DNA of 64,000 bases, from assembly GCA_902777015.1 (NCBI GenBank), contig CACYSA010000006.1:33502-97501 (forward strand), read 5' to 3'. Shown piece after piece: positions 1-64,000 of the stretch. Within the stretch, counting starts at the first letter, position 1. The number at the start of each line of letters is the position of its first letter. The position numbers were made by a program, and so were the translations under genes. Below the pieces are notes generated by a model, which saw only the letters and a list, made by a program, of their open reading frames with translations, searched no databases and was not told where the DNA came from. The DNA is from an uncultured Erysipelotrichaceae bacterium. GTDB taxonomy: Bacteria; Bacillota_I; Bacilli_A; RFN20; CAG-826.

Positions 1-483
1 CACCACCGGTTGAGAAGCCTGTGCTTGTTTTAACAAAGTCAGCACCTGCTTCTTTAGCGGCTTTACATGCACGAACGATTTCATCGTTATTTAATAAGCA
101 TGTTTCAATAATAACTTTAAGAATGATTTTAGAGCCAACTGCTTGTTTGATTTCTCTAATCTCTTCTCTAACATAGTCATCATGACCCGCTTTTAACATA
201 CCGACATTGATAACCATATCAACTTCTTGAGCGCCTTCTTTAACGGCTAAAACTGCTTCTTCTACTTTGGTTTTTGTTAAGTTCATACCAAGAGGGAAAC
301 CAATAACGGTACAGACTTTAACGTCACTACCTTGAAGTTGAGATGCCGCTAATGGGACATAGGCAGGATTGACACAAACAGACATGAAGTCATAATGTTT
401 AGCTTCTTCACAAAGTTTAACGATTTGTTCTGGAGTAGCATCCTGCTTTAAAAGTGTATGGTCGATTAATTTATTGTAATTCA
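1..483 (-). CDS. deoC: Deoxyribose-phosphate aldolase, N-terminal part only; the C-terminus runs off the window start
   Basis: Reverse-complement translation from the ATG at 483 gives [22 protein letters not shown]..., which matches the DeoC N-terminus, and continues in frame to position 1. Confidence 0.6.
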
Positions 484-527
484 TAATTACGCTCCTTCTT
501 TAAGCACTATATTATAACACAAAAAGA

Positions 528-558
528 AAAAGTCCCGTTAAGGACTTATCTTCAAAGT
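528..558 (-). terminator. Rho-independent terminator downstream of rpmF
   Basis: Minus-strand hairpin AAGTCCTTAACGGGACTT followed by a TTTCTTTTT run. Confidence 0.4.
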
Positions 559-568
559 TTAGAAAAAC

Positions 569-838
569 TTACTTTTCTTCTTTTTTAGCGGCTTTTTTAG
601 CGGCTGGTTTTTTAGCAGCAGCTTTCTTAGCTGGAGCGGCTGGTTTTTCTTCTTTAACGAGTTTACCGTTTACGAGAACAGCTTTGCCGGCATAGTAGCC
701 ACATTTTGGACAAACGTGATGGGCTTTGATCATTGCACCACATTGTGGGCATGTGACTAAACCTGTAACGCTTAATTTGAAATGTGTTCTTCTTAATCTT
801 TTTCTTGTCTTACTAATTCTTCTTTGTGGGACGGCCAT
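569..838 (-). CDS. rpmF: 50S ribosomal protein L32 with a Lys/Ala-rich C-terminal extension
   Basis: [22 protein letters not shown] and a CPQCG...CPKCG zinc ribbon, typical of Firmicutes L32. The roughly 30-aa KKAAAKK tail is an extension. Confidence 0.85.
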
Positions 839-928
839 TGTGTCTTCCTCCTTAGCAACGGGAATTAGTATATATAAATAGTACTATTTAGTCAATAGAT
901 TTTTAGACATCTTCTAAATAATTGTAAT

Positions 929-2200
929 TTATTTCGATACAATCAAATCTTTTGTTAAGATAATTGTTTCAAACTGTCCTACCTTAGATTCCTTTGGAAT
1001 CTTCACCTCTAAATAATTTGATGTATGACCAACATATGCTTGGAGATTTTCATCATATTTTTCCACTAAAACGCTGATTTCTTGACCGATGAATCTATTC
1101 GCGTATTTTCCATATAACTGATCACTTAAGGCAATGAGTCTCTTACTTCTTTCTTTTTTCACTTCTGGAGATATTTGTTCATCCATTCTCGCGGCCACTG
1201 TACCTGGGCGCGCACTATATGGAAAAACATGTAACATATCAAAGCACTCTTCACATAGATGATATGTATCCATAAAGTCTTCTTCTGTTTCATGAGGGAA
1301 GCCAACGATGACATCACCTGAAATCATCACGTTAGGCACTAATGATTTGATTTGTTTAACACGTGAGATAAATTGTTCTCTTGTGTATTTGCGGTTCATG
1401 AGTTTTAAGATTTTATTTGAGCCACTTTGAAGTGGGATATGTAAATGTTTAGCGAGGTTATCTTTTTCTTTGACAAGATTGATTAATTGATCATCAATTT
1501 CACTTTCTTCGATAGAAGAGATTCTTAAGCTCTTTAAATTAGGTATTTCTAATAATTCGTTAATTAATGAAGAGAAAGAGCAATCTTTTAAATCTTGACC
1601 ATAACCACCGACATGGATGCCAGAAAGAACGATTTCTTGATAACCTTGCTCAACAAGATATTTAGCTTCATTTATGACATTATCTTTATTTCTCGAGCGC
1701 ATTTTTCCTCTTCTATAAGGAACGATGCAATAGGTGCAGAAGTTATTGCAACCATCTTGGACTTTAAGGAACGCTCTAACGTTATCGGTATAAGATGTAA
1801 TGCCTAATTCTTCATATTCGTATTGTCTGGTATTTTCTTCGATGACTTTATAGTTACCACCATCTTTTAAGGCTTTATTAATGAGTTCAACAACATCTCT
1901 TCTATGAGATGTGCCTAAAAGAATTGTAGGTTTAATTTCTTCTTCGATAAATTTATGATTTCCTTGTGCGTAACAACCCATTACTGCGATGACAGCATGA
2001 GGGTATAATTTTTGCATTTTACGGATGTGTTGACGTGATTTTTGATCCGCTGTTGCGGTCACTGAACAAGTGTTAATAATGACCACATCTGGATTAGTAT
2101 TATCTTCCTTAAAGCCTTCTTTGATTAATAACGAAGAAATAGCGCTTAATTCATAAGCGTTGACTTTACAACCAATGTTAATAACGGAAAATGTTTTCAT
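929..2200 (-). CDS. mtaB: MiaB-family radical-SAM tRNA methylthiotransferase (MtaB-like)
   Basis: N-terminal MTTase domain (INTCSVT) and radical SAM motif CNNFCTYCIVP. At 423 aa and next to rsmE, it resembles the yqeV context. The symbol is tentative. Confidence 0.7.
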   Translation of the reverse strand: MKTFSVINIGCKVNAYELSAISSLLIKEGFKEDNTNPDVVIINTCSVTATADQKSRQHIRKMQKLYPHAVIAVMGCYAQGNHKFIEEEIKPTILLGTSHRRDVVELINKALKDGGNYKVIEENTRQYEYEELGITSYTDNVRAFLKVQDGCNNFCTYCIVPYRRGKMRSRNKDNVINEAKYLVEQGYQEIVLSGIHVGGYGQDLKDCSFSSLINELLEIPNLKSLRISSIEESEIDDQLINLVKEKDNLAKHLHIPLQSGSNKILKLMNRKYTREQFISRVKQIKSLVPNVMISGDVIVGFPHETEEDFMDTYHLCEECFDMLHVFPYSARPGTVAARMDEQISPEVKKERSKRLIALSDQLYGKYANRFIGQEISVLVEKYDENLQAYVGHTSNYLEVKIPKESKVGQFETIILTKDLIVSK

Positions 2201-2979
2201 GCTCTAATTAAATCACGGAAGTGAATTAGTCTTACTAATGTTGAAGAAATAAAGCCATTTTCAAATAAAGCTTGGATAAATTCTTCTCTATCAAAATTGA
2301 AATATGCTTCCACGACTGGCTTAATTCTTTCTAACATATGAGCGTAGTTAGGATGTCTTAAATAGCGGTCAAATAAAACGACTGTACCATCTAATCGACC
2401 TTGCTCATTAACAAAATAAATCGTATTAGTGTCGTAATGGAAAAAGGCTGTTTCTTTATCATCTTGTTTAATTTTCACAAGTCTAGAAAAATGCGAGTTA
2501 TATAATTCACTACCATAGACATCAAATGGGTCGATGACTGTGTCTTGGAATTTATCTTTTAAACCAGCGTAAGGAGAGGTTAATAACTTCTCAGGTTCAT
2601 CAAAGTAAATTTGATTTAATGTTCTTGTAAAAAACGGGATATAAATCTTCTTTTGACCTTCTTGATAATATGGCTGTTCAGAAATAATTTCATGTAATGA
2701 TTTAACGAAATTAGCGTGAGCGTTTTTATTATTGGAATTGATATAGCTTTGTAAGTTTTCCGCTTCTTGTTCCATCAATGTTTTATTGATATAGCCGTAA
2801 AGGACGACATTAGCGCGCATAACATTGAATGGTTCATCACCTGGCTCATAGAAAAATGTAAAACGTGGAATCTTAGTTAATAAGTGACGGTTATCTAAAA
2901 AGAAGCGATATTCTTCGCTTTGTTCAAAAGCTGTTCTTTTTTTAGCTTTAGCAGCGATGTATTTCAATAACTTTTTCAT
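2197..2979 (-). CDS. Hypothetical protein
   Basis: Long ORF translationally coupled (4-bp overlaps) with rsmE and the methylthiotransferase. No recognisable motif. Confidence 0.45.
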   Translation of the reverse strand: MKKLLKYIAAKAKKRTAFEQSEEYRFFLDNRHLLTKIPRFTFFYEPGDEPFNVMRANVVLYGYINKTLMEQEAENLQSYINSNNKNAHANFVKSLHEIISEQPYYQEGQKKIYIPFFTRTLNQIYFDEPEKLLTSPYAGLKDKFQDTVIDPFDVYGSELYNSHFSRLVKIKQDDKETAFFHYDTNTIYFVNEQGRLDGTVVLFDRYLRHPNYAHMLERIKPVVEAYFNFDREEFIQALFENGFISSTLVRLIHFRDLIRA

Positions 2980-3689
2980 CTTTCTAATAAATATCCTATC
3001 ACACTTAAAGCATAGATGGCGGCGGTTTCAGCGCGTAATATGCGCTTACCTAAAGAAGTTCTAATAAAACCTTGATTGACTAACATATCAATTTCTTCTT
3101 TAGAAAAGCCACCTTCAGGACCAACAAGGATGGTAACAGATTTACCTTTTGTTAAGCCTTTAAAAGAACCTTCGACATCATTAGCATCTTTTTCATAAGC
3201 GACATAATTTAAGTCACTATAAATTTCTTTTGGTAATTTCTTTAAGTTATAGATACCTAATAAAGTTGGGACCACTAAACGATGCGATTGTTCACTCGCT
3301 TCTTTCATGATCTTTTGATAGCGGGCACATTTCTTAGCGATATCTTTTTCTTCGTAACGGACCACTGTTCTTTCACTTTGGATTAAAGCGATCTTTTTCA
3401 CACCTAATTCAGTGGCTTTTTGCACCACTAAATCTGTTCTATCACCCTTGGTGAGAGCAAATAACAATGTCACATCTTCATTAAGTTCTACATCGCTATT
3501 TATTTCATGAACAATATAGATATTTAATGGATTAACATTTTCTATACGACATAAAAAGAGTTTGTCATTAGCGACAACTTCAATTTCATCATCCTTTTTC
3601 ATGCGCATGACATTGAGAAGGTGATGTTCATCTTCACTTTCTAATTTGACGTGTTCTTTATCGAGTAAAGAAGCAAAATATCTTTGCAT
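2976..3689 (-). CDS. rsmE: 16S rRNA (uracil1498-N3)-methyltransferase RsmE
   Basis: C-terminal GPEGGFSKEEI motif and about 237 aa, as in the RsmE/SPOUT family. Confidence 0.8.
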   Translation of the reverse strand: MQRYFASLLDKEHVKLESEDEHHLLNVMRMKKDDEIEVVANDKLFLCRIENVNPLNIYIVHEINSDVELNEDVTLLFALTKGDRTDLVVQKATELGVKKIALIQSERTVVRYEEKDIAKKCARYQKIMKEASEQSHRLVVPTLLGIYNLKKLPKEIYSDLNYVAYEKDANDVEGSFKGLTKGKSVTILVGPEGGFSKEEIDMLVNQGFIRTSLGKRILRAETAAIYALSVIGYLLER

Positions 3690-4129
3690 TAGACGATGAA
3701 TTCTCCTTCGCCGTCTTTTAAATTAGGTAAGAAATTGTATATTGAACCAACAATCGCATTAATAGCGTAAACCACAATGAATGGAATAATAATCGCTAAA
3801 GCGATATGTGCATGAATAGCAAAATAGAATAAAGCAAATAGGCCACCGATAATAACTAAGTTAGCCACTAACCAAATCAATCCCATCACTGCTTTTTTAA
3901 TATAAAAGAATGGAGCGCCAGTAAAACCAAGAGCAAAGAAAAGAACGATCATGCTCTTACGGCGTCTAACGACTTTTTGGCCTTCCTTCATTTGATTTAA
4001 ATCAATTTGAGAAGTGACTTCAACAGTTTCGCTATCGATACCTTGTAATGGGTTCTTAATACCACATACTGGGCATAAATCTGAATCGAATTTTGTTAAT
4101 CTTGCTCCACAGTTACGACAATTTGGCAT
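3689..4129 (-). CDS. Zinc-ribbon / TM2-domain membrane protein
   Basis: A CxxC...CxxC zinc ribbon (NCRNCG...CPVCG) is followed by two TM helices with a TM2-like glycine pattern. The start was moved to an internal Met (MPNCRNCG). Confidence 0.45.
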   Translation of the reverse strand: MPNCRNCGARLTKFDSDLCPVCGIKNPLQGIDSETVEVTSQIDLNQMKEGQKVVRRRKSMIVLFFALGFTGAPFFYIKKAVMGLIWLVANLVIIGGLFALFYFAIHAHIALAIIIPFIVVYAINAIVGSIYNFLPNLKDGEGEFIV

Positions 4130-4327
4130 ACTCTTTTTACTCTTAATTAGTTTACTAATAATTGAAATGAAAAGCACGAACCTTTTTGACAAAAGTTGTG
4201 CTGTGAATATATTGTAATCAAAAGATGATGAATAAGACAACAAATATTATTAAAATATTTTAAAATCTGTATTGCTAAGTCGAAATCTTTTCTATATAAT
4301 AATAACTCGCTTGCTAAGTAAGCGATT

Positions 4328-4405
4328 TGGCTGGATAGCTCAGCTGGCTAGAGCAATCGGTTCATACCCGGTCGGTCGACGGTTCGAATCCGCCTCCAGC
4401 TACCA
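4328..4405 (+). tRNA. tRNA-Met (anticodon CAT)
   Basis: Cloverleaf is readable: 7-bp acceptor stem, anticodon loop TTCATAC, T-loop GGTTCGAATCC and encoded CCA. Confidence 0.8.
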
Positions 4406-4416
4406 AATGAAGATTA

Positions 4417-4449
4417 CAGTTCCGTGAAAAATCGGAACTGTTTTTTTTG
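4417..4449 (+). terminator. Rho-independent terminator after tRNA-Met
   Basis: CAGTTCCG-loop-CGGAACTG hairpin followed by a T8 run. Confidence 0.65.
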
Positions 4450-4563
4450 CACTCAAAAATGAATTACAATAGAAGTATCTATTTAAGAAAAGTTGTTTAT
4501 GTTTCGTTTAAGGTTATTTAGTTATATTTCTTTAAAGAAAACATCAAAGAAGGAAATTAGATT

Positions 4564-6588
4564 ATGAAAAGCTCCCTAAACAAATTATCTTTACTTTTAA
4601 TTAGTATTGCTTTGATGAGTGGCTGCACTCGTCCGATTGCTAGTTCTTTAGACAATAATTCAAGTAACCCTAGTTCTTCTAGTGTGGAAGAAAAAATAAG
4701 CTCTTCTAATAATAGGAGCGAAAATAATACAACAAGTAGCGCAATTAGTAGTTCTTCAATTATGCCCACCACTAGCGTTAACACTAATCCTAATAATTGT
4801 AGTAATCATGAATTAGAAGAGACAGTAACTAAAGAAGCAACGATTATCGATAAAGGCGTTAAGCATTTTAAATGTCCTAACTGCCATGCTGAATTTGATG
4901 ATTATTTCTATAAACTAGATGAATTTGCGTTTGAAGACACCACTTTCATGGATGATGGTAACGAACATCAAATATTCATCAGTGGTCTTCTTCCTTATGG
5001 TTGCTCTGTTAAATATGAAAACAATACCTTAAAAGGTATTGGTTCTAAAGAAGCCACTGCGAAAATCTATGATGAAAACAACAATCTTCTTTTAGAAAAG
5101 AAAGCAAAAATCAATATCGTTCAAAATATTGGTTTACCAAATATCAAAATTGTGACTGAAGATGGTGCTGATCCTGATTGGCATTCAGTTAACGGAGAAA
5201 GACCATACAAGAACATGAACGTTTCTATTGATAACTGCGATTCCGCCTATGTTAAAAACAATATTGCGGGCGAGATTAAAGTAAGAGGCAATTCCACTAA
5301 TCAAGAATCTGTCGCTAAAAGAGCATTTCGTTTAAAGTTTTCTAGTAAAAATAATTTATTAGGTTTAAATAATGGTATTAAAGAAAAGAGCTGGGTCTTA
5401 TTAGCGGATTTCTTTGATCAATCTAGATTCCGTAATGAAACAGCCTTCACTATTGGTAATTCCTTATTTAATTATTCTGGTTTCTATTCTTCAGATTTTA
5501 AACATGTCACTTTATATATGAATGGGGAAAACCGTGGCGTTTACCTTTTAGCGGAACAACAACAAGCTAAAAAGGAACGTATCCCAATTAATGAGCCAGA
5601 AGACGCTAGTACGGTTAAGACTGGTTATTTAATTGAAATTGATGGTTTAGCCAGTCAAAACGGTAAGATTAATAACGATACTCATATCGGTACTCACGAA
5701 GGTGACCCATTCTTCACTACTGGTACAAGCTCTACAGGTGGCATGTCTGGAGGCTGGGGAGGCCAAGGCGAAGACTCCATTAACGGCGTTAATATCACAG
5801 ATAAAGCATATGTTATTAAAACCGATGTCTTTGGTGATGAACAAGTGCCATTTATTAGAGATTACACAAATAACGTTTTAAAGGCATTTAAAGGTTTGCT
5901 TAAAGGTGAAACAAGGCTAATTGTGGATGAAAACGGTGAACTTAAAGACAGCCCATACACCACTCAATACGAGACATTAAATTCTTATATTGATTTAGAT
6001 TCATTCTTTAGAATGTATGTTTTACAAGAATATTTAAAAGACTACGATGTCGGTTGGGGCAGTTTCTATATGTATGTTGATTTCTCCTCTAATAGTAAAG
6101 TTAAACGTTTAACCATGGGCGCGCCATGGGACTTTGACTTAGGTTTAGGTAATAAGCAAGGCTCCGGTGGCTGGGGAGGCTATGGAGGTCAAGGAGGAAG
6201 TAGCAGCGATAAAGATATCCCTACTTCTGGCATTTCCTCCACTAAAGACAATTTCTTAAATAGCAATGAGTACACTAACGGCATGACCACATTTAATCCT
6301 TGGTTATATATGCTTAGTCAAACTGATTTCTTCCAAAATATGATTAAAAAGTATTATTCTATTTTTGATAAGTCTAATATTTATGAAAGAGTGATAAGCA
6401 ATATAGCTTATGAACGCGTTGCCTTTGCGGAATCATTTAATGATAACCATGCTCGATATGGGAAAGGTTCATCTGGTTCAACATTAATGCAAACTAGACA
6501 GTATGATTCTCATAAAGACGCCACTGACTATTTAATCAAATGGTTAGGCGAAAGAAAGGCTTATTTAGATCAAAATTGGGGTAAATAG
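4564..6588 (+). CDS. CotH-like (atypical kinase fold) surface lipoprotein with Gly-rich inserts
   Basis: Lipobox LMSGC. Central block FRLKF...W.LL.....Q...RN..A......LFN......V.LY.NG...G.Y.L.EQQQ recalls the CotH family. Two GGWGGxGG glycine-rich insertions are present. Confidence 0.5.
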   Translation: MKSSLNKLSLLLISIALMSGCTRPIASSLDNNSSNPSSSSVEEKISSSNNRSENNTTSSAISSSSIMPTTSVNTNPNNCSNHELEETVTKEATIIDKGVKHFKCPNCHAEFDDYFYKLDEFAFEDTTFMDDGNEHQIFISGLLPYGCSVKYENNTLKGIGSKEATAKIYDENNNLLLEKKAKINIVQNIGLPNIKIVTEDGADPDWHSVNGERPYKNMNVSIDNCDSAYVKNNIAGEIKVRGNSTNQESVAKRAFRLKFSSKNNLLGLNNGIKEKSWVLLADFFDQSRFRNETAFTIGNSLFNYSGFYSSDFKHVTLYMNGENRGVYLLAEQQQAKKERIPINEPEDASTVKTGYLIEIDGLASQNGKINNDTHIGTHEGDPFFTTGTSSTGGMSGGWGGQGEDSINGVNITDKAYVIKTDVFGDEQVPFIRDYTNNVLKAFKGLLKGETRLIVDENGELKDSPYTTQYETLNSYIDLDSFFRMYVLQEYLKDYDVGWGSFYMYVDFSSNSKVKRLTMGAPWDFDLGLGNKQGSGGWGGYGGQGGSSSDKDIPTSGISSTKDNFLNSNEYTNGMTTFNPWLYMLSQTDFFQNMIKKYYSIFDKSNIYERVISNIAYERVAFAESFNDNHARYGKGSSGSTLMQTRQYDSHKDATDYLIKWLGERKAYLDQNWGK

Positions 6589-8381
6589 TGAAAATTAAAC
6601 AAATAGCGTATTTATCATTATTAACGATTTTACTTGCTAGTTGTAACACTACCGCTAGTTCTTCTTTAGAACAGCCTTCTTCTCATAATGAAAGTAGTCA
6701 CACTACTTCAAAAACAAGTGAAACACCAACTTGTGACCATGATTTTGTTTTACAAGGTAATGTCGATGACGTGCCAACGATTATTAAGGCTAATGGCAGA
6801 GAATATGTTTGTTCAAAATGTGGCGCGAGTAAATATGAAGGAGCAAGTTACGATTTAAATGAATACGCTTTTAAAGATCAAACTTTTGTTTATGATGGCC
6901 AAGAACATAAGCTTGTCATTAAGGGCATGATTCCTTATGGCTGCACTGTGGAATATGAGAATAACAATCTCGAAGAGATTGGTAGTAAAGAAGCTATCGC
7001 TAGAATCTATGACAGTAATCATAAATTAATTGATCAAAAGAAGGCCACTATTAATATTATTGAAAACACTGGTTTATATAACATTTATGTCGATACATCT
7101 AATGTTGAAATAGTTTCTAAAAAAGATTATGTTCCGATGACTTTATCGACTGATAATTGTCCTGAAATATATAAAAAGAACGGCCTTACTGGTGGTATTA
7201 GATGCCGTGGCAATGGCACATATACATATGACAAGAAAGCATTCCGCATTAAATTTGATAGTAAAGCGAATATGTTTGGCTTAAATGATAATGCGAAAAC
7301 TAAAAGCTGGGTCCTATTAGCGGAATATGCTGACCAATCTATGGTAAGAAATATGACTGCCTTATATATGGGCAATTCATTATTTAATTATTCAAATAAT
7401 TATGCTTCTGATTATATGCCTGTTAATTTATATCTTAACGGTAAATATCATGGTCTATACGTTTTAGCGGAGCAACAACAGGCTAATAATAACCGTATTA
7501 TAATTAATGAAGCGGCCACTGATTATAAGGGCACTGATATTGGTTATTTAATAGAACTTGATAGCAAAGCGGATGAAGAAGATTATTACATCACTGTGGG
7601 TAAAATTAATTCTTCTACTTGGGGACAACAAAGTGGCGACCCATTAGATGGTGTGATGATACCTGGTAAAAAATACGCGATTAAGACAGATTGCTATTCT
7701 GACACTCAAGTTAATTTTGCTAGTAAATATCTAAATAATGTCTATTACGCTTTATATAAAGCGGTACACGGAGATGGCTTATTTGTTTTAGATGAAAACA
7801 ATGATTTAAAAGCTTCTCCATATAAGAGCCAATATGAAACACTTAATTCCATCATTGATTTAGAATCAGTCTTTAAGATGTATCTATTATGTGAATATAT
7901 GAAAGATATCGATGTTGGTTATGGTAGTTTTTATATGTGGGTGGATTTCTCCTCCACTAGTATTTATAAGCGTTTAACTTTTGGTGCACCTTGGGATTTT
8001 GACTGGAGCAGCGGTAATGTGAAAGACACATATGTTTCTAGTAGCTCTGGAGAATATAATTCACAAGCAAGAGGCAATTATAATCCTTGGTTCTTTATGT
8101 TTTCTAAAACAGATTTCTTTAAATCAATGTTTAAAAAATATTACAGTGTCTTCAAGAATTCACAAATCTTAGAAGGGGCGATTGATCAAGCAAATTATTA
8201 CGCCGCGGCTTATAAAAGTGAATATGAAAAGAACTACGCTAAATGGAAAAACTTAGGTCAAATTACTCCTGCTTACACTCCAGAAAGCGCTCGTAATTTC
8301 AAAAAGCATCAAGACGCTGTTGATTATCTTACAAATTGGTTAAAAAATAGAAAACAATCTCTCGATAACATATTCAAATAA
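6588..8381 (+). CDS. CotH-like surface lipoprotein, tandem paralog
   Basis: Lipobox LLASC. Collinear with the upstream gene and shares CotH-like blocks (AFRIKFDSK, WVLLAEYADQS, LYLNGKYHGLYVLAEQQQ). It lacks the Gly-rich inserts. Start overlaps the stop of the upstream gene. Confidence 0.5.
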   Translation: MKIKQIAYLSLLTILLASCNTTASSSLEQPSSHNESSHTTSKTSETPTCDHDFVLQGNVDDVPTIIKANGREYVCSKCGASKYEGASYDLNEYAFKDQTFVYDGQEHKLVIKGMIPYGCTVEYENNNLEEIGSKEAIARIYDSNHKLIDQKKATINIIENTGLYNIYVDTSNVEIVSKKDYVPMTLSTDNCPEIYKKNGLTGGIRCRGNGTYTYDKKAFRIKFDSKANMFGLNDNAKTKSWVLLAEYADQSMVRNMTALYMGNSLFNYSNNYASDYMPVNLYLNGKYHGLYVLAEQQQANNNRIIINEAATDYKGTDIGYLIELDSKADEEDYYITVGKINSSTWGQQSGDPLDGVMIPGKKYAIKTDCYSDTQVNFASKYLNNVYYALYKAVHGDGLFVLDENNDLKASPYKSQYETLNSIIDLESVFKMYLLCEYMKDIDVGYGSFYMWVDFSSTSIYKRLTFGAPWDFDWSSGNVKDTYVSSSSGEYNSQARGNYNPWFFMFSKTDFFKSMFKKYYSVFKNSQILEGAIDQANYYAAAYKSEYEKNYAKWKNLGQITPAYTPESARNFKKHQDAVDYLTNWLKNRKQSLDNIFK

Positions 8382-8473
8382 TAAGTGAGCAATTTTCTTG
8401 ATTAGAAGTATGCTTAGGAATATAATTTTTTGGCATGCTTAGATCAATTAGAAATTTATTTAAATCTCGTGAT

Positions 8474-9838
8474 ATGACAACCGGCAACTTGTTTGCCAAA
8501 ATCATCTTACTTGCCATTCCTGCAATGCTTGCGACAATGGCACAACTTTTATACACCACAATTGATTTAGCCACAGTGAGTGCTGGTGATGGCGCTGAAT
8601 CAATGGGCGCGATTGCTTCTAACACCGCTCTTATCAATTTAATTATTGTTGTTTTTACTGGCACTTCTTTAGGGGCTAATGTCATCCTTTCTGAAGCGAT
8701 GGGTGCAGGAAATAAAGAGAAAGCCAGTAATGTTTTACATAGCTCAATGTTGTTTGCTTTGATAAGCGGCATCTTTGTAGGCGTTTTAGGTTTCTTTATT
8801 AGCGATAACTTATTAGAGTTAATGGGTACAGAAGAACACTACTTTGCTAAAGCAGCGTTATATTTAAGAATATATTTCTGCGGTTTGCCTTTCTTAATGC
8901 TATTTAATTACGCCACTCAATTATTAAGAGCGCAAGGTGATTCACGTTCACCATTTTTAGCGTTAGTGATTTCTGGTTTAGTTAATGTCGGATTTGACTT
9001 CTTATTTGTTTTCCCAATGCATATGGGCGTAGCAGGTGTGGCTTTAGCCACAATTATTGCCGAAGCTATCTCCGCTTTGATATGTATCTTGTTCTTAATT
9101 TTTAGCAAGAAAAACTATGTCAATTTATCTTTAAAGAAACTTAAAATCCATTCCGAATTATTAGAAGTTTTAAAGATTGGTTTACCAGCGGGTTTGCAAG
9201 GTTTCTTCTTCTCTTTGCCTAATGTTTTTATTCAATCTTCCTTGTACACAATCGATCCAGGTAACGTTAATTTAGAAAACGGTGCGACTGCTTCTGGTAA
9301 CGTCGAAGGATATTTTTACGCGATATGTGATGCAATTGCGGTGTCAACGATGACATTTATTGCGGCGAATATCGGTGCGAAAAAGAAAGAGAATATTAAG
9401 AAATGCGCTTTCTATGGTTTGATATGGGGTGCAATATTCTGCGCGATTATTGCCATCGTTATTTTATTGTTCCATAAACCAATTCTTAGCTTATTTGTTA
9501 AAGAAAAAGAAGCCATTGATGCTGGTTACACTAGATTATCCATTATGGCGTATCTATATTTCTTTGACTTTGCTATGGCTTATACCGCAGCGGTATTACG
9601 TGGATTAAAAAGATCAACATTCCCAATGTTCACCACTTTGATATGCTGTACTGTATTAAGAATTGTTCTAATTCTTACTGTCTTTAATAATGTCGCTATG
9701 TTCCATACTGTCTTCTGGCTTTATATGCTCTTCCCAATTACTTGGGTTATCGCCACTACTTGTAACTGCGTAGCTTTAGCGGTATTTATGCCAAAAGACT
9801 TAAAGAAGCTTGAATTAAGCGAACAAACTAGAGAATAA
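8474..9838 (+). CDS. MATE-family efflux transporter
   Basis: Twelve predicted TM helices with MATE-like repeats. The start was taken at an internal Met (MTTGNLFAK). Confidence 0.7.
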   Translation: MTTGNLFAKIILLAIPAMLATMAQLLYTTIDLATVSAGDGAESMGAIASNTALINLIIVVFTGTSLGANVILSEAMGAGNKEKASNVLHSSMLFALISGIFVGVLGFFISDNLLELMGTEEHYFAKAALYLRIYFCGLPFLMLFNYATQLLRAQGDSRSPFLALVISGLVNVGFDFLFVFPMHMGVAGVALATIIAEAISALICILFLIFSKKNYVNLSLKKLKIHSELLEVLKIGLPAGLQGFFFSLPNVFIQSSLYTIDPGNVNLENGATASGNVEGYFYAICDAIAVSTMTFIAANIGAKKKENIKKCAFYGLIWGAIFCAIIAIVILLFHKPILSLFVKEKEAIDAGYTRLSIMAYLYFFDFAMAYTAAVLRGLKRSTFPMFTTLICCTVLRIVLILTVFNNVAMFHTVFWLYMLFPITWVIATTCNCVALAVFMPKDLKKLELSEQTRE

Positions 9839-9850
9839 AAAGCTTGGGGC

Positions 9851-10756
9851 TTACTCAAGCTCTTCTTTTATTTGTGCAGGTTGTTTTGATTTGAATTTTA
9901 TAAGCATCAATACCATAGAAGCCGCTAAAGCAACACATTCAAGCATCGTTCCTAAGACCTCTATAAAAATAAGACTTGAAGTTACAGAAGTATTATTTTG
10001 GGCTGTTTGAACGAATGTGAGTGATATAGAGGAAATATGAACTCCTAATACTGCTATCGCAACAAGTAAAGCGAGTCTACGACTAATTTTTTGCTTATTA
10101 TTAAAGAATGAGAAAATGAAAGATGGTATCATAGCGCCGATAATAACCAAACTTGAAACATCAAAAACAATAGCCTGCAAGGCAGTATAAAAATCAGAAA
10201 AACCATCCATAACCATAGATATTCTGATACCTGCTGTAAAATAAAGAATAAATGCTTGGAAAGCTATTGTCATTACTATGTAATAGAAAACATTATTTAG
10301 TTTTGAAGAGACAACGTAATCTTGTTCATTTTTTCTAAAAATAAACAAAGATAAAATAGCGAGAGCAACTGGCAAAAGACCAAAAAAGGCTTGGCCAAAA
10401 GCATATATTAGCCAGTACAATCTCATTTTGATGTCTTGTTCTGGATACATCGCTATTCGCATCATATCGGAAAGATTAAAAATTCGATATCCAAAATATA
10501 ATGTTGACGCGGCAATTAATAAAATTGACGGTACCAATGTATCTTTTTTATTCTTAAAAGCAAAAATTGTCAAGATAAGAGAAGGAATAGATAAAAATAA
10601 ATTTATCAAGCAAAAGATTAAAGCAGTTGTAAAATCTGAAGAATATCTTATTGACGATGAAGAAAAAGACACCGAATAGATTATAGAGACTATATCATAA
10701 AGCCCCACTAACAGCATTAATGTTAATCCTGCAAATAAAAAATACTTTTTACTCAT
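9851..10756 (-). CDS. Polytopic membrane protein, unknown function
   Basis: Eight or more hydrophobic helices. No motif recognised. Confidence 0.4.
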   Translation of the reverse strand: MSKKYFLFAGLTLMLLVGLYDIVSIIYSVSFSSSSIRYSSDFTTALIFCLINLFLSIPSLILTIFAFKNKKDTLVPSILLIAASTLYFGYRIFNLSDMMRIAMYPEQDIKMRLYWLIYAFGQAFFGLLPVALAILSLFIFRKNEQDYVVSSKLNNVFYYIVMTIAFQAFILYFTAGIRISMVMDGFSDFYTALQAIVFDVSSLVIIGAMIPSFIFSFFNNKQKISRRLALLVAIAVLGVHISSISLTFVQTAQNNTSVTSSLIFIEVLGTMLECVALAASMVLMLIKFKSKQPAQIKEELE

Positions 10757-10808
10757 AAAAAATACCTCAGTGACTAGTATAGCAAAAGTGTTGATTATAT
10801 CAATAATT

Positions 10809-11459
10809 TTATAAAGGTAAATAATGACTAATAACTACCCAAACCGCTAATAATATAAGGATGCAACCACCGATGATACCGGCAATTTCATATTTGCCTT
10901 TTAATAAGCGGATTATTTGTTTACCAAGGAATAAACCAATAAGTGATATTACAAATGTTAAAACTAAGATAATAGAAACATGCAACCACACTGTTGCCAC
11001 TGTTGATAATCCAGCGTGAAGAGCAACACCAGCGGCTAAAGCATCAACTGCTGTAGCAAAGCCATAGAATAGTACTTCTTTAATCGAAAACTTTTTAGCG
11101 CATTTTTCTTCTAATGGCTTTTTCATTTCTTTAATCGATTCAATAAGCATCTTAATGCCTAAGAACAATAAAAGCGCGAAGGCTAACCACACAACGATTA
11201 AAGAAGCGATTTCACCGGCTTTATTGCCTGTAACGCTTCCCGCTATAGTTTCGATTAATTCAACAAGCCAGAAGCCGATTAAAGGCATTAATGCTTGCAT
11301 GACACCAAAGGTGCCAGCAATAAAAAATGATTTTCTTTTATTAATATCGGAATAAGTTAAGCCATCAGTTAAAGCAACGGAAAATGCATCCATTGATAAT
11401 CCAATACCTAAAAAGAAAACAGTTAATAATATCTTTAAGCTCATATTACTTAATATCAA
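10809..11459 (-). CDS. mntP: Manganese efflux pump MntP-family protein
   Basis: Duplicated DUF204-like halves (GLSMDAFSVAL... / ...AVDALAAGVAL) in about 216 aa with six TM helices. Confidence 0.6.
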   Translation of the reverse strand: MILSNMSLKILLTVFFLGIGLSMDAFSVALTDGLTYSDINKRKSFFIAGTFGVMQALMPLIGFWLVELIETIAGSVTGNKAGEIASLIVVWLAFALLLFLGIKMLIESIKEMKKPLEEKCAKKFSIKEVLFYGFATAVDALAAGVALHAGLSTVATVWLHVSIILVLTFVISLIGLFLGKQIIRLLKGKYEIAGIIGGCILILLAVWVVISHYLPL

Positions 11460-11994
11460 TCCAATATCTTTCTAATGGTTTTTCATCTTCTATGATGATG
11501 TTTTCAAGGACACCACCATTGTTGATAATTGATTTTTTAGAACCAATGTTATCTGAATTACAGCACATTAATACCCTATTAATTCCTAGTTTTTTACATT
11601 CTAATAACGCTAAACGAATCATTTCTGTCGCATAGCCTTTTCTTCTTTCACTAGGTCTAATACCATCCCCAATATGACCACCACATTTGAGTAAATGTTC
11701 ATTTAAATAATGACGAATACTAATAGCGCCCACTAATCTATTTCTTTCCTCATCTAATAAAAAGAATACAGAATCAGGAACAAATCCTTGTGAAGTATCT
11801 TTAGTTTCTAAATGTTCTAAATAATAATCAAAATCATGGTAATCGTTTTTAAAGATTGCCCAAGGTGAACCATCGGTGTGATTGATTTGTTGGTCTAATT
11901 TCCATTCATCAATCATTTCCCCTAATTGTTTCTGATATTCTTTACTTAATTTGATTAGTTTTACTTTCATAATAACAAGTATGATAGCACTCAC
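11446..11994 (-). CDS. GNAT-family N-acetyltransferase
   Basis: Acetyl-CoA binding motif R..G.G..L. Confidence 0.65.
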   Translation of the reverse strand: MSAIILVIMKVKLIKLSKEYQKQLGEMIDEWKLDQQINHTDGSPWAIFKNDYHDFDYYLEHLETKDTSQGFVPDSVFFLLDEERNRLVGAISIRHYLNEHLLKCGGHIGDGIRPSERRKGYATEMIRLALLECKKLGINRVLMCCNSDNIGSKKSIINNGGVLENIIIEDEKPLERYWIDIK

Positions 11995-12075
11995 TTTATA
12001 AAAATAAAAGACCAGTAAATTATACTTTGTATAAGTATGAAATAAGTGATAGACTTTCTTTTGTTGGAGTTATTT

Positions 12076-12795
12076 ATGCTAAGCAAACAAAAAATTCTCA
12101 TCTTATCAATGATTAGTGTCATTGTTGTATCTTGTTCTAATAAAAAACCTTTAACTTTAGAAGAAAGATTACATGAAGCCTATTTAGATGTCATAGAGCA
12201 AGATGAAAAAGATATCAGACCATTAGTGAGCATCACTAAAGAAGAAAAGAATATTGACTGGAATGACGAAGGAGATCGAGTGCTGCTATTCACTTTCCAT
12301 AGATTCCCTACTTCTTATCCAGAAGGAGAAGAAATCACCTTCACATGGAATGAATCATGGCTTTGCCCAGTGAAAGAATATAAAAACTGGTATTTGTCTA
12401 ACAAGACCAATATTAATGATCCTCTTCTTAGAACTAAACAAGTTTTAGGAATGTCACACGAAAGTAAAAACACCTATATTACATCCATGTGGTTAAATCC
12501 AGCCGATTTAAAAAGACCTGCTTATGTTACGGACATTACTAAATCAATGGCATTATCCTTTAGCGAGAACGAAACAGAAGAATATAAGACCTGGTTTAAC
12601 AATCAATACTATTATTCATATGATGTTAGTAAGCTTCCGTGGACTAGATTAGGTTATACCTATGACTGGAGCGAAGAAGCAAAAGATAAATATGGCCTAA
12701 CTGAATTTATTGCTTTTAAAGGCACTAAAGCGATAGTCGACAAGACACTACAAGTGGAAGACTTCATAAAATCATTTAATGTTTTAAAGAAATAA
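12076..12795 (+). CDS. Lipoprotein, unknown function
   Basis: Signal peptide with lipobox VVSCSN. Start taken at internal Met (MLSKQK). Confidence 0.45.
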   Translation: MLSKQKILILSMISVIVVSCSNKKPLTLEERLHEAYLDVIEQDEKDIRPLVSITKEEKNIDWNDEGDRVLLFTFHRFPTSYPEGEEITFTWNESWLCPVKEYKNWYLSNKTNINDPLLRTKQVLGMSHESKNTYITSMWLNPADLKRPAYVTDITKSMALSFSENETEEYKTWFNNQYYYSYDVSKLPWTRLGYTYDWSEEAKDKYGLTEFIAFKGTKAIVDKTLQVEDFIKSFNVLKK

Positions 12796-12826
12796 AGACA
12801 TCTCGTCGAGATGTCATTTTTTTCGT
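12796..12826. terminator. Bidirectional rho-independent terminator
   Basis: GACATCTCG-TCG-AGATGTC hairpin flanked by A and T runs, between a plus-strand CDS and the minus-strand tRNA cluster. Confidence 0.55.
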
Positions 12827-12827
12827 T

Positions 12828-12918
12828 TGGCGGAGAATTAGGGATTCGAACCCTAGCAGGACTTGCATCCTCTATCGGTTTTCAAGACCGACCCCTTCAA
12901 CCGCTTGGGTAATTCTCC
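12828..12918 (-). tRNA. tRNA-Ser (anticodon TGA)
   Basis: Reverse complement gives GGAGAAT acceptor, anticodon loop CTTGAAA, long variable arm and GGTTCGAATCC T-loop with CCA. Confidence 0.85.
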
Positions 12919-12921
12919 TTA

Positions 12922-12998
12922 TGGTGGACCATCCAGGACTTGAACCCGGAACATAACGGTTATGGGCCGTCCACTCTAACCGATTGAGTTAATGGTCC
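12922..12998 (-). tRNA. tRNA with CAT anticodon (Met, or Ile2 by lysidine)
   Basis: Reverse complement gives GGACCAT acceptor, anticodon loop CCCATAA, T-loop GGGTTCAAGTCC and CCA. Confidence 0.75.
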
Positions 12999-13274
12999 AT
13001 TTAAACCTCTTGATTGACGATCCATATCTTCCACAACGATGTCGAAGATTTCGCCTAAGGTCGCACAATGTGAGAGTAAATCCCATGGCTCATTTGTGTG
13101 GAAATGGATTTTAATCATTTCATCATCACCAACACAGATAAGAGAATCACCTTTCATGTTTTCTAAAATCCAATCAGTAATTTCATCTTCATCAAGACCT
13201 TGACCTTCAATTAATAATTGGGTGTCATAACGGTATTGTAACATGGCTCTACCCCCTATTTTATATTTAATCAC
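12960..13274 (-). pseudogene. Probable remnant of a fatty-acid kinase subunit gene (DAK2-domain FakA/YloV C-terminus), trapped between tRNAs
   Basis: Only the C-terminal-like portion of FakA is present (GDSLICVGDDEMIKIHFHTNEPWDL...IVVEDMDRQ), with no upstream N-terminal domain. The last 13 codons overlap tRNA(CAT). The 5' side abuts tRNA-Ala. Confidence 0.35.
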
Positions 13275-13293
13275 TCAGTGATTATAAACAATT

Positions 13294-13369
13294 TGGTGGA
13301 TCCGACGAGAATCGAACTCGCTACCTCCTGAATGCAAATCAGGCGCTCTCCCAGGTGAGCTACGGACCC
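13294..13369 (-). tRNA. tRNA-Ala (anticodon TGC)
   Basis: GGGTCCG acceptor with G3:U70, anticodon loop TTTGCAT and CCA end. Confidence 0.85.
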
Positions 13370-13426
13370 ATTGCTGTAGAACAGCATTTATAACATTAAC
13401 AACTTTGTTAATATTATTCAAGAAAA

Positions 13427-15064
13427 TTATAATTTTGTAATCGTTATTTCCGCAAAATTCTCGTATAAAGAACCAACTTGGAAACTAAATCCTAAATCGC
13501 TCTTATCATTAAGTCTAGCGCCGTTAACGAATTGTCTAGAGAATTTAGACATGGAGAATGATTCGCCTTTTTTGAATAAATCGTTTTTAGATAAGTTGCT
13601 ATCAGACGATGGTTTATATGTAGCGTTTGTGTTATTTCTAATTAACTGCAAGATGTTGTAATTATAATTATTTTCTCCTAAAGGCGCTAAGTAGCCTTCA
13701 GTCTCTTCTGTTCCATCATAATAAGAATTAGACATCGCTAAAACAACCGCACCATTATCTTTTTTAACGTTGTTAGTAATTGAATAAATTGTTGGATTAG
13801 ATAATGGGTAATAGATTAATCTAGCGTCAACGTGCCATACACGTATACCACCAGCATTTACTCCAACAGGGCCTTTATTTCTATAAGAGTATTTTGTATC
13901 GAATTCATTTAGACCAGTTGGTGTGTAGTATTCTAATAAGAGATATTCATCAAATGGTGATCTAGATTCACCAGTATTATTTGGGCTTAGTAAAATCATT
14001 TCACCAGTTTCACTAAATGGTCTGAGATTAATAGTCATCGTATCTGTTGGCATATAAGCTTTACCCCAGCCTAAAGCAAAAGAAGAGAAAGCATCATGAC
14101 CACCAACGTTTTTATCTTGCATTGAAAAACCTGCAGCGGGTGAATATTTATAAGAAGAATAATCATAATAGTCTTCTAAACCAAACATATGACCAGTCTC
14201 ATGGATATATGAATGAGCGTCAACATAGCAGTGTGATGTATCACCACTTCCATAGGAAGAAGTTAAACAACGAGAGAAAGAATCACTCTTGCTATACATA
14301 AAGTCATAACTTGCCCAGAAGAAAACATTTGGTCCAGGACTAACTTTATTTTTTAATGATTGATCTTGAATCCAGAAGCAATACGCCCAGAGGTTAGTAT
14401 AAGAATCACGACCATAGGCGACATAATCAGGAGCGGCATAAATAAACATTACACCATCTAAATAGCCGTCTTTGTCTTTATCATAATTCGCTCTTGAATC
14501 AGATGAATTGCTCGCGAAATACCAGTTAGTGGCGTTTTTCACTAATTGGGTTGTTCTAGATGTATCACTATCAGTAGCGTAATATTGATAACTATTACTT
14601 ACTTCGTACCATTCAGAAACTTTACCAGTAATTGTTAAAGCACCATGGCTTTCTTCTTCATAGAAAGATTTAACACTTCTCCAACCGGTTTCATCGTTAG
14701 TGCCAAAATAACTCTTCTCAATATCTTTTCTAACATCGGCTTTTTTAGATGTTGAAATAAAAGCGGAAGAATCAGAGAACCAAACTGGAATAACTAAAAT
14801 ATGAGCTTCGCCCACACATGGCGTTGATGAAATAGCATAAACATTGTTTTGGACATAGTCCATATAATTATATAAACCCTTTTTAGGTTCAATTTCATTT
14901 GGCGCTAAAGATGTATTAGCGGGTTGATATGATTCGCTAGGCACATAAGTATATGGACTAGATGGATCACCATTTAAAAAAGAAAAAAGCGCATCTAAAG
15001 CATCACACGAAGTGAGTGATAGAGCCATAGCGATTGGTAAACAAAGTAATAATTCCTTTTTCAT
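13427..15064 (-). CDS. Zinc metalloprotease lipoprotein, HExxHxxGxxD type (M6/InhA-like)
   Basis: Lipobox LTSCD. Active-site motif HETGHMFGLED. Confidence 0.5.
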   Translation of the reverse strand: MKKELLLCLPIAMALSLTSCDALDALFSFLNGDPSSPYTYVPSESYQPANTSLAPNEIEPKKGLYNYMDYVQNNVYAISSTPCVGEAHILVIPVWFSDSSAFISTSKKADVRKDIEKSYFGTNDETGWRSVKSFYEEESHGALTITGKVSEWYEVSNSYQYYATDSDTSRTTQLVKNATNWYFASNSSDSRANYDKDKDGYLDGVMFIYAAPDYVAYGRDSYTNLWAYCFWIQDQSLKNKVSPGPNVFFWASYDFMYSKSDSFSRCLTSSYGSGDTSHCYVDAHSYIHETGHMFGLEDYYDYSSYKYSPAAGFSMQDKNVGGHDAFSSFALGWGKAYMPTDTMTINLRPFSETGEMILLSPNNTGESRSPFDEYLLLEYYTPTGLNEFDTKYSYRNKGPVGVNAGGIRVWHVDARLIYYPLSNPTIYSITNNVKKDNGAVVLAMSNSYYDGTEETEGYLAPLGENNYNYNILQLIRNNTNATYKPSSDSNLSKNDLFKKGESFSMSKFSRQFVNGARLNDKSDLGFSFQVGSLYENFAEITITKL

Positions 15065-15173
15065 AACAATTTAGTATTAGTTATTTTAACAATATCTATG
15101 TTAAAAATAAATGCAATTTATGTTTTGCCTTTGATAGTTTTAACGAAAAATAAGATGAAGATTAGAAATATTT

Positions 15174-15797
15174 CTAATTATTTTCTTTAGCTTTTCTTCT
15201 GGCTTCTTTTTGTTTTTGAAGTTCGATATTATTGTTATAGATTCTTAATAATCTTGGTAAATTATACTTCAGTATAAAAGCGGGTAAAACAATTAATATA
15301 GCGTTGACTACAGCGATTGGTAAAGCAATGGTTAACCAAATATTTGATTGTCCTAAATACATCTTCCAATCTAATAAAATGATTAAAAATGAAGTTGGAA
15401 CGCTCATCAAGTGGATAGCGATACCATATCTTGCTTCTAAAATGAAACGGGCAATATATTCGTTATCAAATGGGTTAACGACTTTGTTTTTATGAAAGGC
15501 AGTGAAACTGCCTAATTCAGGAATATAATCTTTCCATTTTTGGACACCTAAAAATGTATAGAACTTCAGTTCTTTTTCACTAGTTCTTGTAAACCAATAA
15601 TCTTTTTGAAACCATTTTTCTGGTAGCTTTCTAATGATTAAGGCCACTAAAGCGTCAATAAGTATCACGATGATTGTTAACGCTAATGTGAAGATAATAT
15701 AAAGCCACCACTTATCATGGTAAATAGGATTAAGGAAGATATTTAACGATGCTACCGAAATGACACCGATAGCAATAATAATGAGATATAAAACCAT
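15174..15797 (-). CDS. Small polytopic membrane protein, co-transcribed with the GT8-acyltransferase
   Basis: Start overlaps the upstream stop by 1 bp. Four or five TM helices. Confidence 0.4.
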   Translation of the reverse strand: MVLYLIIIAIGVISVASLNIFLNPIYHDKWWLYIIFTLALTIIVILIDALVALIIRKLPEKWFQKDYWFTRTSEKELKFYTFLGVQKWKDYIPELGSFTAFHKNKVVNPFDNEYIARFILEARYGIAIHLMSVPTSFLIILLDWKMYLGQSNIWLTIALPIAVVNAILIVLPAFILKYNLPRLLRIYNNNIELQKQKEARRKAKENN

Positions 15798-17617
15798 TAT
15801 TTAGCCTCGGTGAGATAGGTGAGTGGCTCACCATATACTTTTTCATAGACTTCTTTACAAAGTCTTTCATTTTCTTTTTTCATATTAGTGACATTTTCTT
15901 GTTGGCTTAATCTTTCTTCTGGATAGATAGCGGGTAAGAAATGCAATGTATATGCTTGAATAATAGAGCCATCTTTCGCTATTTTATCAGTATCTCTCAT
16001 CGTAATAAATGTTGGAATAACTGGAACATTATTACGCGCCGCAAAGATAAATGCGCCTTGTTTTAATGGCTTTGGTTTACGATAATTCCACCACATTGAT
16101 TGTTCTGGATAAATGAGGATGTAATTACCTTTATGAAGAATTGTATCAACAGCGTTTTGGAACGACCTTAAAACTGTTGGGTTAGTGGCAAGAGGTAAGG
16201 TATTACAGTTTCTTAGGAAATAACCAAAAATACCTGGCATTGTATAGTTACCTTCTCTAATCACTTTATATAGTTTCTTGCATCTAGCGTATTTTCTAAG
16301 CGCTAAATGGAGTGGAACACTATCAAATGGAGAAAAGTGGTTTGCGGTAATGACTGCCCCACCTTTGACTCTTTTAAGATTTTCAACACCTTCAAAGCCA
16401 TCGATGACAATCGCACCTTTTTTAATCATATGTTTAAAGAAACGATATGAATAATAATTGGCCCACATTGTTTTGACTTTGCTAGTCCATTTTTTTCTTA
16501 AATAGTCAACATCTCCTGGCATTAAGTGACGATATGGGGGATCATTTTCCACATCGACATCGAATTTACCGAGTCTTTCAAGTTCGATAATTTTATTAAC
16601 AACTTCTCTTCTTTCAGGAGAGAGCTTAGACATAATCTCATCAACTTTTTTGATCTTTTGATCCATTGTTTCGTATTTTTCTTTAACGGGTTCTCCATTA
16701 ATCTTTTGATGATATTCTTCCGCTTTAGAAGCTTCTAAATTACAGAATGCTTTTACTCCATCAACGCCTTGAAGAATCTTTTCGGTGACTTCTTGAGGAA
16801 TAGCCTCTCTATTTTTCAAGATTTGGTTTTTAACACCAGCGAGTTCAGCGTATTTGAAGAATTCTTCTTCATACATGATGTTTTCTAAGTTCCAAGGTTT
16901 GAACATTAAGTTATAGTGAATTAAAGATGGCTCATTCACTCTTTCACCAAGTGGCATGACATTCCATTTTTTATCTAATAATAATGTCTTATCTTTGCAA
17001 AGATAATTTAATAAATCTTGGTCTTGAGCAACTTTAAATGTCACTCTCTTTAATAGATTAACAACGCGTTTTTCTAAGCCGAATTCTCTGAGCTTTTTAA
17101 AATTCATTAATAAAACACCAGCGTTAAAGTATTTGGTGTGATCCATTTCAATGACTTTATGAACATAATTAATGAATTCATCATAAAGTTGGACGGATGC
17201 ATCAGGCACCGCACCAACGAGGTTATCACCTAAATCGGTGAAATATAATTTAGCAATATCATCACGGACAACGATATCGCTATCTAAATATAATCCTTTA
17301 TTAAATAAAGGGAATAAATCTGGTAAGAATAAACGGTAATAAGTTGTGATTGTGTAATAATCACGGACATCTAACTTGACTGATAATGAATGCACTTTAA
17401 GTGTGACATCATAAAACCAAATAAAGATGTTTTTGTTGTTTTGAAATTTGCGAAGGGCTTTCTTGCTTTTTGAAGATAAGCCATCGTGAAGAATGGTCAA
17501 GTGATATTTATACTTCTTAGAAGCATGTCTAACGATACTAGCAATAGTCACTGACAGATAAGGGATGTAGTTATCGTCCACAGTGAAGAAGAGACGAACT
17601 ACTTTCTGTTGGGCCAT
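15797..17617 (-). CDS. Bifunctional GT8 glycosyltransferase / PlsC-like lysophospholipid acyltransferase fusion
   Basis: The N-terminus carries GT8 hallmarks (FTVDDNYIPYLSVTIASI, DSD, NAGVLLMN). The C-terminus has the PlsC H(x)4D motif (ANHFSPFD) and FP/PEG-like acyltransferase blocks. Confidence 0.6.
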   Translation of the reverse strand: MAQQKVVRLFFTVDDNYIPYLSVTIASIVRHASKKYKYHLTILHDGLSSKSKKALRKFQNNKNIFIWFYDVTLKVHSLSVKLDVRDYYTITTYYRLFLPDLFPLFNKGLYLDSDIVVRDDIAKLYFTDLGDNLVGAVPDASVQLYDEFINYVHKVIEMDHTKYFNAGVLLMNFKKLREFGLEKRVVNLLKRVTFKVAQDQDLLNYLCKDKTLLLDKKWNVMPLGERVNEPSLIHYNLMFKPWNLENIMYEEEFFKYAELAGVKNQILKNREAIPQEVTEKILQGVDGVKAFCNLEASKAEEYHQKINGEPVKEKYETMDQKIKKVDEIMSKLSPERREVVNKIIELERLGKFDVDVENDPPYRHLMPGDVDYLRKKWTSKVKTMWANYYSYRFFKHMIKKGAIVIDGFEGVENLKRVKGGAVITANHFSPFDSVPLHLALRKYARCKKLYKVIREGNYTMPGIFGYFLRNCNTLPLATNPTVLRSFQNAVDTILHKGNYILIYPEQSMWWNYRKPKPLKQGAFIFAARNNVPVIPTFITMRDTDKIAKDGSIIQAYTLHFLPAIYPEERLSQQENVTNMKKENERLCKEVYEKVYGEPLTYLTEAK

Positions 17618-17831
17618 AAATAAAAGCCTCCTTTAGGCAGTATCAATATTAGCAAATGACTTTTTAGAAATATTCCTATTTGTCATTTTTGTTACTCTAC
17701 TTAAGTGGACTCTAAAAGTAGAGCTGAAAAAAACTATAGTATAGTTAAAATATTTAGTCAAATCCTAAAGGATTGACACAAAGTGACAAGCGTAACATTT
17801 AGATAAGCTCGTATAGTTTATCAATATTCCA

Positions 17832-19757
17832 CTACTCAAGTTCTATGATAGTGAATGACTTATTAGTGTTGCTATAAAGATAGATTTTATTGTCTTTAAA
17901 TAGACCAAATTCAGAGTCATAAAGACTTTCAGTGGCGCAGTAAGTAGTACGTTCACCACTATTTGTGTCTACTTTAATAATGAATGAATGATATTGATCA
18001 TCTGATAAGACAATATAGATATTATCCTCACCAGGGAAAGTTAGCATTTTAGTATCATAACTTGATAATTTTATATCAATATATTTTTCACATGATGGTT
18101 TTTCCCAGTCTTTCACATTAACTAAATAGCTATTACTAGAAACAATATAGCCATTGTGATCGAGATAAACAGTCGCAAAGCTTGGGCCTTTATCCAGTTT
18201 TCCATTGCGGCTTTTGTCTTGCACATACTGTCCATCTTTATAGATAAAGAAATTAGGATTAATACCACTGGTGATTTGTGTGTTATTAGTGATGAGCATA
18301 TCTTGTTCTTTATCATAAACTAGATAAGAACCATGATAGAAAAAGTGTTCTAAACCCGCGAAGATTTCAGATGTTTTAGTGGTCGGATGATAAATATAAA
18401 GTGGGACCCATTGTCCACGTCCTGGACAAACGATAATATCTCCTCTTTTATCAATCACTGTGTAATCAGGTGCGGTATTCATATTAATTTCATCAATGAT
18501 TTCTAAAGATGTTTTATCAATGACATAGATGATACCCCTATTATCTGATTCAGTATGATAGCCAGTAGATGGGGCTAAAGTTGTGATTGTAATGTGATAG
18601 ACACCATCATGAACGAGTATTTTATTAACATCACCCTCAACATCAAATTGTTTAAGGACATTTAAAGTGGATAATTCTAAAATAGTAACCTTATTATCTG
18701 CACTAAAAATATAACGATCATTGTCTAAATCATAAGCGTGTGGTAATTTTGATTTAGTTTCAATTTTATCATAGGCCACTGTACCTTGTTTTTTTGCGGT
18801 TCCAGTTTCAATTAAAGAAACATTCATTGAATAAGATTTGCCCGCGAAAGAATAGTTAAATTTACCTGTTTCTTTATCATAGACACCATCTTTACCTAAG
18901 ATTTCAATTTCAAAAGGATTATTAGGGCTAGTAAGATAGGCCATAACCCTGTTATCCGGTATATAATTAACGAAATAATCATCACTATAGACATTGCTTC
19001 TTGCTTCATATCCTTTACCATATTCAAGGACAAAGGCAAAGTCTTTTTCAACAAAGTCATAAGTTTTTTGATCGACCTTTAAATAACTATTAGCGTCGAT
19101 TGTTCTTTTTGTATAAATATCACCATAACCATTGACTGCGTAAACAATTCTTAAAGGCATAGAAACACCAAGTAGTTTTTGTATATAGCTATCAAAAACC
19201 ATTGATACTGTGGTAATTCTTTTTTCATAAAAGTTGACTAAGAAATCGACATTTTCAAGGTCGAATGACATTTCTTTATCTAATTCATCTAAAGCCTCAC
19301 TATCAAATAAGTCGGTTTTAGAAGAAGCTTCTTTAAGATTTAAAGTAAACGAGAATGTTTGATCTTCTTTAGAATATGAAGAGCTTTTGAAATATTTAGC
19401 AATATCTATCGATTCATTATTAAATAAAGCGGAATTATCTTTATCGATATATACTTTATAGCCATCACCATCGAGGATTGATTTATCTTTAGTGGTAATT
19501 TCTTTTAAAGATGGACGGTTATATGGGTATGACATCACCATTTCACTATCAGAATAAAAACTCATTAGTGATGTCGTTGTGGCTCCACTGATGATTCTCA
19601 TTGTGAAATCGTTATTTGGTGAATTGAAGAAAGTTTCAACTTCTTTATAAGCAGATTTATAATTTAATTCTTTTTGTCCATTATTGGTGTTATTGCACGC
19701 CACAACGGCGGTAGAGAGGATAATAATTGGTAATATTTTTTTATTCATAGGGAGCAC
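17832..19757 (-). CDS. Large surface lipoprotein, unknown function
   Basis: Lipobox VVACNN. 641 aa, repetitive beta-rich composition. Confidence 0.45.
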   Translation of the reverse strand: MLPMNKKILPIIILSTAVVACNNTNNGQKELNYKSAYKEVETFFNSPNNDFTMRIISGATTTSLMSFYSDSEMVMSYPYNRPSLKEITTKDKSILDGDGYKVYIDKDNSALFNNESIDIAKYFKSSSYSKEDQTFSFTLNLKEASSKTDLFDSEALDELDKEMSFDLENVDFLVNFYEKRITTVSMVFDSYIQKLLGVSMPLRIVYAVNGYGDIYTKRTIDANSYLKVDQKTYDFVEKDFAFVLEYGKGYEARSNVYSDDYFVNYIPDNRVMAYLTSPNNPFEIEILGKDGVYDKETGKFNYSFAGKSYSMNVSLIETGTAKKQGTVAYDKIETKSKLPHAYDLDNDRYIFSADNKVTILELSTLNVLKQFDVEGDVNKILVHDGVYHITITTLAPSTGYHTESDNRGIIYVIDKTSLEIIDEINMNTAPDYTVIDKRGDIIVCPGRGQWVPLYIYHPTTKTSEIFAGLEHFFYHGSYLVYDKEQDMLITNNTQITSGINPNFFIYKDGQYVQDKSRNGKLDKGPSFATVYLDHNGYIVSSNSYLVNVKDWEKPSCEKYIDIKLSSYDTKMLTFPGEDNIYIVLSDDQYHSFIIKVDTNSGERTTYCATESLYDSEFGLFKDNKIYLYSNTNKSFTIIELE

Positions 19758-19878
19758 TCCAACTTCGCTATTATAAAAAGTGAAAGTGCTATAAGCAACA
19801 TTTATTTATTATTAGTATAAAAAACATTAAAAAATACCGATATTTATTGAATAAATTTAAAAATATTTATATTATTTT

Positions 19879-20844
19879 ATGGGTGATAATATGAAATACA
19901 AAAATACTAAATTATTGCTTGTTAGCATCGCACTATTTACTACATGTACCTCATTAGTAGCGTGTTCTTCTTCTACTTCTACTAGCGGCGAAATAACCTA
20001 TTGCACATTGAATAAAGAATTAAAAGCGTATAATGACTTAAAAGTCACCGCTAGTGTTAATGACACATATGAATATTATGTTAATGCGACTTTTAAAAAT
20101 AACGGCGATCAATATGTTCCTTTATATTCTTATGACCATGAATACGTCAATACAGGCAATGCTATTGTAAGTGGTTTCTACACAGAATATAAATGTCCAT
20201 TTACACATCGTTATATTGGCCCTAATGAAACAATTAGTCTTGTCATGGACAAATATCCATACGACAGTCAAGAAGGATGCGTTAACGCGATCAATAACAA
20301 AAGCGTTAGAACTTGTTACTACACTTCTGAATATACAGGCATGAAATTCAGTGACATGAAGATAAAGATGATCACTAAAGAAGAAAGAAACGAAAAGAAA
20401 TTCTATAATTATGCCTACTTATATTACAAACCATCAGGCAAATTTATCGATGGTGATAACTATCACTTATTGGTCAATTTCACATTTAAAGGTGAGACAT
20501 ACACTGTGATGAGCACTGATCCAGAATATGAAGAGCATGCTTTTGGATTTGATCTCGAATCACCATATTATTTTAACTATCATGAATGGGATGATCCTGA
20601 AGGTCGCTATAAAGACTACACAATCGATGACAGCATGTTTACCGTAAATTGGGTTAAATGTTACACCGCTTGGTTTGGGAAAAATCAAAAAGGAAAATGT
20701 CGCGATGTCTTCCGCTGTTATGAAGATAAAACCGCTAGAGCCATAAAGAAAATTGCTATTGGAGTTGGCATATTTGCAATATGCGTTACTCCATTTGTGG
20801 TGATATTCATCGTCGCAAGAAGAAAGAAGAAAGCTGGTAACTAA
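19879..20844 (+). CDS. Cys-rich lipoprotein with C-terminal TM anchor
   Basis: Lipobox LVACSS. C-terminal hydrophobic helix plus RRKKKAGN stop-transfer. Hairpin terminator at about 20824-20858. Confidence 0.45.
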   Translation: MGDNMKYKNTKLLLVSIALFTTCTSLVACSSSTSTSGEITYCTLNKELKAYNDLKVTASVNDTYEYYVNATFKNNGDQYVPLYSYDHEYVNTGNAIVSGFYTEYKCPFTHRYIGPNETISLVMDKYPYDSQEGCVNAINNKSVRTCYYTSEYTGMKFSDMKIKMITKEERNEKKFYNYAYLYYKPSGKFIDGDNYHLLVNFTFKGETYTVMSTDPEYEEHAFGFDLESPYYFNYHEWDDPEGRYKDYTIDDSMFTVNWVKCYTAWFGKNQKGKCRDVFRCYEDKTARAIKKIAIGVGIFAICVTPFVVIFIVARRKKKAGN

Positions 20845-20871
20845 ACCAGCTTCTTTTCATATTTATTATTT

Positions 20872-21573
20872 CTAAAGAAAGAATAAAGAGAAGGCGATTA
20901 TATACTGCGCCATATAATATGTGACCGAATTAGAAATAAGATCAACTGGTCTTTCTTTTCCTTGACCAAAATATGTGCCACTTAAGATTAAATCAGAAAT
21001 AGCAAACAAAACCGCACCAGCGAATAACATATTAAATGAAGCAACTTGGAAACCATTATAAATACATAAGAACAATGTTGTGCCTAATGTAGTGAATAAT
21101 AACGAACCATAAATAAAGCAAATAAGTTTATATTCACGGTATTTCATCTTTAATGGTCTTTCCATCACTAAGACAATAGCCCCACAGAATAAGCCAAACA
21201 ATATTGGTCCTGCGAAGGCAAACCATGGATAGTTATTATATAAAGTGGTCATCATACCAACGATATATAAGACATGACCGAGAGCGAAAGAAATGAATCC
21301 AGAGAAAGTAAACATTCTATCGCGCTCTTTAAAAACATATTTAAGTTCTAACCAGATATCCCCTAGCATACCTAACGCTAAAGCGCAGATGACAAATCCA
21401 CCAAAAGGATGATTACCGTTTTGATAATTAGAATAAGCCGCTAAAGCGATAAATATAAAAGATGTGAATGATTTAATGAGTGCTTCTCTAAGAGAATAGC
21501 CTCTAACCTTTTCGATAAGAAAAAGAGTTAAACATAAGGCACCAAAAACTAATAAGATAATACAAATTGCCAT
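20872..21573 (-). CDS. Polytopic membrane protein (YhhN/lysoplasmalogenase-like?)
   Basis: Eight TM helices in about 233 aa. The family assignment is weak. Confidence 0.3.
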   Translation of the reverse strand: MAICIILLVFGALCLTLFLIEKVRGYSLREALIKSFTSFIFIALAAYSNYQNGNHPFGGFVICALALGMLGDIWLELKYVFKERDRMFTFSGFISFALGHVLYIVGMMTTLYNNYPWFAFAGPILFGLFCGAIVLVMERPLKMKYREYKLICFIYGSLLFTTLGTTLFLCIYNGFQVASFNMLFAGAVLFAISDLILSGTYFGQGKERPVDLISNSVTYYMAQYIIAFSLFFL

Positions 21574-21574
21574 A

Positions 21575-22981
21575 TTATTTTAAAAACCTTCCTAACGTTT
21601 TCTTTTTCTTTTGATTATATGGATGCTCTCTTAGTGAGAGATTAAATCTAGTGGAACCATATAGGACTGTAGAAGGATGAGTGAATTCTCTAAATCCCCA
21701 AATGCCGTGATATGCCCCCATACCTGAATGACCTGTACCATTAAATGGCACACCTTTAACCATTAGGTGGAGACATACTTCATTAACACATCCACCACCA
21801 TATTGCTGTGTGGCCATGACACGTTTTGCCCATTTCTTATTTTTAGTAAAGATATAGAAAGCCAAACCATGTTCTCTTCTAGCAATAGTATCTAATAATT
21901 GATCTATTTCATTATCTTTATATGGAACGATTGGTAAAAGTGGTCCAAATATTTCATGATTAACAATTGGTTCATCGATGTTTACTGGATAAATAATTGT
22001 TGTGGAATATTTGCATGTATTCTCATCACCTTCACCACCGAAAAGTATTCGATCTTTGTATTGTTCTGCTTCTTGCTTGATACCATCAAACGCTCTTCTA
22101 TTGATGAGTTTTGGATATTCTTCATTAAGATATGGCTTTTCACCAATTTGACGGATGATTTCTTTTTTTAATTCATTAATGAATTGTTCCGCAATAGATT
22201 CTTCCACTGCTACTTGGTTAATGTTGATACATACTTGTCCGGAATTGCATATTTTAAAGAAGGCTATCTTTCTAGCGGCATCTTTTAAGTCTGCATCTTT
22301 TCTAATGATGCACCAGTTACCAGTTTCCCCACCTAATTCCAAAGTCACTGGTGTGAGGCTTTTACTAGCCATTTCCATGACGTGTTTAGCGACATTTGGT
22401 GAACCTGTATAAAAGATTTTATCCACTCTTTCTTCTAAACAATAATCAGCAACATCATGACCACCATCAATGACAGTAATATATTTTTCATCAAAATAGC
22501 GGGAGATGATATCCTTTATTGCCGCTGTTGTAGAAGCGGATTTACTACTGGCTTTAATAATTGCAGTGTTACCACCCGCAATGGAAGCAGCAAGCACACC
22601 TAATGATAATAAAACTGGGAAATTAAAAGGAGCGATGATTAAAGAAACGCCATATGGTAACTTATATACTCTAGTAATTAAGCTTGGAAAACAGGCTAAA
22701 CCTGAGAAATGTTTTTCTGGTTTGGACCATTTCTTTAAGCCTTTGATATATTCATTAATCTCCATGATGACATCACCGATGTCACAGAAATAGGCTTCTA
22801 CTTCACATCTTCCTAAATCTTCATGGAGGGCATTGATTAATTGATCTTGGTTTTCTAATATTGCTCTTTTTAATGTTTTGAGCTGTTCTTTTCTAAACTT
22901 AACGCTTAATGTTTCGTTAGTTAAAAAGTATTCTCTTTGTTTAAGAACAATATTGTGGATTTCTTCTTTACTAAAAGACAT
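21575..22981 (-). CDS. NAD(P)-dependent aldehyde dehydrogenase (class 3-like)
   Basis: ELGG and GSPNVAKHV blocks, catalytic Cys region CNSGQVC. The start was moved to MSFSKEEI, which has an AAAGGAG RBS. Confidence 0.7.
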   Translation of the reverse strand: MSFSKEEIHNIVLKQREYFLTNETLSVKFRKEQLKTLKRAILENQDQLINALHEDLGRCEVEAYFCDIGDVIMEINEYIKGLKKWSKPEKHFSGLACFPSLITRVYKLPYGVSLIIAPFNFPVLLSLGVLAASIAGGNTAIIKASSKSASTTAAIKDIISRYFDEKYITVIDGGHDVADYCLEERVDKIFYTGSPNVAKHVMEMASKSLTPVTLELGGETGNWCIIRKDADLKDAARKIAFFKICNSGQVCININQVAVEESIAEQFINELKKEIIRQIGEKPYLNEEYPKLINRRAFDGIKQEAEQYKDRILFGGEGDENTCKYSTTIIYPVNIDEPIVNHEIFGPLLPIVPYKDNEIDQLLDTIARREHGLAFYIFTKNKKWAKRVMATQQYGGGCVNEVCLHLMVKGVPFNGTGHSGMGAYHGIWGFREFTHPSTVLYGSTRFNLSLREHPYNQKKKKTLGRFLK

Positions 22982-23177
22982 AAAAACACTCCTTTTATTA
23001 TTTTGAGTAATTGTTATATGTGTTTCTTGTAATTTTAGTTTAGCATATATACGCACATGAAAAAACAAAAATATTTGTTGTTAAATAATGATGAAAGTTA
23101 AGCATTAATCGATATTTATGGCTATCTTGTTTCTAATTAATGTTATAATATAGACGATTAGAAAGGACATCTCCCTT

Positions 23178-23345
23178 ATGCCTATACTAAATACAATGGG
23201 GTTAGAATTAATCTTTTATATCCCAATCTTCTTCTTACCAATATTTATACTCTTTCTTGTCACTGTAATATGTCTTCCAATATTGATTCCTAACATTGTC
23301 AAAGTTGTTAAATATAACAATAGACACAAGAAAGCGAGACGATAA
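23178..23345 (+). CDS. Small hydrophobic membrane peptide (not in ORF track)
   Basis: ATG at 23178 reads MPILNTMGLELIFYIPIFFLPIFILFLVTVICLP..., about 55 aa. It is coupled to the next small ORF. Confidence 0.25.
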   Translation: MPILNTMGLELIFYIPIFFLPIFILFLVTVICLPILIPNIVKVVKYNNRHKKARR

Positions 23346-23347
23346 TT

Positions 23348-23530
23348 ATGAATGTATTTGATTTACTTATTATTGTTGCATTTTTTTCAATTATTTTTTC
23401 TATCGCTTTAATCGTTGTCACATGTGTTTTCTCTTCTAAAGCTCGTAAGATTGAAAAGCTCGAAGAAGAGGAAAGAATCGCTAAGAAAAAAGAAGAAGAA
23501 CTTATTTTACAAAATAAAATATCAGATTAA
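23348..23530 (+). CDS. Small membrane/coiled-coil protein
   Basis: One TM helix, then a charged KKEEEL segment. Confidence 0.3.
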   Translation: MNVFDLLIIVAFFSIIFSIALIVVTCVFSSKARKIEKLEEEERIAKKKEEELILQNKISD

Positions 23531-23861
23531 GTATTAGTGTTCCTAATATCGCACTTATCGTATTAGCGATTAAACTATATAGAAGGTTTTTACGGTCTTT
23601 CTTAATTAATTGATATAAGAAGGCTTCAATAAACACTATCGCTATTTCTAAACCAACAATACTTAGCCAAAACAAGATGTCCGTTTGTGGCATCTTTTTT
23701 AAAACGTATGTCACAAAAATATTAAAACTAACGTTACTAACTACATTAATTGGAATAGATAACCATAGTCTTTTATCTCTTATTCCAGCGATAAAGAAAA
23801 CGAGCCATTCTAAGATGACTGTAATAATGACACTAACAATAATAATGGCTACATCACGCAT
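23502..23861 (-). CDS. Small membrane protein
   Basis: Four TM helices. Confidence 0.35.
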   Translation of the reverse strand: MRDVAIIIVSVIITVILEWLVFFIAGIRDKRLWLSIPINVVSNVSFNIFVTYVLKKMPQTDILFWLSIVGLEIAIVFIEAFLYQLIKKDRKNLLYSLIANTISAILGTLILNLIFYFVK

Positions 23862-23955
23862 AACTAATCTATATTATACAATTTCACAATATAAGAAAGA
23901 TAACTACAAAATATTTTGCAATTACGCTGTTGCGTTATTTCTCTTAGTTTAATTA

Positions 23956-25599
23956 TTAATTTTTGTTTTTGCGTTTTCTTTCACGCTTATTTGAATACAT
24001 TAAGTGATCAGCGTGGACCAAAACATCTTCAGCGTAAATATCGATTTCTTTATCATATGCCGCTATGCCAAGAGAAACTGCAACTTTTTCATAGCCTTCT
24101 TTAGCAAAGCTAGACATCTCTTTACACTGTTTATAGAACTGATCTTTTAGTTCTTCTCTATTTTTATAATCTTCATCAAACAAGATGGCGACAAATTCAT
24201 CTCCACCAATACGATAGATATCACTATGAGAGAACACTTTACTCATTAATACACTAGCCTTTTTAAGATAGACATTACCTTTATCATGTCCGTATTTATC
24301 GTTAATCTTCTTTAAACCATCACAGTCAAACATCGCAATAGCAAATTCCACTTCTTCTTTGTTATTGATACGTCTTTGTATTTCTTCGATAGCGCGATCA
24401 AATGAGCTCTTGTTTTTAACTGAAGTTAAAGCGTCAGAATAGGCAAGATTATTTAAGTTTCCGATGTAGGAACCTAAATTATCTATTAATTGTGACATTG
24501 TTTTTGTTAATACACCAATCTCATCATTACGGTCGTTCTTAAGTTCAACTTGGTAATTGCCTTTATTGATTTCTTCTGCGGCGAGAGTTAACTCTTTTAA
24601 TGGTCTAGTAAATCTTCTAGTAAGAATGATTGTTAAAACCGCAATTACAATGATAATCGCTAAAGCGGCAATAATAATTTGCCAGACAATTAACTGCCAA
24701 GTATTATTTATTTCCGCTGTTGGAACACAGACAACGATGCTCATATTATTAGAAAGATCAAGCCAATGTGCGTGTTTATTGACACCTTGGAAAGTATAAG
24801 CTAGGTGTTGTTTGCCACTAGAAAAGTCTCTATAGAATCCATCAGGGATGCTTGGTCTTTCTTCTGCTGGCATGCTCAAGATATCGATGTATGGGTGATA
24901 AATGATACTTCCATCTGAATCTTCGATGATATATGCAAACCCTGATTTTAAAACTTTGATGTCGTCAATTTGTTCACCTAATGTGTGATAGCTAATTTCA
25001 ATTCCCACTACGCCGATAAAAGTGCTATGACGGTAAACAGGGATATTATAAGAAATAACAATCGCATCTAGACTGTCAGTAATGTATGGTGAAAGCCAAA
25101 CTGGTTGGCCAGTACTTTTAGGGGTATAGAACCAAACGCATTCATTGTGATCATCACTAATGTCAGTGACTTCGTGTTCTACGAAGCCTTTACCATCAAG
25201 GTTAGTGAACCAGAAACCTTTTTCGTTTGTGGTTTCACTAATCGAAGGATCGATACGATAGTAATAAGTTAAGACACCATTCGTGTTTTCGCTCGCCTCA
25301 CCGAAGAATAATTTTGCGTCTTCCATGTGCTTAGAAAAACCAGTGTTAAAATTGCTATCATCAATTTCATCAAGCTTTCTATCGATGAGTGTTGAAACAG
25401 TGTTAACTGATTGTTCAACACTCTTTAAATAATAGTTAATATTATTCTTACCAGTTTCACAAAGTAACGCTAATGATTGTTCGACACTTCGATGACCAAA
25501 ATTTGCGACATAGACAGAACTAATAAAAGCAGTAACAAAAATCGCAATAATAATTGAGATAATATTTAACAATGTTATCTTTGTTCTAATGGAATGCAT
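23956..25599 (-). CDS. Sensor diguanylate cyclase (extracytoplasmic sensor, HAMP, GGDEF)
   Basis: N-terminal TM helix, about 270-aa extracellular domain, second TM, then GGDEF domain with RIGGDEF. Confidence 0.75.
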   Translation of the reverse strand: MHSIRTKITLLNIISIIIAIFVTAFISSVYVANFGHRSVEQSLALLCETGKNNINYYLKSVEQSVNTVSTLIDRKLDEIDDSNFNTGFSKHMEDAKLFFGEASENTNGVLTYYYRIDPSISETTNEKGFWFTNLDGKGFVEHEVTDISDDHNECVWFYTPKSTGQPVWLSPYITDSLDAIVISYNIPVYRHSTFIGVVGIEISYHTLGEQIDDIKVLKSGFAYIIEDSDGSIIYHPYIDILSMPAEERPSIPDGFYRDFSSGKQHLAYTFQGVNKHAHWLDLSNNMSIVVCVPTAEINNTWQLIVWQIIIAALAIIIVIAVLTIILTRRFTRPLKELTLAAEEINKGNYQVELKNDRNDEIGVLTKTMSQLIDNLGSYIGNLNNLAYSDALTSVKNKSSFDRAIEEIQRRINNKEEVEFAIAMFDCDGLKKINDKYGHDKGNVYLKKASVLMSKVFSHSDIYRIGGDEFVAILFDEDYKNREELKDQFYKQCKEMSSFAKEGYEKVAVSLGIAAYDKEIDIYAEDVLVHADHLMYSNKRERKRKNKN

Positions 25600-25883
25600 A
25601 AAGAAAAATGTGCTCCCAAATTTATATTCATTATAACAATAAATGAGGTTATGTACTAAGCTTGATTAGATTGAGCAAATCATAAAACAACACAGATATT
25701 GCGTTTTATAATGATATTTTCTAAATAAAAAACCCTTTTAGATTCAAGAACATTTTGTTCTTTGAGTCCAAATTTTTGGGGAATTTTCACTATTTTGCCA
25801 AAGGTAGTCAATTTTGATACAAATATTCCTCTACTTAGAGGACGATGTCCCTAGCAAGAAAACATGTCCCTGTGCATCGAAGT

Positions 25884-26081
25884 TTAATTTTTAACAATAA
25901 TTTTAACTATTTCATCTATTACTTCTGGATCTTCAACATCAACCAAAAGCATAGCTTTCGCTGTTGGATATGGTCCATCTTTATAAAGGATATATTCACC
26001 CATCATTTTTTTATATGAAATCCCTTTAACTTCACGAAGTAATTCTAAAACATATGTTAAATACTCTTTACTGCTTGCCAT
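25884..26081 (-). CDS. TfoX N-terminal-domain-like small protein
   Basis: KKMMGEYILYKDG resembles the TfoX_N block R.MFGGYGLY.DG. Confidence 0.35.
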   Translation of the reverse strand: MASSKEYLTYVLELLREVKGISYKKMMGEYILYKDGPYPTAKAMLLVDVEDPEVIDEIVKIIVKN

Positions 26082-26155
26082 ATATCAAGTTATCTTGTTT
26101 ATTTCCTTGCTTGTTATCTTACTTGTTAACAAATAAAAAGTGCCGAATTGTGTTA

Positions 26156-26434
26156 TTAAGAAAATATGTATTCTATTTCCGTTTTTGTTATTAAAACAGC
26201 ATCGGTATTGATTTTCTTTTTTAATTCTTGACTAAGCAAATTAACTTCTTGTTCATTGATACCGATAATGATGATTCTTAAACTAGTTTCTGTGGTAAAA
26301 CCTTTGTTATGTTTATATCCACCTAGTTGTGTGAGCAAAGAAAAGTTTATTTCTTTTTCTACGCATATTTCACGTAATATATCCTTAAAATCATCGACGT
26401 ATTTGATTCCTTTTTTAAATCCGTTATTACTCAT
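26156..26434 (-). CDS. Small hypothetical protein, paralog of the next gene
   Basis: Shares F.LL...GGY...G......IIG..E......LS..L with the adjacent 108-aa ORF. Confidence 0.4.
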   Translation of the reverse strand: MSNNGFKKGIKYVDDFKDILREICVEKEINFSLLTQLGGYKHNKGFTTETSLRIIIIGINEQEVNLLSQELKKKINTDAVLITKTEIEYIFS

Positions 26435-26438
26435 ATAT

Positions 26439-26765
26439 TTAAATTACCTTAACTTTTAAATCATTTTTAACAATTAATGATTTTTCTTGATTCATATACA
26501 TGGATAATGATTTGCTGAGCTTTAATATGTCTTCTTCTTTAGCGCCGATAATAGAAATACAGACACCATTTTCTATCGCATAATCCCCATCAGCGTATAA
26601 ATATCCGCCGCTAGATTTCAATAATGAAAAATCAACTTTTTTTCTTACGAAAAAGTTCGATATTAAATCGGTTAATTCATCACCATTGATGTATGCGCTT
26701 TTTATTTGAGGATCATCACATCCAACAAATATTTGATATTCTATACTTGGTTTCATTGATTCCAT
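26439..26765 (-). CDS. Small hypothetical protein, paralog of the previous gene
   Basis: Shares the same block and has a similar length. Confidence 0.4.
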   Translation of the reverse strand: MESMKPSIEYQIFVGCDDPQIKSAYINGDELTDLISNFFVRKKVDFSLLKSSGGYLYADGDYAIENGVCISIIGAKEEDILKLSKSLSMYMNQEKSLIVKNDLKVKVI

Positions 26766-26852
26766 TTTAAAACATAATGCAAATTAAATCTATAAAGCTA
26801 AGAAATTATCAATAAAAAAGTCTGAATTGTATCAGACATTTTATACTGTTAT

Positions 26853-27043
26853 TGTTCGAGACTCTTGGCGAGTGATTGCATAACCACCCATGTCCACCAG
26901 GTCTCATTCAGTTAGGCTCTCTTGCATATACTGGTTTTTTATAAATAAAAAGAGCCTCTGTTACAAGGCTTCTCTTTATGCGTTAACCCCTATTCAGTTC
27001 AGGACAAGGAGATGTAATCACTCGCAAGACTCTAGAACTAAAC
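26853..27043. repeat. About 190 bp element bounded by about 33 bp imperfect terminal inverted repeats, immediately downstream of tRNA-Trp
   Basis: ACTGTTATTGTTCGAGACTCTTGGCGAGTGATT at 26853 pairs with AATCACTCGCAAGACTCTAGAACTAAACAGT at about 27013-27043 (3 mismatches, 1 bulge). An internal hairpin plus T-run sits on the minus strand. Confidence 0.45.
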
Positions 27044-27060
27044 AGTTACATATACGATGA

Positions 27061-27134
27061 TGGCAGGGGTGACAAGAATCGAACTCGCATCAGCGGTTTT
27101 GGAGACCGTTGCACTGCCATTGTGCTACACCCCT
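27061..27134 (-). tRNA. tRNA-Trp (anticodon CCA)
   Basis: AGGGGTG acceptor, anticodon loop CTCCAAA, T-loop GAGTTCGATTC and CCA. Confidence 0.85.
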
Positions 27135-27211
27135 ATATTTGCGCTTTGATATTATTACATAAATAAAAAGAATAATCATCAAAAAAGTTAATTATCTACA
27201 TAGCACAGTAA

Positions 27212-28417
27212 TTAGAAGTCTTCCAAGACACATTCGACAAATAAAGAAGCGAGAAGAGGATCGAACTGGCTACCACTACCTTCTTTAATTATTTCAATGG
27301 CTTTCTCTTTTGAGTAAGCTTTCTTGTAAACACGATCAGAAATTAAAGCGTCGTAGACATCCGCTAAAGCCATTATTCTAGCTTCTAAAGGTATTTCCTC
27401 ACCCTTTAATCTATCAGGATAGCCAGTGCCGTCCCATCTTTCATGATGATGTCTAGCAATATTATATGCCACATCAGCGTAATCTTTATTTTCAAGACTA
27501 TAAATTGTTTTCTTAACTATGTTAGCGCCATAGATTGAATGGTTTTTAATGATTTCATATTCATCATTTGTTAATCTTGCCGGCTTATTTAAAACGATGT
27601 CTGGTATTTTGATTTTGCCGATATCGTGTAGAGGGGCTGCTAAAACGACATTGCGGAAATAGTCATCACTGATACGAGAAAACTTATCAAGCTTTTTCAT
27701 CTTACCGATTAAGCGATAAACATAGTCTCCGGAACGAACAATATGCCCACCTGTGTTTTCATCTCTTTCTTCGACGACTGTCGCTAAAGCCGTAATGACT
27801 CCACGTTGAATAAGTTCTACTTTAACACTAGCGTTAATTTCTCTAATATTTCTCACGCAAATAAAACCATATAAGACCGCACCCATGAGTGTGAATGTTC
27901 CAATGTTCATCACGTCTAATCTGAATGCAGAAGGAGCTTTATAAAAATAAGAAACAAGAAGATACGAGACACAAATTGCTAGCATAAAGAAATACATTCT
28001 TAATGGTCGATCGTCAATGGTTAAAGGTAAAAGTGAGACGAATACTACAACACTGGTAGCGGGTATTTCAAAATTGCTTGTTTGGACGCTTAGGATAATA
28101 GCGTATGAACATAGTAAGAGCATTTGTGCATAGCACAATATCATGTTAGGAATAATAACGTCTTCTTTAAATATCTTAATTATGGCAAAAACAAAAATAA
28201 GCGAACTGCCAATAAATAAGATGAGATACGGAAGCCAAGTATCGCCTTTAGTAATAATTGTGTACAAAAAGAACAAGAAGCCCATTACTGAGGCAATAGT
28301 AGATGTAATGCGTAATATCCTTCTATTTCTTTTCCAAACTAAATGCTGAATATTGTGAAATTCGTCATTACTAACACCACATGATAAAACAAAATTCTTG
28401 ATTTTAGAGTTTGCCAT
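27212..28417 (-). CDS. Membrane-anchored HD-GYP phosphodiesterase
   Basis: N-terminal polytopic domain, then HD-GYP with HHERWDGTGYP. Confidence 0.75.
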   Translation of the reverse strand: MANSKIKNFVLSCGVSNDEFHNIQHLVWKRNRRILRITSTIASVMGFLFFLYTIITKGDTWLPYLILFIGSSLIFVFAIIKIFKEDVIIPNMILCYAQMLLLCSYAIILSVQTSNFEIPATSVVVFVSLLPLTIDDRPLRMYFFMLAICVSYLLVSYFYKAPSAFRLDVMNIGTFTLMGAVLYGFICVRNIREINASVKVELIQRGVITALATVVEERDENTGGHIVRSGDYVYRLIGKMKKLDKFSRISDDYFRNVVLAAPLHDIGKIKIPDIVLNKPARLTNDEYEIIKNHSIYGANIVKKTIYSLENKDYADVAYNIARHHHERWDGTGYPDRLKGEEIPLEARIMALADVYDALISDRVYKKAYSKEKAIEIIKEGSGSQFDPLLASLFVECVLEDF

Positions 28418-28476
28418 AAATGATATTTATTGTCACACTCATTATCAATGATAGACAATCATTAGGCAATAAAAAG

Positions 28477-28938
28477 TTATAGACTTTTAGCGCTTATAAG
28501 TTTGTCACGAGAATATGATAAGACCATTTTGAAATATGGTTCATGATTAATGACTTTAGGTAAAAAGAGTTTATCGCCTTCCCACATTGGATAATTATAA
28601 ATATCCTTGATAGGTATCCATTTTAAGTCGCCTTCGTTGCATTCAATTAATGTACCAGAGAAATCAGTTATCTCATAGAGATACATCATCATTTTGAGAT
28701 TCTCATCGACGAACAAGACTTCACCTGCACACTCTAAAGAGTGCACATCTAGTCCTGTTTCTTCTTTGACTTCGCGTATCGCGCATTCATCAATGGTTTC
28801 ATTTGGTTCACGATGACCACCCACGCCTATCCATTTACCCTCATTGATATCGTTTTTCTTTTTGTTGCGAAATAAAAGAAGATAAGAATCGTCTTTCTTA
28901 AGGTAAATCATCGTGGTATCTATAACATCTTTATCCAT
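28477..28938 (-). CDS. NUDIX hydrolase (MutT-like)
   Basis: Nudix box GGHREPNETIDECAIREVKEETGL. Confidence 0.75.
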   Translation of the reverse strand: MDKDVIDTTMIYLKKDDSYLLLFRNKKKNDINEGKWIGVGGHREPNETIDECAIREVKEETGLDVHSLECAGEVLFVDENLKMMMYLYEITDFSGTLIECNEGDLKWIPIKDIYNYPMWEGDKLFLPKVINHEPYFKMVLSYSRDKLISAKSL

Positions 28939-28954
28939 AAATTAATAAACAGAT

Positions 28955-29039
28955 TGGTGTGGCCAAGAAGACTTGAACTTCCATGAGTTTCCTCACTGGC
29001 TTCTGAGACCAGCGCGTCTACCAATTCCGCCATGACCAC
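28955..29039 (-). tRNA. tRNA-Leu (anticodon CAG)
   Basis: Anticodon loop CTCAGAA, long variable arm and CCA. The overlapping ORFs 28920..29117 and 29042..29416 are artefacts. Confidence 0.85.
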
Positions 29040-29055
29040 AGGTGAAAGCATTATA

Positions 29056-30711
29056 TCACAGCAGTCCGCGTTTTTTATCTTCTTCTTCTTGTAATAAACG
29101 GAAATTAACTTTTCCAAGCATAGTTAAAGGTAATTCATCTCTAAATTCAATCTCTGTTGGAACTGACCATCTAATGAGATATTTACGACACGTGTCGAGT
29201 ATTTTTTCTTTCATTGCGGTTTCATCCACTACTTTAGCGACAACGAAAACCTTTAAAGAATGTTGTAATTTAGCGTCAGGAATACGGATAGCCGCACAAG
29301 CGGATACTTCAGGCATTGATTCAATTAATTGTTCGACTTCACTTGGGAAGACAGCAACGCCAGAGACTTTAACAACTCTCTTTTTACGTTGTTTAAAGAA
29401 GATGAAATCATCTTGATCCATATAGCCAAGGTCGCCTGTATATAAGTAACCATCTTTAATGCAATTCTTAGTGCCTTCTTCATCTTGATAATAACCAAGC
29501 ATAATAGCGCCACTTTTGAAGATGATTTCGCCTAATTCACCACGTGGTACTTCATTACCTTTTTCATCCACTATTTTAAATGTCGCTTCTGGCATGGCTT
29601 TACCTAATGAACCTTTTCTATTAGCGTCAAATGTATTAACGCAGTTAACCGCAATAGCTTCAGTTAAGCCATATCCTTGGAATAAGCGACAAATTGAGCC
29701 ACCATCAGACATCGCTTTATTAAATCTTTCTTCTAAGTCACTAGGCATAGAGTCACCACCACAGAAACAGCATCTGAGATATTTAAGATTTTTAGATTTA
29801 ACAAATGATGGTTCATTTAATAATTTTTCATAAATTGTTGGTACGCCACACATACATGTGAGTTTTGTATCATTCATCGCTTTCACTACCATCTTCGGTT
29901 TGAATTTAGGCACTAAGATTGAAGAAAATGAATTCACTAATGGAGCGTGCATTGTCATACACAAACCAAAACCATGAAAACTTGGTAAAACACTAAGCAT
30001 TTTATTGCCACGCATTTGTTCAGGTTTAAGCGCCATGAATGAATATGAATATTGCGCTATATAGTTAAAAGCGTAATCACTTAGACAAATTGTTTTTGGT
30101 TTACCAGTTGTGGAACCACTGTGTAATAACACAGAGCATCTCTTATTATCCACTGTTGCTACTGGTACATCTTTACCAGTTGGTTTTAATTGATAAGTAT
30201 ATTTAAAACCATCGAATTTAAAGTGCTTAGGCATTTTACCTAATTTACGACGGATTCTAAAGTTCATGAAATTGTGGTAGATGAATTTACTTAGAAGAGG
30301 TAAATCATCTTCAATACGAGTGACATATATACGGTCAGCGATTTCACGATATTGTTTAACTTCTTTAGCGATTCTTTGTTCGAATAAGAAAGCGTATTTA
30401 GTGTTAGTCTTATCCATGATTTGTTTCACTTGGTTAAATGGTGTGAATGGATGGATTAAGTTACTAGTTGCGCCGATCTTATTAATCGCATAGAAAAGCA
30501 CTATTGTTTCAGGGATATTTGGTTGAGCAATGACGATGACATCATTTTCTCTAATACCTAAACGATGATATAAAACATCCGCGGTCATATCGACGCGTTT
30601 TAATAATGATTTAAAAGAAATTCTTTTACCTTGATAATAAAGGGCCAAATCATGTGGTGCTTTATTAACGGCCTCCTTGAGAGCGCCATACATTGTTAAA
30701 TCTGTCATCAT
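29056..30711 (-). CDS. AMP-forming acyl-CoA synthetase / fatty-acid--CoA ligase
   Basis: AMP-binding motif LHSGSTTGKPK and C-terminal YTGDLGY. Confidence 0.75.
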   Translation of the reverse strand: MMTDLTMYGALKEAVNKAPHDLALYYQGKRISFKSLLKRVDMTADVLYHRLGIRENDVIVIAQPNIPETIVLFYAINKIGATSNLIHPFTPFNQVKQIMDKTNTKYAFLFEQRIAKEVKQYREIADRIYVTRIEDDLPLLSKFIYHNFMNFRIRRKLGKMPKHFKFDGFKYTYQLKPTGKDVPVATVDNKRCSVLLHSGSTTGKPKTICLSDYAFNYIAQYSYSFMALKPEQMRGNKMLSVLPSFHGFGLCMTMHAPLVNSFSSILVPKFKPKMVVKAMNDTKLTCMCGVPTIYEKLLNEPSFVKSKNLKYLRCCFCGGDSMPSDLEERFNKAMSDGGSICRLFQGYGLTEAIAVNCVNTFDANRKGSLGKAMPEATFKIVDEKGNEVPRGELGEIIFKSGAIMLGYYQDEEGTKNCIKDGYLYTGDLGYMDQDDFIFFKQRKKRVVKVSGVAVFPSEVEQLIESMPEVSACAAIRIPDAKLQHSLKVFVVAKVVDETAMKEKILDTCRKYLIRWSVPTEIEFRDELPLTMLGKVNFRLLQEEEDKKRGLL

Positions 30712-31523
30712 TTGATAAATAACCCCACTAAAGAGAAGATGCCCATTAATAATAAGAAGTGACTAGCGTAAATGACTAAGGAATGACGACCAACAAAGCA
30801 AATTGGTTTTTCCCAGTTATATCTTTTGAAATATGATTTCTTTTCTTTACTATAAGTAAATTTAGATAATAACGCTCCACCAAAGAAGAAACCTAGATAC
30901 GGGAATAATGGCATATAATCCGCTTGTAAATAAGCAGGATTTTCTGGTTTCCAAAGGAATGGAACATAAGCCTCTTTACCCCAATCAGTCCATGATAAGG
31001 CATAGCATATCGGATGTAAGCATAAACCAATGATGCCGATGATCATGAGCCATTTCCAGTTCTTTTCTTGAACAAAGCAATATAACAACGTCGACCAAGC
31101 TAAAACACCGATGATGTTGAAATCAACACGCATTGATTTAACACCCCATGATAAATCATAAGTACTTCTAATGCTTTCTAAAATGTTAGAACCAATAAAG
31201 ATAATGGCCCACAAGGCAATCATTTGACCCGCTCTTTTCCAGTTGTTTTTAGAGAAAGCACATGAAATACCACTGACAAAGCAGAAGCCACCTAAGCATA
31301 TCCATCTCACCACTGTTCTAACTGGATTAGTCCAATAAAAATCCGCAACTTGATAGATACCAAAAAATGGTTGAGTATGAGCCTCTCCTGCCCAACCACC
31401 ATTAAATGATCTTAATAAATTAAAAATATGGTCAAGAACTACTAAGCACATTAATAGTCCACGGATGAAGTCTATTTCATGAATGCGCTTTTCAAATGGT
31501 GTTCTTTTGATTTCTTCTTCCAT
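30708..31523 (-). CDS. Membrane acyltransferase, DUF1624/HGSNAT-like
   Basis: N-terminal R..EIDFIRGLLMCLVVLDH motif typical of acyltransferase-3/DUF1624. Overlaps the acyl-CoA ligase stop by 4 bp. Confidence 0.45.
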   Translation of the reverse strand: MEEEIKRTPFEKRIHEIDFIRGLLMCLVVLDHIFNLLRSFNGGWAGEAHTQPFFGIYQVADFYWTNPVRTVVRWICLGGFCFVSGISCAFSKNNWKRAGQMIALWAIIFIGSNILESIRSTYDLSWGVKSMRVDFNIIGVLAWSTLLYCFVQEKNWKWLMIIGIIGLCLHPICYALSWTDWGKEAYVPFLWKPENPAYLQADYMPLFPYLGFFFGGALLSKFTYSKEKKSYFKRYNWEKPICFVGRHSLVIYASHFLLLMGIFSLVGLFIK

Positions 31524-31637
31524 AATGTTAACTAGTATAGCACTTACTATGCTATAAGCATATTGTTTTTAAGATTACTATTGCTTAAATTTGTTACATC
31601 AAAACAATAAAAACTCTACAATTTTGAAGTAGAGTCT

Positions 31638-32780
31638 TTAGCTTGAATGTCTTCTATCGTGACCTGATTTTAAGTAGAAATCAGCTTTATCTTTATACAT
31701 TAATTTTTCTGCTTCTTTCATCGCTTCATCAAATGTTATCGGATTATTTTCTTTATCAATGAAATAATAACCAATTGCCGCGGAATAAGTTGATTCTCTT
31801 AATTTTTCTTTGATTTGATAAACAGTATGAGCGAGTATTTCTTGACGACCGTTGAACATCAAGATGAGGAATTCATCACCACTTATACGATAAACACACA
31901 TGCTTGTTTCATCAATGCAGTTTTCAAAAATACTAGCGATTTCAATAAGTGCGTTATCACCCACACCATGACCATAATGGTCATTTAAGAATTTTAATTC
32001 GTTCATGTCGATTTGAACAACGCCATTAATCAAAGATCTATAACGGGAAATATCTTCATAATATGTTCTTCTATCGTAAAGATGTGTTAATGGGTCTCTA
32101 GACGTATTAACGGAAACAATAAAGATGTAGTTAGTCATCGCACATATGGCACTGACGATATTTAATAAATCGTTTCTATTAACAAGCATTTCTACGATAA
32201 CAGTCACACTGATAATTGCTACACAAAGAATAATAACGACACCATCACGACGATGTTTGCCATGGAACCTTAACGCTCCAACATAGATAAGAACACCTAA
32301 ATAGAATGCCGAGATGATATGTGAAACGAAATTCAATGGGGATCCTCTTATAAAAGATGCTGTTCCATCAGCGTTCATTTGATAATAGAAAATGATTTTT
32401 GAAATACCAGGAACACCAAAGAATAATGGGAGTATATACACTACCGCATTAGCCATAAGAGGTATCAAACATATTCTATAGAATAATTTGCTTCTTTTTT
32501 GATCCATATTGGCTAATAAGATAAAAACAAATAAAAGAATTGGTCTAGTGATATAGCCTAACGAAGTAAATATCGTACCAAGATAAATGTTACCAATCAC
32601 TTGGGAATATTTTTCAATTTCCACGACGATAGATAAGAATAAGACAATGATAATAAAAGAGATGAAAAGTAAACTTTCCTTTTTTCTCACTCTGATATTG
32701 CGTAAAGAAATGAAAAGTATCACTACCGCAACAGCGAATAAAGGAATGTTATTTGTTAGATATTTGACGAATTCATTCAT
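31638..32780 (-). CDS. Membrane sensor with GGDEF-type domain (degenerate SGDEF)
   Basis: Five or six TM helices followed by a GGDEF domain reading RISGDEF. Confidence 0.65.
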   Translation of the reverse strand: MNEFVKYLTNNIPLFAVAVVILFISLRNIRVRKKESLLFISFIIIVLFLSIVVEIEKYSQVIGNIYLGTIFTSLGYITRPILLFVFILLANMDQKRSKLFYRICLIPLMANAVVYILPLFFGVPGISKIIFYYQMNADGTASFIRGSPLNFVSHIISAFYLGVLIYVGALRFHGKHRRDGVVIILCVAIISVTVIVEMLVNRNDLLNIVSAICAMTNYIFIVSVNTSRDPLTHLYDRRTYYEDISRYRSLINGVVQIDMNELKFLNDHYGHGVGDNALIEIASIFENCIDETSMCVYRISGDEFLILMFNGRQEILAHTVYQIKEKLRESTYSAAIGYYFIDKENNPITFDEAMKEAEKLMYKDKADFYLKSGHDRRHSS

Positions 32781-32879
32781 ATTGGTATTCTACATTTTTG
32801 ATAATAAATGGTAAATAATTAAATTTTTAACACATAATGCTTTAAAAGCATTGTGATGGCGTTTTTCTCGATATTATCA

Positions 32880-33540
32880 CAATTATTTACACCTCATATC
32901 AAAAAAGTAGCGAGTCTCCAAGCACGCCTCCAACGTTATTCCCACCCATGAATTTAATTGTGGGAAGCAACTTTTATTACTGAAATCTTATCGTATCTCT
33001 TACGCTACATTGAAATCGCTATTCAAAAAGACAATTTCCGTTATTATTCAACGCCTAAGAAACGTCGAAAAATAAAAACGCCTCAACCGAAGTGTTAATA
33101 TTTGTCAAGCAGGCCAGCCTAATTAAGGAAACTACTAAATCGTTCCAGGTGTTAAGTGGATTCGGTTTCCCCCTGCATCGCTTTGTGCCATTCAGGAGAA
33201 TGCGCCGTGGTCGTTACGCTGAATTTCCACCTTTGACATTTGTATTATAGCAATTAAAAGAAAACATCTCAAACGAGACGTTTATATCAAACAGGGCGGT
33301 GAATCATGAATCGCTGACTCCATTCACGATGAATGCGCCGTGGTCGAACACCGACTTTCCACCTTTGATAATGCCAAGCAGGCCAGCCTAATTAAGGAAG
33401 CGACTGGAACGTTAGAGGTCATCTATTGGCTTCCCCCTGCATCGCGTAATGACTATAAGTCTCCACCCTTTACGAGTGCGCCGTGGTCGACTGCTGAATC
33501 TCCACCTTTGGCATAATTATTCTAAAAGAATGTGTATCGA
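32880..33540. repeat. GC-rich non-coding region with internal direct repeats; candidate structured RNA or decayed element
   Basis: No ORF of 60 aa or more on either strand across about 650 bp despite the AT-rich genome. Repeated blocks GAATGCGCCGTGGTCG...TTCCACCTTTGA (x3), AAGCAGGCCAGCCTAATTAAGGAA (x2) and TTCCCCCTGCATCGC (x2). Confidence 0.5.
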
Positions 33541-33543
33541 TTT

Positions 33544-33909
33544 TCAATCGTTATTTTTAACTGGATATATCGTAACAACTGATTCTTTCTTATTCTTTTT
33601 TACTTCAGTAACTATCTTCAAATACTTCAATCTTTCTTTTTTCTTTCCTCTTTTTCCTATATAGGTTTTAAATTTTCGTCCATTCCTATCATTCTTCAAA
33701 GATTCTTTATCGCGTAAAATCGTAGGAATAACAGCAACATCTTTAACATGGATATGATGTTCTTTGTTTGCAATGTGTTCAAAAATAGTTTCGTCTCTTT
33801 TATCTACATCAAAACGAACTTCTCCTCCATTAGAAGTCTTTAGAGGTACGGGTAGCGCCTTTAATGCAGATATTACATTCTGATCATATTCTTTATTCTT
33901 TTTAGGCAT
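33544..33909 (-). CDS. Small basic hypothetical protein
   Basis: Lys-rich, no TM. Preceded by a copy of the shared palindromic motif. Confidence 0.4.
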   Translation of the reverse strand: MPKKNKEYDQNVISALKALPVPLKTSNGGEVRFDVDKRDETIFEHIANKEHHIHVKDVAVIPTILRDKESLKNDRNGRKFKTYIGKRGKKKERLKYLKIVTEVKKNKKESVVTIYPVKNND

Positions 33910-34248
33910 ATTTAAAGGATAACATCTTATTACATATATGTCATTATAAATTCACAGAATTTAATCAATGATATAATATCACTATAATTGTCCGGATAAG
34001 GCAAGAAAAAAGGACTGATATTTTGTATCAATCCTATTTAATCAAGTTGGCAAGGTTTCAGTGTTTTGATACACATGGAACAAAGCAGAAACCCGTGGAA
34101 CAGACTGCCACTTTGACTTATTAATATAAAGACTTAATGAATCGAGATTATAGTCATTGTTTGAAATTTAGCACTAGCAAAGAAGAAGGCCACGCCATCT
34201 ATAATCGCACCTTAGAATTATCAAATAAAAAACTAATCTAAAGATTGA

Positions 34249-34509
34249 TTAGAGTTTGAAGGAACATCTACAGTCTTGACATTTACAGAATCTACCATTA
34301 CCAGTGCTAAAGTATGTGTAGTTTTTGCTACCACAGTTAGGGCACTTATCACTGGAACAAACACCACCACCACTGATGACTTCTAATTGTTCATCAGTTA
34401 ATTCAACGCCTTCTTGCTTTGCAAGATTGAGTAGCTCATCATGGTTTTTGCACTCTCTTAATTTGGCAATCTGTTCGTCAGTTAAGCCTTTTAATAATTC
34501 TTCTTTCAT
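34249..34509 (-). CDS. Leader-peptide-type precursor: Nif11-like leader, double-glycine cleavage site, Cys-rich core
   Basis: From the internal Met (RBS AAAGGAGA): MKEELLKGLTDEQIAKLRECKNHDELLNLAKQEGVELTDEQLEVISGG, then core GVCSSDKCPNCGSKNYTYFSTGNGRFCKCQDCRCSFKL (7 Cys). Confidence 0.5.
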   Translation of the reverse strand: MKEELLKGLTDEQIAKLRECKNHDELLNLAKQEGVELTDEQLEVISGGGVCSSDKCPNCGSKNYTYFSTGNGRFCKCQDCRCSFKL

Positions 34510-34663
34510 TATCAAAGTTCTCCTTTGTTGCTTGTATGTTAACATGGTAGTTGTCACAGAAGTGCCACAAAAGAAAAAGGATTGATTAATCAATCCTACA
34601 TTTTCTAAGTTGGCCTAAATGGGCAGAAATGATACAATTGAACACTTCTCAAAAAGCCGAACG

Positions 34664-35308
34664 CTATTTCTTTAATAGCTTTTTAAGCTCTTTTTTGCTT
34701 TGGTCTATATCCCCAGTAAGTAATGGGATTAGTTTTTTAATTTCTTCAATATCTTTGTCCCACCACTTGAGTTCCAAAAGAAGATCAATTGTTTCTTTAT
34801 CAAATCTATATTTCTTAACAACTGCGGGATTACCTACGACAACCGCATAAGGAGGAACGTCTTTTGCCACAACCGCATTAGCGCCAATAACTGCACCGTC
34901 GCCAATATGGACTCCTGGAAGAATTGTGGCATTTTGTCCAATCCAAACATCATTACCTACGACTGTATCTCCACGGTTGCCTCTATCTCCAAATGATCTA
35001 GATAGACCTTTGAATTCGTCAATGATTTCAAAAGGATAAGTTGTTAAACAATCTAACATATGATTAGCGCCATTCATGACAAATTCCACGCCTCTTGCAA
35101 TAGCAACAAACTTGCCTATGATAAGTTTATCGCCCATAAAATCGTAATGATGAGTAACGTGTTTTTCAAACGATTCTGGACCATCTTCGCTATCATCATA
35201 ATATGAATAATCACCCACAATAATGTTTGGTCTAGTGATTACGCTTTTGATATAGCAAAAGGTTTTAAATTGTGCATTTGGGTAAATTGGTTTCATTTCT
35301 TTTTTCAT
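34664..35308 (-). CDS. Hexapeptide-repeat xenobiotic acetyltransferase (Vat/streptogramin-A acetyltransferase-like)
   Basis: Left-handed beta-helix hexapeptide repeats ([31 protein letters not shown]) with an N-terminal Vat-like region (VGDYSYY...). Confidence 0.6.
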
Positions 35309-35620
35309 AACAGTATGATAGCAAAAAAATAAAAGGACTGACACTTTGTATCAATTCTATTTAACTAAGTTGGGTTTGGCTAACAGGAAATATGCCTACT
35401 TTTTGAAAAACCTAACAGGAAAAATGCCTATCCAGTAGATACTATTTAAGCAATTTAACCATGTTATTGCTTTTCAAGAGCCTCCCTAAGCCCCTATAAA
35501 AGTATAATACAAATCTCTTCTTTTAGAAAAGTGAGTCCTAAGTTTCTGGAAAATGAAATGGATGTTCCTTCATGTCTTTTAACATCCCTTTAACTAGATA
35601 GTTTTTCAACAGCCCCTTTT

Positions 35621-36226
35621 TTATTTCTTTAAGAAATAGTAGATCATTATCGCAGCTTCTAGCGGCACCCCGACAAGGAATAACATCCAAGCATAATAAT
35701 TGCTGATTAATAGTTGTAAGAATCCAACCAGCAAAATTGACCACATTAAAATAGACAAACTGATTGACATAGCAAACCTATAATCACGTCTTTTTAAAAA
35801 TATAGACACGATAATCGCACATAATGGTATCGCATATATAAAGGCAATCCAGAATGTACTCGCATTACTGATATCTCTTAACGAAGCAATCAGAAACACA
35901 ACTGTAGCGATGGTGAATACAGAGATACAAAGCAAAATAGTGACGAGAAGTCCGTTGATAAACATCTTACTAGACTTTTTCACAAACTTCTTTTGTTCAT
36001 CTTCGTTCTCATGGAAGAAGTAGTCGATTTGGACATCAAAAAGGTTCGCTAAAGCAAGCAAAGCGTCTGGATCTGGACTGGATTCACCTCTCTCCCATTT
36101 GGAGATTGCCTTATCTGAGTAGTCCATTTTCTCAGCGAGTTCTAATTGAGTCCACTTTTTCCCTTTTCTTAAAAAAGTTATGTTCCCGCCTATGATTTCT
36201 TTAATGTCACGTGTATTTTTTGTCAC
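35621..36226 (-). CDS. Membrane-anchored XRE-family HTH transcriptional regulator
   Basis: N-terminal HTH_XRE (LRKGKKWTQLELAEKMDYSDKAISKWERG) followed by four TM helices. Confidence 0.65.
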   Translation of the reverse strand: MTKNTRDIKEIIGGNITFLRKGKKWTQLELAEKMDYSDKAISKWERGESSPDPDALLALANLFDVQIDYFFHENEDEQKKFVKKSSKMFINGLLVTILLCISVFTIATVVFLIASLRDISNASTFWIAFIYAIPLCAIIVSIFLKRRDYRFAMSISLSILMWSILLVGFLQLLISNYYAWMLFLVGVPLEAAIMIYYFLKK

Positions 36227-36235
36227 AAAAAATCT

Positions 36236-36275
36236 TCTCTACGAATTGTAGAATATAAATTCTACGAAAAATATT
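36236..36275. promoter_or_regulatory. Overlapping palindromes (TCTAC-N5-GTAGA and GTAGAAT-ATAA-ATTCTAC) in the divergent XRE / GT4 promoter region
   Basis: Sequence TCTACGAATTGTAGAATATAAATTCTACGAA lies between the XRE start (36226) and the GT4 gene start (36320). Confidence 0.4.
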
Positions 36276-36319
36276 TTATCAGTTTATATTGTTTTTTCAA
36301 TTAAAGGAATAATCTATTC

Positions 36320-38248
36320 GTGTTCGAAGGGTTTATGAAAGTTCTTGTAGTAGCAGATGTATTAGGAGAAGAGAATAACGGCACCACTATCGCGTGTATG
36401 AATTTAGTAAGATATATGTCGTCTCAAGGCGATGATGTCAAAATCTTATGTGCGGATCGCGATAAAAAAGGTAACCATAATTATTTTGTTGTACCAGAAC
36501 TAAATTTAGGTTACATCATCAATTACTTTGTTCATAAAAACAATGTTGTATTGGCTAAACCAACTAAGAAAATAATACGAAAAGCATTAGATGGTGTTGA
36601 TGTTGTTCACATTATGATGCCTTTCGCATTGGGTAGAGCAGCATTAAAAGAAGCAAGAAAAAGAGGCATTCCAGTTACTGCTGGGTTCCACTGCCAAGCC
36701 GAGAATTTTACATCTCACCTTGGATTAATGAACGTCCCACTAGCAAATAATCTCACATATAAGAATTTCTATAATCATTTTTATAAATACGTGGACGCTA
36801 TTCACTATCCAACTGATTTTATTAGAGAATATTTTGAACGTGTCATAAAAAGAAAAACAAATTCATATGTCATCTCTAATGGCGTGAATCATCAATATAA
36901 GAAATATAAATTGGAGAGAAAAGGTAAACTAGCCAATCACTTTAATATCTTGTTTATTGGTAGATATTCAAAAGAAAAAACACACCCGTTGCTTATAAAA
37001 GCGGTTTCTTTATCAAAGCACAAGGATGATATTCAACTTATTTTTGCTGGTCAAGGTCCGTATGCAAACAGCATGAAAAAACTTTCAAAAGAATTAGGGA
37101 TTATTCCACCGATCATGAAGTTTTATTCAAGACAAGATTTAGTGAAAGTTATCAATTCATGTGACTTATATGTCCATCCAGCAGAAATTGAAATTGAAGC
37201 TATCTCCTGTTTAGAAGCTATTACATGTGGATTAGTACCAGTAATATCTGATTCAGAGAGAAGTGCGACTAATAAATTTGCTTTGAGTGAAAAGAATCTC
37301 TTCAAATACGATTCTCCAGAAGATTTAGCGAATAAAATTGATTACTGGATTGAACATCCTGAAGAAAAAGAAGAATGTTCTAAACAATATCTCGGTTATA
37401 CAAAACAGTTCGAACAAAAATACTGTATGGAAAAGACGAGAAATATGATTCTCTCTTATACAAAAAAAGATTGTTATACAACTCAAGAGAAAAGATATTA
37501 CCAAGATGAAATAAACGATGACTTCGCAAATAACGGTATTGTCGCAAAACATAATAAAGTTGGATATAAATATATCCATAAGAATATTTTCTTTAGATTT
37601 TTCTCTACTTTATTAAGAACAATTGCCAGACCATTAATCTGGTTGATGAACAAGATTGTTTATAAGCAAAAGATAGTTAATAAAAAGATATTAAAGAAAT
37701 ATAAGAAGAGTGGTTACTTCATATATGCTAATCACACTACTTCTATGGGTGATGCTTATACTCCAAATATCTTATCGAGAAAGAATTACATCCTAGTAGG
37801 TGAAGAAGCCACAAGCATACCATTTGTTAGAACGATAGTTTCAATGTTAGGGGCACTGCCAATCCCATATCACAGTGAAAATATCAAACCATTCTTAGAT
37901 TCAGTTCAATATTATATAAAAGATAAGAAAGCCTCTATTACCATCTATCCAGAAGCACATATCTGGCCAACATATACAAAAATAAGAAACTTCAAACATG
38001 CATCATTTAGATATCCAGTTGACCTAAATGTTCCTTGCTTCTCTATCACTAATACATATAGACCAGGAAAGAATCCAAAGAAGCCAAAACTCGTTTCAAT
38101 CATCGATGGTCCATTCTATCCAAACCCATCTCTTAATCGAGCGGATGCGATTAAAGATTTAAGAGACCAAATATATGAAAATATGGTAAAAAGGGCAGCA
38201 GAAGTCCCACAAATTGAACAAATTCGATATATTAAAGTCGAAAAATAA
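36320..38248 (+). CDS. Bifunctional GT4 glycosyltransferase / PlsC-like acyltransferase fusion
   Basis: N-terminal GT4 domain (E-x7-E: EIEAISCLEA; FIGRYSKEK). C-terminal acyltransferase H(x)4D (ANHTTSMGD). Confidence 0.6.
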   Translation: MFEGFMKVLVVADVLGEENNGTTIACMNLVRYMSSQGDDVKILCADRDKKGNHNYFVVPELNLGYIINYFVHKNNVVLAKPTKKIIRKALDGVDVVHIMMPFALGRAALKEARKRGIPVTAGFHCQAENFTSHLGLMNVPLANNLTYKNFYNHFYKYVDAIHYPTDFIREYFERVIKRKTNSYVISNGVNHQYKKYKLERKGKLANHFNILFIGRYSKEKTHPLLIKAVSLSKHKDDIQLIFAGQGPYANSMKKLSKELGIIPPIMKFYSRQDLVKVINSCDLYVHPAEIEIEAISCLEAITCGLVPVISDSERSATNKFALSEKNLFKYDSPEDLANKIDYWIEHPEEKEECSKQYLGYTKQFEQKYCMEKTRNMILSYTKKDCYTTQEKRYYQDEINDDFANNGIVAKHNKVGYKYIHKNIFFRFFSTLLRTIARPLIWLMNKIVYKQKIVNKKILKKYKKSGYFIYANHTTSMGDAYTPNILSRKNYILVGEEATSIPFVRTIVSMLGALPIPYHSENIKPFLDSVQYYIKDKKASITIYPEAHIWPTYTKIRNFKHASFRYPVDLNVPCFSITNTYRPGKNPKKPKLVSIIDGPFYPNPSLNRADAIKDLRDQIYENMVKRAAEVPQIEQIRYIKVEK

Positions 38249-38284
38249 AGGGGCTGTTGAAAAACCTAATAAAATAAGAAAAAA

Positions 38285-38317
38285 AGCGAATTTGCCTAGG
38301 CATTTTCGCTGTTTCTT
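38285..38317. terminator. Bidirectional terminator between convergent genes
   Basis: AGCGAATTTGCCTAGGCATTTTCGCT hairpin followed by GTTTCTT. Confidence 0.5.
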
Positions 38318-38411
38318 CATTATGGCAGGGTGTAAAGATTTTAATACAACGCTACACCTTGGAACAAAATGCTACAGTGTGGAACATCCACTACTCGAGA
38401 GCATGATGATA

Positions 38412-39758
38412 TTATATTTTTTTGTAATAAGCGTTTTTATCTGCTTCCTCGTTGATGGTTTTATTAATCAACTCTTTCATCATTTCTTTTGTTATTTCTT
38501 TATCATCAACAAAGCCACCAAGAGGTGCTATTTCCATCAACCTATCGAGATGTAATTTCGCCTCTTCAAAATGATGATTTTCAGCAAGCGCCAAAGCAAA
38601 ATAATACTCAATTTGTTTATAACTATAAATACATGAATCTCTACCAGTGTAGTCTTTATTTTGAATAAGTTCTTTGTATAGTTGTGTTGCTTTACCAACA
38701 TCATCACAATAGACAGCACAAATCATAAGATAATATTTGTAATAATCTACATTGCTCGTTTCGCATAGATTTTTAAACAAAGGATAGGCTTGATTATATT
38801 CTTTTTCATCAAATAATCTTAATGCTTTTATTTGATTCTTTTCTTCTTTAGAAGAAGCAATATATGTGGGTTCAATTTTGATATTATTATCTTTTAAAGA
38901 TTCTAAAAATAGGTTTTGCCTAAAAATAATACCTTCAACTGGCAATATACAAATTATTTCACCACCATGATTAGCAACATATATTCTCATGGTTGGATTG
39001 GTTTTGACATATACAACTGCTATCTCACTAAGTTTTGCTTCTTTGGTTTTAAAAACATCGACATATTTATAAACACCGTTTTTGAAAGAGAAACAGCCTC
39101 GTTTATAAACAATCAATCCGAGCAAACCAATCACTAAGAAAAGAAGGCCTATAAAACACATCGGATAATTATGTGGAGGAATAATATTCAACAAGCAGAA
39201 AATAAGGAATTCAATTGAGACAATTAATCCAAGAGAAAAGGAAAGAATAAAGAGTATTTGAGCGAATCTAGGATAATAGATTGCAAATTCTTTTGGATTA
39301 TTTTCTGGCTTCTTAAATTGAATAATTGCAAACATCAAAACAAGAAGGGATGCAGAAAATGGAATGGTAATAAAGATTGTTGAAACAACCAAATCGTTTT
39401 TTCTGTAATATTCCATTACATCAAAGAAGACCTGATCACCACGTTTTAATATATAAATAATTGTGTACGTTGACTTCCCAGATTGTTCTCTTAGTTTAAT
39501 ATTGACCGAATCGCCACTATTCAATTGGCTTAGCAAAGTAAAATCAACTCCGTTTGATTCGTAAGCTATATAAGTTATGTCATCGTTATAAAATGTCAAA
39601 TAAGCATTATTATCATCAAACTCAACGGTTTGAACTGTTTTATCTACTTCATAAAACACTTTTGGCTTTAAAGAGAAACCTGTAATAACCGCTCCAACAA
39701 TGGCAAACACTAACGCTAATATAAGCTTTCCTAAGTTCTTTTTGATAAAGCTTTTCAT
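38412..39758 (-). CDS. Membrane protein with C-terminal TPR-like helical repeats
   Basis: N-terminal TM helix, central cluster of four TM helices, C-terminal Tyr/Leu-rich helical repeat region. Confidence 0.4.
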   Translation of the reverse strand: MKSFIKKNLGKLILALVFAIVGAVITGFSLKPKVFYEVDKTVQTVEFDDNNAYLTFYNDDITYIAYESNGVDFTLLSQLNSGDSVNIKLREQSGKSTYTIIYILKRGDQVFFDVMEYYRKNDLVVSTIFITIPFSASLLVLMFAIIQFKKPENNPKEFAIYYPRFAQILFILSFSLGLIVSIEFLIFCLLNIIPPHNYPMCFIGLLFLVIGLLGLIVYKRGCFSFKNGVYKYVDVFKTKEAKLSEIAVVYVKTNPTMRIYVANHGGEIICILPVEGIIFRQNLFLESLKDNNIKIEPTYIASSKEEKNQIKALRLFDEKEYNQAYPLFKNLCETSNVDYYKYYLMICAVYCDDVGKATQLYKELIQNKDYTGRDSCIYSYKQIEYYFALALAENHHFEEAKLHLDRLMEIAPLGGFVDDKEITKEMMKELINKTINEEADKNAYYKKI

Positions 39759-39824
39759 GAATAAATCTTATCACTAAAATATGTTCCATTTAACAAAAAG
39801 AAATATCAAAAGCTTATTCAAAAG

Positions 39825-40043
39825 TTATCGTTCAATCTTTTCTACATCAGAACCATAATCGCAAGCTCTTTTTTTCATCCTGAAAATGCTTTCCTCCATT
39901 TTGTATTTGAAGGCTATTTTGCGTTCAATCTCGATGTAATCTTCAATTGTGATCTCTCCCTTATTTAACAATTCTTCAAAACTAACCATAACTACTAGGT
40001 AGTTATGCACCCTTGCTGCGTATTCACGATTTATGCCTTCCAT
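39825..40043 (-). CDS. Small hypothetical protein
   Basis: 72 aa, charged. Upstream tandem direct repeat. Confidence 0.3.
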   Translation of the reverse strand: MEGINREYAARVHNYLVVMVSFEELLNKGEITIEDYIEIERKIAFKYKMEESIFRMKKRACDYGSDVEKIER

Positions 40044-40106
40044 CTTAGTGGACCTCCTATTATTTCCACTAATCGCTCTAAGTAAAAAAATGGAAGAAAA
40101 ATTTAA

Positions 40107-40146
40107 TTTCGGTGGAACGTTGCCTAATTTCGGTGGAACGTTATAT
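40107..40146. repeat. Tandem direct repeat AATTTCGGTGGAACGTT x2 in a promoter region
   Basis: Two 17-bp copies spaced 22 bp apart, about 65 bp upstream of the 72-aa gene. Confidence 0.4.
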
Positions 40147-40278
40147 ATTTTTGTATCAAAATACTGTTACTTTCTACCCTATTTTTGAAATATATTGCCG
40201 GAAATAATCTCAAAAAGGTGCGATGTAATCAAAGAAAAAAGGCTAACACATTTCTGTATTAACCTTCATTTTTTAAGT

Positions 40279-40355
40279 TGGTGACGAATACGGGATTCGA
40301 ACCCGTGAGTGCATGCGTGAAAGGCATGTGAGTTAAGCCGCTTCTCCAATTCGCC
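40279..40355 (-). tRNA. tRNA-Glu (anticodon TTC)
   Basis: GGCGAAT acceptor, anticodon stem CATGC/GCATG, loop CTTTCAC, T-arm ACGGGTTCGAATCCCGT and CCA. Confidence 0.8.
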
Positions 40356-40358
40356 AAG

Positions 40359-40408
40359 TGGCGCCTACCGAGGGACTCGAACCCACGACCGATCGGTTAA
40401 CAGCCGAT
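40359..40408 (-). pseudogene. 5'-truncated tRNA-Asn (GTT) fragment, 3 nt upstream of tRNA-Glu
   Basis: Anticodon arm ATCGG-CTGTTAA-CCGAT, T-loop TTCGAGT and acceptor 3' strand plus CCA are present. No D-arm or 5' acceptor strand exists upstream. Confidence 0.5.
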
Positions 40409-40456
40409 GCGCGTTTAAAATATTATCATGTAGGGCAAGCAATGACAAGAAAATAA

Positions 40457-40678
40457 TTATTTTTTTGTTTCGATTAAATTGACAACATCACGAATCGTCT
40501 TTAATTCAACGATTTCATCAGTGGCAAATTCGACATTTAAAGCTTCCTCAATCTTTAGCATTGTTTCAACTAAATCAAGAGAATCTAAACCTAATTCATC
40601 TAATTTGTCATCGTAATTAATTGTGTCAATGTTAATACGGTCTTTGATTGCTTCTTTTACAATTTCTAATGCTTCCAT
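40457..40678 (-). CDS. Acyl carrier protein
   Basis: 73 aa, acidic, with the phosphopantetheine attachment motif LGLDSLDLVE. Confidence 0.7.
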   Translation of the reverse strand: MEALEIVKEAIKDRINIDTINYDDKLDELGLDSLDLVETMLKIEEALNVEFATDEIVELKTIRDVVNLIETKK

Positions 40679-40763
40679 ATCGCCACTATTTTACAATAAG
40701 TATCATTGACCTTCAATAACAAAAAAACGGCATTTTTCAGCCGTTATTTTTCACTTAGTAAAA

Positions 40764-40922
40764 CTAAATCATAGCTTTAACACTAGTGACAGCCGCTTTG
40801 GCGACTTCGCTTGAAACTGTATTTGTTAAGCTAGTAAAGACTGCTGATAATCCCGCTGCGACGATACCAAAAATCATAATTACTAAGATAATACCAAGCA
40901 ATTGTCCTTTAATCTCAGACAT
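40764..40922 (-). CDS. Pilin-like small hydrophobic protein (Flp/type IV-like?) at the end of the pilus operon; not in ORF track
   Basis: RBS AAAGGAGA then ATG. Reads MSEIKG/QLLGIILVIMIFGIVAAGLSAVF..., 52 aa, with a short polar leader ending in Gly. A rho-independent terminator follows directly (about 40707-40760). Confidence 0.4.
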   Translation of the reverse strand: MSEIKGQLLGIILVIMIFGIVAAGLSAVFTSLTNTVSSEVAKAAVTSVKAMI

Positions 40923-40937
40923 AAATACTTCTCCTTT

Positions 40938-41279
40938 CTATCCATAAAATCCTACGACTGTCATTCGCGAAATACTGATTATCATTTCCCCCTTGGAAAT
41001 AATCATTGGTTGATAAGTCGTAGAAATTGAATAAATTATTTCTTCACCAAAAGTTGGTGATAGATTTTCATCACAGTTAAATGTCACGTTATACATGGTT
41101 TCGATACGATTTTTAAAATTGTCATCAATAATTCCTGTTCGAGATATTAAATAGGAAATATTGCTCGATTTAGCGTCGAGGGAACTAAAGACACTTTGAA
41201 TGGAAATGAGATCCGCGCCGAAAAGGAAATACATCGCCACGAAAATCATTGATAACAAAAGACCGATTTTATATGACAT
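40938..41279 (-). CDS. TadE-like / pseudopilin-like protein
   Basis: N-terminal hydrophobic helix, small soluble domain. Lies within the pilus operon. Confidence 0.35.
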   Translation of the reverse strand: MSYKIGLLLSMIFVAMYFLFGADLISIQSVFSSLDAKSSNISYLISRTGIIDDNFKNRIETMYNVTFNCDENLSPTFGEEIIYSISTTYQPMIISKGEMIISISRMTVVGFYG

Positions 41280-41967
41280 TAATTAAATCCCCCAATAAAG
41301 AAAGAATGGAAATAGTTAATGTCACAGTTATTAAACCCGCTCCTGCGAGAGGGAAGGTTGACATATTGGCTAAAGATCTTTCTTTTTGTTCAATTAATTC
41401 CTTATTACGATTTTTAGCTAATTCGTCATAGATGACATTGAACTGTGTTAATTGTTCAAAGCTTTCACCCTGCTCCACCATTTGATAGATGGAGAGCATT
41501 AAACTATGACTAGCTAAATGCTTGAAATTATTAGCAAAATTAATAAATGGTTGAACAGTTTTATCTTTATCTATTTCTTTAAGAAATGTTTCGATTTTAT
41601 CTTTCATCCATGAAGAACAAAAAGGTATGAGTAGATTGAATGATTGATAAACATTATTTTTGTTTTGAAGATATATTTCAAAATAAGAGATGATAGCGAT
41701 AAGCTCATCTTCTCTCGCTTTAAGTATTAAATTCTTCTTATCTTTATAACGTGATAATAATAGATAATCGATTGCCATTAACGCTATAGCGGCGACAATG
41801 ACATAAATAAAATAATCAAAGACAAAATAAAGAATTGCTATACCGCCTAAAGAAGCGATATTTATGAGCACTATTTTTAATATTTCCTTTTTATAAGAAA
41901 GACCAACAAATTCGATGGTATCTTTAAAACTATTTTTCATCGTCTTTCCAACCCTCCAATGTGACAT
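41269..41967 (-). CDS. TadC-like pilus assembly membrane protein (T2SS F-type)
   Basis: About 232 aa, three TM helices. Paired with a similar upstream protein and directly downstream of a CpaF-type ATPase. Confidence 0.45.
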   Translation of the reverse strand: MSHWRVGKTMKNSFKDTIEFVGLSYKKEILKIVLINIASLGGIAILYFVFDYFIYVIVAAIALMAIDYLLLSRYKDKKNLILKAREDELIAIISYFEIYLQNKNNVYQSFNLLIPFCSSWMKDKIETFLKEIDKDKTVQPFINFANNFKHLASHSLMLSIYQMVEQGESFEQLTQFNVIYDELAKNRNKELIEQKERSLANMSTFPLAGAGLITVTLTISILSLLGDLINVI

Positions 41968-42637
41968 TAGAAATGCGCTTTACCAAAATGTAGATTGAAA
42001 GAAGCACAAATAAGAAGATGGCCACTACCGACACCTGGTAAAAAGGTGTTTGAATAACTTTGTTATAAAACTGTGATAAGGCAAATCTTAATGACGCCAA
42101 AATAATTAGCGTAATACTCCACAAGATGGTAAATTCAATCACTCTTGATTTATGCATTGATTCGCAAGATAAGAGATATTCTTCTTTTAAACGTAGTTTA
42201 TTAATCAGACGTTGACTCATATTTAAAATGTCACCGCCTTGTTCATTCCATAAAGTAACCATATCAACGAAAAGGTAATATAAATCAAATTTAAAATATT
42301 TACTTAAGTAAGATAGCTGTTCTTCTTCATCCATTTCTTTAATGGAATCCATCACTTCTTTTACTTTACTATCGCTGATGTTATAAGCGCTTTCTCTAGC
42401 GTACGCTAAAGAACCTTTAATACTTAAAGAAACTAGATAAGTATTTACAAAGCGATAACACTGATGGTAGCGGCGGGTTTTGTTTAGATATTTGTTTTTT
42501 TGCCTTCTAGCGATGAAAACGAAAAAACCTATGGACGTTAGGAAAATTACAAGACTACTAATAACATTTTCACTCGCAATATAATTCAAACCAGCGAAGG
42601 CGAGCGAAACAAAAAATCCAATTAACAAAAAATTCAT
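41930..42637 (-). CDS. TadB-like pilus assembly membrane protein
   Basis: About 235 aa, three TM helices. Start overlaps the ATPase stop. Confidence 0.45.
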   Translation of the reverse strand: MNFLLIGFFVSLAFAGLNYIASENVISSLVIFLTSIGFFVFIARRQKNKYLNKTRRYHQCYRFVNTYLVSLSIKGSLAYARESAYNISDSKVKEVMDSIKEMDEEEQLSYLSKYFKFDLYYLFVDMVTLWNEQGGDILNMSQRLINKLRLKEEYLLSCESMHKSRVIEFTILWSITLIILASLRFALSQFYNKVIQTPFYQVSVVAIFLFVLLSIYILVKRISNVTLEGWKDDEK

Positions 42638-43692
42638 TTATTTCCTCCTAGAAAAGTTCTTTTGAATAAGTTACTAGCGTGAGAAGTGTTTAACATTTTT
42701 AATGGCTCGGTTCCTAATAACTTAAATCTTTTGTTTTCCCCGTCACTACCATATATTTCTTCCATTGTCTTACCATTAAGGTAACCAACAGATGAAATGT
42801 ATCTTGATACCACACCATCTTCGCTATATTTACGTGTTAAATAAATATAGAAACGAAGATGATATGAAACATCTTGATAGACATCTTGATAATCCATTTT
42901 TTGTTCGTTCATCATCACCATTCTCACCATGCGATAAGGCATACTTTCGATGTCAAAAGCATGTAATGTCGTAATGATTGGATGACCAGTTAATGAAGAA
43001 TTAAGAACATCAATAGCTTCTTTACCACGACTTTCAGCAACTATAAGCCAATCTGGATTACTTCTTAAAGCGGTTTTCACTAACCGCTCAGTCGAAGCAT
43101 TTTCTCTATTTTCATCGACTTGCCAAATATTTAAATCAAGATGATTTTCAACTTGCAATTGATCTAGTTCTAATACGTTATCGATAACTATCGCTCTTGT
43201 GTTTTCTTTCATTCTTGTAATGAGATATTTTTGTAATTCGGTTTTGCCACTTCCCGTTAATCCTCCAAGCACGATTGAAACATTAGAGTCAATTAGTACA
43301 TCTAACAAATCACTTAAGGCTGGAGGAAAATATCTTTCGTCTTCTTGGATGCGTAAACGCGTTGACGCAATACGTAATGAAAAGCATATACATTCATTGT
43401 TTTTCTTACGGCAAACACTTTGATGCAACGCTGTTAGACGATATTTACCAAATGAGACATCTAATTCTGGATTTTGATAAGAGAATTGCTTTTCAGATAA
43501 ATTAGCAATTTGACGAATGAAATCTCTTACCAAAAGTGGTTCCACTTCAACGTTTCTTTTTAAACGACCAAATTTATTATCAATATAAAAGATATATTCC
43601 CCGTTATAAGAAATATCGGTGATAGTATCCTCTTTTAATAAGTCGCTTAAAAAGGATGTTTCTAAATAACCTACTAACTTCTTAACGTCCAT
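42634..43692 (-). CDS. Tad/CpaF-type (VirB11 superfamily) secretion ATPase
   Basis: Walker A GGLTGSGKT. Downstream block DWLIVAESRGKEAIDVLNSSLTGHPIITTLHA matches the CpaF/TadA E.RG.EA...TGH...TT.HA signature. Confidence 0.7.
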   Translation of the reverse strand: MDVKKLVGYLETSFLSDLLKEDTITDISYNGEYIFYIDNKFGRLKRNVEVEPLLVRDFIRQIANLSEKQFSYQNPELDVSFGKYRLTALHQSVCRKKNNECICFSLRIASTRLRIQEDERYFPPALSDLLDVLIDSNVSIVLGGLTGSGKTELQKYLITRMKENTRAIVIDNVLELDQLQVENHLDLNIWQVDENRENASTERLVKTALRSNPDWLIVAESRGKEAIDVLNSSLTGHPIITTLHAFDIESMPYRMVRMVMMNEQKMDYQDVYQDVSYHLRFYIYLTRKYSEDGVVSRYISSVGYLNGKTMEEIYGSDGENKRFKLLGTEPLKMLNTSHASNLFKRTFLGGNK

Positions 43693-44078
43693 TAGTTACT
43701 CCTTATCTGATAGTACATCGTCTTTTCATAGTGATAATTAAGAATCAAAGAAGCTTCCACTTTTACTTCAACCGCATGACAAGTATCGCTAAGACAGATG
43801 GAATGATTAAAAGGATTGTAATAATAAAAGTCTAACGAATAGTCTTTTGTATATTTTTTCATCGAGAAATCGAAATATGATTGGATACGATTCTCTAAGG
43901 CTTGTTTATCAAAAGAAGGCCCCACGTTCTCGTTTATGTTCAGCATATTGATCGAAGTTTCATATAAAGAAATAGGCATCGATAAAACTAGATTATTAAC
44001 TCCATTTATTTGATAAGACATCATAAAGAAATTGAAAGAGATGACTGCGATAAAAAGAGCAATGAATATGATCACCAT
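43692..44078 (-). CDS. Membrane-anchored pseudopilin-like protein
   Basis: N-terminal TM helix (MVIIFIALFIAVISF) with a small extracellular domain. Translationally coupled. Confidence 0.3.
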   Translation of the reverse strand: MVIIFIALFIAVISFNFFMMSYQINGVNNLVLSMPISLYETSINMLNINENVGPSFDKQALENRIQSYFDFSMKKYTKDYSLDFYYYNPFNHSICLSDTCHAVEVKVEASLILNYHYEKTMYYQIRSN

Positions 44079-45178
44079 TATTTAATTCCTCCTTCGATGT
44101 AATAATCACTATCACCACATAAGCCCACTAAAGAGCGGTCAGCAACATACCTAATCGGAAAAGAAGCATTTAACTTACTTTTACCTAATCCAACTACATC
44201 TAAATATAGAAGTTTATTATTGAAGATTCTTTTACCATTTACTGGCAAATAAAAATATGTTGAAGGCGCATAACCAGGGTGAGAAACATTAGATAACTGT
44301 AATGTCCTTTTATTAACGTAAAATGAGTTTTTATATTTAAGAGTTAGGATGTCATTAATCTTTGTAGTGCCTAGAGGAATATTGATATTTACCCCATCAT
44401 GATTTAAATAGGGAAATAGATTTTCACGGTCTTCAAAACGCAGAGATATGGAATCGTAACTAAAATCAAATAGCGAACTATATTTAAAATTAATATTCGT
44501 AAGGTTGAGACGATAATAATAATCGATATCTAAATAATCTGTTAATGAAGTAAAATCATATTTTTCTTTAATACCTTTAATGGCTTTCCCATCAGCGTAA
44601 AAGCCGATATCTCTAGTTTCGTAAACGCTACTTTTTAATTCTTGCGTTGTCGGTTTGTCACTAGATATTGGATAAAAAGTCGTACCATAATTCGCCACTA
44701 TGAGATGTTTAGTTTTATCAACAACTTCAAATTTAAAAGTCATGCCGTTATTAGTAAGACATTCTTTTATTGGCATAGTGAATGTCGCCATTTCTAAACT
44801 ATCTTCGATATAATCTTTAGTCTCATTAACATAAGCGTATATAACGCTTCCTGTAGGGCCTATTATTCTTAATCTTTCATTTACTAGACGGCTAGGACCA
44901 AAAATACGATAAGTAAAATTTACTTCAAAATTAGGATCTCCCACTTTAAAAGGTCCATACAATGGGCATTCGATATAATCACTATTATCATCAGGATTAG
45001 AACTACTAGATGTTCTTGAATACTTAAATGAACCCGCGGATATATTTGGTGGAGGAGCAAAATTAGAAGAACGAGTAATTATAGAAAAGTCTATCTTGCC
45101 CGCAGCGGTTACCTCGCTAGTAATCCCGCTTGTGGACGAAACAATTATTGCGCTTGATAAAAGCAATATTTTAAGCAT
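44078..45178 (-). CDS. Secreted protein of the pilus operon (possible tip or adhesin component)
   Basis: Signal peptide, 366 aa, Tyr/Asn-rich. Confidence 0.35.
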   Translation of the reverse strand: MLKILLLSSAIIVSSTSGITSEVTAAGKIDFSIITRSSNFAPPPNISAGSFKYSRTSSSSNPDDNSDYIECPLYGPFKVGDPNFEVNFTYRIFGPSRLVNERLRIIGPTGSVIYAYVNETKDYIEDSLEMATFTMPIKECLTNNGMTFKFEVVDKTKHLIVANYGTTFYPISSDKPTTQELKSSVYETRDIGFYADGKAIKGIKEKYDFTSLTDYLDIDYYYRLNLTNINFKYSSLFDFSYDSISLRFEDRENLFPYLNHDGVNINIPLGTTKINDILTLKYKNSFYVNKRTLQLSNVSHPGYAPSTYFYLPVNGKRIFNNKLLYLDVVGLGKSKLNASFPIRYVADRSLVGLCGDSDYYIEGGIK

Positions 45179-45494
45179 GATAAATACCCTCCAAGAACTT
45201 CAGCATCGTTAGTTTCTTTAAACGATAAAAATTAGCTTTGGAGTACAAACCAACCCACCAGTATTGATAGTTTTGATAGAAGAATTCGTTATTGATTAAG
45301 TTTTGCTGTTTTTCATTTAATAAAGAGTAAGCTTTTTCCACTTTTATTAAATAAGCTTGGTATGGTAAATCATATTTCTTGATAATATCGTTACTATTTA
45401 AAACTAGTAAAGCTTTCCTGGCAAAGAAAAACTTATCGGCAACTTCTTCAGTCATTTTGCTTAATTCTTTGAAGCTTTTTTCGATCAATACCAT
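45171..45494 (-). CDS. Small cytoplasmic protein, first gene of the pilus operon
   Basis: 107 aa, no TM. Overlaps the next gene. Confidence 0.3.
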   Translation of the reverse strand: MVLIEKSFKELSKMTEEVADKFFFARKALLVLNSNDIIKKYDLPYQAYLIKVEKAYSLLNEKQQNLINNEFFYQNYQYWWVGLYSKANFYRLKKLTMLKFLEGIYHA

Positions 45495-45671
45495 GTTTTT
45501 GCCTCCTATATGTTTAGTAGGTTGGTTTTTTGCTTTTTGTCCGAAATTTTTTAAATATTTTTTCTAAGCCTTCCTATTAATTCTTTGAATTAACTTTTTT
45601 TGAAAAAATTACAAATAAAAAAAGAAATGCGCTTTTTTTGAAAAGTGATATATTATTTGTAATAAGTTTTT

Positions 45672-46217
45672 ATGATAGTACTAAGTGGAGCAAGCGCGTC
45701 AGGAAAAACAGAAGCAGCAAAAATGCTGATGGTCAAATACGGCATTCAAAAGGCCATTACGACCACCACTCGTTCAATGCGCATTCACGAAGTTAATGGT
45801 AAAGACTATTTTTTTGTTTCTGTTGAAAAATTCCAACAATTAATTAAAGAAGATAAATTCGTTGAACATACATACTATAACGGTAACTATTATGGTTCCA
45901 CTAAAGATCAAATTGCGGATGACCGTGTTGTGGTTATTGATTTAGAAGGTTTAAAGTCATATTCTCGTCTTAACGATAAAAGAATTGTGACTTTTTATTT
46001 ATCAACATCTGAGGATACAAGATTTAAACGTATGCTTGAAAGAGGCGATAAAAAAGAAGACGCCATTAAGCGTATAGAAAATGACCGTAAAGTATTTGAC
46101 GACGGACAAATTCCAACCGTCAATTATCAAATCGATTCTGAACAAAGATCAATTGAAGAAGTCGCTGATTTGATTTACGAATTATATCAAAAGCACATTA
46201 AAGCTAATTGCCGTTAG
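45672..46217 (+). CDS. Guanylate kinase-family protein
   Basis: P-loop LSGASASGKT and TTTTRSMRIHEVNGKDYFFVS...NYYGS, which matches the Gmk core. Confidence 0.55.
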   Translation: MIVLSGASASGKTEAAKMLMVKYGIQKAITTTTRSMRIHEVNGKDYFFVSVEKFQQLIKEDKFVEHTYYNGNYYGSTKDQIADDRVVVIDLEGLKSYSRLNDKRIVTFYLSTSEDTRFKRMLERGDKKEDAIKRIENDRKVFDDGQIPTVNYQIDSEQRSIEEVADLIYELYQKHIKANCR

Positions 46218-47454
46218 TGTATTTATATAAATAAGCAGGATTTAAGAAGACGTCGCATAAATAGCCGTCTTCTTTTTCTATCTTCTTAATCACGTAGTTT
46301 TCTTTGCTAAATGTCACGAAATCAATTGAATAAGGAAGTAGTATTTCTTTTCTAATCCAATTTTTAGAAAAATGAGAAACAATAAACTTTAAAGCATCTA
46401 AAACATCTTCTTCATCAAGAAGAGACACTAGTAGTTCGTTTTCTTTGGGGATAAAGTTAGCGAAGCCGCCTAATAAATCATATTTGTTATAAATATTTAT
46501 CATTGGAATGTTATCCGCTTCTAAATCTTTAATAATGCCTTTAGTGGTTTCAATTTCTTCTTCTTTAAAAGGATCAGATAAATCCACAACTTGGACTAAT
46601 AAATCAGCTTCTTTAATCTCTTCTAATGTAGAACGGAAAGCATCCACTAAATAAACTGGAAGATGGGAAATAAAACCAACAGTATCTGTTAAAAAGAATG
46701 ATGGATAACCAAAAACAGAAATGTTTCTAGTGGAAGTTTCTAAAGTGGCAAATAAAGCATTCTTTTCTAAAACTGTTTTATCTTCTTTTGATAGTTTAAC
46801 TAAGCGATTCATCAATGTTGATTTACCAGCGTTTGTGTAACCTACGATACACACTTTAGGTGTCGGACTATTAATCCTTTTATTACGCATATTACGGCGT
46901 GAAAGTTTAATAGCCTCTAATTCTTTTTTCTTTTGTAAAACGGCTTTAGAAATCTGTCTTTTTGATAATTCAATTTGTTTTTCGCCTTTACCTTTATTAT
47001 GGCCACTTCCTGATGTCACTTGTGAATAAGATGCTTTTTCATCAACGAGGTGATTCTTAAGGTATTCTAATCTTGCGATTTCCACTTGTAATTTAGCTTC
47101 TTTAGTTTTCGCATTCTTTTCAAAAATGTTTAAGATAACGAATGTCCTATCAATTATTTCCGCTTTTGTGATTGCAGAAATGGCTTTCTTTTGTAAACCT
47201 GTTAATTCAAAATTACAGGCAATAATATCAATTGGTGAATCTTGGTTCTCTTCATTATATTGATGATAAAATGAAGCGATTTCAACAATCTTACCAGAGC
47301 CTAGATATGTATTCTTATCAATGTTTTCTATATCTTGAGAAAAATAAGCCGCTACTTCATAACCGATTTCTTTTAGTAACAAAGAAAACTCACTTTGATC
47401 GTGATTTAATTCGATGGAATTTGTCTTACCACGTGATAACACTAAAGCTTTCAT
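46204..47454 (-). CDS. hflX: GTPase HflX
   Basis: HflX N-terminal domain plus G1 motif GYTNAGKST and G3 DTVGF. Confidence 0.8.
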   Translation of the reverse strand: MKALVLSRGKTNSIELNHDQSEFSLLLKEIGYEVAAYFSQDIENIDKNTYLGSGKIVEIASFYHQYNEENQDSPIDIIACNFELTGLQKKAISAITKAEIIDRTFVILNIFEKNAKTKEAKLQVEIARLEYLKNHLVDEKASYSQVTSGSGHNKGKGEKQIELSKRQISKAVLQKKKELEAIKLSRRNMRNKRINSPTPKVCIVGYTNAGKSTLMNRLVKLSKEDKTVLEKNALFATLETSTRNISVFGYPSFFLTDTVGFISHLPVYLVDAFRSTLEEIKEADLLVQVVDLSDPFKEEEIETTKGIIKDLEADNIPMINIYNKYDLLGGFANFIPKENELLVSLLDEEDVLDALKFIVSHFSKNWIRKEILLPYSIDFVTFSKENYVIKKIEKEDGYLCDVFLNPAYLYKYTNGN

Positions 47455-47466
47455 AAAATTACACTA

Positions 47467-48735
47467 CTAATCTTTTTCAAATTCAGTGTCCACTACTTTG
47501 AGTTTTTCCACTGTAAATTCATCAGCTTCTAAAACTTTAAAATGATAATGAGCGAAATCAAATTCATCGCCAACTTTAGCGAATCTATCTAAAATATCCT
47601 GACAAAAACCACCCACGGTTGTGTAATCAGTTTCCACTTCTTCTTCATAACCAATGAGTTCAAAGAAGTCATCGATATTCATTGAACCATCAACAATATA
47701 AGTACCATTACCTTTTTCAACATATTCTTCTTCGATTTCATCAAATTCATCAAAGATATCGCCAACGATTTCTTCTAAGATATCTTCCATAGTGATAATA
47801 CCTTCAGTACCACCATATTCATCAATGACTACTGCAACGTGAACTTTCTTTTCTTTAAATTCCTTTAGAACATCTAAGATTTGATGGTTTCTAGGAACGA
47901 TTAAAGGTTTATAACAAAGTGATTTGATATCGATATTCTTATCGCCCGCTAAAATCTTTTTAGCTAAAGCTTTAATTGGTAAAATACCAATTATATTATC
48001 AATTGTTTCATCATAGACAGGGACACGTGAATGTTTAAAGAATTCTTTGTCTTTAATTAATTCATCGATATCTTCATCTTTACTAATAGCGTAGACATCC
48101 ACTCTTGGGGTCATAATTTCAAATGCTTCGATATCGTTTAAATCAATCGCACTTCTTAATAATTCCGCTTCGTTTTCTTCTAAGATGCCTTCTTCTTCAA
48201 GAGAATCTGCCATTTCAGTTAAAACGTCTTCATCAATTTGATCTTCTTCTTTACTCTTTTTAGCGAATAATTTACCAAATAATTTAAATAATTTAGCGAT
48301 TGGCCAAACAATTATAAAGAAGAGATATTTAAAGAATGTTACTGGATAAGCAAATAACAACGCTAAAGAGTAATTAAATCTCTTCGCGAATGCTTTAGGA
48401 ATAAACTCGCAGAAGATAATAATAAATATAGTTAAGATAATTGTTGAAATAGTTTCAGCAAGTTCAATATTTTCGCCATAAGATAAAGCAATAGCAATAA
48501 GAGTAACAATAGAAGCGGCAGCAACGTTAACAATATTATTACCTAATAAAATAGCGGAGATTGATAATTCATAGTCATCAGCAATTCTTAAAGCCGCTTT
48601 AGCGCGTTTCTCTTTTTTGCCTTTTTCTCTTTGTAAACGATCTTTATCAACCATGCCATATACCATGTCTGCAGCGGAAAAGAACATTGATAACAATGCA
48701 CAGATGACAACGATTAGCCAATAATACCACGCCAT
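47467..48735 (-). CDS. CNNM/CorC-family transporter (DUF21, CBS pair, CorC)
   Basis: N-terminal four-TM DUF21, tandem CBS domains and C-terminal CorC/HlyC domain. Confidence 0.7.
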   Translation of the reverse strand: MAWYYWLIVVICALLSMFFSAADMVYGMVDKDRLQREKGKKEKRAKAALRIADDYELSISAILLGNNIVNVAAASIVTLIAIALSYGENIELAETISTIILTIFIIIFCEFIPKAFAKRFNYSLALLFAYPVTFFKYLFFIIVWPIAKLFKLFGKLFAKKSKEEDQIDEDVLTEMADSLEEEGILEENEAELLRSAIDLNDIEAFEIMTPRVDVYAISKDEDIDELIKDKEFFKHSRVPVYDETIDNIIGILPIKALAKKILAGDKNIDIKSLCYKPLIVPRNHQILDVLKEFKEKKVHVAVVIDEYGGTEGIITMEDILEEIVGDIFDEFDEIEEEYVEKGNGTYIVDGSMNIDDFFELIGYEEEVETDYTTVGGFCQDILDRFAKVGDEFDFAHYHFKVLEADEFTVEKLKVVDTEFEKD

Positions 48736-48736
48736 G

Positions 48737-49747
48737 TTATCTATTTCCTTTCGTGCTAGTTGGTTCAGAAATATCGCTCACTAGCTCTTCTAAAACATCA
48801 TCCATTGTGACCATGCCAATGACACATTTATTCTTATCTCTTACAATAGCGATATGTGTATGGTGTTTTTTAAAGCCATTAAATAAATCATCAATCATAA
48901 TGTTTGATGAAACGAAATATGGCTTTTGCAGTTTGCTTTTAATAGAAACATTTGGGTTTCTTAAATAAGCACTTAAGTATGTCTTAATATGTAAAACACC
49001 GATGATGTTATCGATATTACCATCGTAAATTGGGATTCTAGAATAATTAGTATTGATAATAATTTGATGTAATTTTTCTTTATCTAATTCTCTAATATTA
49101 AGAGCGAAGATTTTATTTTTCGGTGTTAAAACTTCTTTAACATTTGTGTCCGCAAAATCTAAAGCGGATTGGATAATATCGCTTTGTTCTTCTTCTAAAA
49201 TGCCTTCATCAGATACTTTTTCCACGACATTTTCAAAGTCTTCTTCGTCAAATTCCACTTCTTCTTTGACTTTAAATGCTTTTTCAATACCTTTAGTTAA
49301 TAATTCAAATAATAAAGTAATTGGATAAACAAGCATCATTAAACCGAAGACTGGATAAACAAATACTTTAGAAATGGTATCAGGAATGCTTCTAGCAATT
49401 GTTTTTGGTAAAGCATCACCAAATATATAAATTAATAATGAGATTGTTAAGGAGGCTAAAAAGGCAATAAGATCAGAAGTATAATCGCTAAGAATGCGAG
49501 TAAAAAGAGCTGTACAGATAACTGAAGCAGCGATGCTGACGATATTACTTCCTATTAAAACCGTAATTAATGCACGATCATATTTTTCTTGAACCTTGAG
49601 CACTAATTTGGCGGATTTTTTACCTTCATCCGCTTCGACTTGCATCTTGAAGCGGTTTGCACATGCGAGTGCGGTTTCACCAGCGGAAAAGAAAAAGTGT
49701 GCTAATACACAAACAATAATGATTACCCACGACAGAGGTACATCCAT
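48737..49747 (-). CDS. CNNM/CorC-family transporter, tandem paralog
   Basis: Same architecture, shorter. Confidence 0.7.
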   Translation of the reverse strand: MDVPLSWVIIIVCVLAHFFFSAGETALACANRFKMQVEADEGKKSAKLVLKVQEKYDRALITVLIGSNIVSIAASVICTALFTRILSDYTSDLIAFLASLTISLLIYIFGDALPKTIARSIPDTISKVFVYPVFGLMMLVYPITLLFELLTKGIEKAFKVKEEVEFDEEDFENVVEKVSDEGILEEEQSDIIQSALDFADTNVKEVLTPKNKIFALNIRELDKEKLHQIIINTNYSRIPIYDGNIDNIIGVLHIKTYLSAYLRNPNVSIKSKLQKPYFVSSNIMIDDLFNGFKKHHTHIAIVRDKNKCVIGMVTMDDVLEELVSDISEPTSTKGNR

Positions 49748-49869
49748 TAATGAACCACTCCCTTTCTTTGCTGGTCGCAGTTAATAAATTTATCATACTT
49801 TATAGTCGTTGTGAAATGATTAAATAAAAAGGTATGCAAGCATACCTTAATATTTACACGAACGAATAA

Positions 49870-51396
49870 TTAGTCTTCTTGTGAGTCATCATCACTCACT
49901 GGCTCTTTCTTTAATTCTTCAACCCAGTCAGTATCACCAATGACACCTTGTTCAAAGCCATCTTTTTCCATTACAGTTTGAATGAGCTCTTTTGCTCTTC
50001 TCATTGATAAACCAGATTTGACTTTGAACACTAATGGGATATCAGCGTAAATGCCTTTATGACCAGCATTTTGCACTGGGATTGGTGAATCTTTATAATC
50101 ATCAGGATTTAAAGCGAAATAGAGTTTCAAACTTAAACCAGCGATAGTAATTTTCACATATGTTTTACGATGTAAACGGAAGGCATCACCAGAATTAGAG
50201 ACACGATCATTAACACCATATGAAAGAATTTCATTCTTTAATTCATTATAATTACGCTTCATTTCTTCATCAGCGTTAATCATTCTTGTTTGGAAAGGAA
50301 TACGGATAATCTTGTTCTTTTCAGCTTGAGATTCTTCCACTGCTGGACTTTCTTCTTTAACAAGAGTAGGTTCTTCAACCTTTTCTTCTTCTGGAACAAT
50401 GATATATTCAGGAGCTTTATCTTCTTTAGGAACGATATTATCGTGAACCTTGACTTCATCACTTGGTTTAACTTCAGCGACTGGTTCTTGTTTATTATTT
50501 TCCTTAGGAAGAGGTTCTTCTTTAACTTCCTCTTTCTTGATTTCATTTTGAGGAACAGTTTGACTAATTGGTGCTGTACCAAAATATTGAACCACTAATG
50601 GGCCTTGAGGATATGGATTATTAGCGGATTGGCGGGAGACTTCGTCTCTAACGATATCTCTAATCAATTGAGCCAAATCTTTCTTTGAAAGAGTGTCTTC
50701 TTTTTCCTCATTATATTCGTATGGTTGTTCCTCTTTTGGTTCTTCTAAAAGAGGAGCAGACTTCACAATTGGCTTTTCTTCTTTTTTAGGTTCTTCAATA
50801 ACAACTTTCTTCTCTTCTTGTAGAAGTTCTTCTTTAACAGGTTCTTCAACTTGAGAATTACGGTATGTGTCAATGACACAAACGAAATATAAAACAAAGG
50901 CTAAAATAATATAGATAAGTGAGAAAACAATAGTAAATAAAGTAAATAATAAAAGCCCTGGATTATTATCATATGGAGCACGTGTATTAACTATGAGCCA
51001 ATATTGTGGTATTCCAGTAGCGGTAAACATGAAGACAAATAGACTCAAGAGTGTCGCTACTAAACCATAAGCGATAGTCGCACGTTTTCTTTTAACAGCA
51101 TTAATAACACCAACAATTAAAAAGGCAACCCATAAAACAATGCCGATATATAATAAACAGCTCAAATTGAAATAGATGATATTTGAAGCATCATTTAATT
51201 TAAAAGTGAATAAACCCTTTAAACCATCGACATGATATTGCATTAAAGCGGCAAAATCTTTGATTTGATGGTTATGTGATAAGCCAATAAAGGCACCCAC
51301 TAAAAGGAAAGAAACAAGAAAAATAGCAAAGCAAACAATTGTAGCGATTAAAAGACCAATAAACCCTTTACCAGGTTTTCTTTTTGCTAAATTCAT
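49870..51396 (-). CDS. Membrane protein with a long Glu/Lys/Pro-rich linker and a C-terminal globular domain
   Basis: Five N-terminal TM helices, then low-complexity EEPKKEEK repeats. The internal ORFs 50280..50582 and 50290..50598 are artefacts of this region. Confidence 0.4.
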   Translation of the reverse strand: MNLAKRKPGKGFIGLLIATIVCFAIFLVSFLLVGAFIGLSHNHQIKDFAALMQYHVDGLKGLFTFKLNDASNIIYFNLSCLLYIGIVLWVAFLIVGVINAVKRKRATIAYGLVATLLSLFVFMFTATGIPQYWLIVNTRAPYDNNPGLLLFTLFTIVFSLIYIILAFVLYFVCVIDTYRNSQVEEPVKEELLQEEKKVVIEEPKKEEKPIVKSAPLLEEPKEEQPYEYNEEKEDTLSKKDLAQLIRDIVRDEVSRQSANNPYPQGPLVVQYFGTAPISQTVPQNEIKKEEVKEEPLPKENNKQEPVAEVKPSDEVKVHDNIVPKEDKAPEYIIVPEEEKVEEPTLVKEESPAVEESQAEKNKIIRIPFQTRMINADEEMKRNYNELKNEILSYGVNDRVSNSGDAFRLHRKTYVKITIAGLSLKLYFALNPDDYKDSPIPVQNAGHKGIYADIPLVFKVKSGLSMRRAKELIQTVMEKDGFEQGVIGDTDWVEELKKEPVSDDDSQED

Positions 51397-51503
51397 AGGT
51401 TTCTCCTTACCCTTTTACTCTCTATTACTATATTATGCGCACGCACATTAGGCAACAATAAAAAACACAAAAAGACAGCAAAAGTCCATTTTTTGACTAT
51501 GTT

Positions 51504-52895
51504 TTACATAGTTTTTTGTTCCTCGATGGCAAATTCATCAACATGATTTCTAATCGAATCTGGATATGATTGATAGAGTTCAATAAAGGCATCAATAATC
51601 TTAGGATCCCACTGTTTACCTCGATATGTGAGTAACTCATTAAGAGCACTGCTATCTGGTAAAGCTTTACGATAACTACGATCACTTGTCATTGCGTCAA
51701 AAGAATCACAAACAGCGACAATTCTCGCTGCGAATGGAATCTCTTCGCCTTTAAGTTTATCTGGATAGCCATTACCATCATATCTTTCATGATGGCTTCT
51801 AGCGACTTCTTCAAATACTTTGTAATGTTTAATACCTTTAAGAATATTACTACCTAAAGATGGGTGAGATTTAATAACTTCAAATTCATCATCACTTAAT
51901 TTGCCTGGCTTTCTTAAAATGGTTTCTGAAATACCAATTTTACCAACGTCATGGATTAAACCCGCGAAATAGATCTTTTCACATTCGCCAGCGCTTAAGC
52001 CTAATTTCTCCGCTAAAGCTTTAGCGTATGCTGCCACTCTAAATGAGTGACCTTTTGTGTAATGGTCTTTAGTGTCAACCACTTCCGCTAAGGAAGATAA
52101 TGTTTCTAATGTTAATTCTTCATATGATTGCTTTTCATCATCAAGCTCTTTAGTACGGTTTTGAACTTGTATCTCCAAAGAGGCCTTAAGTTCGTTTAAT
52201 TCATATAACGTCTCCATTAATTTTGCATAATCAGGCGATTCAATGGAGAAGAAAATGATTAAAGCACCAATGGATGTAGCGAAGTCTGATAATAAAATAT
52301 TTGGAAAGAAATAAACTTGAATGATGTATGAAGCAAAGAATATCGCGTAGAATATCCCAGCGCATATTCTTTGTTTAATATTTGAATATTTATATCTCAC
52401 GAAGAAGAAGATAATTGATTCAACGACATATAAAAGTGAAACGGCATTAACAAATAAATAAATTGGGCCACGTGTATAAACACCATCAACAAATGTAAAG
52501 AAGATGCCGGTAAAGCCATTGACCACTAATAAAGCGCCATCAATGAAGAATAGACCTAAATTAATAATGGTAAATATCTTAAATAAACGGTTCTTTAGAT
52601 CTTTAAAATAAAGAATCGACAAGATGTAATAAAGGAACAACCCTGCAGTAGCATTACTAGCAGCGAAATAAATACCATTTAATGTGTAACTTATCCATAA
52701 CGGAAAATTAGCGGCATATTTATTTGTGAACACCGTTAAGATGTTCATCGCATACATCACTAATGTCGCCACTAAAAAGATTTTGAATCTTCTGTTCAAG
52801 AGGTTTGTTGACGAATAATTCAAAATTAATATGGTGACTAAAATCGCCCCGATTATAACAGCGGCGACACTGTACGATATGTTATATTCCATCAC
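51504..52895 (-). CDS. Membrane-anchored HD-GYP phosphodiesterase
   Basis: Polytopic N-terminus, coiled segment, HD-GYP with HHERYDGNGYP. Confidence 0.75.
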   Translation of the reverse strand: MMEYNISYSVAAVIIGAILVTILILNYSSTNLLNRRFKIFLVATLVMYAMNILTVFTNKYAANFPLWISYTLNGIYFAASNATAGLFLYYILSILYFKDLKNRLFKIFTIINLGLFFIDGALLVVNGFTGIFFTFVDGVYTRGPIYLFVNAVSLLYVVESIIFFFVRYKYSNIKQRICAGIFYAIFFASYIIQVYFFPNILLSDFATSIGALIIFFSIESPDYAKLMETLYELNELKASLEIQVQNRTKELDDEKQSYEELTLETLSSLAEVVDTKDHYTKGHSFRVAAYAKALAEKLGLSAGECEKIYFAGLIHDVGKIGISETILRKPGKLSDDEFEVIKSHPSLGSNILKGIKHYKVFEEVARSHHERYDGNGYPDKLKGEEIPFAARIVAVCDSFDAMTSDRSYRKALPDSSALNELLTYRGKQWDPKIIDAFIELYQSYPDSIRNHVDEFAIEEQKTM

Positions 52896-53001
52896 AAATA
52901 TTGTATTACAAAACGATGAAATCGCAACAAAACATATAATGTTTAAAATGTATAAATCGAGTTTTTTAAGTAATTATCAAAATAATTTTCTATCACTTTT
53001 T

Positions 53002-53811
53002 TTAGAATTGAATACAGTCTAAAGCGAGCATGATAACAAAGCCAACGATGAATGACCAAACACCAAAATGGTCATGACCTTCACTAGTCATTTCTGGAAT
53101 CATTTCTTCGGCCACAACATAGATCATACAACCGGCAGCAAAGGCTAATGCCCATGGCATAATGCCTTGAATTTGCATCGCTAAGAATAGACCGATTACG
53201 GCGGCAATTGGTTCAACGATGCCAGACATCATACCGAATATAAAAGCTTTAAAAGAAGAACCTGTTTCCCCTTTGATTGGAAGAGAAACAACTGCACCTT
53301 CTGGGATATTTTGAATACCAATACCAACTGCGAGTAATAATGCACCCACTAATAAAGCAGCATTATCAGGTTGAGATAAAGCAACACCAAAAGCAATACC
53401 AACAGATAAACCTTCTGGGACGTTATGGATTGTAACCGCTAAGAACATCTTTGATGTCTTAGACATTCTTTTAGTGGATAAACCTTCTTCTTTATTTTCA
53501 TTGCTATGAAAGTGTGGAACAATCTTATCAATTAGCCATAAGAATCCCGCACCTAAAACAATAGAGATCACCACTATTAGCCAAGTAGGCATATAAGTAG
53601 CGTTAGCTTCAAGAGCAGGTTTAATTAATGAGAAAAATGAAGCAGAAAACATCACACCTGCGGCAAAGCCTGTAAATATTTTATTTAATCTTGGTGAAAT
53701 ATCTTTTTTACGAACAAAGAATACAAATAATGCACCTAATGTAGTGCAAAGGAAGATAAGAGAAATACCAATTAACGGATAAGCAAATGTTGGCATATTA
53801 GTCACCTCCAC
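53002..53811 (-). CDS. ZIP-family zinc/metal transporter
   Basis: Eight TM helices with HNVPEGLSVG and a second HN..EG motif. Confidence 0.7.
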   Translation of the reverse strand: MEVTNMPTFAYPLIGISLIFLCTTLGALFVFFVRKKDISPRLNKIFTGFAAGVMFSASFFSLIKPALEANATYMPTWLIVVISIVLGAGFLWLIDKIVPHFHSNENKEEGLSTKRMSKTSKMFLAVTIHNVPEGLSVGIAFGVALSQPDNAALLVGALLLAVGIGIQNIPEGAVVSLPIKGETGSSFKAFIFGMMSGIVEPIAAVIGLFLAMQIQGIMPWALAFAAGCMIYVVAEEMIPEMTSEGHDHFGVWSFIVGFVIMLALDCIQF

Positions 53812-54050
53812 CCAAATAGTTTTTTAATGGCGGCTGTCCTTTCAAAAGAAGTAATTCGGTAGCCAGTATCTTTAAGAGCGTTACTAAAATCATCTTCACA
53901 CAAATTGTTCTCAGTAAAAACAACTAAATTATTTTTGATATGTGAAGCTTTGGCTTTTTTGACGTTAATTGCTTTTCTAATCGCTTCTTCAACATGCATT
54001 TCACACATGCCGCATCCCATACCATCAATACCTAAGATGTACTTATTCAT
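53802..54050 (-). CDS. Small heavy-metal-associated (HMA-like) metal-binding protein
   Basis: GIDGMGCGMCEMHVE matches the GMxCxxC ferredoxin-like HMA motif. Overlaps the ZIP gene start. Confidence 0.45.
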   Translation of the reverse strand: MNKYILGIDGMGCGMCEMHVEEAIRKAINVKKAKASHIKNNLVVFTENNLCEDDFSNALKDTGYRITSFERTAAIKKLFGWR

Positions 54051-54367
54051 AACACTACTTCCTTTCTAATAGTCTGGGAAGAGTGGCCATTTGGTTATTT
54101 TGTTTTTAATAGGAGAAACATTACTTATAAAGCATTGGCTAAGATACTTTATAGTTTTTTTGCTGGATTACTTTTTAATGGCCACTTCTTCCATTTTGAT
54201 AATTAATACTAAGTATTAACTTCATAGGTTAGTCATAACTAACTAACCTTTCATGAAGCATTATATCATGTGATTTATAGATGTGTTAACAAAACGATTA
54301 TTTTTTTACAAATAACAAAAAAGAGGATCGATACGATTTATCAATCCTCTAAGTTTTCTTCTCCTAA

Positions 54368-55612
54368 TTAGTTATTTGGAACAATGATGCTAAGAGCGTC
54401 GTCACCAGAGACAACTTCTGGTAATTTGCCATCCCATTTTTCTAAGTAGGCAAGATATTGTAAGTAATCTTCCACTAGTTTCTTAAAGTTATCAGCGCCT
54501 GGACCTGTGGTGACATCAATGACGTATTTGGTGCCTAAGAAGATAACTGTTTCGCTTTCTGCTTGTTTAATTGCGAATGTTTGTTCAACACCATTGACTG
54601 AGTAGATATATGCTTCATGCACTGTGTAACCGATTGTCTTAGCGAGTTCGATGACTTTGTAAGTGGCAGCTTCCGCGGTTGCTTGAGCGATAATCTTTTG
54701 TGCTTCAGCATTACCTTTAGCTTCTTCGATCTTCTTTTGTGCTTCAAGTTTAGCAACTTCTAATTGTGCTTCCGCTCTAGTGATTGCGGCTTGTTTATCT
54801 TGTTCCGCCACCACTTTGTCTTCGACTGATTTTTCAAATTCATCTGTGAAGTCAATGTTTGTTAAGATGACATCTTGAACGTTGACATAGTAGTCTGGGC
54901 CGATAGCGTTTCTCACTGTCATAGAGACGAGTTCAGAATATGTTTGTCTATCTTGAATGATGGTCATCGCTTCAGCGGATGACATGACTGCTTTGGTTTT
55001 TTCGATGGTTTGAGTTTCAATACGTGATTGTAATGAAGATAAGGTCACATATTTACCCGCAATACCTTCTGATTGAAGGATGTTGCCATTATCGTCTTTG
55101 ACGATGAGTTTCTCCATTTGAATTTGGTATTGGAGATAGACTTCTAAGGACATGGTTTGACCATCTTTAGAATAGGCTGATGTGTTGATTTTGACTTGCT
55201 GAACTGTCGCATCATAGACTTCATAGCTTCTGGTCATATAGAAGTCGAAGTATGTGCCAGGTTTTCTCACATCAACGATTTTACCAAGTTCTTTAACGAC
55301 AGCGACTGTGCCCGCTTCGACTTGGTGGAATGAACCTGGGATAATGAAGCTCATGATACCAACTACCGCAATAGCAACAGCGAGTAATGGGACAATGAGT
55401 TTGTTTGGTTTTTTCGCTTCGACATAACCTTTCTTATCTTTAATGCTCCTTTTGGAAAGGATGAAGATAATTGCGCCCAATAAGGCAAAGATGATGATGA
55501 CGAATACGACTGTAAGAATTGTTTTGATCATAGTAGTTTTTCCTCCTGCAACATAAATATACATAAAAATACACATAAAAACAATTAAAATCGAAAAAAT
55601 CGAATATAACAT
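54368..55612 (-). CDS. SPFH/band-7 (prohibitin/stomatin-like) membrane protein
   Basis: N-terminal TM helices, SPFH domain and an Ala/Glu-rich coiled-coil. Confidence 0.65.
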   Translation of the reverse strand: MLYSIFSILIVFMCIFMYIYVAGGKTTMIKTILTVVFVIIIFALLGAIIFILSKRSIKDKKGYVEAKKPNKLIVPLLAVAIAVVGIMSFIIPGSFHQVEAGTVAVVKELGKIVDVRKPGTYFDFYMTRSYEVYDATVQQVKINTSAYSKDGQTMSLEVYLQYQIQMEKLIVKDDNGNILQSEGIAGKYVTLSSLQSRIETQTIEKTKAVMSSAEAMTIIQDRQTYSELVSMTVRNAIGPDYYVNVQDVILTNIDFTDEFEKSVEDKVVAEQDKQAAITRAEAQLEVAKLEAQKKIEEAKGNAEAQKIIAQATAEAATYKVIELAKTIGYTVHEAYIYSVNGVEQTFAIKQAESETVIFLGTKYVIDVTTGPGADNFKKLVEDYLQYLAYLEKWDGKLPEVVSGDDALSIIVPNN

Positions 55613-55708
55613 GGAAAAAAAGCATCAGAGTCCATTCAAAAACGCATCAGAGTCATAAAAAAGAATCACTGTTCGTGATCCTTATATTATCCTTAATTAT
55701 TTTATTTA

Positions 55709-55984
55709 TTATAGGACGTCTTTGTATTCTTCATTATTGAACATCATCTTTTGAGCGTAAGAACAAATTGGAACAATCTTCTTTCCTCTTTTTCTTGCTT
55801 CATCAATAATGCATTTCACTAATAGTTTAGCGATACCTCTTCCACCATATTCTGGACGAACGCCAGTATGAACGATATGCCATTTGTCATCTTTAATTTC
55901 AAACTGACATTCACCCGCTTGAACTTGGTCTATATAGGCTAATGATTGGTTATTTGCTTCATCGAAAATAATGTTAATATCCAT
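55709..55984 (-). CDS. Small GNAT-like acetyltransferase
   Basis: EYGGRGIAKLL motif. Confidence 0.55.
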   Translation of the reverse strand: MDINIIFDEANNQSLAYIDQVQAGECQFEIKDDKWHIVHTGVRPEYGGRGIAKLLVKCIIDEARKRGKKIVPICSYAQKMMFNNEEYKDVL

Positions 55985-56017
55985 ATAATTAATCTTCCTA
56001 ATCGCATTATGCGATAT

Positions 56018-56800
56018 TTAGTTACCACATTCAATGGAGATTTCATTAAATGTCTTTAATAAATCATCAACATTGACGTTTTCTTTTTCTTTATCACTCT
56101 TATCAATGATAATTGTTCCTTGGTTAAACATTAATAAGCGATTTCCATATTCAATAGCGTAACGAAGATTATGTGTCACCATTAAAGTGGTAATGTGTTT
56201 TTCTTTAATGATACGATTAGTGAGTTTCATGATTTCTTCACTAGTCTTAGGATCTAAAGCAGCGGTATGTTCATCTAAAAGTAAAATATCCACTGGTTGC
56301 ATTGTCGCCATTAATAAGGCTAAAGCTTGTCTTTGACCACCTGAAAGTCTTTTCACTTTAGTGTTCATCTTATCTTCTAAACCCATATTAAGAGATTTAA
56401 GTAGTTCTTGATATTCCGCTTTTTTCTTTTTGTTAAAGGCGAAAGATAAACCATAGTAATGACCCTTATTGTCCGCTAAAGCGAGATTTTCTAAAACTGT
56501 TAAGTTTGGTGATGTGCCTAAAGCGGGGTCTTGATAGACACGAGCGATTCTTCTCGCTCTTAAATATTCTTTCATCTTGTTGATGTTTTCATCTTTTAAA
56601 CAAACATCACCACCATCAATTGGTGTTGAACCACTGATGATATTTAGAATAGTTGTTTTACCAGAACCATTACTACCAACAATAGAAACAAATTCGCCTT
56701 CTTTAATATCTAAATTAAAGTCAGTGAATAAGGCCATTTCATCAATTGTGCCTTTATTAAAGCTTTTATAAATACCTTTTAAAGAGAGGAGGTTAGACAT
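56018..56800 (-). CDS. ABC transporter ATP-binding protein (COG1101-type)
   Basis: Walker A GSNGSGKTT, signature LSGGQRQ and Walker B LLLDE. Confidence 0.75.
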   Translation of the reverse strand: MSNLLSLKGIYKSFNKGTIDEMALFTDFNLDIKEGEFVSIVGSNGSGKTTILNIISGSTPIDGGDVCLKDENINKMKEYLRARRIARVYQDPALGTSPNLTVLENLALADNKGHYYGLSFAFNKKKKAEYQELLKSLNMGLEDKMNTKVKRLSGGQRQALALLMATMQPVDILLLDEHTAALDPKTSEEIMKLTNRIIKEKHITTLMVTHNLRYAIEYGNRLLMFNQGTIIIDKSDKEKENVNVDDLLKTFNEISIECGN

Positions 56801-57707
56801 GTTTTTCTCCTTTCTTAATCTTTTTATCCCTAGAGAAGAAATAATAATTCAAGATTAATATCACCAAGAAAGATAACGCCATCACGAGTTTTAAGTAGAT
56901 TGTTGGTACACCTAACGCAATGATGACATTTAATACCGCTGTATAAATAAGAGCACCCACTATTGCAGCGGTTGTCCCTTTAACAAATTTCACATGTTTA
57001 AAGATGGCTGTACCAATAATGACACTCGCTAAAGCGATAACGACCATGCCTGTACCAGAAGTGTTATCAAAATAATTCATATATTGACTATAAATAGCAC
57101 CCGCTAAAGCGACTAACCCATTAGCGAGGCATAAGCCAAATATCTTATAAAACCCACTATTGGAACCTAAAGAGATTCCCATTTGTTCGTTATCACCAAC
57201 CGCTCTTAACATATATCCTCTTTTGGTTTTAAAGAATAAATCCATTAAGACTTTAATAACAATCACAATGACTAATAGGATAATGATATTTGCTAAAGCA
57301 ATTAATGATAAATTATCACCAAATAATTTAGTAAAAGCGTTATTAAACAGTGTGGTTTTATCGCCATAAGGAATTAAAGTTCTACCTTGAGCAACGGCAA
57401 GATTAATTGATAATAATGCAGTCATGGTAATAATACCTGATAATAATGGGCTGATTTTAAATTTCACATGTAAGAAACCAGTAATAAAACCAGTTAATGC
57501 ACCTGAAATGAAAGCCACAATTAGGGCGATAATAAATGGCACACCAACTTGAATTAAACCAATGCACACTACTGCGCCTAAAGGAAATGAACTATCCACT
57601 GTTAAATCAGGGAAGTTTAATATCTTATAGCTGATATAAACCCCTAATGCCACAATGGCGTAGCATAAGCCTTGTTGCAAGATGTTGAAAATAATATTTA
57701 ATGGCAT
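56793..57707 (-). CDS. ABC transporter permease (COG4120-type)
   Basis: Eight to nine TM helices. Coupled to the ATPase and binding protein. Confidence 0.65.
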   Translation of the reverse strand: MPLNIIFNILQQGLCYAIVALGVYISYKILNFPDLTVDSSFPLGAVVCIGLIQVGVPFIIALIVAFISGALTGFITGFLHVKFKISPLLSGIITMTALLSINLAVAQGRTLIPYGDKTTLFNNAFTKLFGDNLSLIALANIIILLVIVIVIKVLMDLFFKTKRGYMLRAVGDNEQMGISLGSNSGFYKIFGLCLANGLVALAGAIYSQYMNYFDNTSGTGMVVIALASVIIGTAIFKHVKFVKGTTAAIVGALIYTAVLNVIIALGVPTIYLKLVMALSFLVILILNYYFFSRDKKIKKGEKHV

Positions 57708-57708
57708 A

Positions 57709-58662
57709 TTAGTCCACGTTTCTCATTTCTATTTCTGGAACTTTGATATCTAATTGCTTAGCGACTTTATCGGAATAGCAATTGAAACTATCATCGATTT
57801 TAATAGCGATATCATTGCTGGCTTTAGCTTCACCTTTTAAGACTTTAGCCATGATGGTACCGGTTTTCTCACCTAAAGCGACATAGTCTAAAGAAGCGCT
57901 AGCTAAGCAACCGCCTTTTACTTGATCGATTTCACTACCGAACACTGGTATCTTTTTAGCGTTTGTTTTGCTTAAGATGACATCTAACGCACCAACGACT
58001 GTGTTGTCTGTTAAATTAGTTAAACAATCGACACCTTTATTTAATAAAGTATCTGTCGCTGTTGGGATTTCACTAGCGTTAGTAATGGATTGGCGAACGA
58101 TTTCAATATTTAACGCTTTAGCTTTGCTATCTAATGTTTCAATTTGGCTAATGGAATTGGCTTCGCCAAGGGTGTATAAAACACCAATTTTACCAACGGT
58201 TGGAATAAATGATTTGATTAATGATAATTGGCTATCGAAATCTAATAAGTCACTAGAACCTGTGACATTATTCATTTCTGTTAAGCCAGCTGCTTTTGGA
58301 TCACTAACGGCACAATAGATAACAGGAATTGTGCCTTTAGCTGCACTAGCCGCTGCCATAGCGCTTGGTGTAGCAATTGCACCGATGATGCTAGCTTTCT
58401 TACTAACGAATGTATTAGCTTGCGCTGCACTACTAGCGGCATCAAAGTTACTGTTTTGTCTATCGATAAAATATTCATCGAATGTTTCTTTTAATTCGTC
58501 TTTTAAACCTTTAATCATGCCGTTATAGCAATCATTTAATGATTCGTGTGTACCGAATTGAATGATACCAATTGTCTTTTTATTTGAATTACATGCACTG
58601 AATGATAATGCACTAGCGGTTAAAGCGATTGAGGTTAAGATTGTTTTTAATAGTTTTTTCAT
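57709..58662 (-). CDS. ABC transporter substrate-binding lipoprotein (COG2984-type)
   Basis: Lipobox LSFSACNSN. Periplasmic binding fold. Confidence 0.65.
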   Translation of the reverse strand: MKKLLKTILTSIALTASALSFSACNSNKKTIGIIQFGTHESLNDCYNGMIKGLKDELKETFDEYFIDRQNSNFDAASSAAQANTFVSKKASIIGAIATPSAMAAASAAKGTIPVIYCAVSDPKAAGLTEMNNVTGSSDLLDFDSQLSLIKSFIPTVGKIGVLYTLGEANSISQIETLDSKAKALNIEIVRQSITNASEIPTATDTLLNKGVDCLTNLTDNTVVGALDVILSKTNAKKIPVFGSEIDQVKGGCLASASLDYVALGEKTGTIMAKVLKGEAKASNDIAIKIDDSFNCYSDKVAKQLDIKVPEIEMRNVD

Positions 58663-59102
58663 TTTAAATATCCTTCTTTCTTAAAAATTGTTTCATGTGG
58701 AAAATAGACATTAGTCTCTATGCCTTCACCATCGAAATTCTTTTTTTAAGTTTTGGATCATTTTCTTTACTCCTATTAAACAAAAAAGCTTTTTCCCAAA
58801 AGGATAAAAGCTTAAAAATCTTTTACTATGCCACCTTAATGGGTTTCGTGTACTAACATACACTCGCTTCTACGTGACTATTCTGTTACACCAACCCAGA
58901 ACTCTCTATAAGCCACCTTTAGAAGTTACTATTCCACTTCATCGGTTTATATGTATAACTGATTATCGCTACTTTTTATTTAATTTGTCAATACAATTTG
59001 TGCTTAAAAGTGCTTATATTATATTGGTCTTAAAAAAATATTCTATAAATGATACTGATTTGTTATATTTATATAAGTATTTATCTGGAAGGGGAGTTCT
59101 AG

Positions 59103-60140
59103 ATGACTGTTACTAACGCTAAACAATACCGTCGTAAAATGAAGATGGTTGGTAAAACATGCTACACCGCAAATATTGCTTATTTGTTAGTCCATGTTTT
59201 ATACCTTATATTCTTTATTATTTCTAAATACACCGCTTTAATCATCGTTGATGCAGCGATTATTGCGATTTATTTATTGTTCTTTTTGTTAATTAAAAAA
59301 GAAAAATATTACATCTATGCTTTGTGCTGTGGGAATCTATATTTTGCGTTTATTTCCGTTAGCACTATCATGCTCGGTTTTGGTACAGGCTTCCATTTAT
59401 ATTTAATTGGCTTATGCATTGTTTCTTTCTTTACGACATATTTCTCAAAAGTTAGAAACTTAAAAGGTTCAATTGTTTGGGTTGGTTTATCATTTGCCAT
59501 TTATTTAACTTTATATTTAGTCACTAGATTTAATGCTCCATATTATGTTGTTCCACAATGGCTAGAAATGACATTATTTATCATTCATGCAATTGCGGTA
59601 TTTGTCTTTGTGGCCGCCTATATGGTCGTATTTATTAGATACGCTACTAAGTTAGAAAATAGAATCATGAATGAATCTAGAACTGATGAATTAACACAAA
59701 TTAGTAATAGATATGGTTTATATGACTATTATGATTCTGATCTTGATAAATCAGATAGCTTATTAGCCTTATTTGATATCGATGATTTCAAAAACATCAA
59801 CGATTCATATGGTCACGTCTATGGCGATTATGTTTTAAAACGTGTTGCGGAAATCACCACTCAAACATTAAACGATGCATTTATTTGTCGCTTTGGTGGC
59901 GAAGAATTTGTTGTCGTTTTAAACGAGGATAAAGAAATCTCTTACTACAATAGATTAGAAGCATTAAGAAGAACAATCGAAAAAGAAACATTCGAATTTA
60001 ATAACACTAAGATTAATATCACCATCACTATCGGTGCAACTGAATACCAAGAAAATATGTCATTAGACAAATGGATTGAAGCGGCTGATAAGAAGATGTA
60101 TCACGGTAAGAATTCTGGTAAGAATCAAACCGTCTATTAA
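59103..60140 (+). CDS. Membrane-anchored diguanylate cyclase (GGEEF)
   Basis: Six TM helices, then GGDEF domain with RFGGEEF. Confidence 0.75.
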   Translation: MTVTNAKQYRRKMKMVGKTCYTANIAYLLVHVLYLIFFIISKYTALIIVDAAIIAIYLLFFLLIKKEKYYIYALCCGNLYFAFISVSTIMLGFGTGFHLYLIGLCIVSFFTTYFSKVRNLKGSIVWVGLSFAIYLTLYLVTRFNAPYYVVPQWLEMTLFIIHAIAVFVFVAAYMVVFIRYATKLENRIMNESRTDELTQISNRYGLYDYYDSDLDKSDSLLALFDIDDFKNINDSYGHVYGDYVLKRVAEITTQTLNDAFICRFGGEEFVVVLNEDKEISYYNRLEALRRTIEKETFEFNNTKINITITIGATEYQENMSLDKWIEAADKKMYHGKNSGKNQTVY

Positions 60141-60152
60141 ATCAAACAGCAA

Positions 60153-62192
60153 TTAATCGGTATAAACGATACCTTCATCGATATATTTTTGCATATTGGT
60201 TGTATCATACCAAATACCTGGGATGAGTATTTGTTTTGTACATTCTTTGCCTTCCACAGCAAAGATGGCTTGTTCAACTGCTTGATAGCCAATTTCAGGA
60301 GAGTTTTGTGCGACAGCCCCTAATAGTTTAGGAGCACTATCTTTATTCATCCATTCGATGTGTTTTCTACCAGCGTCAAAACCAACGAATAATAAGTCAT
60401 TATATTTATTACCACTAGCTTGAATAGCGTCATAAACTTGGGTCACTACTGGTTCTGCGGTGAGATAGAAAGAAGAACACCCTCTCTCATATAATGATTC
60501 CAAAGCAGGAACATAAGCGTTACCATCACCACCTGGTTTTACTTCTTCGATGATTTCACATCTACCTTTAGTGTCACTATTTGATTCCACTAATTCGTTA
60601 AAACGGTCAACAAAGCCCGCTGATCTTTGATAAGCAGCACCTGATTCATCATATTGAATGACACCGATTTTATATTTTTCACTTGTAGATATTTTATATC
60701 TAATACTTTCATATAAACGGTCCGCCGCCATACCTGAAGCAGCGTAATTATCATTAACAACAGTTGAGCATATTGGGTTTTTACCAATAGCGTCTAATGC
60801 TTCAACATCTTTTTGCCAGACACCAGAGTCAAAACTAACAACTGGTACTTTAGCGTCATAAGCTTGTTCTAATAAATCTGCGACACCTTGACCAATACAC
60901 GATAAGACTAAAGCTGGACTACCATTAGATAAACCAGTTTGGATTAATTCTCTTTGCACTGGAAGATTTTCTGGTGTTTCCGTATCTGGCGCTCTAAAGG
61001 TGAAATCATAATTATATTTATCAGCAGCTTTTTTACAACCAGACTTAACAGATAACCAGAAAGCATGTGTTTGGCCTTTGGCCACTACCGCAATTGTTTT
61101 ATTCTTTTGATTATTAGCGTTAATCACTACCACTAATGAAGCAATAGCTAAACCAACAGTTAGACCACTAGCGGTTATTAAGCTTATTAATTTAGCCTTC
61201 TTACTTGTAGTGTTTTCAGGTTTATCAATACGGCTCTTCTTCCATAAATCAAGAATAACAGCGGCTACAACAATGACACCTGTTAAAACGTAGGTAAGAT
61301 AAGTGGAATTCATTTCAACATTGAATCTTGCTAATGTGAAGTTAAGACCACTTCTTACTGCCACTAAGATTAATGAACCTAATACTGAACCGAATATTGA
61401 AGCAACACCACCAGTGGAACTTGTTCCACCGATATAAATCCCAGCGATAACATCTAATTCAAAACCACTACCGGAACCGATAACGATTGTGGCAAATGAC
61501 GCTGACCAGAATATACCAGCAATACCAGCGCACATACCGCTGATAATGTAGGCAATAAGTTTATATCTTTTAACGTTAATGCCTGATAATTTAGCGGCTT
61601 CTTCATTACTACCAATGGCTAATGTATAGCGACCAATGATTGTTTTATACATTAGAACAATACCAATAGCTAAGAAAACTAATAACCAAATAATACCTGT
61701 TGGAAAGCCATTAGCGTTAGAGAAAACAAGGTTATACCATGAACCTGTTGGATAATAAATATTTGGATCTTTAGCAAATAAAGCAGAGATACCTCTTGCC
61801 ACCATCATCGTACCAAGAGTAACGATAAAAGGTGGTAATTTTAATCTTGAGATTAATACGCCGTTTAATAAACCAAATAAAGCACCAACGATGATCATCA
61901 ACGGAATGACTAACCATAATGGCATACCTGACATATATAACTTGCCCGCAAAAACGGCAGAGGCAATACAAACTGTACCAACTGATAAATCAATGCCACC
62001 TGTGGCAATTACAAATGTTGCGCCGATAGCCATAATAGCGTAAGGAACGAATGATTGAACGATACTTAAAAGGTTATAAGCCTTAATATAGTTTGGATTA
62101 AGGATGGTAAATGTTAAAACCAAGATTACTAAAACAAACAAGATAATAATGCTTTGCTGTGCTTTTTTGAAAAATGATTTGCTTCTATTCAT
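60153..62192 (-). CDS. Sugar ABC transporter permease fused to a C-terminal periplasmic sugar-binding domain
   Basis: N-terminal RbsC/branched-type permease (ten TM helices, about 340 aa). The C-terminal roughly 320 aa resemble an RbsB-like binding protein. Confidence 0.6.
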   Translation of the reverse strand: MNRSKSFFKKAQQSIIILFVLVILVLTFTILNPNYIKAYNLLSIVQSFVPYAIMAIGATFVIATGGIDLSVGTVCIASAVFAGKLYMSGMPLWLVIPLMIIVGALFGLLNGVLISRLKLPPFIVTLGTMMVARGISALFAKDPNIYYPTGSWYNLVFSNANGFPTGIIWLLVFLAIGIVLMYKTIIGRYTLAIGSNEEAAKLSGINVKRYKLIAYIISGMCAGIAGIFWSASFATIVIGSGSGFELDVIAGIYIGGTSSTGGVASIFGSVLGSLILVAVRSGLNFTLARFNVEMNSTYLTYVLTGVIVVAAVILDLWKKSRIDKPENTTSKKAKLISLITASGLTVGLAIASLVVVINANNQKNKTIAVVAKGQTHAFWLSVKSGCKKAADKYNYDFTFRAPDTETPENLPVQRELIQTGLSNGSPALVLSCIGQGVADLLEQAYDAKVPVVSFDSGVWQKDVEALDAIGKNPICSTVVNDNYAASGMAADRLYESIRYKISTSEKYKIGVIQYDESGAAYQRSAGFVDRFNELVESNSDTKGRCEIIEEVKPGGDGNAYVPALESLYERGCSSFYLTAEPVVTQVYDAIQASGNKYNDLLFVGFDAGRKHIEWMNKDSAPKLLGAVAQNSPEIGYQAVEQAIFAVEGKECTKQILIPGIWYDTTNMQKYIDEGIVYTD

Positions 62193-63699
62193 TGTTTATC
62201 ACCCTCTCCTCTCTCATTGTTGCGTATTTCATCACTGTTTCTTGTGTGACTTCACTAATATCTAATTCTTTGGTAATTCTTCCTTCGCACATGACGATAA
62301 CCCGATCACATAGTTGCTGGATTTCCGCGAGTTCAGAAGAAATCACAATGATTGATTTACCGTTTTTAACCATCTCTTTTAATAGATGATAGATCTCGCT
62401 TTTAGCCCCGACATCAACTCCCCTAGTGGGTTCATCAAAGATGAAGATATCTGGGTCTTTTAAAAACCACCTAGCAATAATTGTCTTTTGCTGATTACCA
62501 CCAGAAAGGTTTTTAATCGAAGCGTAGATTGAAGAATATTTAACTTGTAATCTTTCATTTAATTTTTGGATTTCATCATTCATCTTTGTATCGTTCACTA
62601 ATGAGAACTTAGAAAATTTATGAATTGAACTTAATGATTCATTATCTAAAATTGGTCGTTCATTCATTAAGCCGAATTGCTTTCTATCTTCTGATAAATA
62701 ACAAATGCCCACCTTAATAGCGGTATTTGGTGAATGAATCTTCACTCTTTGTCCATTGACAAATACTTTGCCTTTTTGTTTACGGTCCGCGCCATAGACG
62801 CAGCGCATAGTTTCTGTTCTGCCCGCACCCATTAATCCCGCAAAGCCAAGAATCTCACCCTTTCGTAAATTAAAAGAGACGTCTCTAACCATCTTACCTC
62901 TAGTGATGTTTTTAGCTTCTAACACTATTGGAGCATCTTTTGCTACTTCACTATGCTTTTTCACTTCAAACTTAAGAGTTCTACCAATCATAAGCTTGAT
63001 AATTTCATCACGATTTGTGTCTTTAGTGTTTAAAGTATTGATGCAATAACCATCTCTTAAAACAGTAATCTTGTCCGTGATTTGGAATATTTCGTCCATG
63101 CGGTGTGAAATATAAATCATCGTCACTTTGTTTTCTTTTAAAACTTTTAATATTTTGAATAGTTCATCAACTTCTTTTTCTGATAACGCAGCGGTTGGTT
63201 CATCAAGAATTAACACTTTAACATCATCAGATATCGCTTTAGCGATTTCCACCATTTGTTGTTGACCGATTGTTAAATCTTTGACTAAAGCAGTTGGATC
63301 AATATCGATATGCATCTTATCAAACACTTGCTTAGATAGTTCATTCATTTTTGTATCATCAATGAAGATGCCGTTTTTGTGTTCACGACCAATAAAGATG
63401 TTTTGGGCAACACTTAAATCCTTCATGAGATTTAATTCTTGGAAAACCATTCTGATGCCAATCTTTTTCGCATCATTAACGTTATTGATGTTGACCTTAT
63501 TACCAAAGGCTTCGATTTCACCACTATCGCTTTTTAAAACACCACACAATATTTTCATTAATGTGGATTTACCCGCACCATTTTCACCCATTAAGGCATG
63601 GATTTCTCCTTCACACAATGAAAAATTGACATCATGCAAAACATGGTTGTCAAAAAAACTCTTGTTGATGTTAATCATTTTGATAACTTGGTTATCCAT
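62185..63699 (-). CDS. Sugar ABC transporter ATP-binding protein with duplicated ATPase domains (RbsA/MglA-like)
   Basis: Two Walker A (GENGAGKST, GLMGAGRTE), two signatures and two Walker B motifs. Confidence 0.8.
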   Translation of the reverse strand: MDNQVIKMININKSFFDNHVLHDVNFSLCEGEIHALMGENGAGKSTLMKILCGVLKSDSGEIEAFGNKVNINNVNDAKKIGIRMVFQELNLMKDLSVAQNIFIGREHKNGIFIDDTKMNELSKQVFDKMHIDIDPTALVKDLTIGQQQMVEIAKAISDDVKVLILDEPTAALSEKEVDELFKILKVLKENKVTMIYISHRMDEIFQITDKITVLRDGYCINTLNTKDTNRDEIIKLMIGRTLKFEVKKHSEVAKDAPIVLEAKNITRGKMVRDVSFNLRKGEILGFAGLMGAGRTETMRCVYGADRKQKGKVFVNGQRVKIHSPNTAIKVGICYLSEDRKQFGLMNERPILDNESLSSIHKFSKFSLVNDTKMNDEIQKLNERLQVKYSSIYASIKNLSGGNQQKTIIARWFLKDPDIFIFDEPTRGVDVGAKSEIYHLLKEMVKNGKSIIVISSELAEIQQLCDRVIVMCEGRITKELDISEVTQETVMKYATMREERVINNE

Positions 63700-63748
63700 C
63701 TATTAATATGATAAACCTGAAAGCGCCACAAATGTGCCACAAATATGG

Positions 63749-63886
63749 TTATATTTTTTCTTTGTCCAAGCGTTGACGTTCAACGAGTTCGGCGAAATAT
63801 CTGCCTTTAGCGATGAGCTCATCATAAGTACCATCTTCAACGAACTTACCATCATCCATCACTAAGATGCGATAAGAGCGAAGTCT
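63749..63886 (-). pseudogene. C-terminal remnant of an ABC exporter ATPase
   Basis: Reverse complement reads RLRSYRILVMDDGKFVEDGTYDELIAKGRYFAELVERQRLDKEKI, stop. An in-frame stop lies immediately upstream and there is no start codon. Confidence 0.3.
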
Positions 63887-63952
63887 TTAATGAATTCCTT
63901 CCAGATGTACCGTGGTAAACCAATAACGAAAACATCAAATTTCAAAAATAAA

Positions 63953-63981
63953 ACGACTGAACCAAATCAGTCGTTTTTTAT
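63953..63981. terminator. Bidirectional hairpin terminator
   Basis: ACGACTGA-ACCAAA-TCAGTCGT hairpin with T runs on both sides. Confidence 0.45.
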
Positions 63982-64000
63982 GTTCTTATCTTATTTTTAG

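Follow-up and report, generated by a model that had tools for sequence, protein, structure and literature searches.

The eight-gene operon described here lies in a 64-kb stretch of DNA (the window) from a monoderm gut or rumen bacterium of class Bacilli, possibly a wall-less one, and probably encodes a minimal and strongly divergent machine for a type IV filament, of the Tad/archaeal (Epd-like) lineage. The operon itself is real and is strongly conserved in uncultured gut and rumen bacteria. Its genes (g1 to g8) are co-directional and run along the minus strand from 45494 to 40764, and every open reading frame of the initial annotation was recovered at its original position. The genes and associated sequence elements are as follows.

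45577..45593, unstranded: perfect palindrome TTAATTC-N3-GAATTAA between the divergent genes gmk and g1, some 85-100 bp upstream of the g1 start
45171..45494, minus strand: g1, 107-aa cytoplasmic protein matching NCBIfam NF045770
44078..45178, minus strand: g2, 366-aa secreted protein bearing a Sec-type signal at the N-terminus and a C-terminal LIGxCxxSxYCVxGG motif
43692..44078, minus strand: g3, leaderless 128-aa bitopic protein whose TM helix is N-terminal
42634..43692, minus strand: g4, 352-aa hexameric-type secretion ATPase of the T2SSE superfamily, matching Pfam T2SSE
41930..42637, minus strand: g5, 235-aa inner-membrane platform protein with a PilC/GspF-like fold, homologue of pLS20 gene 38
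41269..41967, minus strand: g6, 232-aa second platform protein, remote g5 paralogue by profile comparison and homologue of pLS20 gene 39
40938..41279, minus strand: g7, pseudopilin-like protein (minor pilin) of 113 aa, from a family with weak TadF matches, homologue of pLS20 gene 40
40764..40922, minus strand: g8, 52-aa candidate major pilin with a 6-residue leader (MSEIKG), Gln at +1, a hydrophobic helix of ~25 residues and a short variable tail
40726..40745, minus strand: hairpin AACGGC-N8-GCCGTT plus T-run resembling an intrinsic terminator, 18 nt past the g8 stop codon

Neighboring genes overlap by 1-38 nt at every junction from g1 to g7, whereas g7 and g8, which had likewise been described as overlapping or abutting, are separated by a 15-nt gap containing a GGAG ribosome-binding site that serves g8 on its own. 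The overlapping, co-directional genes and the terminator-like stem-loop and T-run downstream of g8 (40745-40726) uphold the proposal of a single operon. At the opposite end, the palindrome is the only match of its kind in the window; it recurs once per locus, at the same relative position and with no second copy, in 18 related loci, and more distant loci carry versions whose spacing is N4 or whose half-sites are degenerate. The palindrome may be an operator or a promoter element for these genes. The adjacent g1 matches the MG284/MPN403 family's C-terminal domain (NF045770, E = 3.5e-16, 58.9 bits, cut-off 37.3), 15 of 23 g1 family members match the PHROG 248 "transcriptional activator" family (best E = 4.7e-8), and a C-terminal motif, INNEFF..Y..WW...YS..TFYR.KK.AM..FL, is conserved. 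Taken together, these observations make it probable that g1, a small protein, activates transcription of the operon. The gene is missing in one locus (L093) and was not detected in three others (L086-88), and it therefore lies outside the core.

With respect to conservation, an identical gene order was found in about 90 metagenomic or MAG loci, all of them chromosomal and adjoining gmk and hflX. The related loci comprise 12 MAG contigs and 80 metagenome contigs, with g5 identity reaching down to 31%, and in those long enough to show all eight genes the order holds in essentially every one. The gmk/hflX/CNNM synteny around the cassette is also kept. The persistence of gene order down to 31% g5 identity, combined with this synteny, indicates that the cassette is inherited vertically and maintained by selection. 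Its homology to genes of plasmid conjugation operons, with the rest of a type IV secretion system (T4SS) missing, could suggest that an integrated conjugative element is decaying here to a remnant with no current function. We regard this as very improbable, and the conservation effectively refutes it: none of the eight reading frames is broken, their starts and stops overlap, the order survives in about 90 loci across 31-99% identity, the catalytic ATPase residues are invariant, the chromosomal site between gmk and acpP is fixed, and the base composition does not differ from the surroundings. Most copies are free of frameshifts, the ATPase gene being split in one locus (L012) among about 87.

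The most readily recognized component is g4, which matches Pfam T2SSE at 78.7 bits (E = 4.4e-22, cut-off 24.9), in line with its initial description as a CpaF/TadA-type ATPase. It falls below the cut-off of every specific NCBIfam model, the best being VirB11 (TIGR02788, 112 versus 250 bits, with the C-terminal domain alone covered), followed by the TadA-family (100 versus 373 bits), FlaI (69 bits) and ComGA (62 versus 300 bits) models. Against solved structures, the g4 family profile scores highest with Archaeoglobus archaeal GspE (2oap, 94.7 bits), then VirB11 (81.5), FlaI (78.7) and CpaF (70), all far above PilB, GspE and PilT (PilB/GspE, 31-36 bits); the margin of archaeal GspE over VirB11 and FlaI is small (95 versus 79-82 bits). 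Across the family, there is no variation in the Walker A, Walker B/Glu and His-box residues. On this sequence evidence, g4 is assigned to the VirB11/TadA-CpaF/archaeal GspE-FlaI group of ATPases and is the presumed motor of the machine.

The two half-size, platform-like membrane proteins that had been proposed to accompany the ATPase are present. In g5, a PilC/GspF-like cytoplasmic helical domain is flanked by TM helices, two on the N-terminal and two on the C-terminal side, and the g5 structure model (pLDDT 96) shows the PilC/GspF cytoplasmic fold. The protein thus has four hydrophobic segments, and g6, for which the second ATG, at 41940, may be the real start, has three, so that the initial description of two triple-TM proteins applies to g6 and not to g5. 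The paralogy claimed for the pair escapes BLASTP (E = 0.59) but emerges in profile-profile alignment of the two families with hhalign (76% probability, E = 2.3e-5, 145 columns), and the same cassette contains an in-frame g5-g6 fusion of 399 aa in one locus (P0373/L093). As judged by these profiles, g5 and g6 are remote paralogues, and together with the natural fusion this fits the Tad/Epd pattern of two platform genes derived from a fission. A pair of single-domain platform genes beside the ATPase is a hallmark of Tad and Epd systems (PMC6668835). A Paenibacillus plasmid protein with the RefSeq annotation "FlaJ" scores 63 bits with the g6 HMM. Neither g5 nor g6 of the window is recognized by Pfam T2SSF, and g6 has no direct Pfam or PDB sequence match; this missing direct link between g6 and T2SSF was counted against a filament.

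A pseudopilin-like protein and a tiny pilin-like reading frame are present at the 3′ end, as originally claimed. The g7 protein begins MSYK[IL][GS], followed by a hydrophobic helix, and retains invariant D23, D35, G78, R105 and G110; weak Pfam TadF matches were obtained for 7 of the 34 family members (best E = 0.005), and sporadic TadE and Tad(E/G) matches occur among the small proteins of the cassette. In g8, across 67 loci, the N-terminus MSE[IL]KG[QS]L[LF]G.. is class-III-like and nearly invariant whereas the C-terminus and the length (45-78 aa) vary, and the gene is duplicated in L086-88. Glu5 is present in almost all bacterial type IV pilins. The g8 protein, however, lacks the Flp motif (G/XXXXEY), with Ile, Val or Leu at position +5 in place of Glu5 and no Tyr6; it matched no pilin HMM, and its similarity to GspG is marginal (E = 0.065). 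These absences were likewise counted against a filament. Small size and a short leader ending in Gly with Gln at +1 are nonetheless shared with Epd and Gram-positive Flp pilins (PMC3875500), and g8 is a candidate major pilin of Flp/Epd size that would be cleaved and polymerized. Apart from marginal hits, g5 to g8 of the window gave no Pfam or NCBIfam match at E ≤ 1; among the cassette proteins Pfam recognizes the ATPase alone, and NCBIfam the ATPase and g1.

In terms of relatives, g4-g7 are collinear with homologous genes of conjugative plasmids. The conjugation operon of the Bacillus plasmid pLS20 and its family contains, as genes 36-41, a "putative VirB11" gene (37) and five genes without known function (Val-Calvo et al. 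2021, PMC8557374), and Listeria pLM80-like plasmids and one Paenibacillus larvae plasmid carry equivalent blocks. The g4 profile scores 203 bits against the pLS20 gene 37 product, 209 against the Listeria and 243 against the Paenibacillus ATPase, its closest annotated relatives being encoded on conjugative plasmids of Gram-positive bacteria and labeled "CpaF/VirB11 family" or "putative VirB11"; hhalign pairs g5 with p38 (96%), g6 with p39 (95.9%, E = 6e-9) and g7 with p40 (90%, E = 1.6e-6). Order and sizes are alike (126/402/268/243/120/47 aa in pLS20, 128/352/235/232/113/52 aa for g3-g8), with g4 50 residues shorter than the pLS20 ATPase, and the TM topologies of pLS20 genes 36 and 38-41 agree with their counterparts here. 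Sequence comparison thus identifies g4-g7 as the same module as pLS20 37-40 and its Listeria and Paenibacillus relatives. The outer genes g3 and g8 are positional counterparts of genes 36 and 41, matched in position and topology and without significant sequence similarity: g3, whose single hydrophobic segment spans residues 1-24 and which is kept in 71 loci, scores 10 bits against p36 by HMM and nothing by hhalign, and p41 lacks the KG|Q junction of g8. The Paenibacillus counterpart of g7, on the other hand, starts MSELKG, as g8 does. Genes g1 and g2 are additions with no plasmid counterpart, and unlike the pLS20 module the locus is chromosomal, vertically inherited and set in a fixed housekeeping neighborhood.

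Because the nearest ATPase and platform relatives sit in conjugation operons, the native job of the module might be DNA or protein transfer rather than pilus formation. The operon would then encode an inner-membrane ATPase complex of Gram-positive conjugation, a "VirB11" energizing unit with membrane partners and no pilus polymer, and the copy on the chromosome would have been domesticated for another translocation task such as g2 export or DNA or protein transfer. The initial annotation had named, as findings that would speak against a pilus, an ATPase grouping with conjugative VirB11 proteins and flanking proteins matching a conjugation system, and the outcome is divided: g4 is indeed nearest to the plasmid "VirB11" types (203-243 bits, against 70 for CpaF), and g5-g7 match pLS20 38-40, but those genes are themselves of unknown function and Tad-like in architecture. 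The plasmid homologues are flanked by VirD4, VirB4, the VirB6-like p028 and a cell-wall hydrolase, whereas neither these nor a relaxase turned up in the flanks of any related locus or among the window reading frames scanned, and the cassette is kept without VirB4, VirD4 and relaxase at its fixed site in about 90 loci. To our knowledge, T4SSs and VirB11 systems proper have no GspF-like platform, and the GspF/PilC-like fold of g5 is that of a type IV filament component. The constant N-terminus and variable tail of g8 and g7 and the Lys-Gly|Gln junction follow the pilin pattern, and export of a Sec-signal protein in a monoderm needs no pseudopilus piston. In favor of the conjugative reading are the best-scoring NCBIfam model of g4, the lack of a nearby peptidase, the absence of Glu5 and the fact that no pilus has been reported for Gram-positive conjugation. 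For pLS20, a filament has not been reported (PMC8557374, PMC11730352), which was also counted against a filament here. On balance, we consider this alternative unlikely, and a type IV filament module remains our preferred reading.

A filament might instead serve DNA uptake, as a competence pseudopilus that replaces or supplements ComG in a reduced genome rather than as an adhesion organelle. Transformation of Micrococcus luteus requires Tad pili, the plasmid relatives of the module are tied to DNA transfer, and g8 is very short, as pseudopilins are. Type IV filaments of several classes take up DNA (PMC6668835). However, comEA, comEC and dprA were absent from the cassette, the scanned window reading frames and the conserved flanks, and the ComGA, ComGB and ComGC signatures are lacking (ComGA at 62 of 300 bits, no Glu5). 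The secreted g2, the fastest-evolving gene of the cassette (15-39% identity across the family), better suits an adhesin or surface-interaction role, and we judge an uptake function doubtful, with a slim chance of being correct. The g2 protein has no Pfam, NCBIfam or PDB-sequence match, including with 25 family members or the family profile; its C-terminal motif is conserved and it lies directly upstream of g3 in all cases. Its position makes it a candidate adhesin or envelope accessory, the adhesin-type role being suggested because the pLS20 adhesin gene tie sits upstream of gene 36.

Compared with known filament systems, the locus is Tad-like in placing the ATPase ahead of two single-domain platform genes and then the pseudopilin and pilin genes, and in the Flp size of g8 (about 46 residues when mature). 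As initially stated, prepilin peptidase, TadZ and secretin are missing, here from the cassette, the scanned window reading frames and the flanks of 92 related loci; the missing peptidase, and the lack of a TadZ/FlaH-type second NTPase at the locus, were counted against a filament. The contention that the layout departs from canonical flp-tad loci does not stand, as two platform genes, a 3′ pilin, tadV located elsewhere and no secretin are already known from monoderm Tad loci. Membership of the Flp-Tad family was nevertheless rejected, there being no Flp motif, no TadZ and HMM scores short of family level, so that of the proposed Tad/Flp-like pilus locus the type IV filament module is retained and the family assignment is not. 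Further differences from Tad are the absence of a Flp_Fap match, CpaF structures ranking below archaeal GspE and VirB11 for g4, g7 preceding g8, platform proteins missed by T2SSF, and the extra genes g1-g3. Archaeal Epd-like (EppA-dependent) pili share the two half-size platform genes, short pilins, an ATPase kinship seen in the archaeal GspE as best solved-structure match of g4, and a signal peptide of 5-13 residues ending in Gly with Gln at +1 (PMC3875500), but their pilins carry Glu5 and a DUF361 domain that g8 lacks, and the locus has neither a FlaH/KaiC-like gene nor EppA and belongs to a bacterium. With VirB/D4 T4SSs it shares an ATPase of the same supergroup and about VirB11 size, and none of VirB2-B10, VirD4 or relaxase. 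Unusual features are the pilin without Glu5/Tyr6, the lack of TadZ, the near-absence of Pfam/NCBIfam recognition and the pLS20 kinship without VirB4, VirD4 or relaxase.

Overall, we propose that a g4 hexamer would dock on a heterodimeric inner-membrane platform of g5 and g6 (half-size and GspF/PilC-like, cf. TadB and TadC) and drive the 46-residue g8 pilin, made as a prepilin with its six-residue leader, out of the membrane into a thin helical filament. In this model, g7 and perhaps g3 would serve as minor pilins, priming assembly or capping the filament, g2 would be the secreted adhesin or envelope accessory, and g1 would act as dedicated activator at the promoter region marked by the conserved palindrome; a prepilin peptidase, if one is used, would be encoded elsewhere in the genome. 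The most likely biological role of such a filament would be adhesion or cell-cell contact, with DNA transfer also possible. The module, embedded in conjugation operons elsewhere, stands alone on the chromosome here.

The cassette is best read as a type IV filament machine of the archaeal/Tad branch, on account of its type of ATPase, its GspF-like platform pair and its pilin- and pseudopilin-like small proteins. Its eight genes (g1–g8) and the associated signals are arranged as follows:

45577-45593, upstream of g1: perfect palindrome TTAATTC-N3-GAATTAA
45171-45494, minus strand: g1, activator-like protein, 107 aa
44078-45178, minus strand: g2, secreted protein, 366 aa, Sec-type signal
43692-44078, minus strand: g3, 128 aa, N-terminal transmembrane (TM) segment
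42634-43692, minus strand: g4, ATPase, 352 aa
41930-42637, minus strand: g5, platform protein, 235 aa, four hydrophobic segments
41269-41967, minus strand: g6, platform protein, 232 aa, three hydrophobic segments
40938-41279, minus strand: g7, pseudopilin-like protein, 113 aa
40764-40922, minus strand: g8, pilin-like protein, 52 aa
40745-40726, minus strand: hairpin and T-run terminator, 3' of g8

Adjoining cassette genes overlap by 1-38 nt, with the exception of g8, which follows a 15-nt gap and carries its own GGAG ribosome-binding site. The flanks are housekeeping in character, with a divergent guanylate kinase gene (gmk), HflX and two CNNM/CBS transporters on one side, and the acyl carrier protein gene (acpP) and a tRNA on the other. 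On this context a conjugative element in the window was rejected, and a Pfam scan of 40 other window ORFs found no type IV secretion system (T4SS) or relaxase protein among them. GC content is uniform at ~33%, and an Rfam scan for riboswitches or other RNA elements returned only the downstream tRNA.

With respect to the ATPase, g4 is matched by Pfam T2SSE above threshold (78.7 bits), and all family members keep its catalytic motifs unchanged. Each of the specific NCBIfam models falls short of its own cut-off, with 112 bits for VirB11, 100 for the TadA family (TIGR03819, 99.9 bits vs a cut-off of 373), 78 for TrbB, 69 for FlaI and 62 for ComGA. When the g4 family profile was compared with solved structures, archaeal GspE (2oap) ranked first at 94.7 bits, followed by VirB11 (81.5), FlaI (78.7) and CpaF (70), with the DotB, BfpD, PilT, PilB and GspE structures far below. 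This ranking places g4, as judged from its sequence profile, in the archaeal/VirB11/Tad branch and outside the PilB/GspE/ComGA branch, at about equal distance from the archaeal, VirB11 and CpaF types.

Next to the ATPase gene stand two adjoining single-domain platform genes, the arrangement of TadB and TadC in Tad systems. No family HMM matches the window g5, and among 130 relatives just 3 give a weak match to Pfam T2SSF. An AlphaFold2 model of g5 built on a diverse alignment of those 130 sequences is nonetheless confident (pLDDT 96.2; a shallow alignment at >=59% identity gave pLDDT 66 and was discarded), and the predicted layout is TM-TM, a GspF-like bundle and again TM-TM. The two platform proteins show no similarity by BLASTP (E=0.59). 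Profile–profile comparison by hhalign, from which natural fusions were excluded because leaving the fusion in produced a spurious 98%, relates them with 76% probability (E=2e-5) over 145 columns that cover the N-terminal TM segments and the cytoplasmic domain. The pairing agrees with the two-platform-gene pattern of Tad and Epd systems, a pattern ascribed to gene fission (PMC6668835). That g5 and g6 act together is argued by a variant locus (L093) in which they are fused into one 399-aa protein (P0373, L093:3295-4494), in what looks like a natural re-fusion of a split platform; such a fusion is present on two contigs. Profiles of g6, g2 and g1 found nothing useful among PDB sequences.

Among 67 homologues the N-terminus of g8 hardly departs from MSE[IL]KG[QS]L[LF]G[ILVM][IL]L, while the tail differs freely, as does the overall length (45-78 aa), and at the sequence level this is the classic pattern of a type IV pilin. 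In the window protein a leader MSEIKG is followed by QLLGIILV. Position +5 is Ile, Val or Leu and Tyr6 is missing in all 67 homologues, such that g8 lacks Glu5 and the Flp motif G/XXXXEY, and neither Flp_Fap nor any other pilin HMM matches it. With Epd and Gram-positive Flp pilins g8 does share a short leader ending in Lys-Gly, Gln+1 and a mature length of ~46 residues (PMC3875500). The companion protein g7 starts with MSYK[IL][GS] and continues into a hydrophobic helix; 7 of its 34 family members give weak TadF matches (best E=0.005, below the curated threshold). Single TadE (0.0013) and Tad(E/G) (0.0038) matches, likewise below curated thresholds, occur among members of the g3, g8 and g1 families. 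No TadV/CpaA (A24) prepilin peptidase was found when the 64-kb window was scanned for motifs and each of its multi-TM ORFs was run against Pfam, nor was one found in the flanks of 92 loci; in Bifidobacterium, a tadV outside the locus is normal.

A genome scan with the ATPase recovered 12 related loci from rumen metagenome-assembled genomes (MAGs), and 80 further loci came from a metagenome scan of rumen, human gut, biogas and sludge samples with patterns drawn from a narrower g5 alignment. Iterative HMM mapping found the g1-to-g8 order in virtually all loci of sufficient length, down to 31% identity in g5 and 43% in the ATPase. The upstream neighbours gmk, hflX and the two CNNM genes are retained in many loci, which indicates a chromosomal cassette with vertical inheritance. 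The ATPase gene is 99% identical to a contig of the water-deer rumen MAG 'Bacilli bacterium RGIG9223', one relative carries the name 'Candidatus Onthovivens sp.', and the host lineage is probably the order RFN20 or a neighbour. The g5 family is small: its profile, run against 1.84 billion representative proteins, picked up 285 clusters at E<=1e-3, nearly all of 215-260 aa. In public databases the accessory proteins are nameless and free of Pfam domains, or are listed as 'hypothetical'.

Some loci depart from this arrangement. In three human gut loci (L086-88), a different secreted protein of 343 aa replaces g2, g1 was undetected, and g8 occurs in two tandem copies (L086:8227-8616; L087/L088:11725-12114). 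The fusion locus L093 is without g1 but has a cassette that is normal in other respects, and it still lies between gmk and acpP. Separately, a 350-aa homologue of g5 on a 1.6-kb contig (P0319) bears an N-terminal extension of ~140 aa, which could reflect a genuine fusion, but also chimeric assembly or an error of gene calling.

In terms of the three genes that precede the ATPase, g1 scores above cut-off with the NCBIfam model for the domain of the MG284/MPN403 family, and 15 of 23 members of the g1 family match PHROG 248, a phage family labelled 'transcriptional activator'. The NCBIfam family is named for uncharacterised proteins of Mycoplasma genitalium and M. pneumoniae, and the PHROG 248 matches of their g1 relatives hint at a role for these proteins too; a literature search for MG284 or MPN403 found no paper. 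The palindrome upstream of g1 occurs once in the window, and 18 related loci carry it at the equivalent position. Just before the g1 start codon, at 45500-45530, lies a further conserved element, CCTA(T)-N6-9-(A)TAGGAGG, which takes in the Shine-Dalgarno sequence and could form a small hairpin or offer a second site for protein binding. The g2 protein is secreted and fast-evolving, with a conserved Cys-containing C-terminal motif, and no known relatives of it were found. A bare N-terminal TM helix is what can be recognised in g3, which has no family match.

Elsewhere in the 64 kb, three genes encode GGDEF diguanylate cyclases bound to the membrane and two encode membrane proteins of the HD-GYP type (HD_5), the five genes lying at 23956-25599 (minus), 31638-32780 (minus), 59103-60140 (plus), 27212-28417 (minus) and 51504-52895 (minus). 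This is a dense c-di-GMP signalling complement for a small-genome Bacilli lineage; pili and adhesion are commonly under c-di-GMP control. Two large fusions join a glycosyltransferase (GT4 or GT8) to a C-terminal acyltransferase domain (36320-38248, plus; 15797-17617, minus), and a CrtO-like acyltransferase lies at 15174-15797; together these genes may serve the synthesis of glycolipid or of a membrane-anchored polymer, as in wall-less relatives. Two adjacent genes (4564-6588 and 6588-8381, both plus) encode CotH-kinase-domain proteins in a host that is probably non-sporulating.

Outside these chromosomal loci, the closest counterpart of the cassette lies on conjugative plasmids. In a tblastn search of plasmids with the ATPase, Firmicutes plasmids ranked highest, namely those of Bacillus badius and Paenibacillus larvae and the pLM80-like plasmids of Listeria; their matches have 31-34% identity to the ATPase across 85-89% of the query and are annotated 'CpaF/VirB11 family', and the same block of small genes surrounds these plasmid ATPases. 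In the Bacillus conjugative plasmid pLS20 (NC_015148) the block comprises genes 36-41 (p36-p41), whose products measure 126, 402, 268, 243, 120 and 47 aa (L097:9446-13334). The RefSeq label of gene 37 is tadA. In the paper on the pLS20 family, gene 37 appears as 'putative VirB11' and the other five as 'Unknown'; the paper states that pilus homologues are not encoded, and gives TM topologies for the block that agree with those of g3-g8 (PMC8557374). For each of the cassette-family HMMs, the best plasmid match was the syntenic partner:

Bit scores of cassette-family HMMs against plasmid proteins
g3 family: 10 to pLS20 p36
g4 family: 203 to pLS20 p37, 209 to the Listeria ATPase, 243 to the Paenibacillus ATPase
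g5 family: 33.6 to pLS20 p38
g6 family: 19 to pLS20 p39, 63 to a Paenibacillus protein annotated 'FlaJ'
g7 family: 20 to pLS20 p40

As E-values from these HMM searches refer to tiny databases, hhalign values are the safer guide, and they relate g5 to p38 (96.2%, E=2e-9, 211 columns), g6 to p39 (95.9%, E=6e-9) and g7 to p40 (90.1%, E=2e-6). The pairing of g3 with p36 obtained nothing by hhalign, and that of g8 with p41 was not significant; both pairs are alike in size, position and single-TM topology. On the Paenibacillus larvae plasmid (NZ_CP019656, L095:3581-3937), the p40-like protein starts with MSELKG, a leader like that of g8. Judged by these profile matches, pLS20 genes 36-41 resemble a Tad-like module set within the conjugation operon of a Gram-positive plasmid, and a literature search found no paper that describes the cassette or calls pLS20 genes 38-41 Tad-like. 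The plasmid block is neighboured by genes for VirD4-like, VirB6-like (p028) and VirB4 proteins, a cell-wall hydrolase and a relaxase; neither the flanks of the 92 loci nor the scanned window ORFs yielded any of these.

The initial annotation had read the locus as an atypical Tad/Flp (type IVc) pilus operon, on the grounds that it has two platform genes and a 3' pilin and that TadV and a secretin are missing from the locus. These features are in fact standard for Tad systems, especially in monoderms, and the real departures lie elsewhere: TadZ is lacking (no second, ParA/MinD-like P-loop protein occurs in the cassette of any locus), the pilin is without Glu5 or Tyr6, and three extra genes, g1, g2 and g3, are present. 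Furthermore, the divergence is so great that six of the eight window proteins are missed by Pfam and NCBIfam (only g4 and g1 are matched), and the core is orthologous to a conjugation-operon block. In view of these departures, the cassette is not filed as a member of Flp-Tad and is instead classed as a variant type IV filament system that corresponds, as a unit standing alone, to the pLS20 36-41 module. The Com pseudopilus differs in its ATPase (ComGA model NF041000 has a cut-off of 300 bits, far above the g4 score), in having a two-domain ComGB where the cassette has two half-size genes, and in the Glu5 of ComGC, which g8 lacks. An Epd-like pilus shares Gly-1, Gln+1, a small pilin and two platform genes, and an archaeal GspE structure is the best match for g4, by a narrow margin; Glu+5, a DUF361 HMM match and a FlaH-like gene are missing from the cassette.

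That a filament is formed and the pilin cleaved is something we infer, as is the biological role. Adhesion or cell–cell contact would be our first choice for that role, in light of the fast-evolving secreted partner, the analogy with the tie adhesin upstream of pLS20 gene 36, and the related orders, which are reported to be without sortases and often without peptidoglycan (PMC10868615). The same properties of the related orders suggest that the filament could serve as a main adhesion device. DNA uptake or transfer by the cassette is a live alternative to adhesion.

A broader and rather doubtful proposal is that the cassette represents the free-living form of a class of bacterial type IV filament not recognised before, situated between archaeal Epd-like and Tad systems and built from a pilin without Glu5. 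If true, genes 36-41 of pLS20-family plasmids and their equivalents in Listeria and Paenibacillus would specify a conjugative pilus or pseudopilus of Tad-like type, in conflict with the current view that Gram-positive conjugation proceeds without a pilus-like structure. Already on the main reading, a module that builds a type IV filament would offer a testable explanation for mating-pair formation in liquid by pLS20-type plasmids, for which the cassette supplies a stand-alone version of the machine, amenable to study without the rest of the T4SS. The unnamed cassette proteins gain proposed roles, and the combination of Gln+1 without Glu5, a split and occasionally fused platform and an intermediate ATPase provides data for the evolution of the archaeal/Tad branch. 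Mollicutes have reportedly been used as a pilus-free negative control. The main reading would extend type IV filaments to uncultured gut and rumen Bacilli near the Mycoplasmatales; if the broader proposal is true, a Mollicutes-related lineage would assemble them, possibly across a wall-less envelope, without a dedicated peptidase encoded in the locus.
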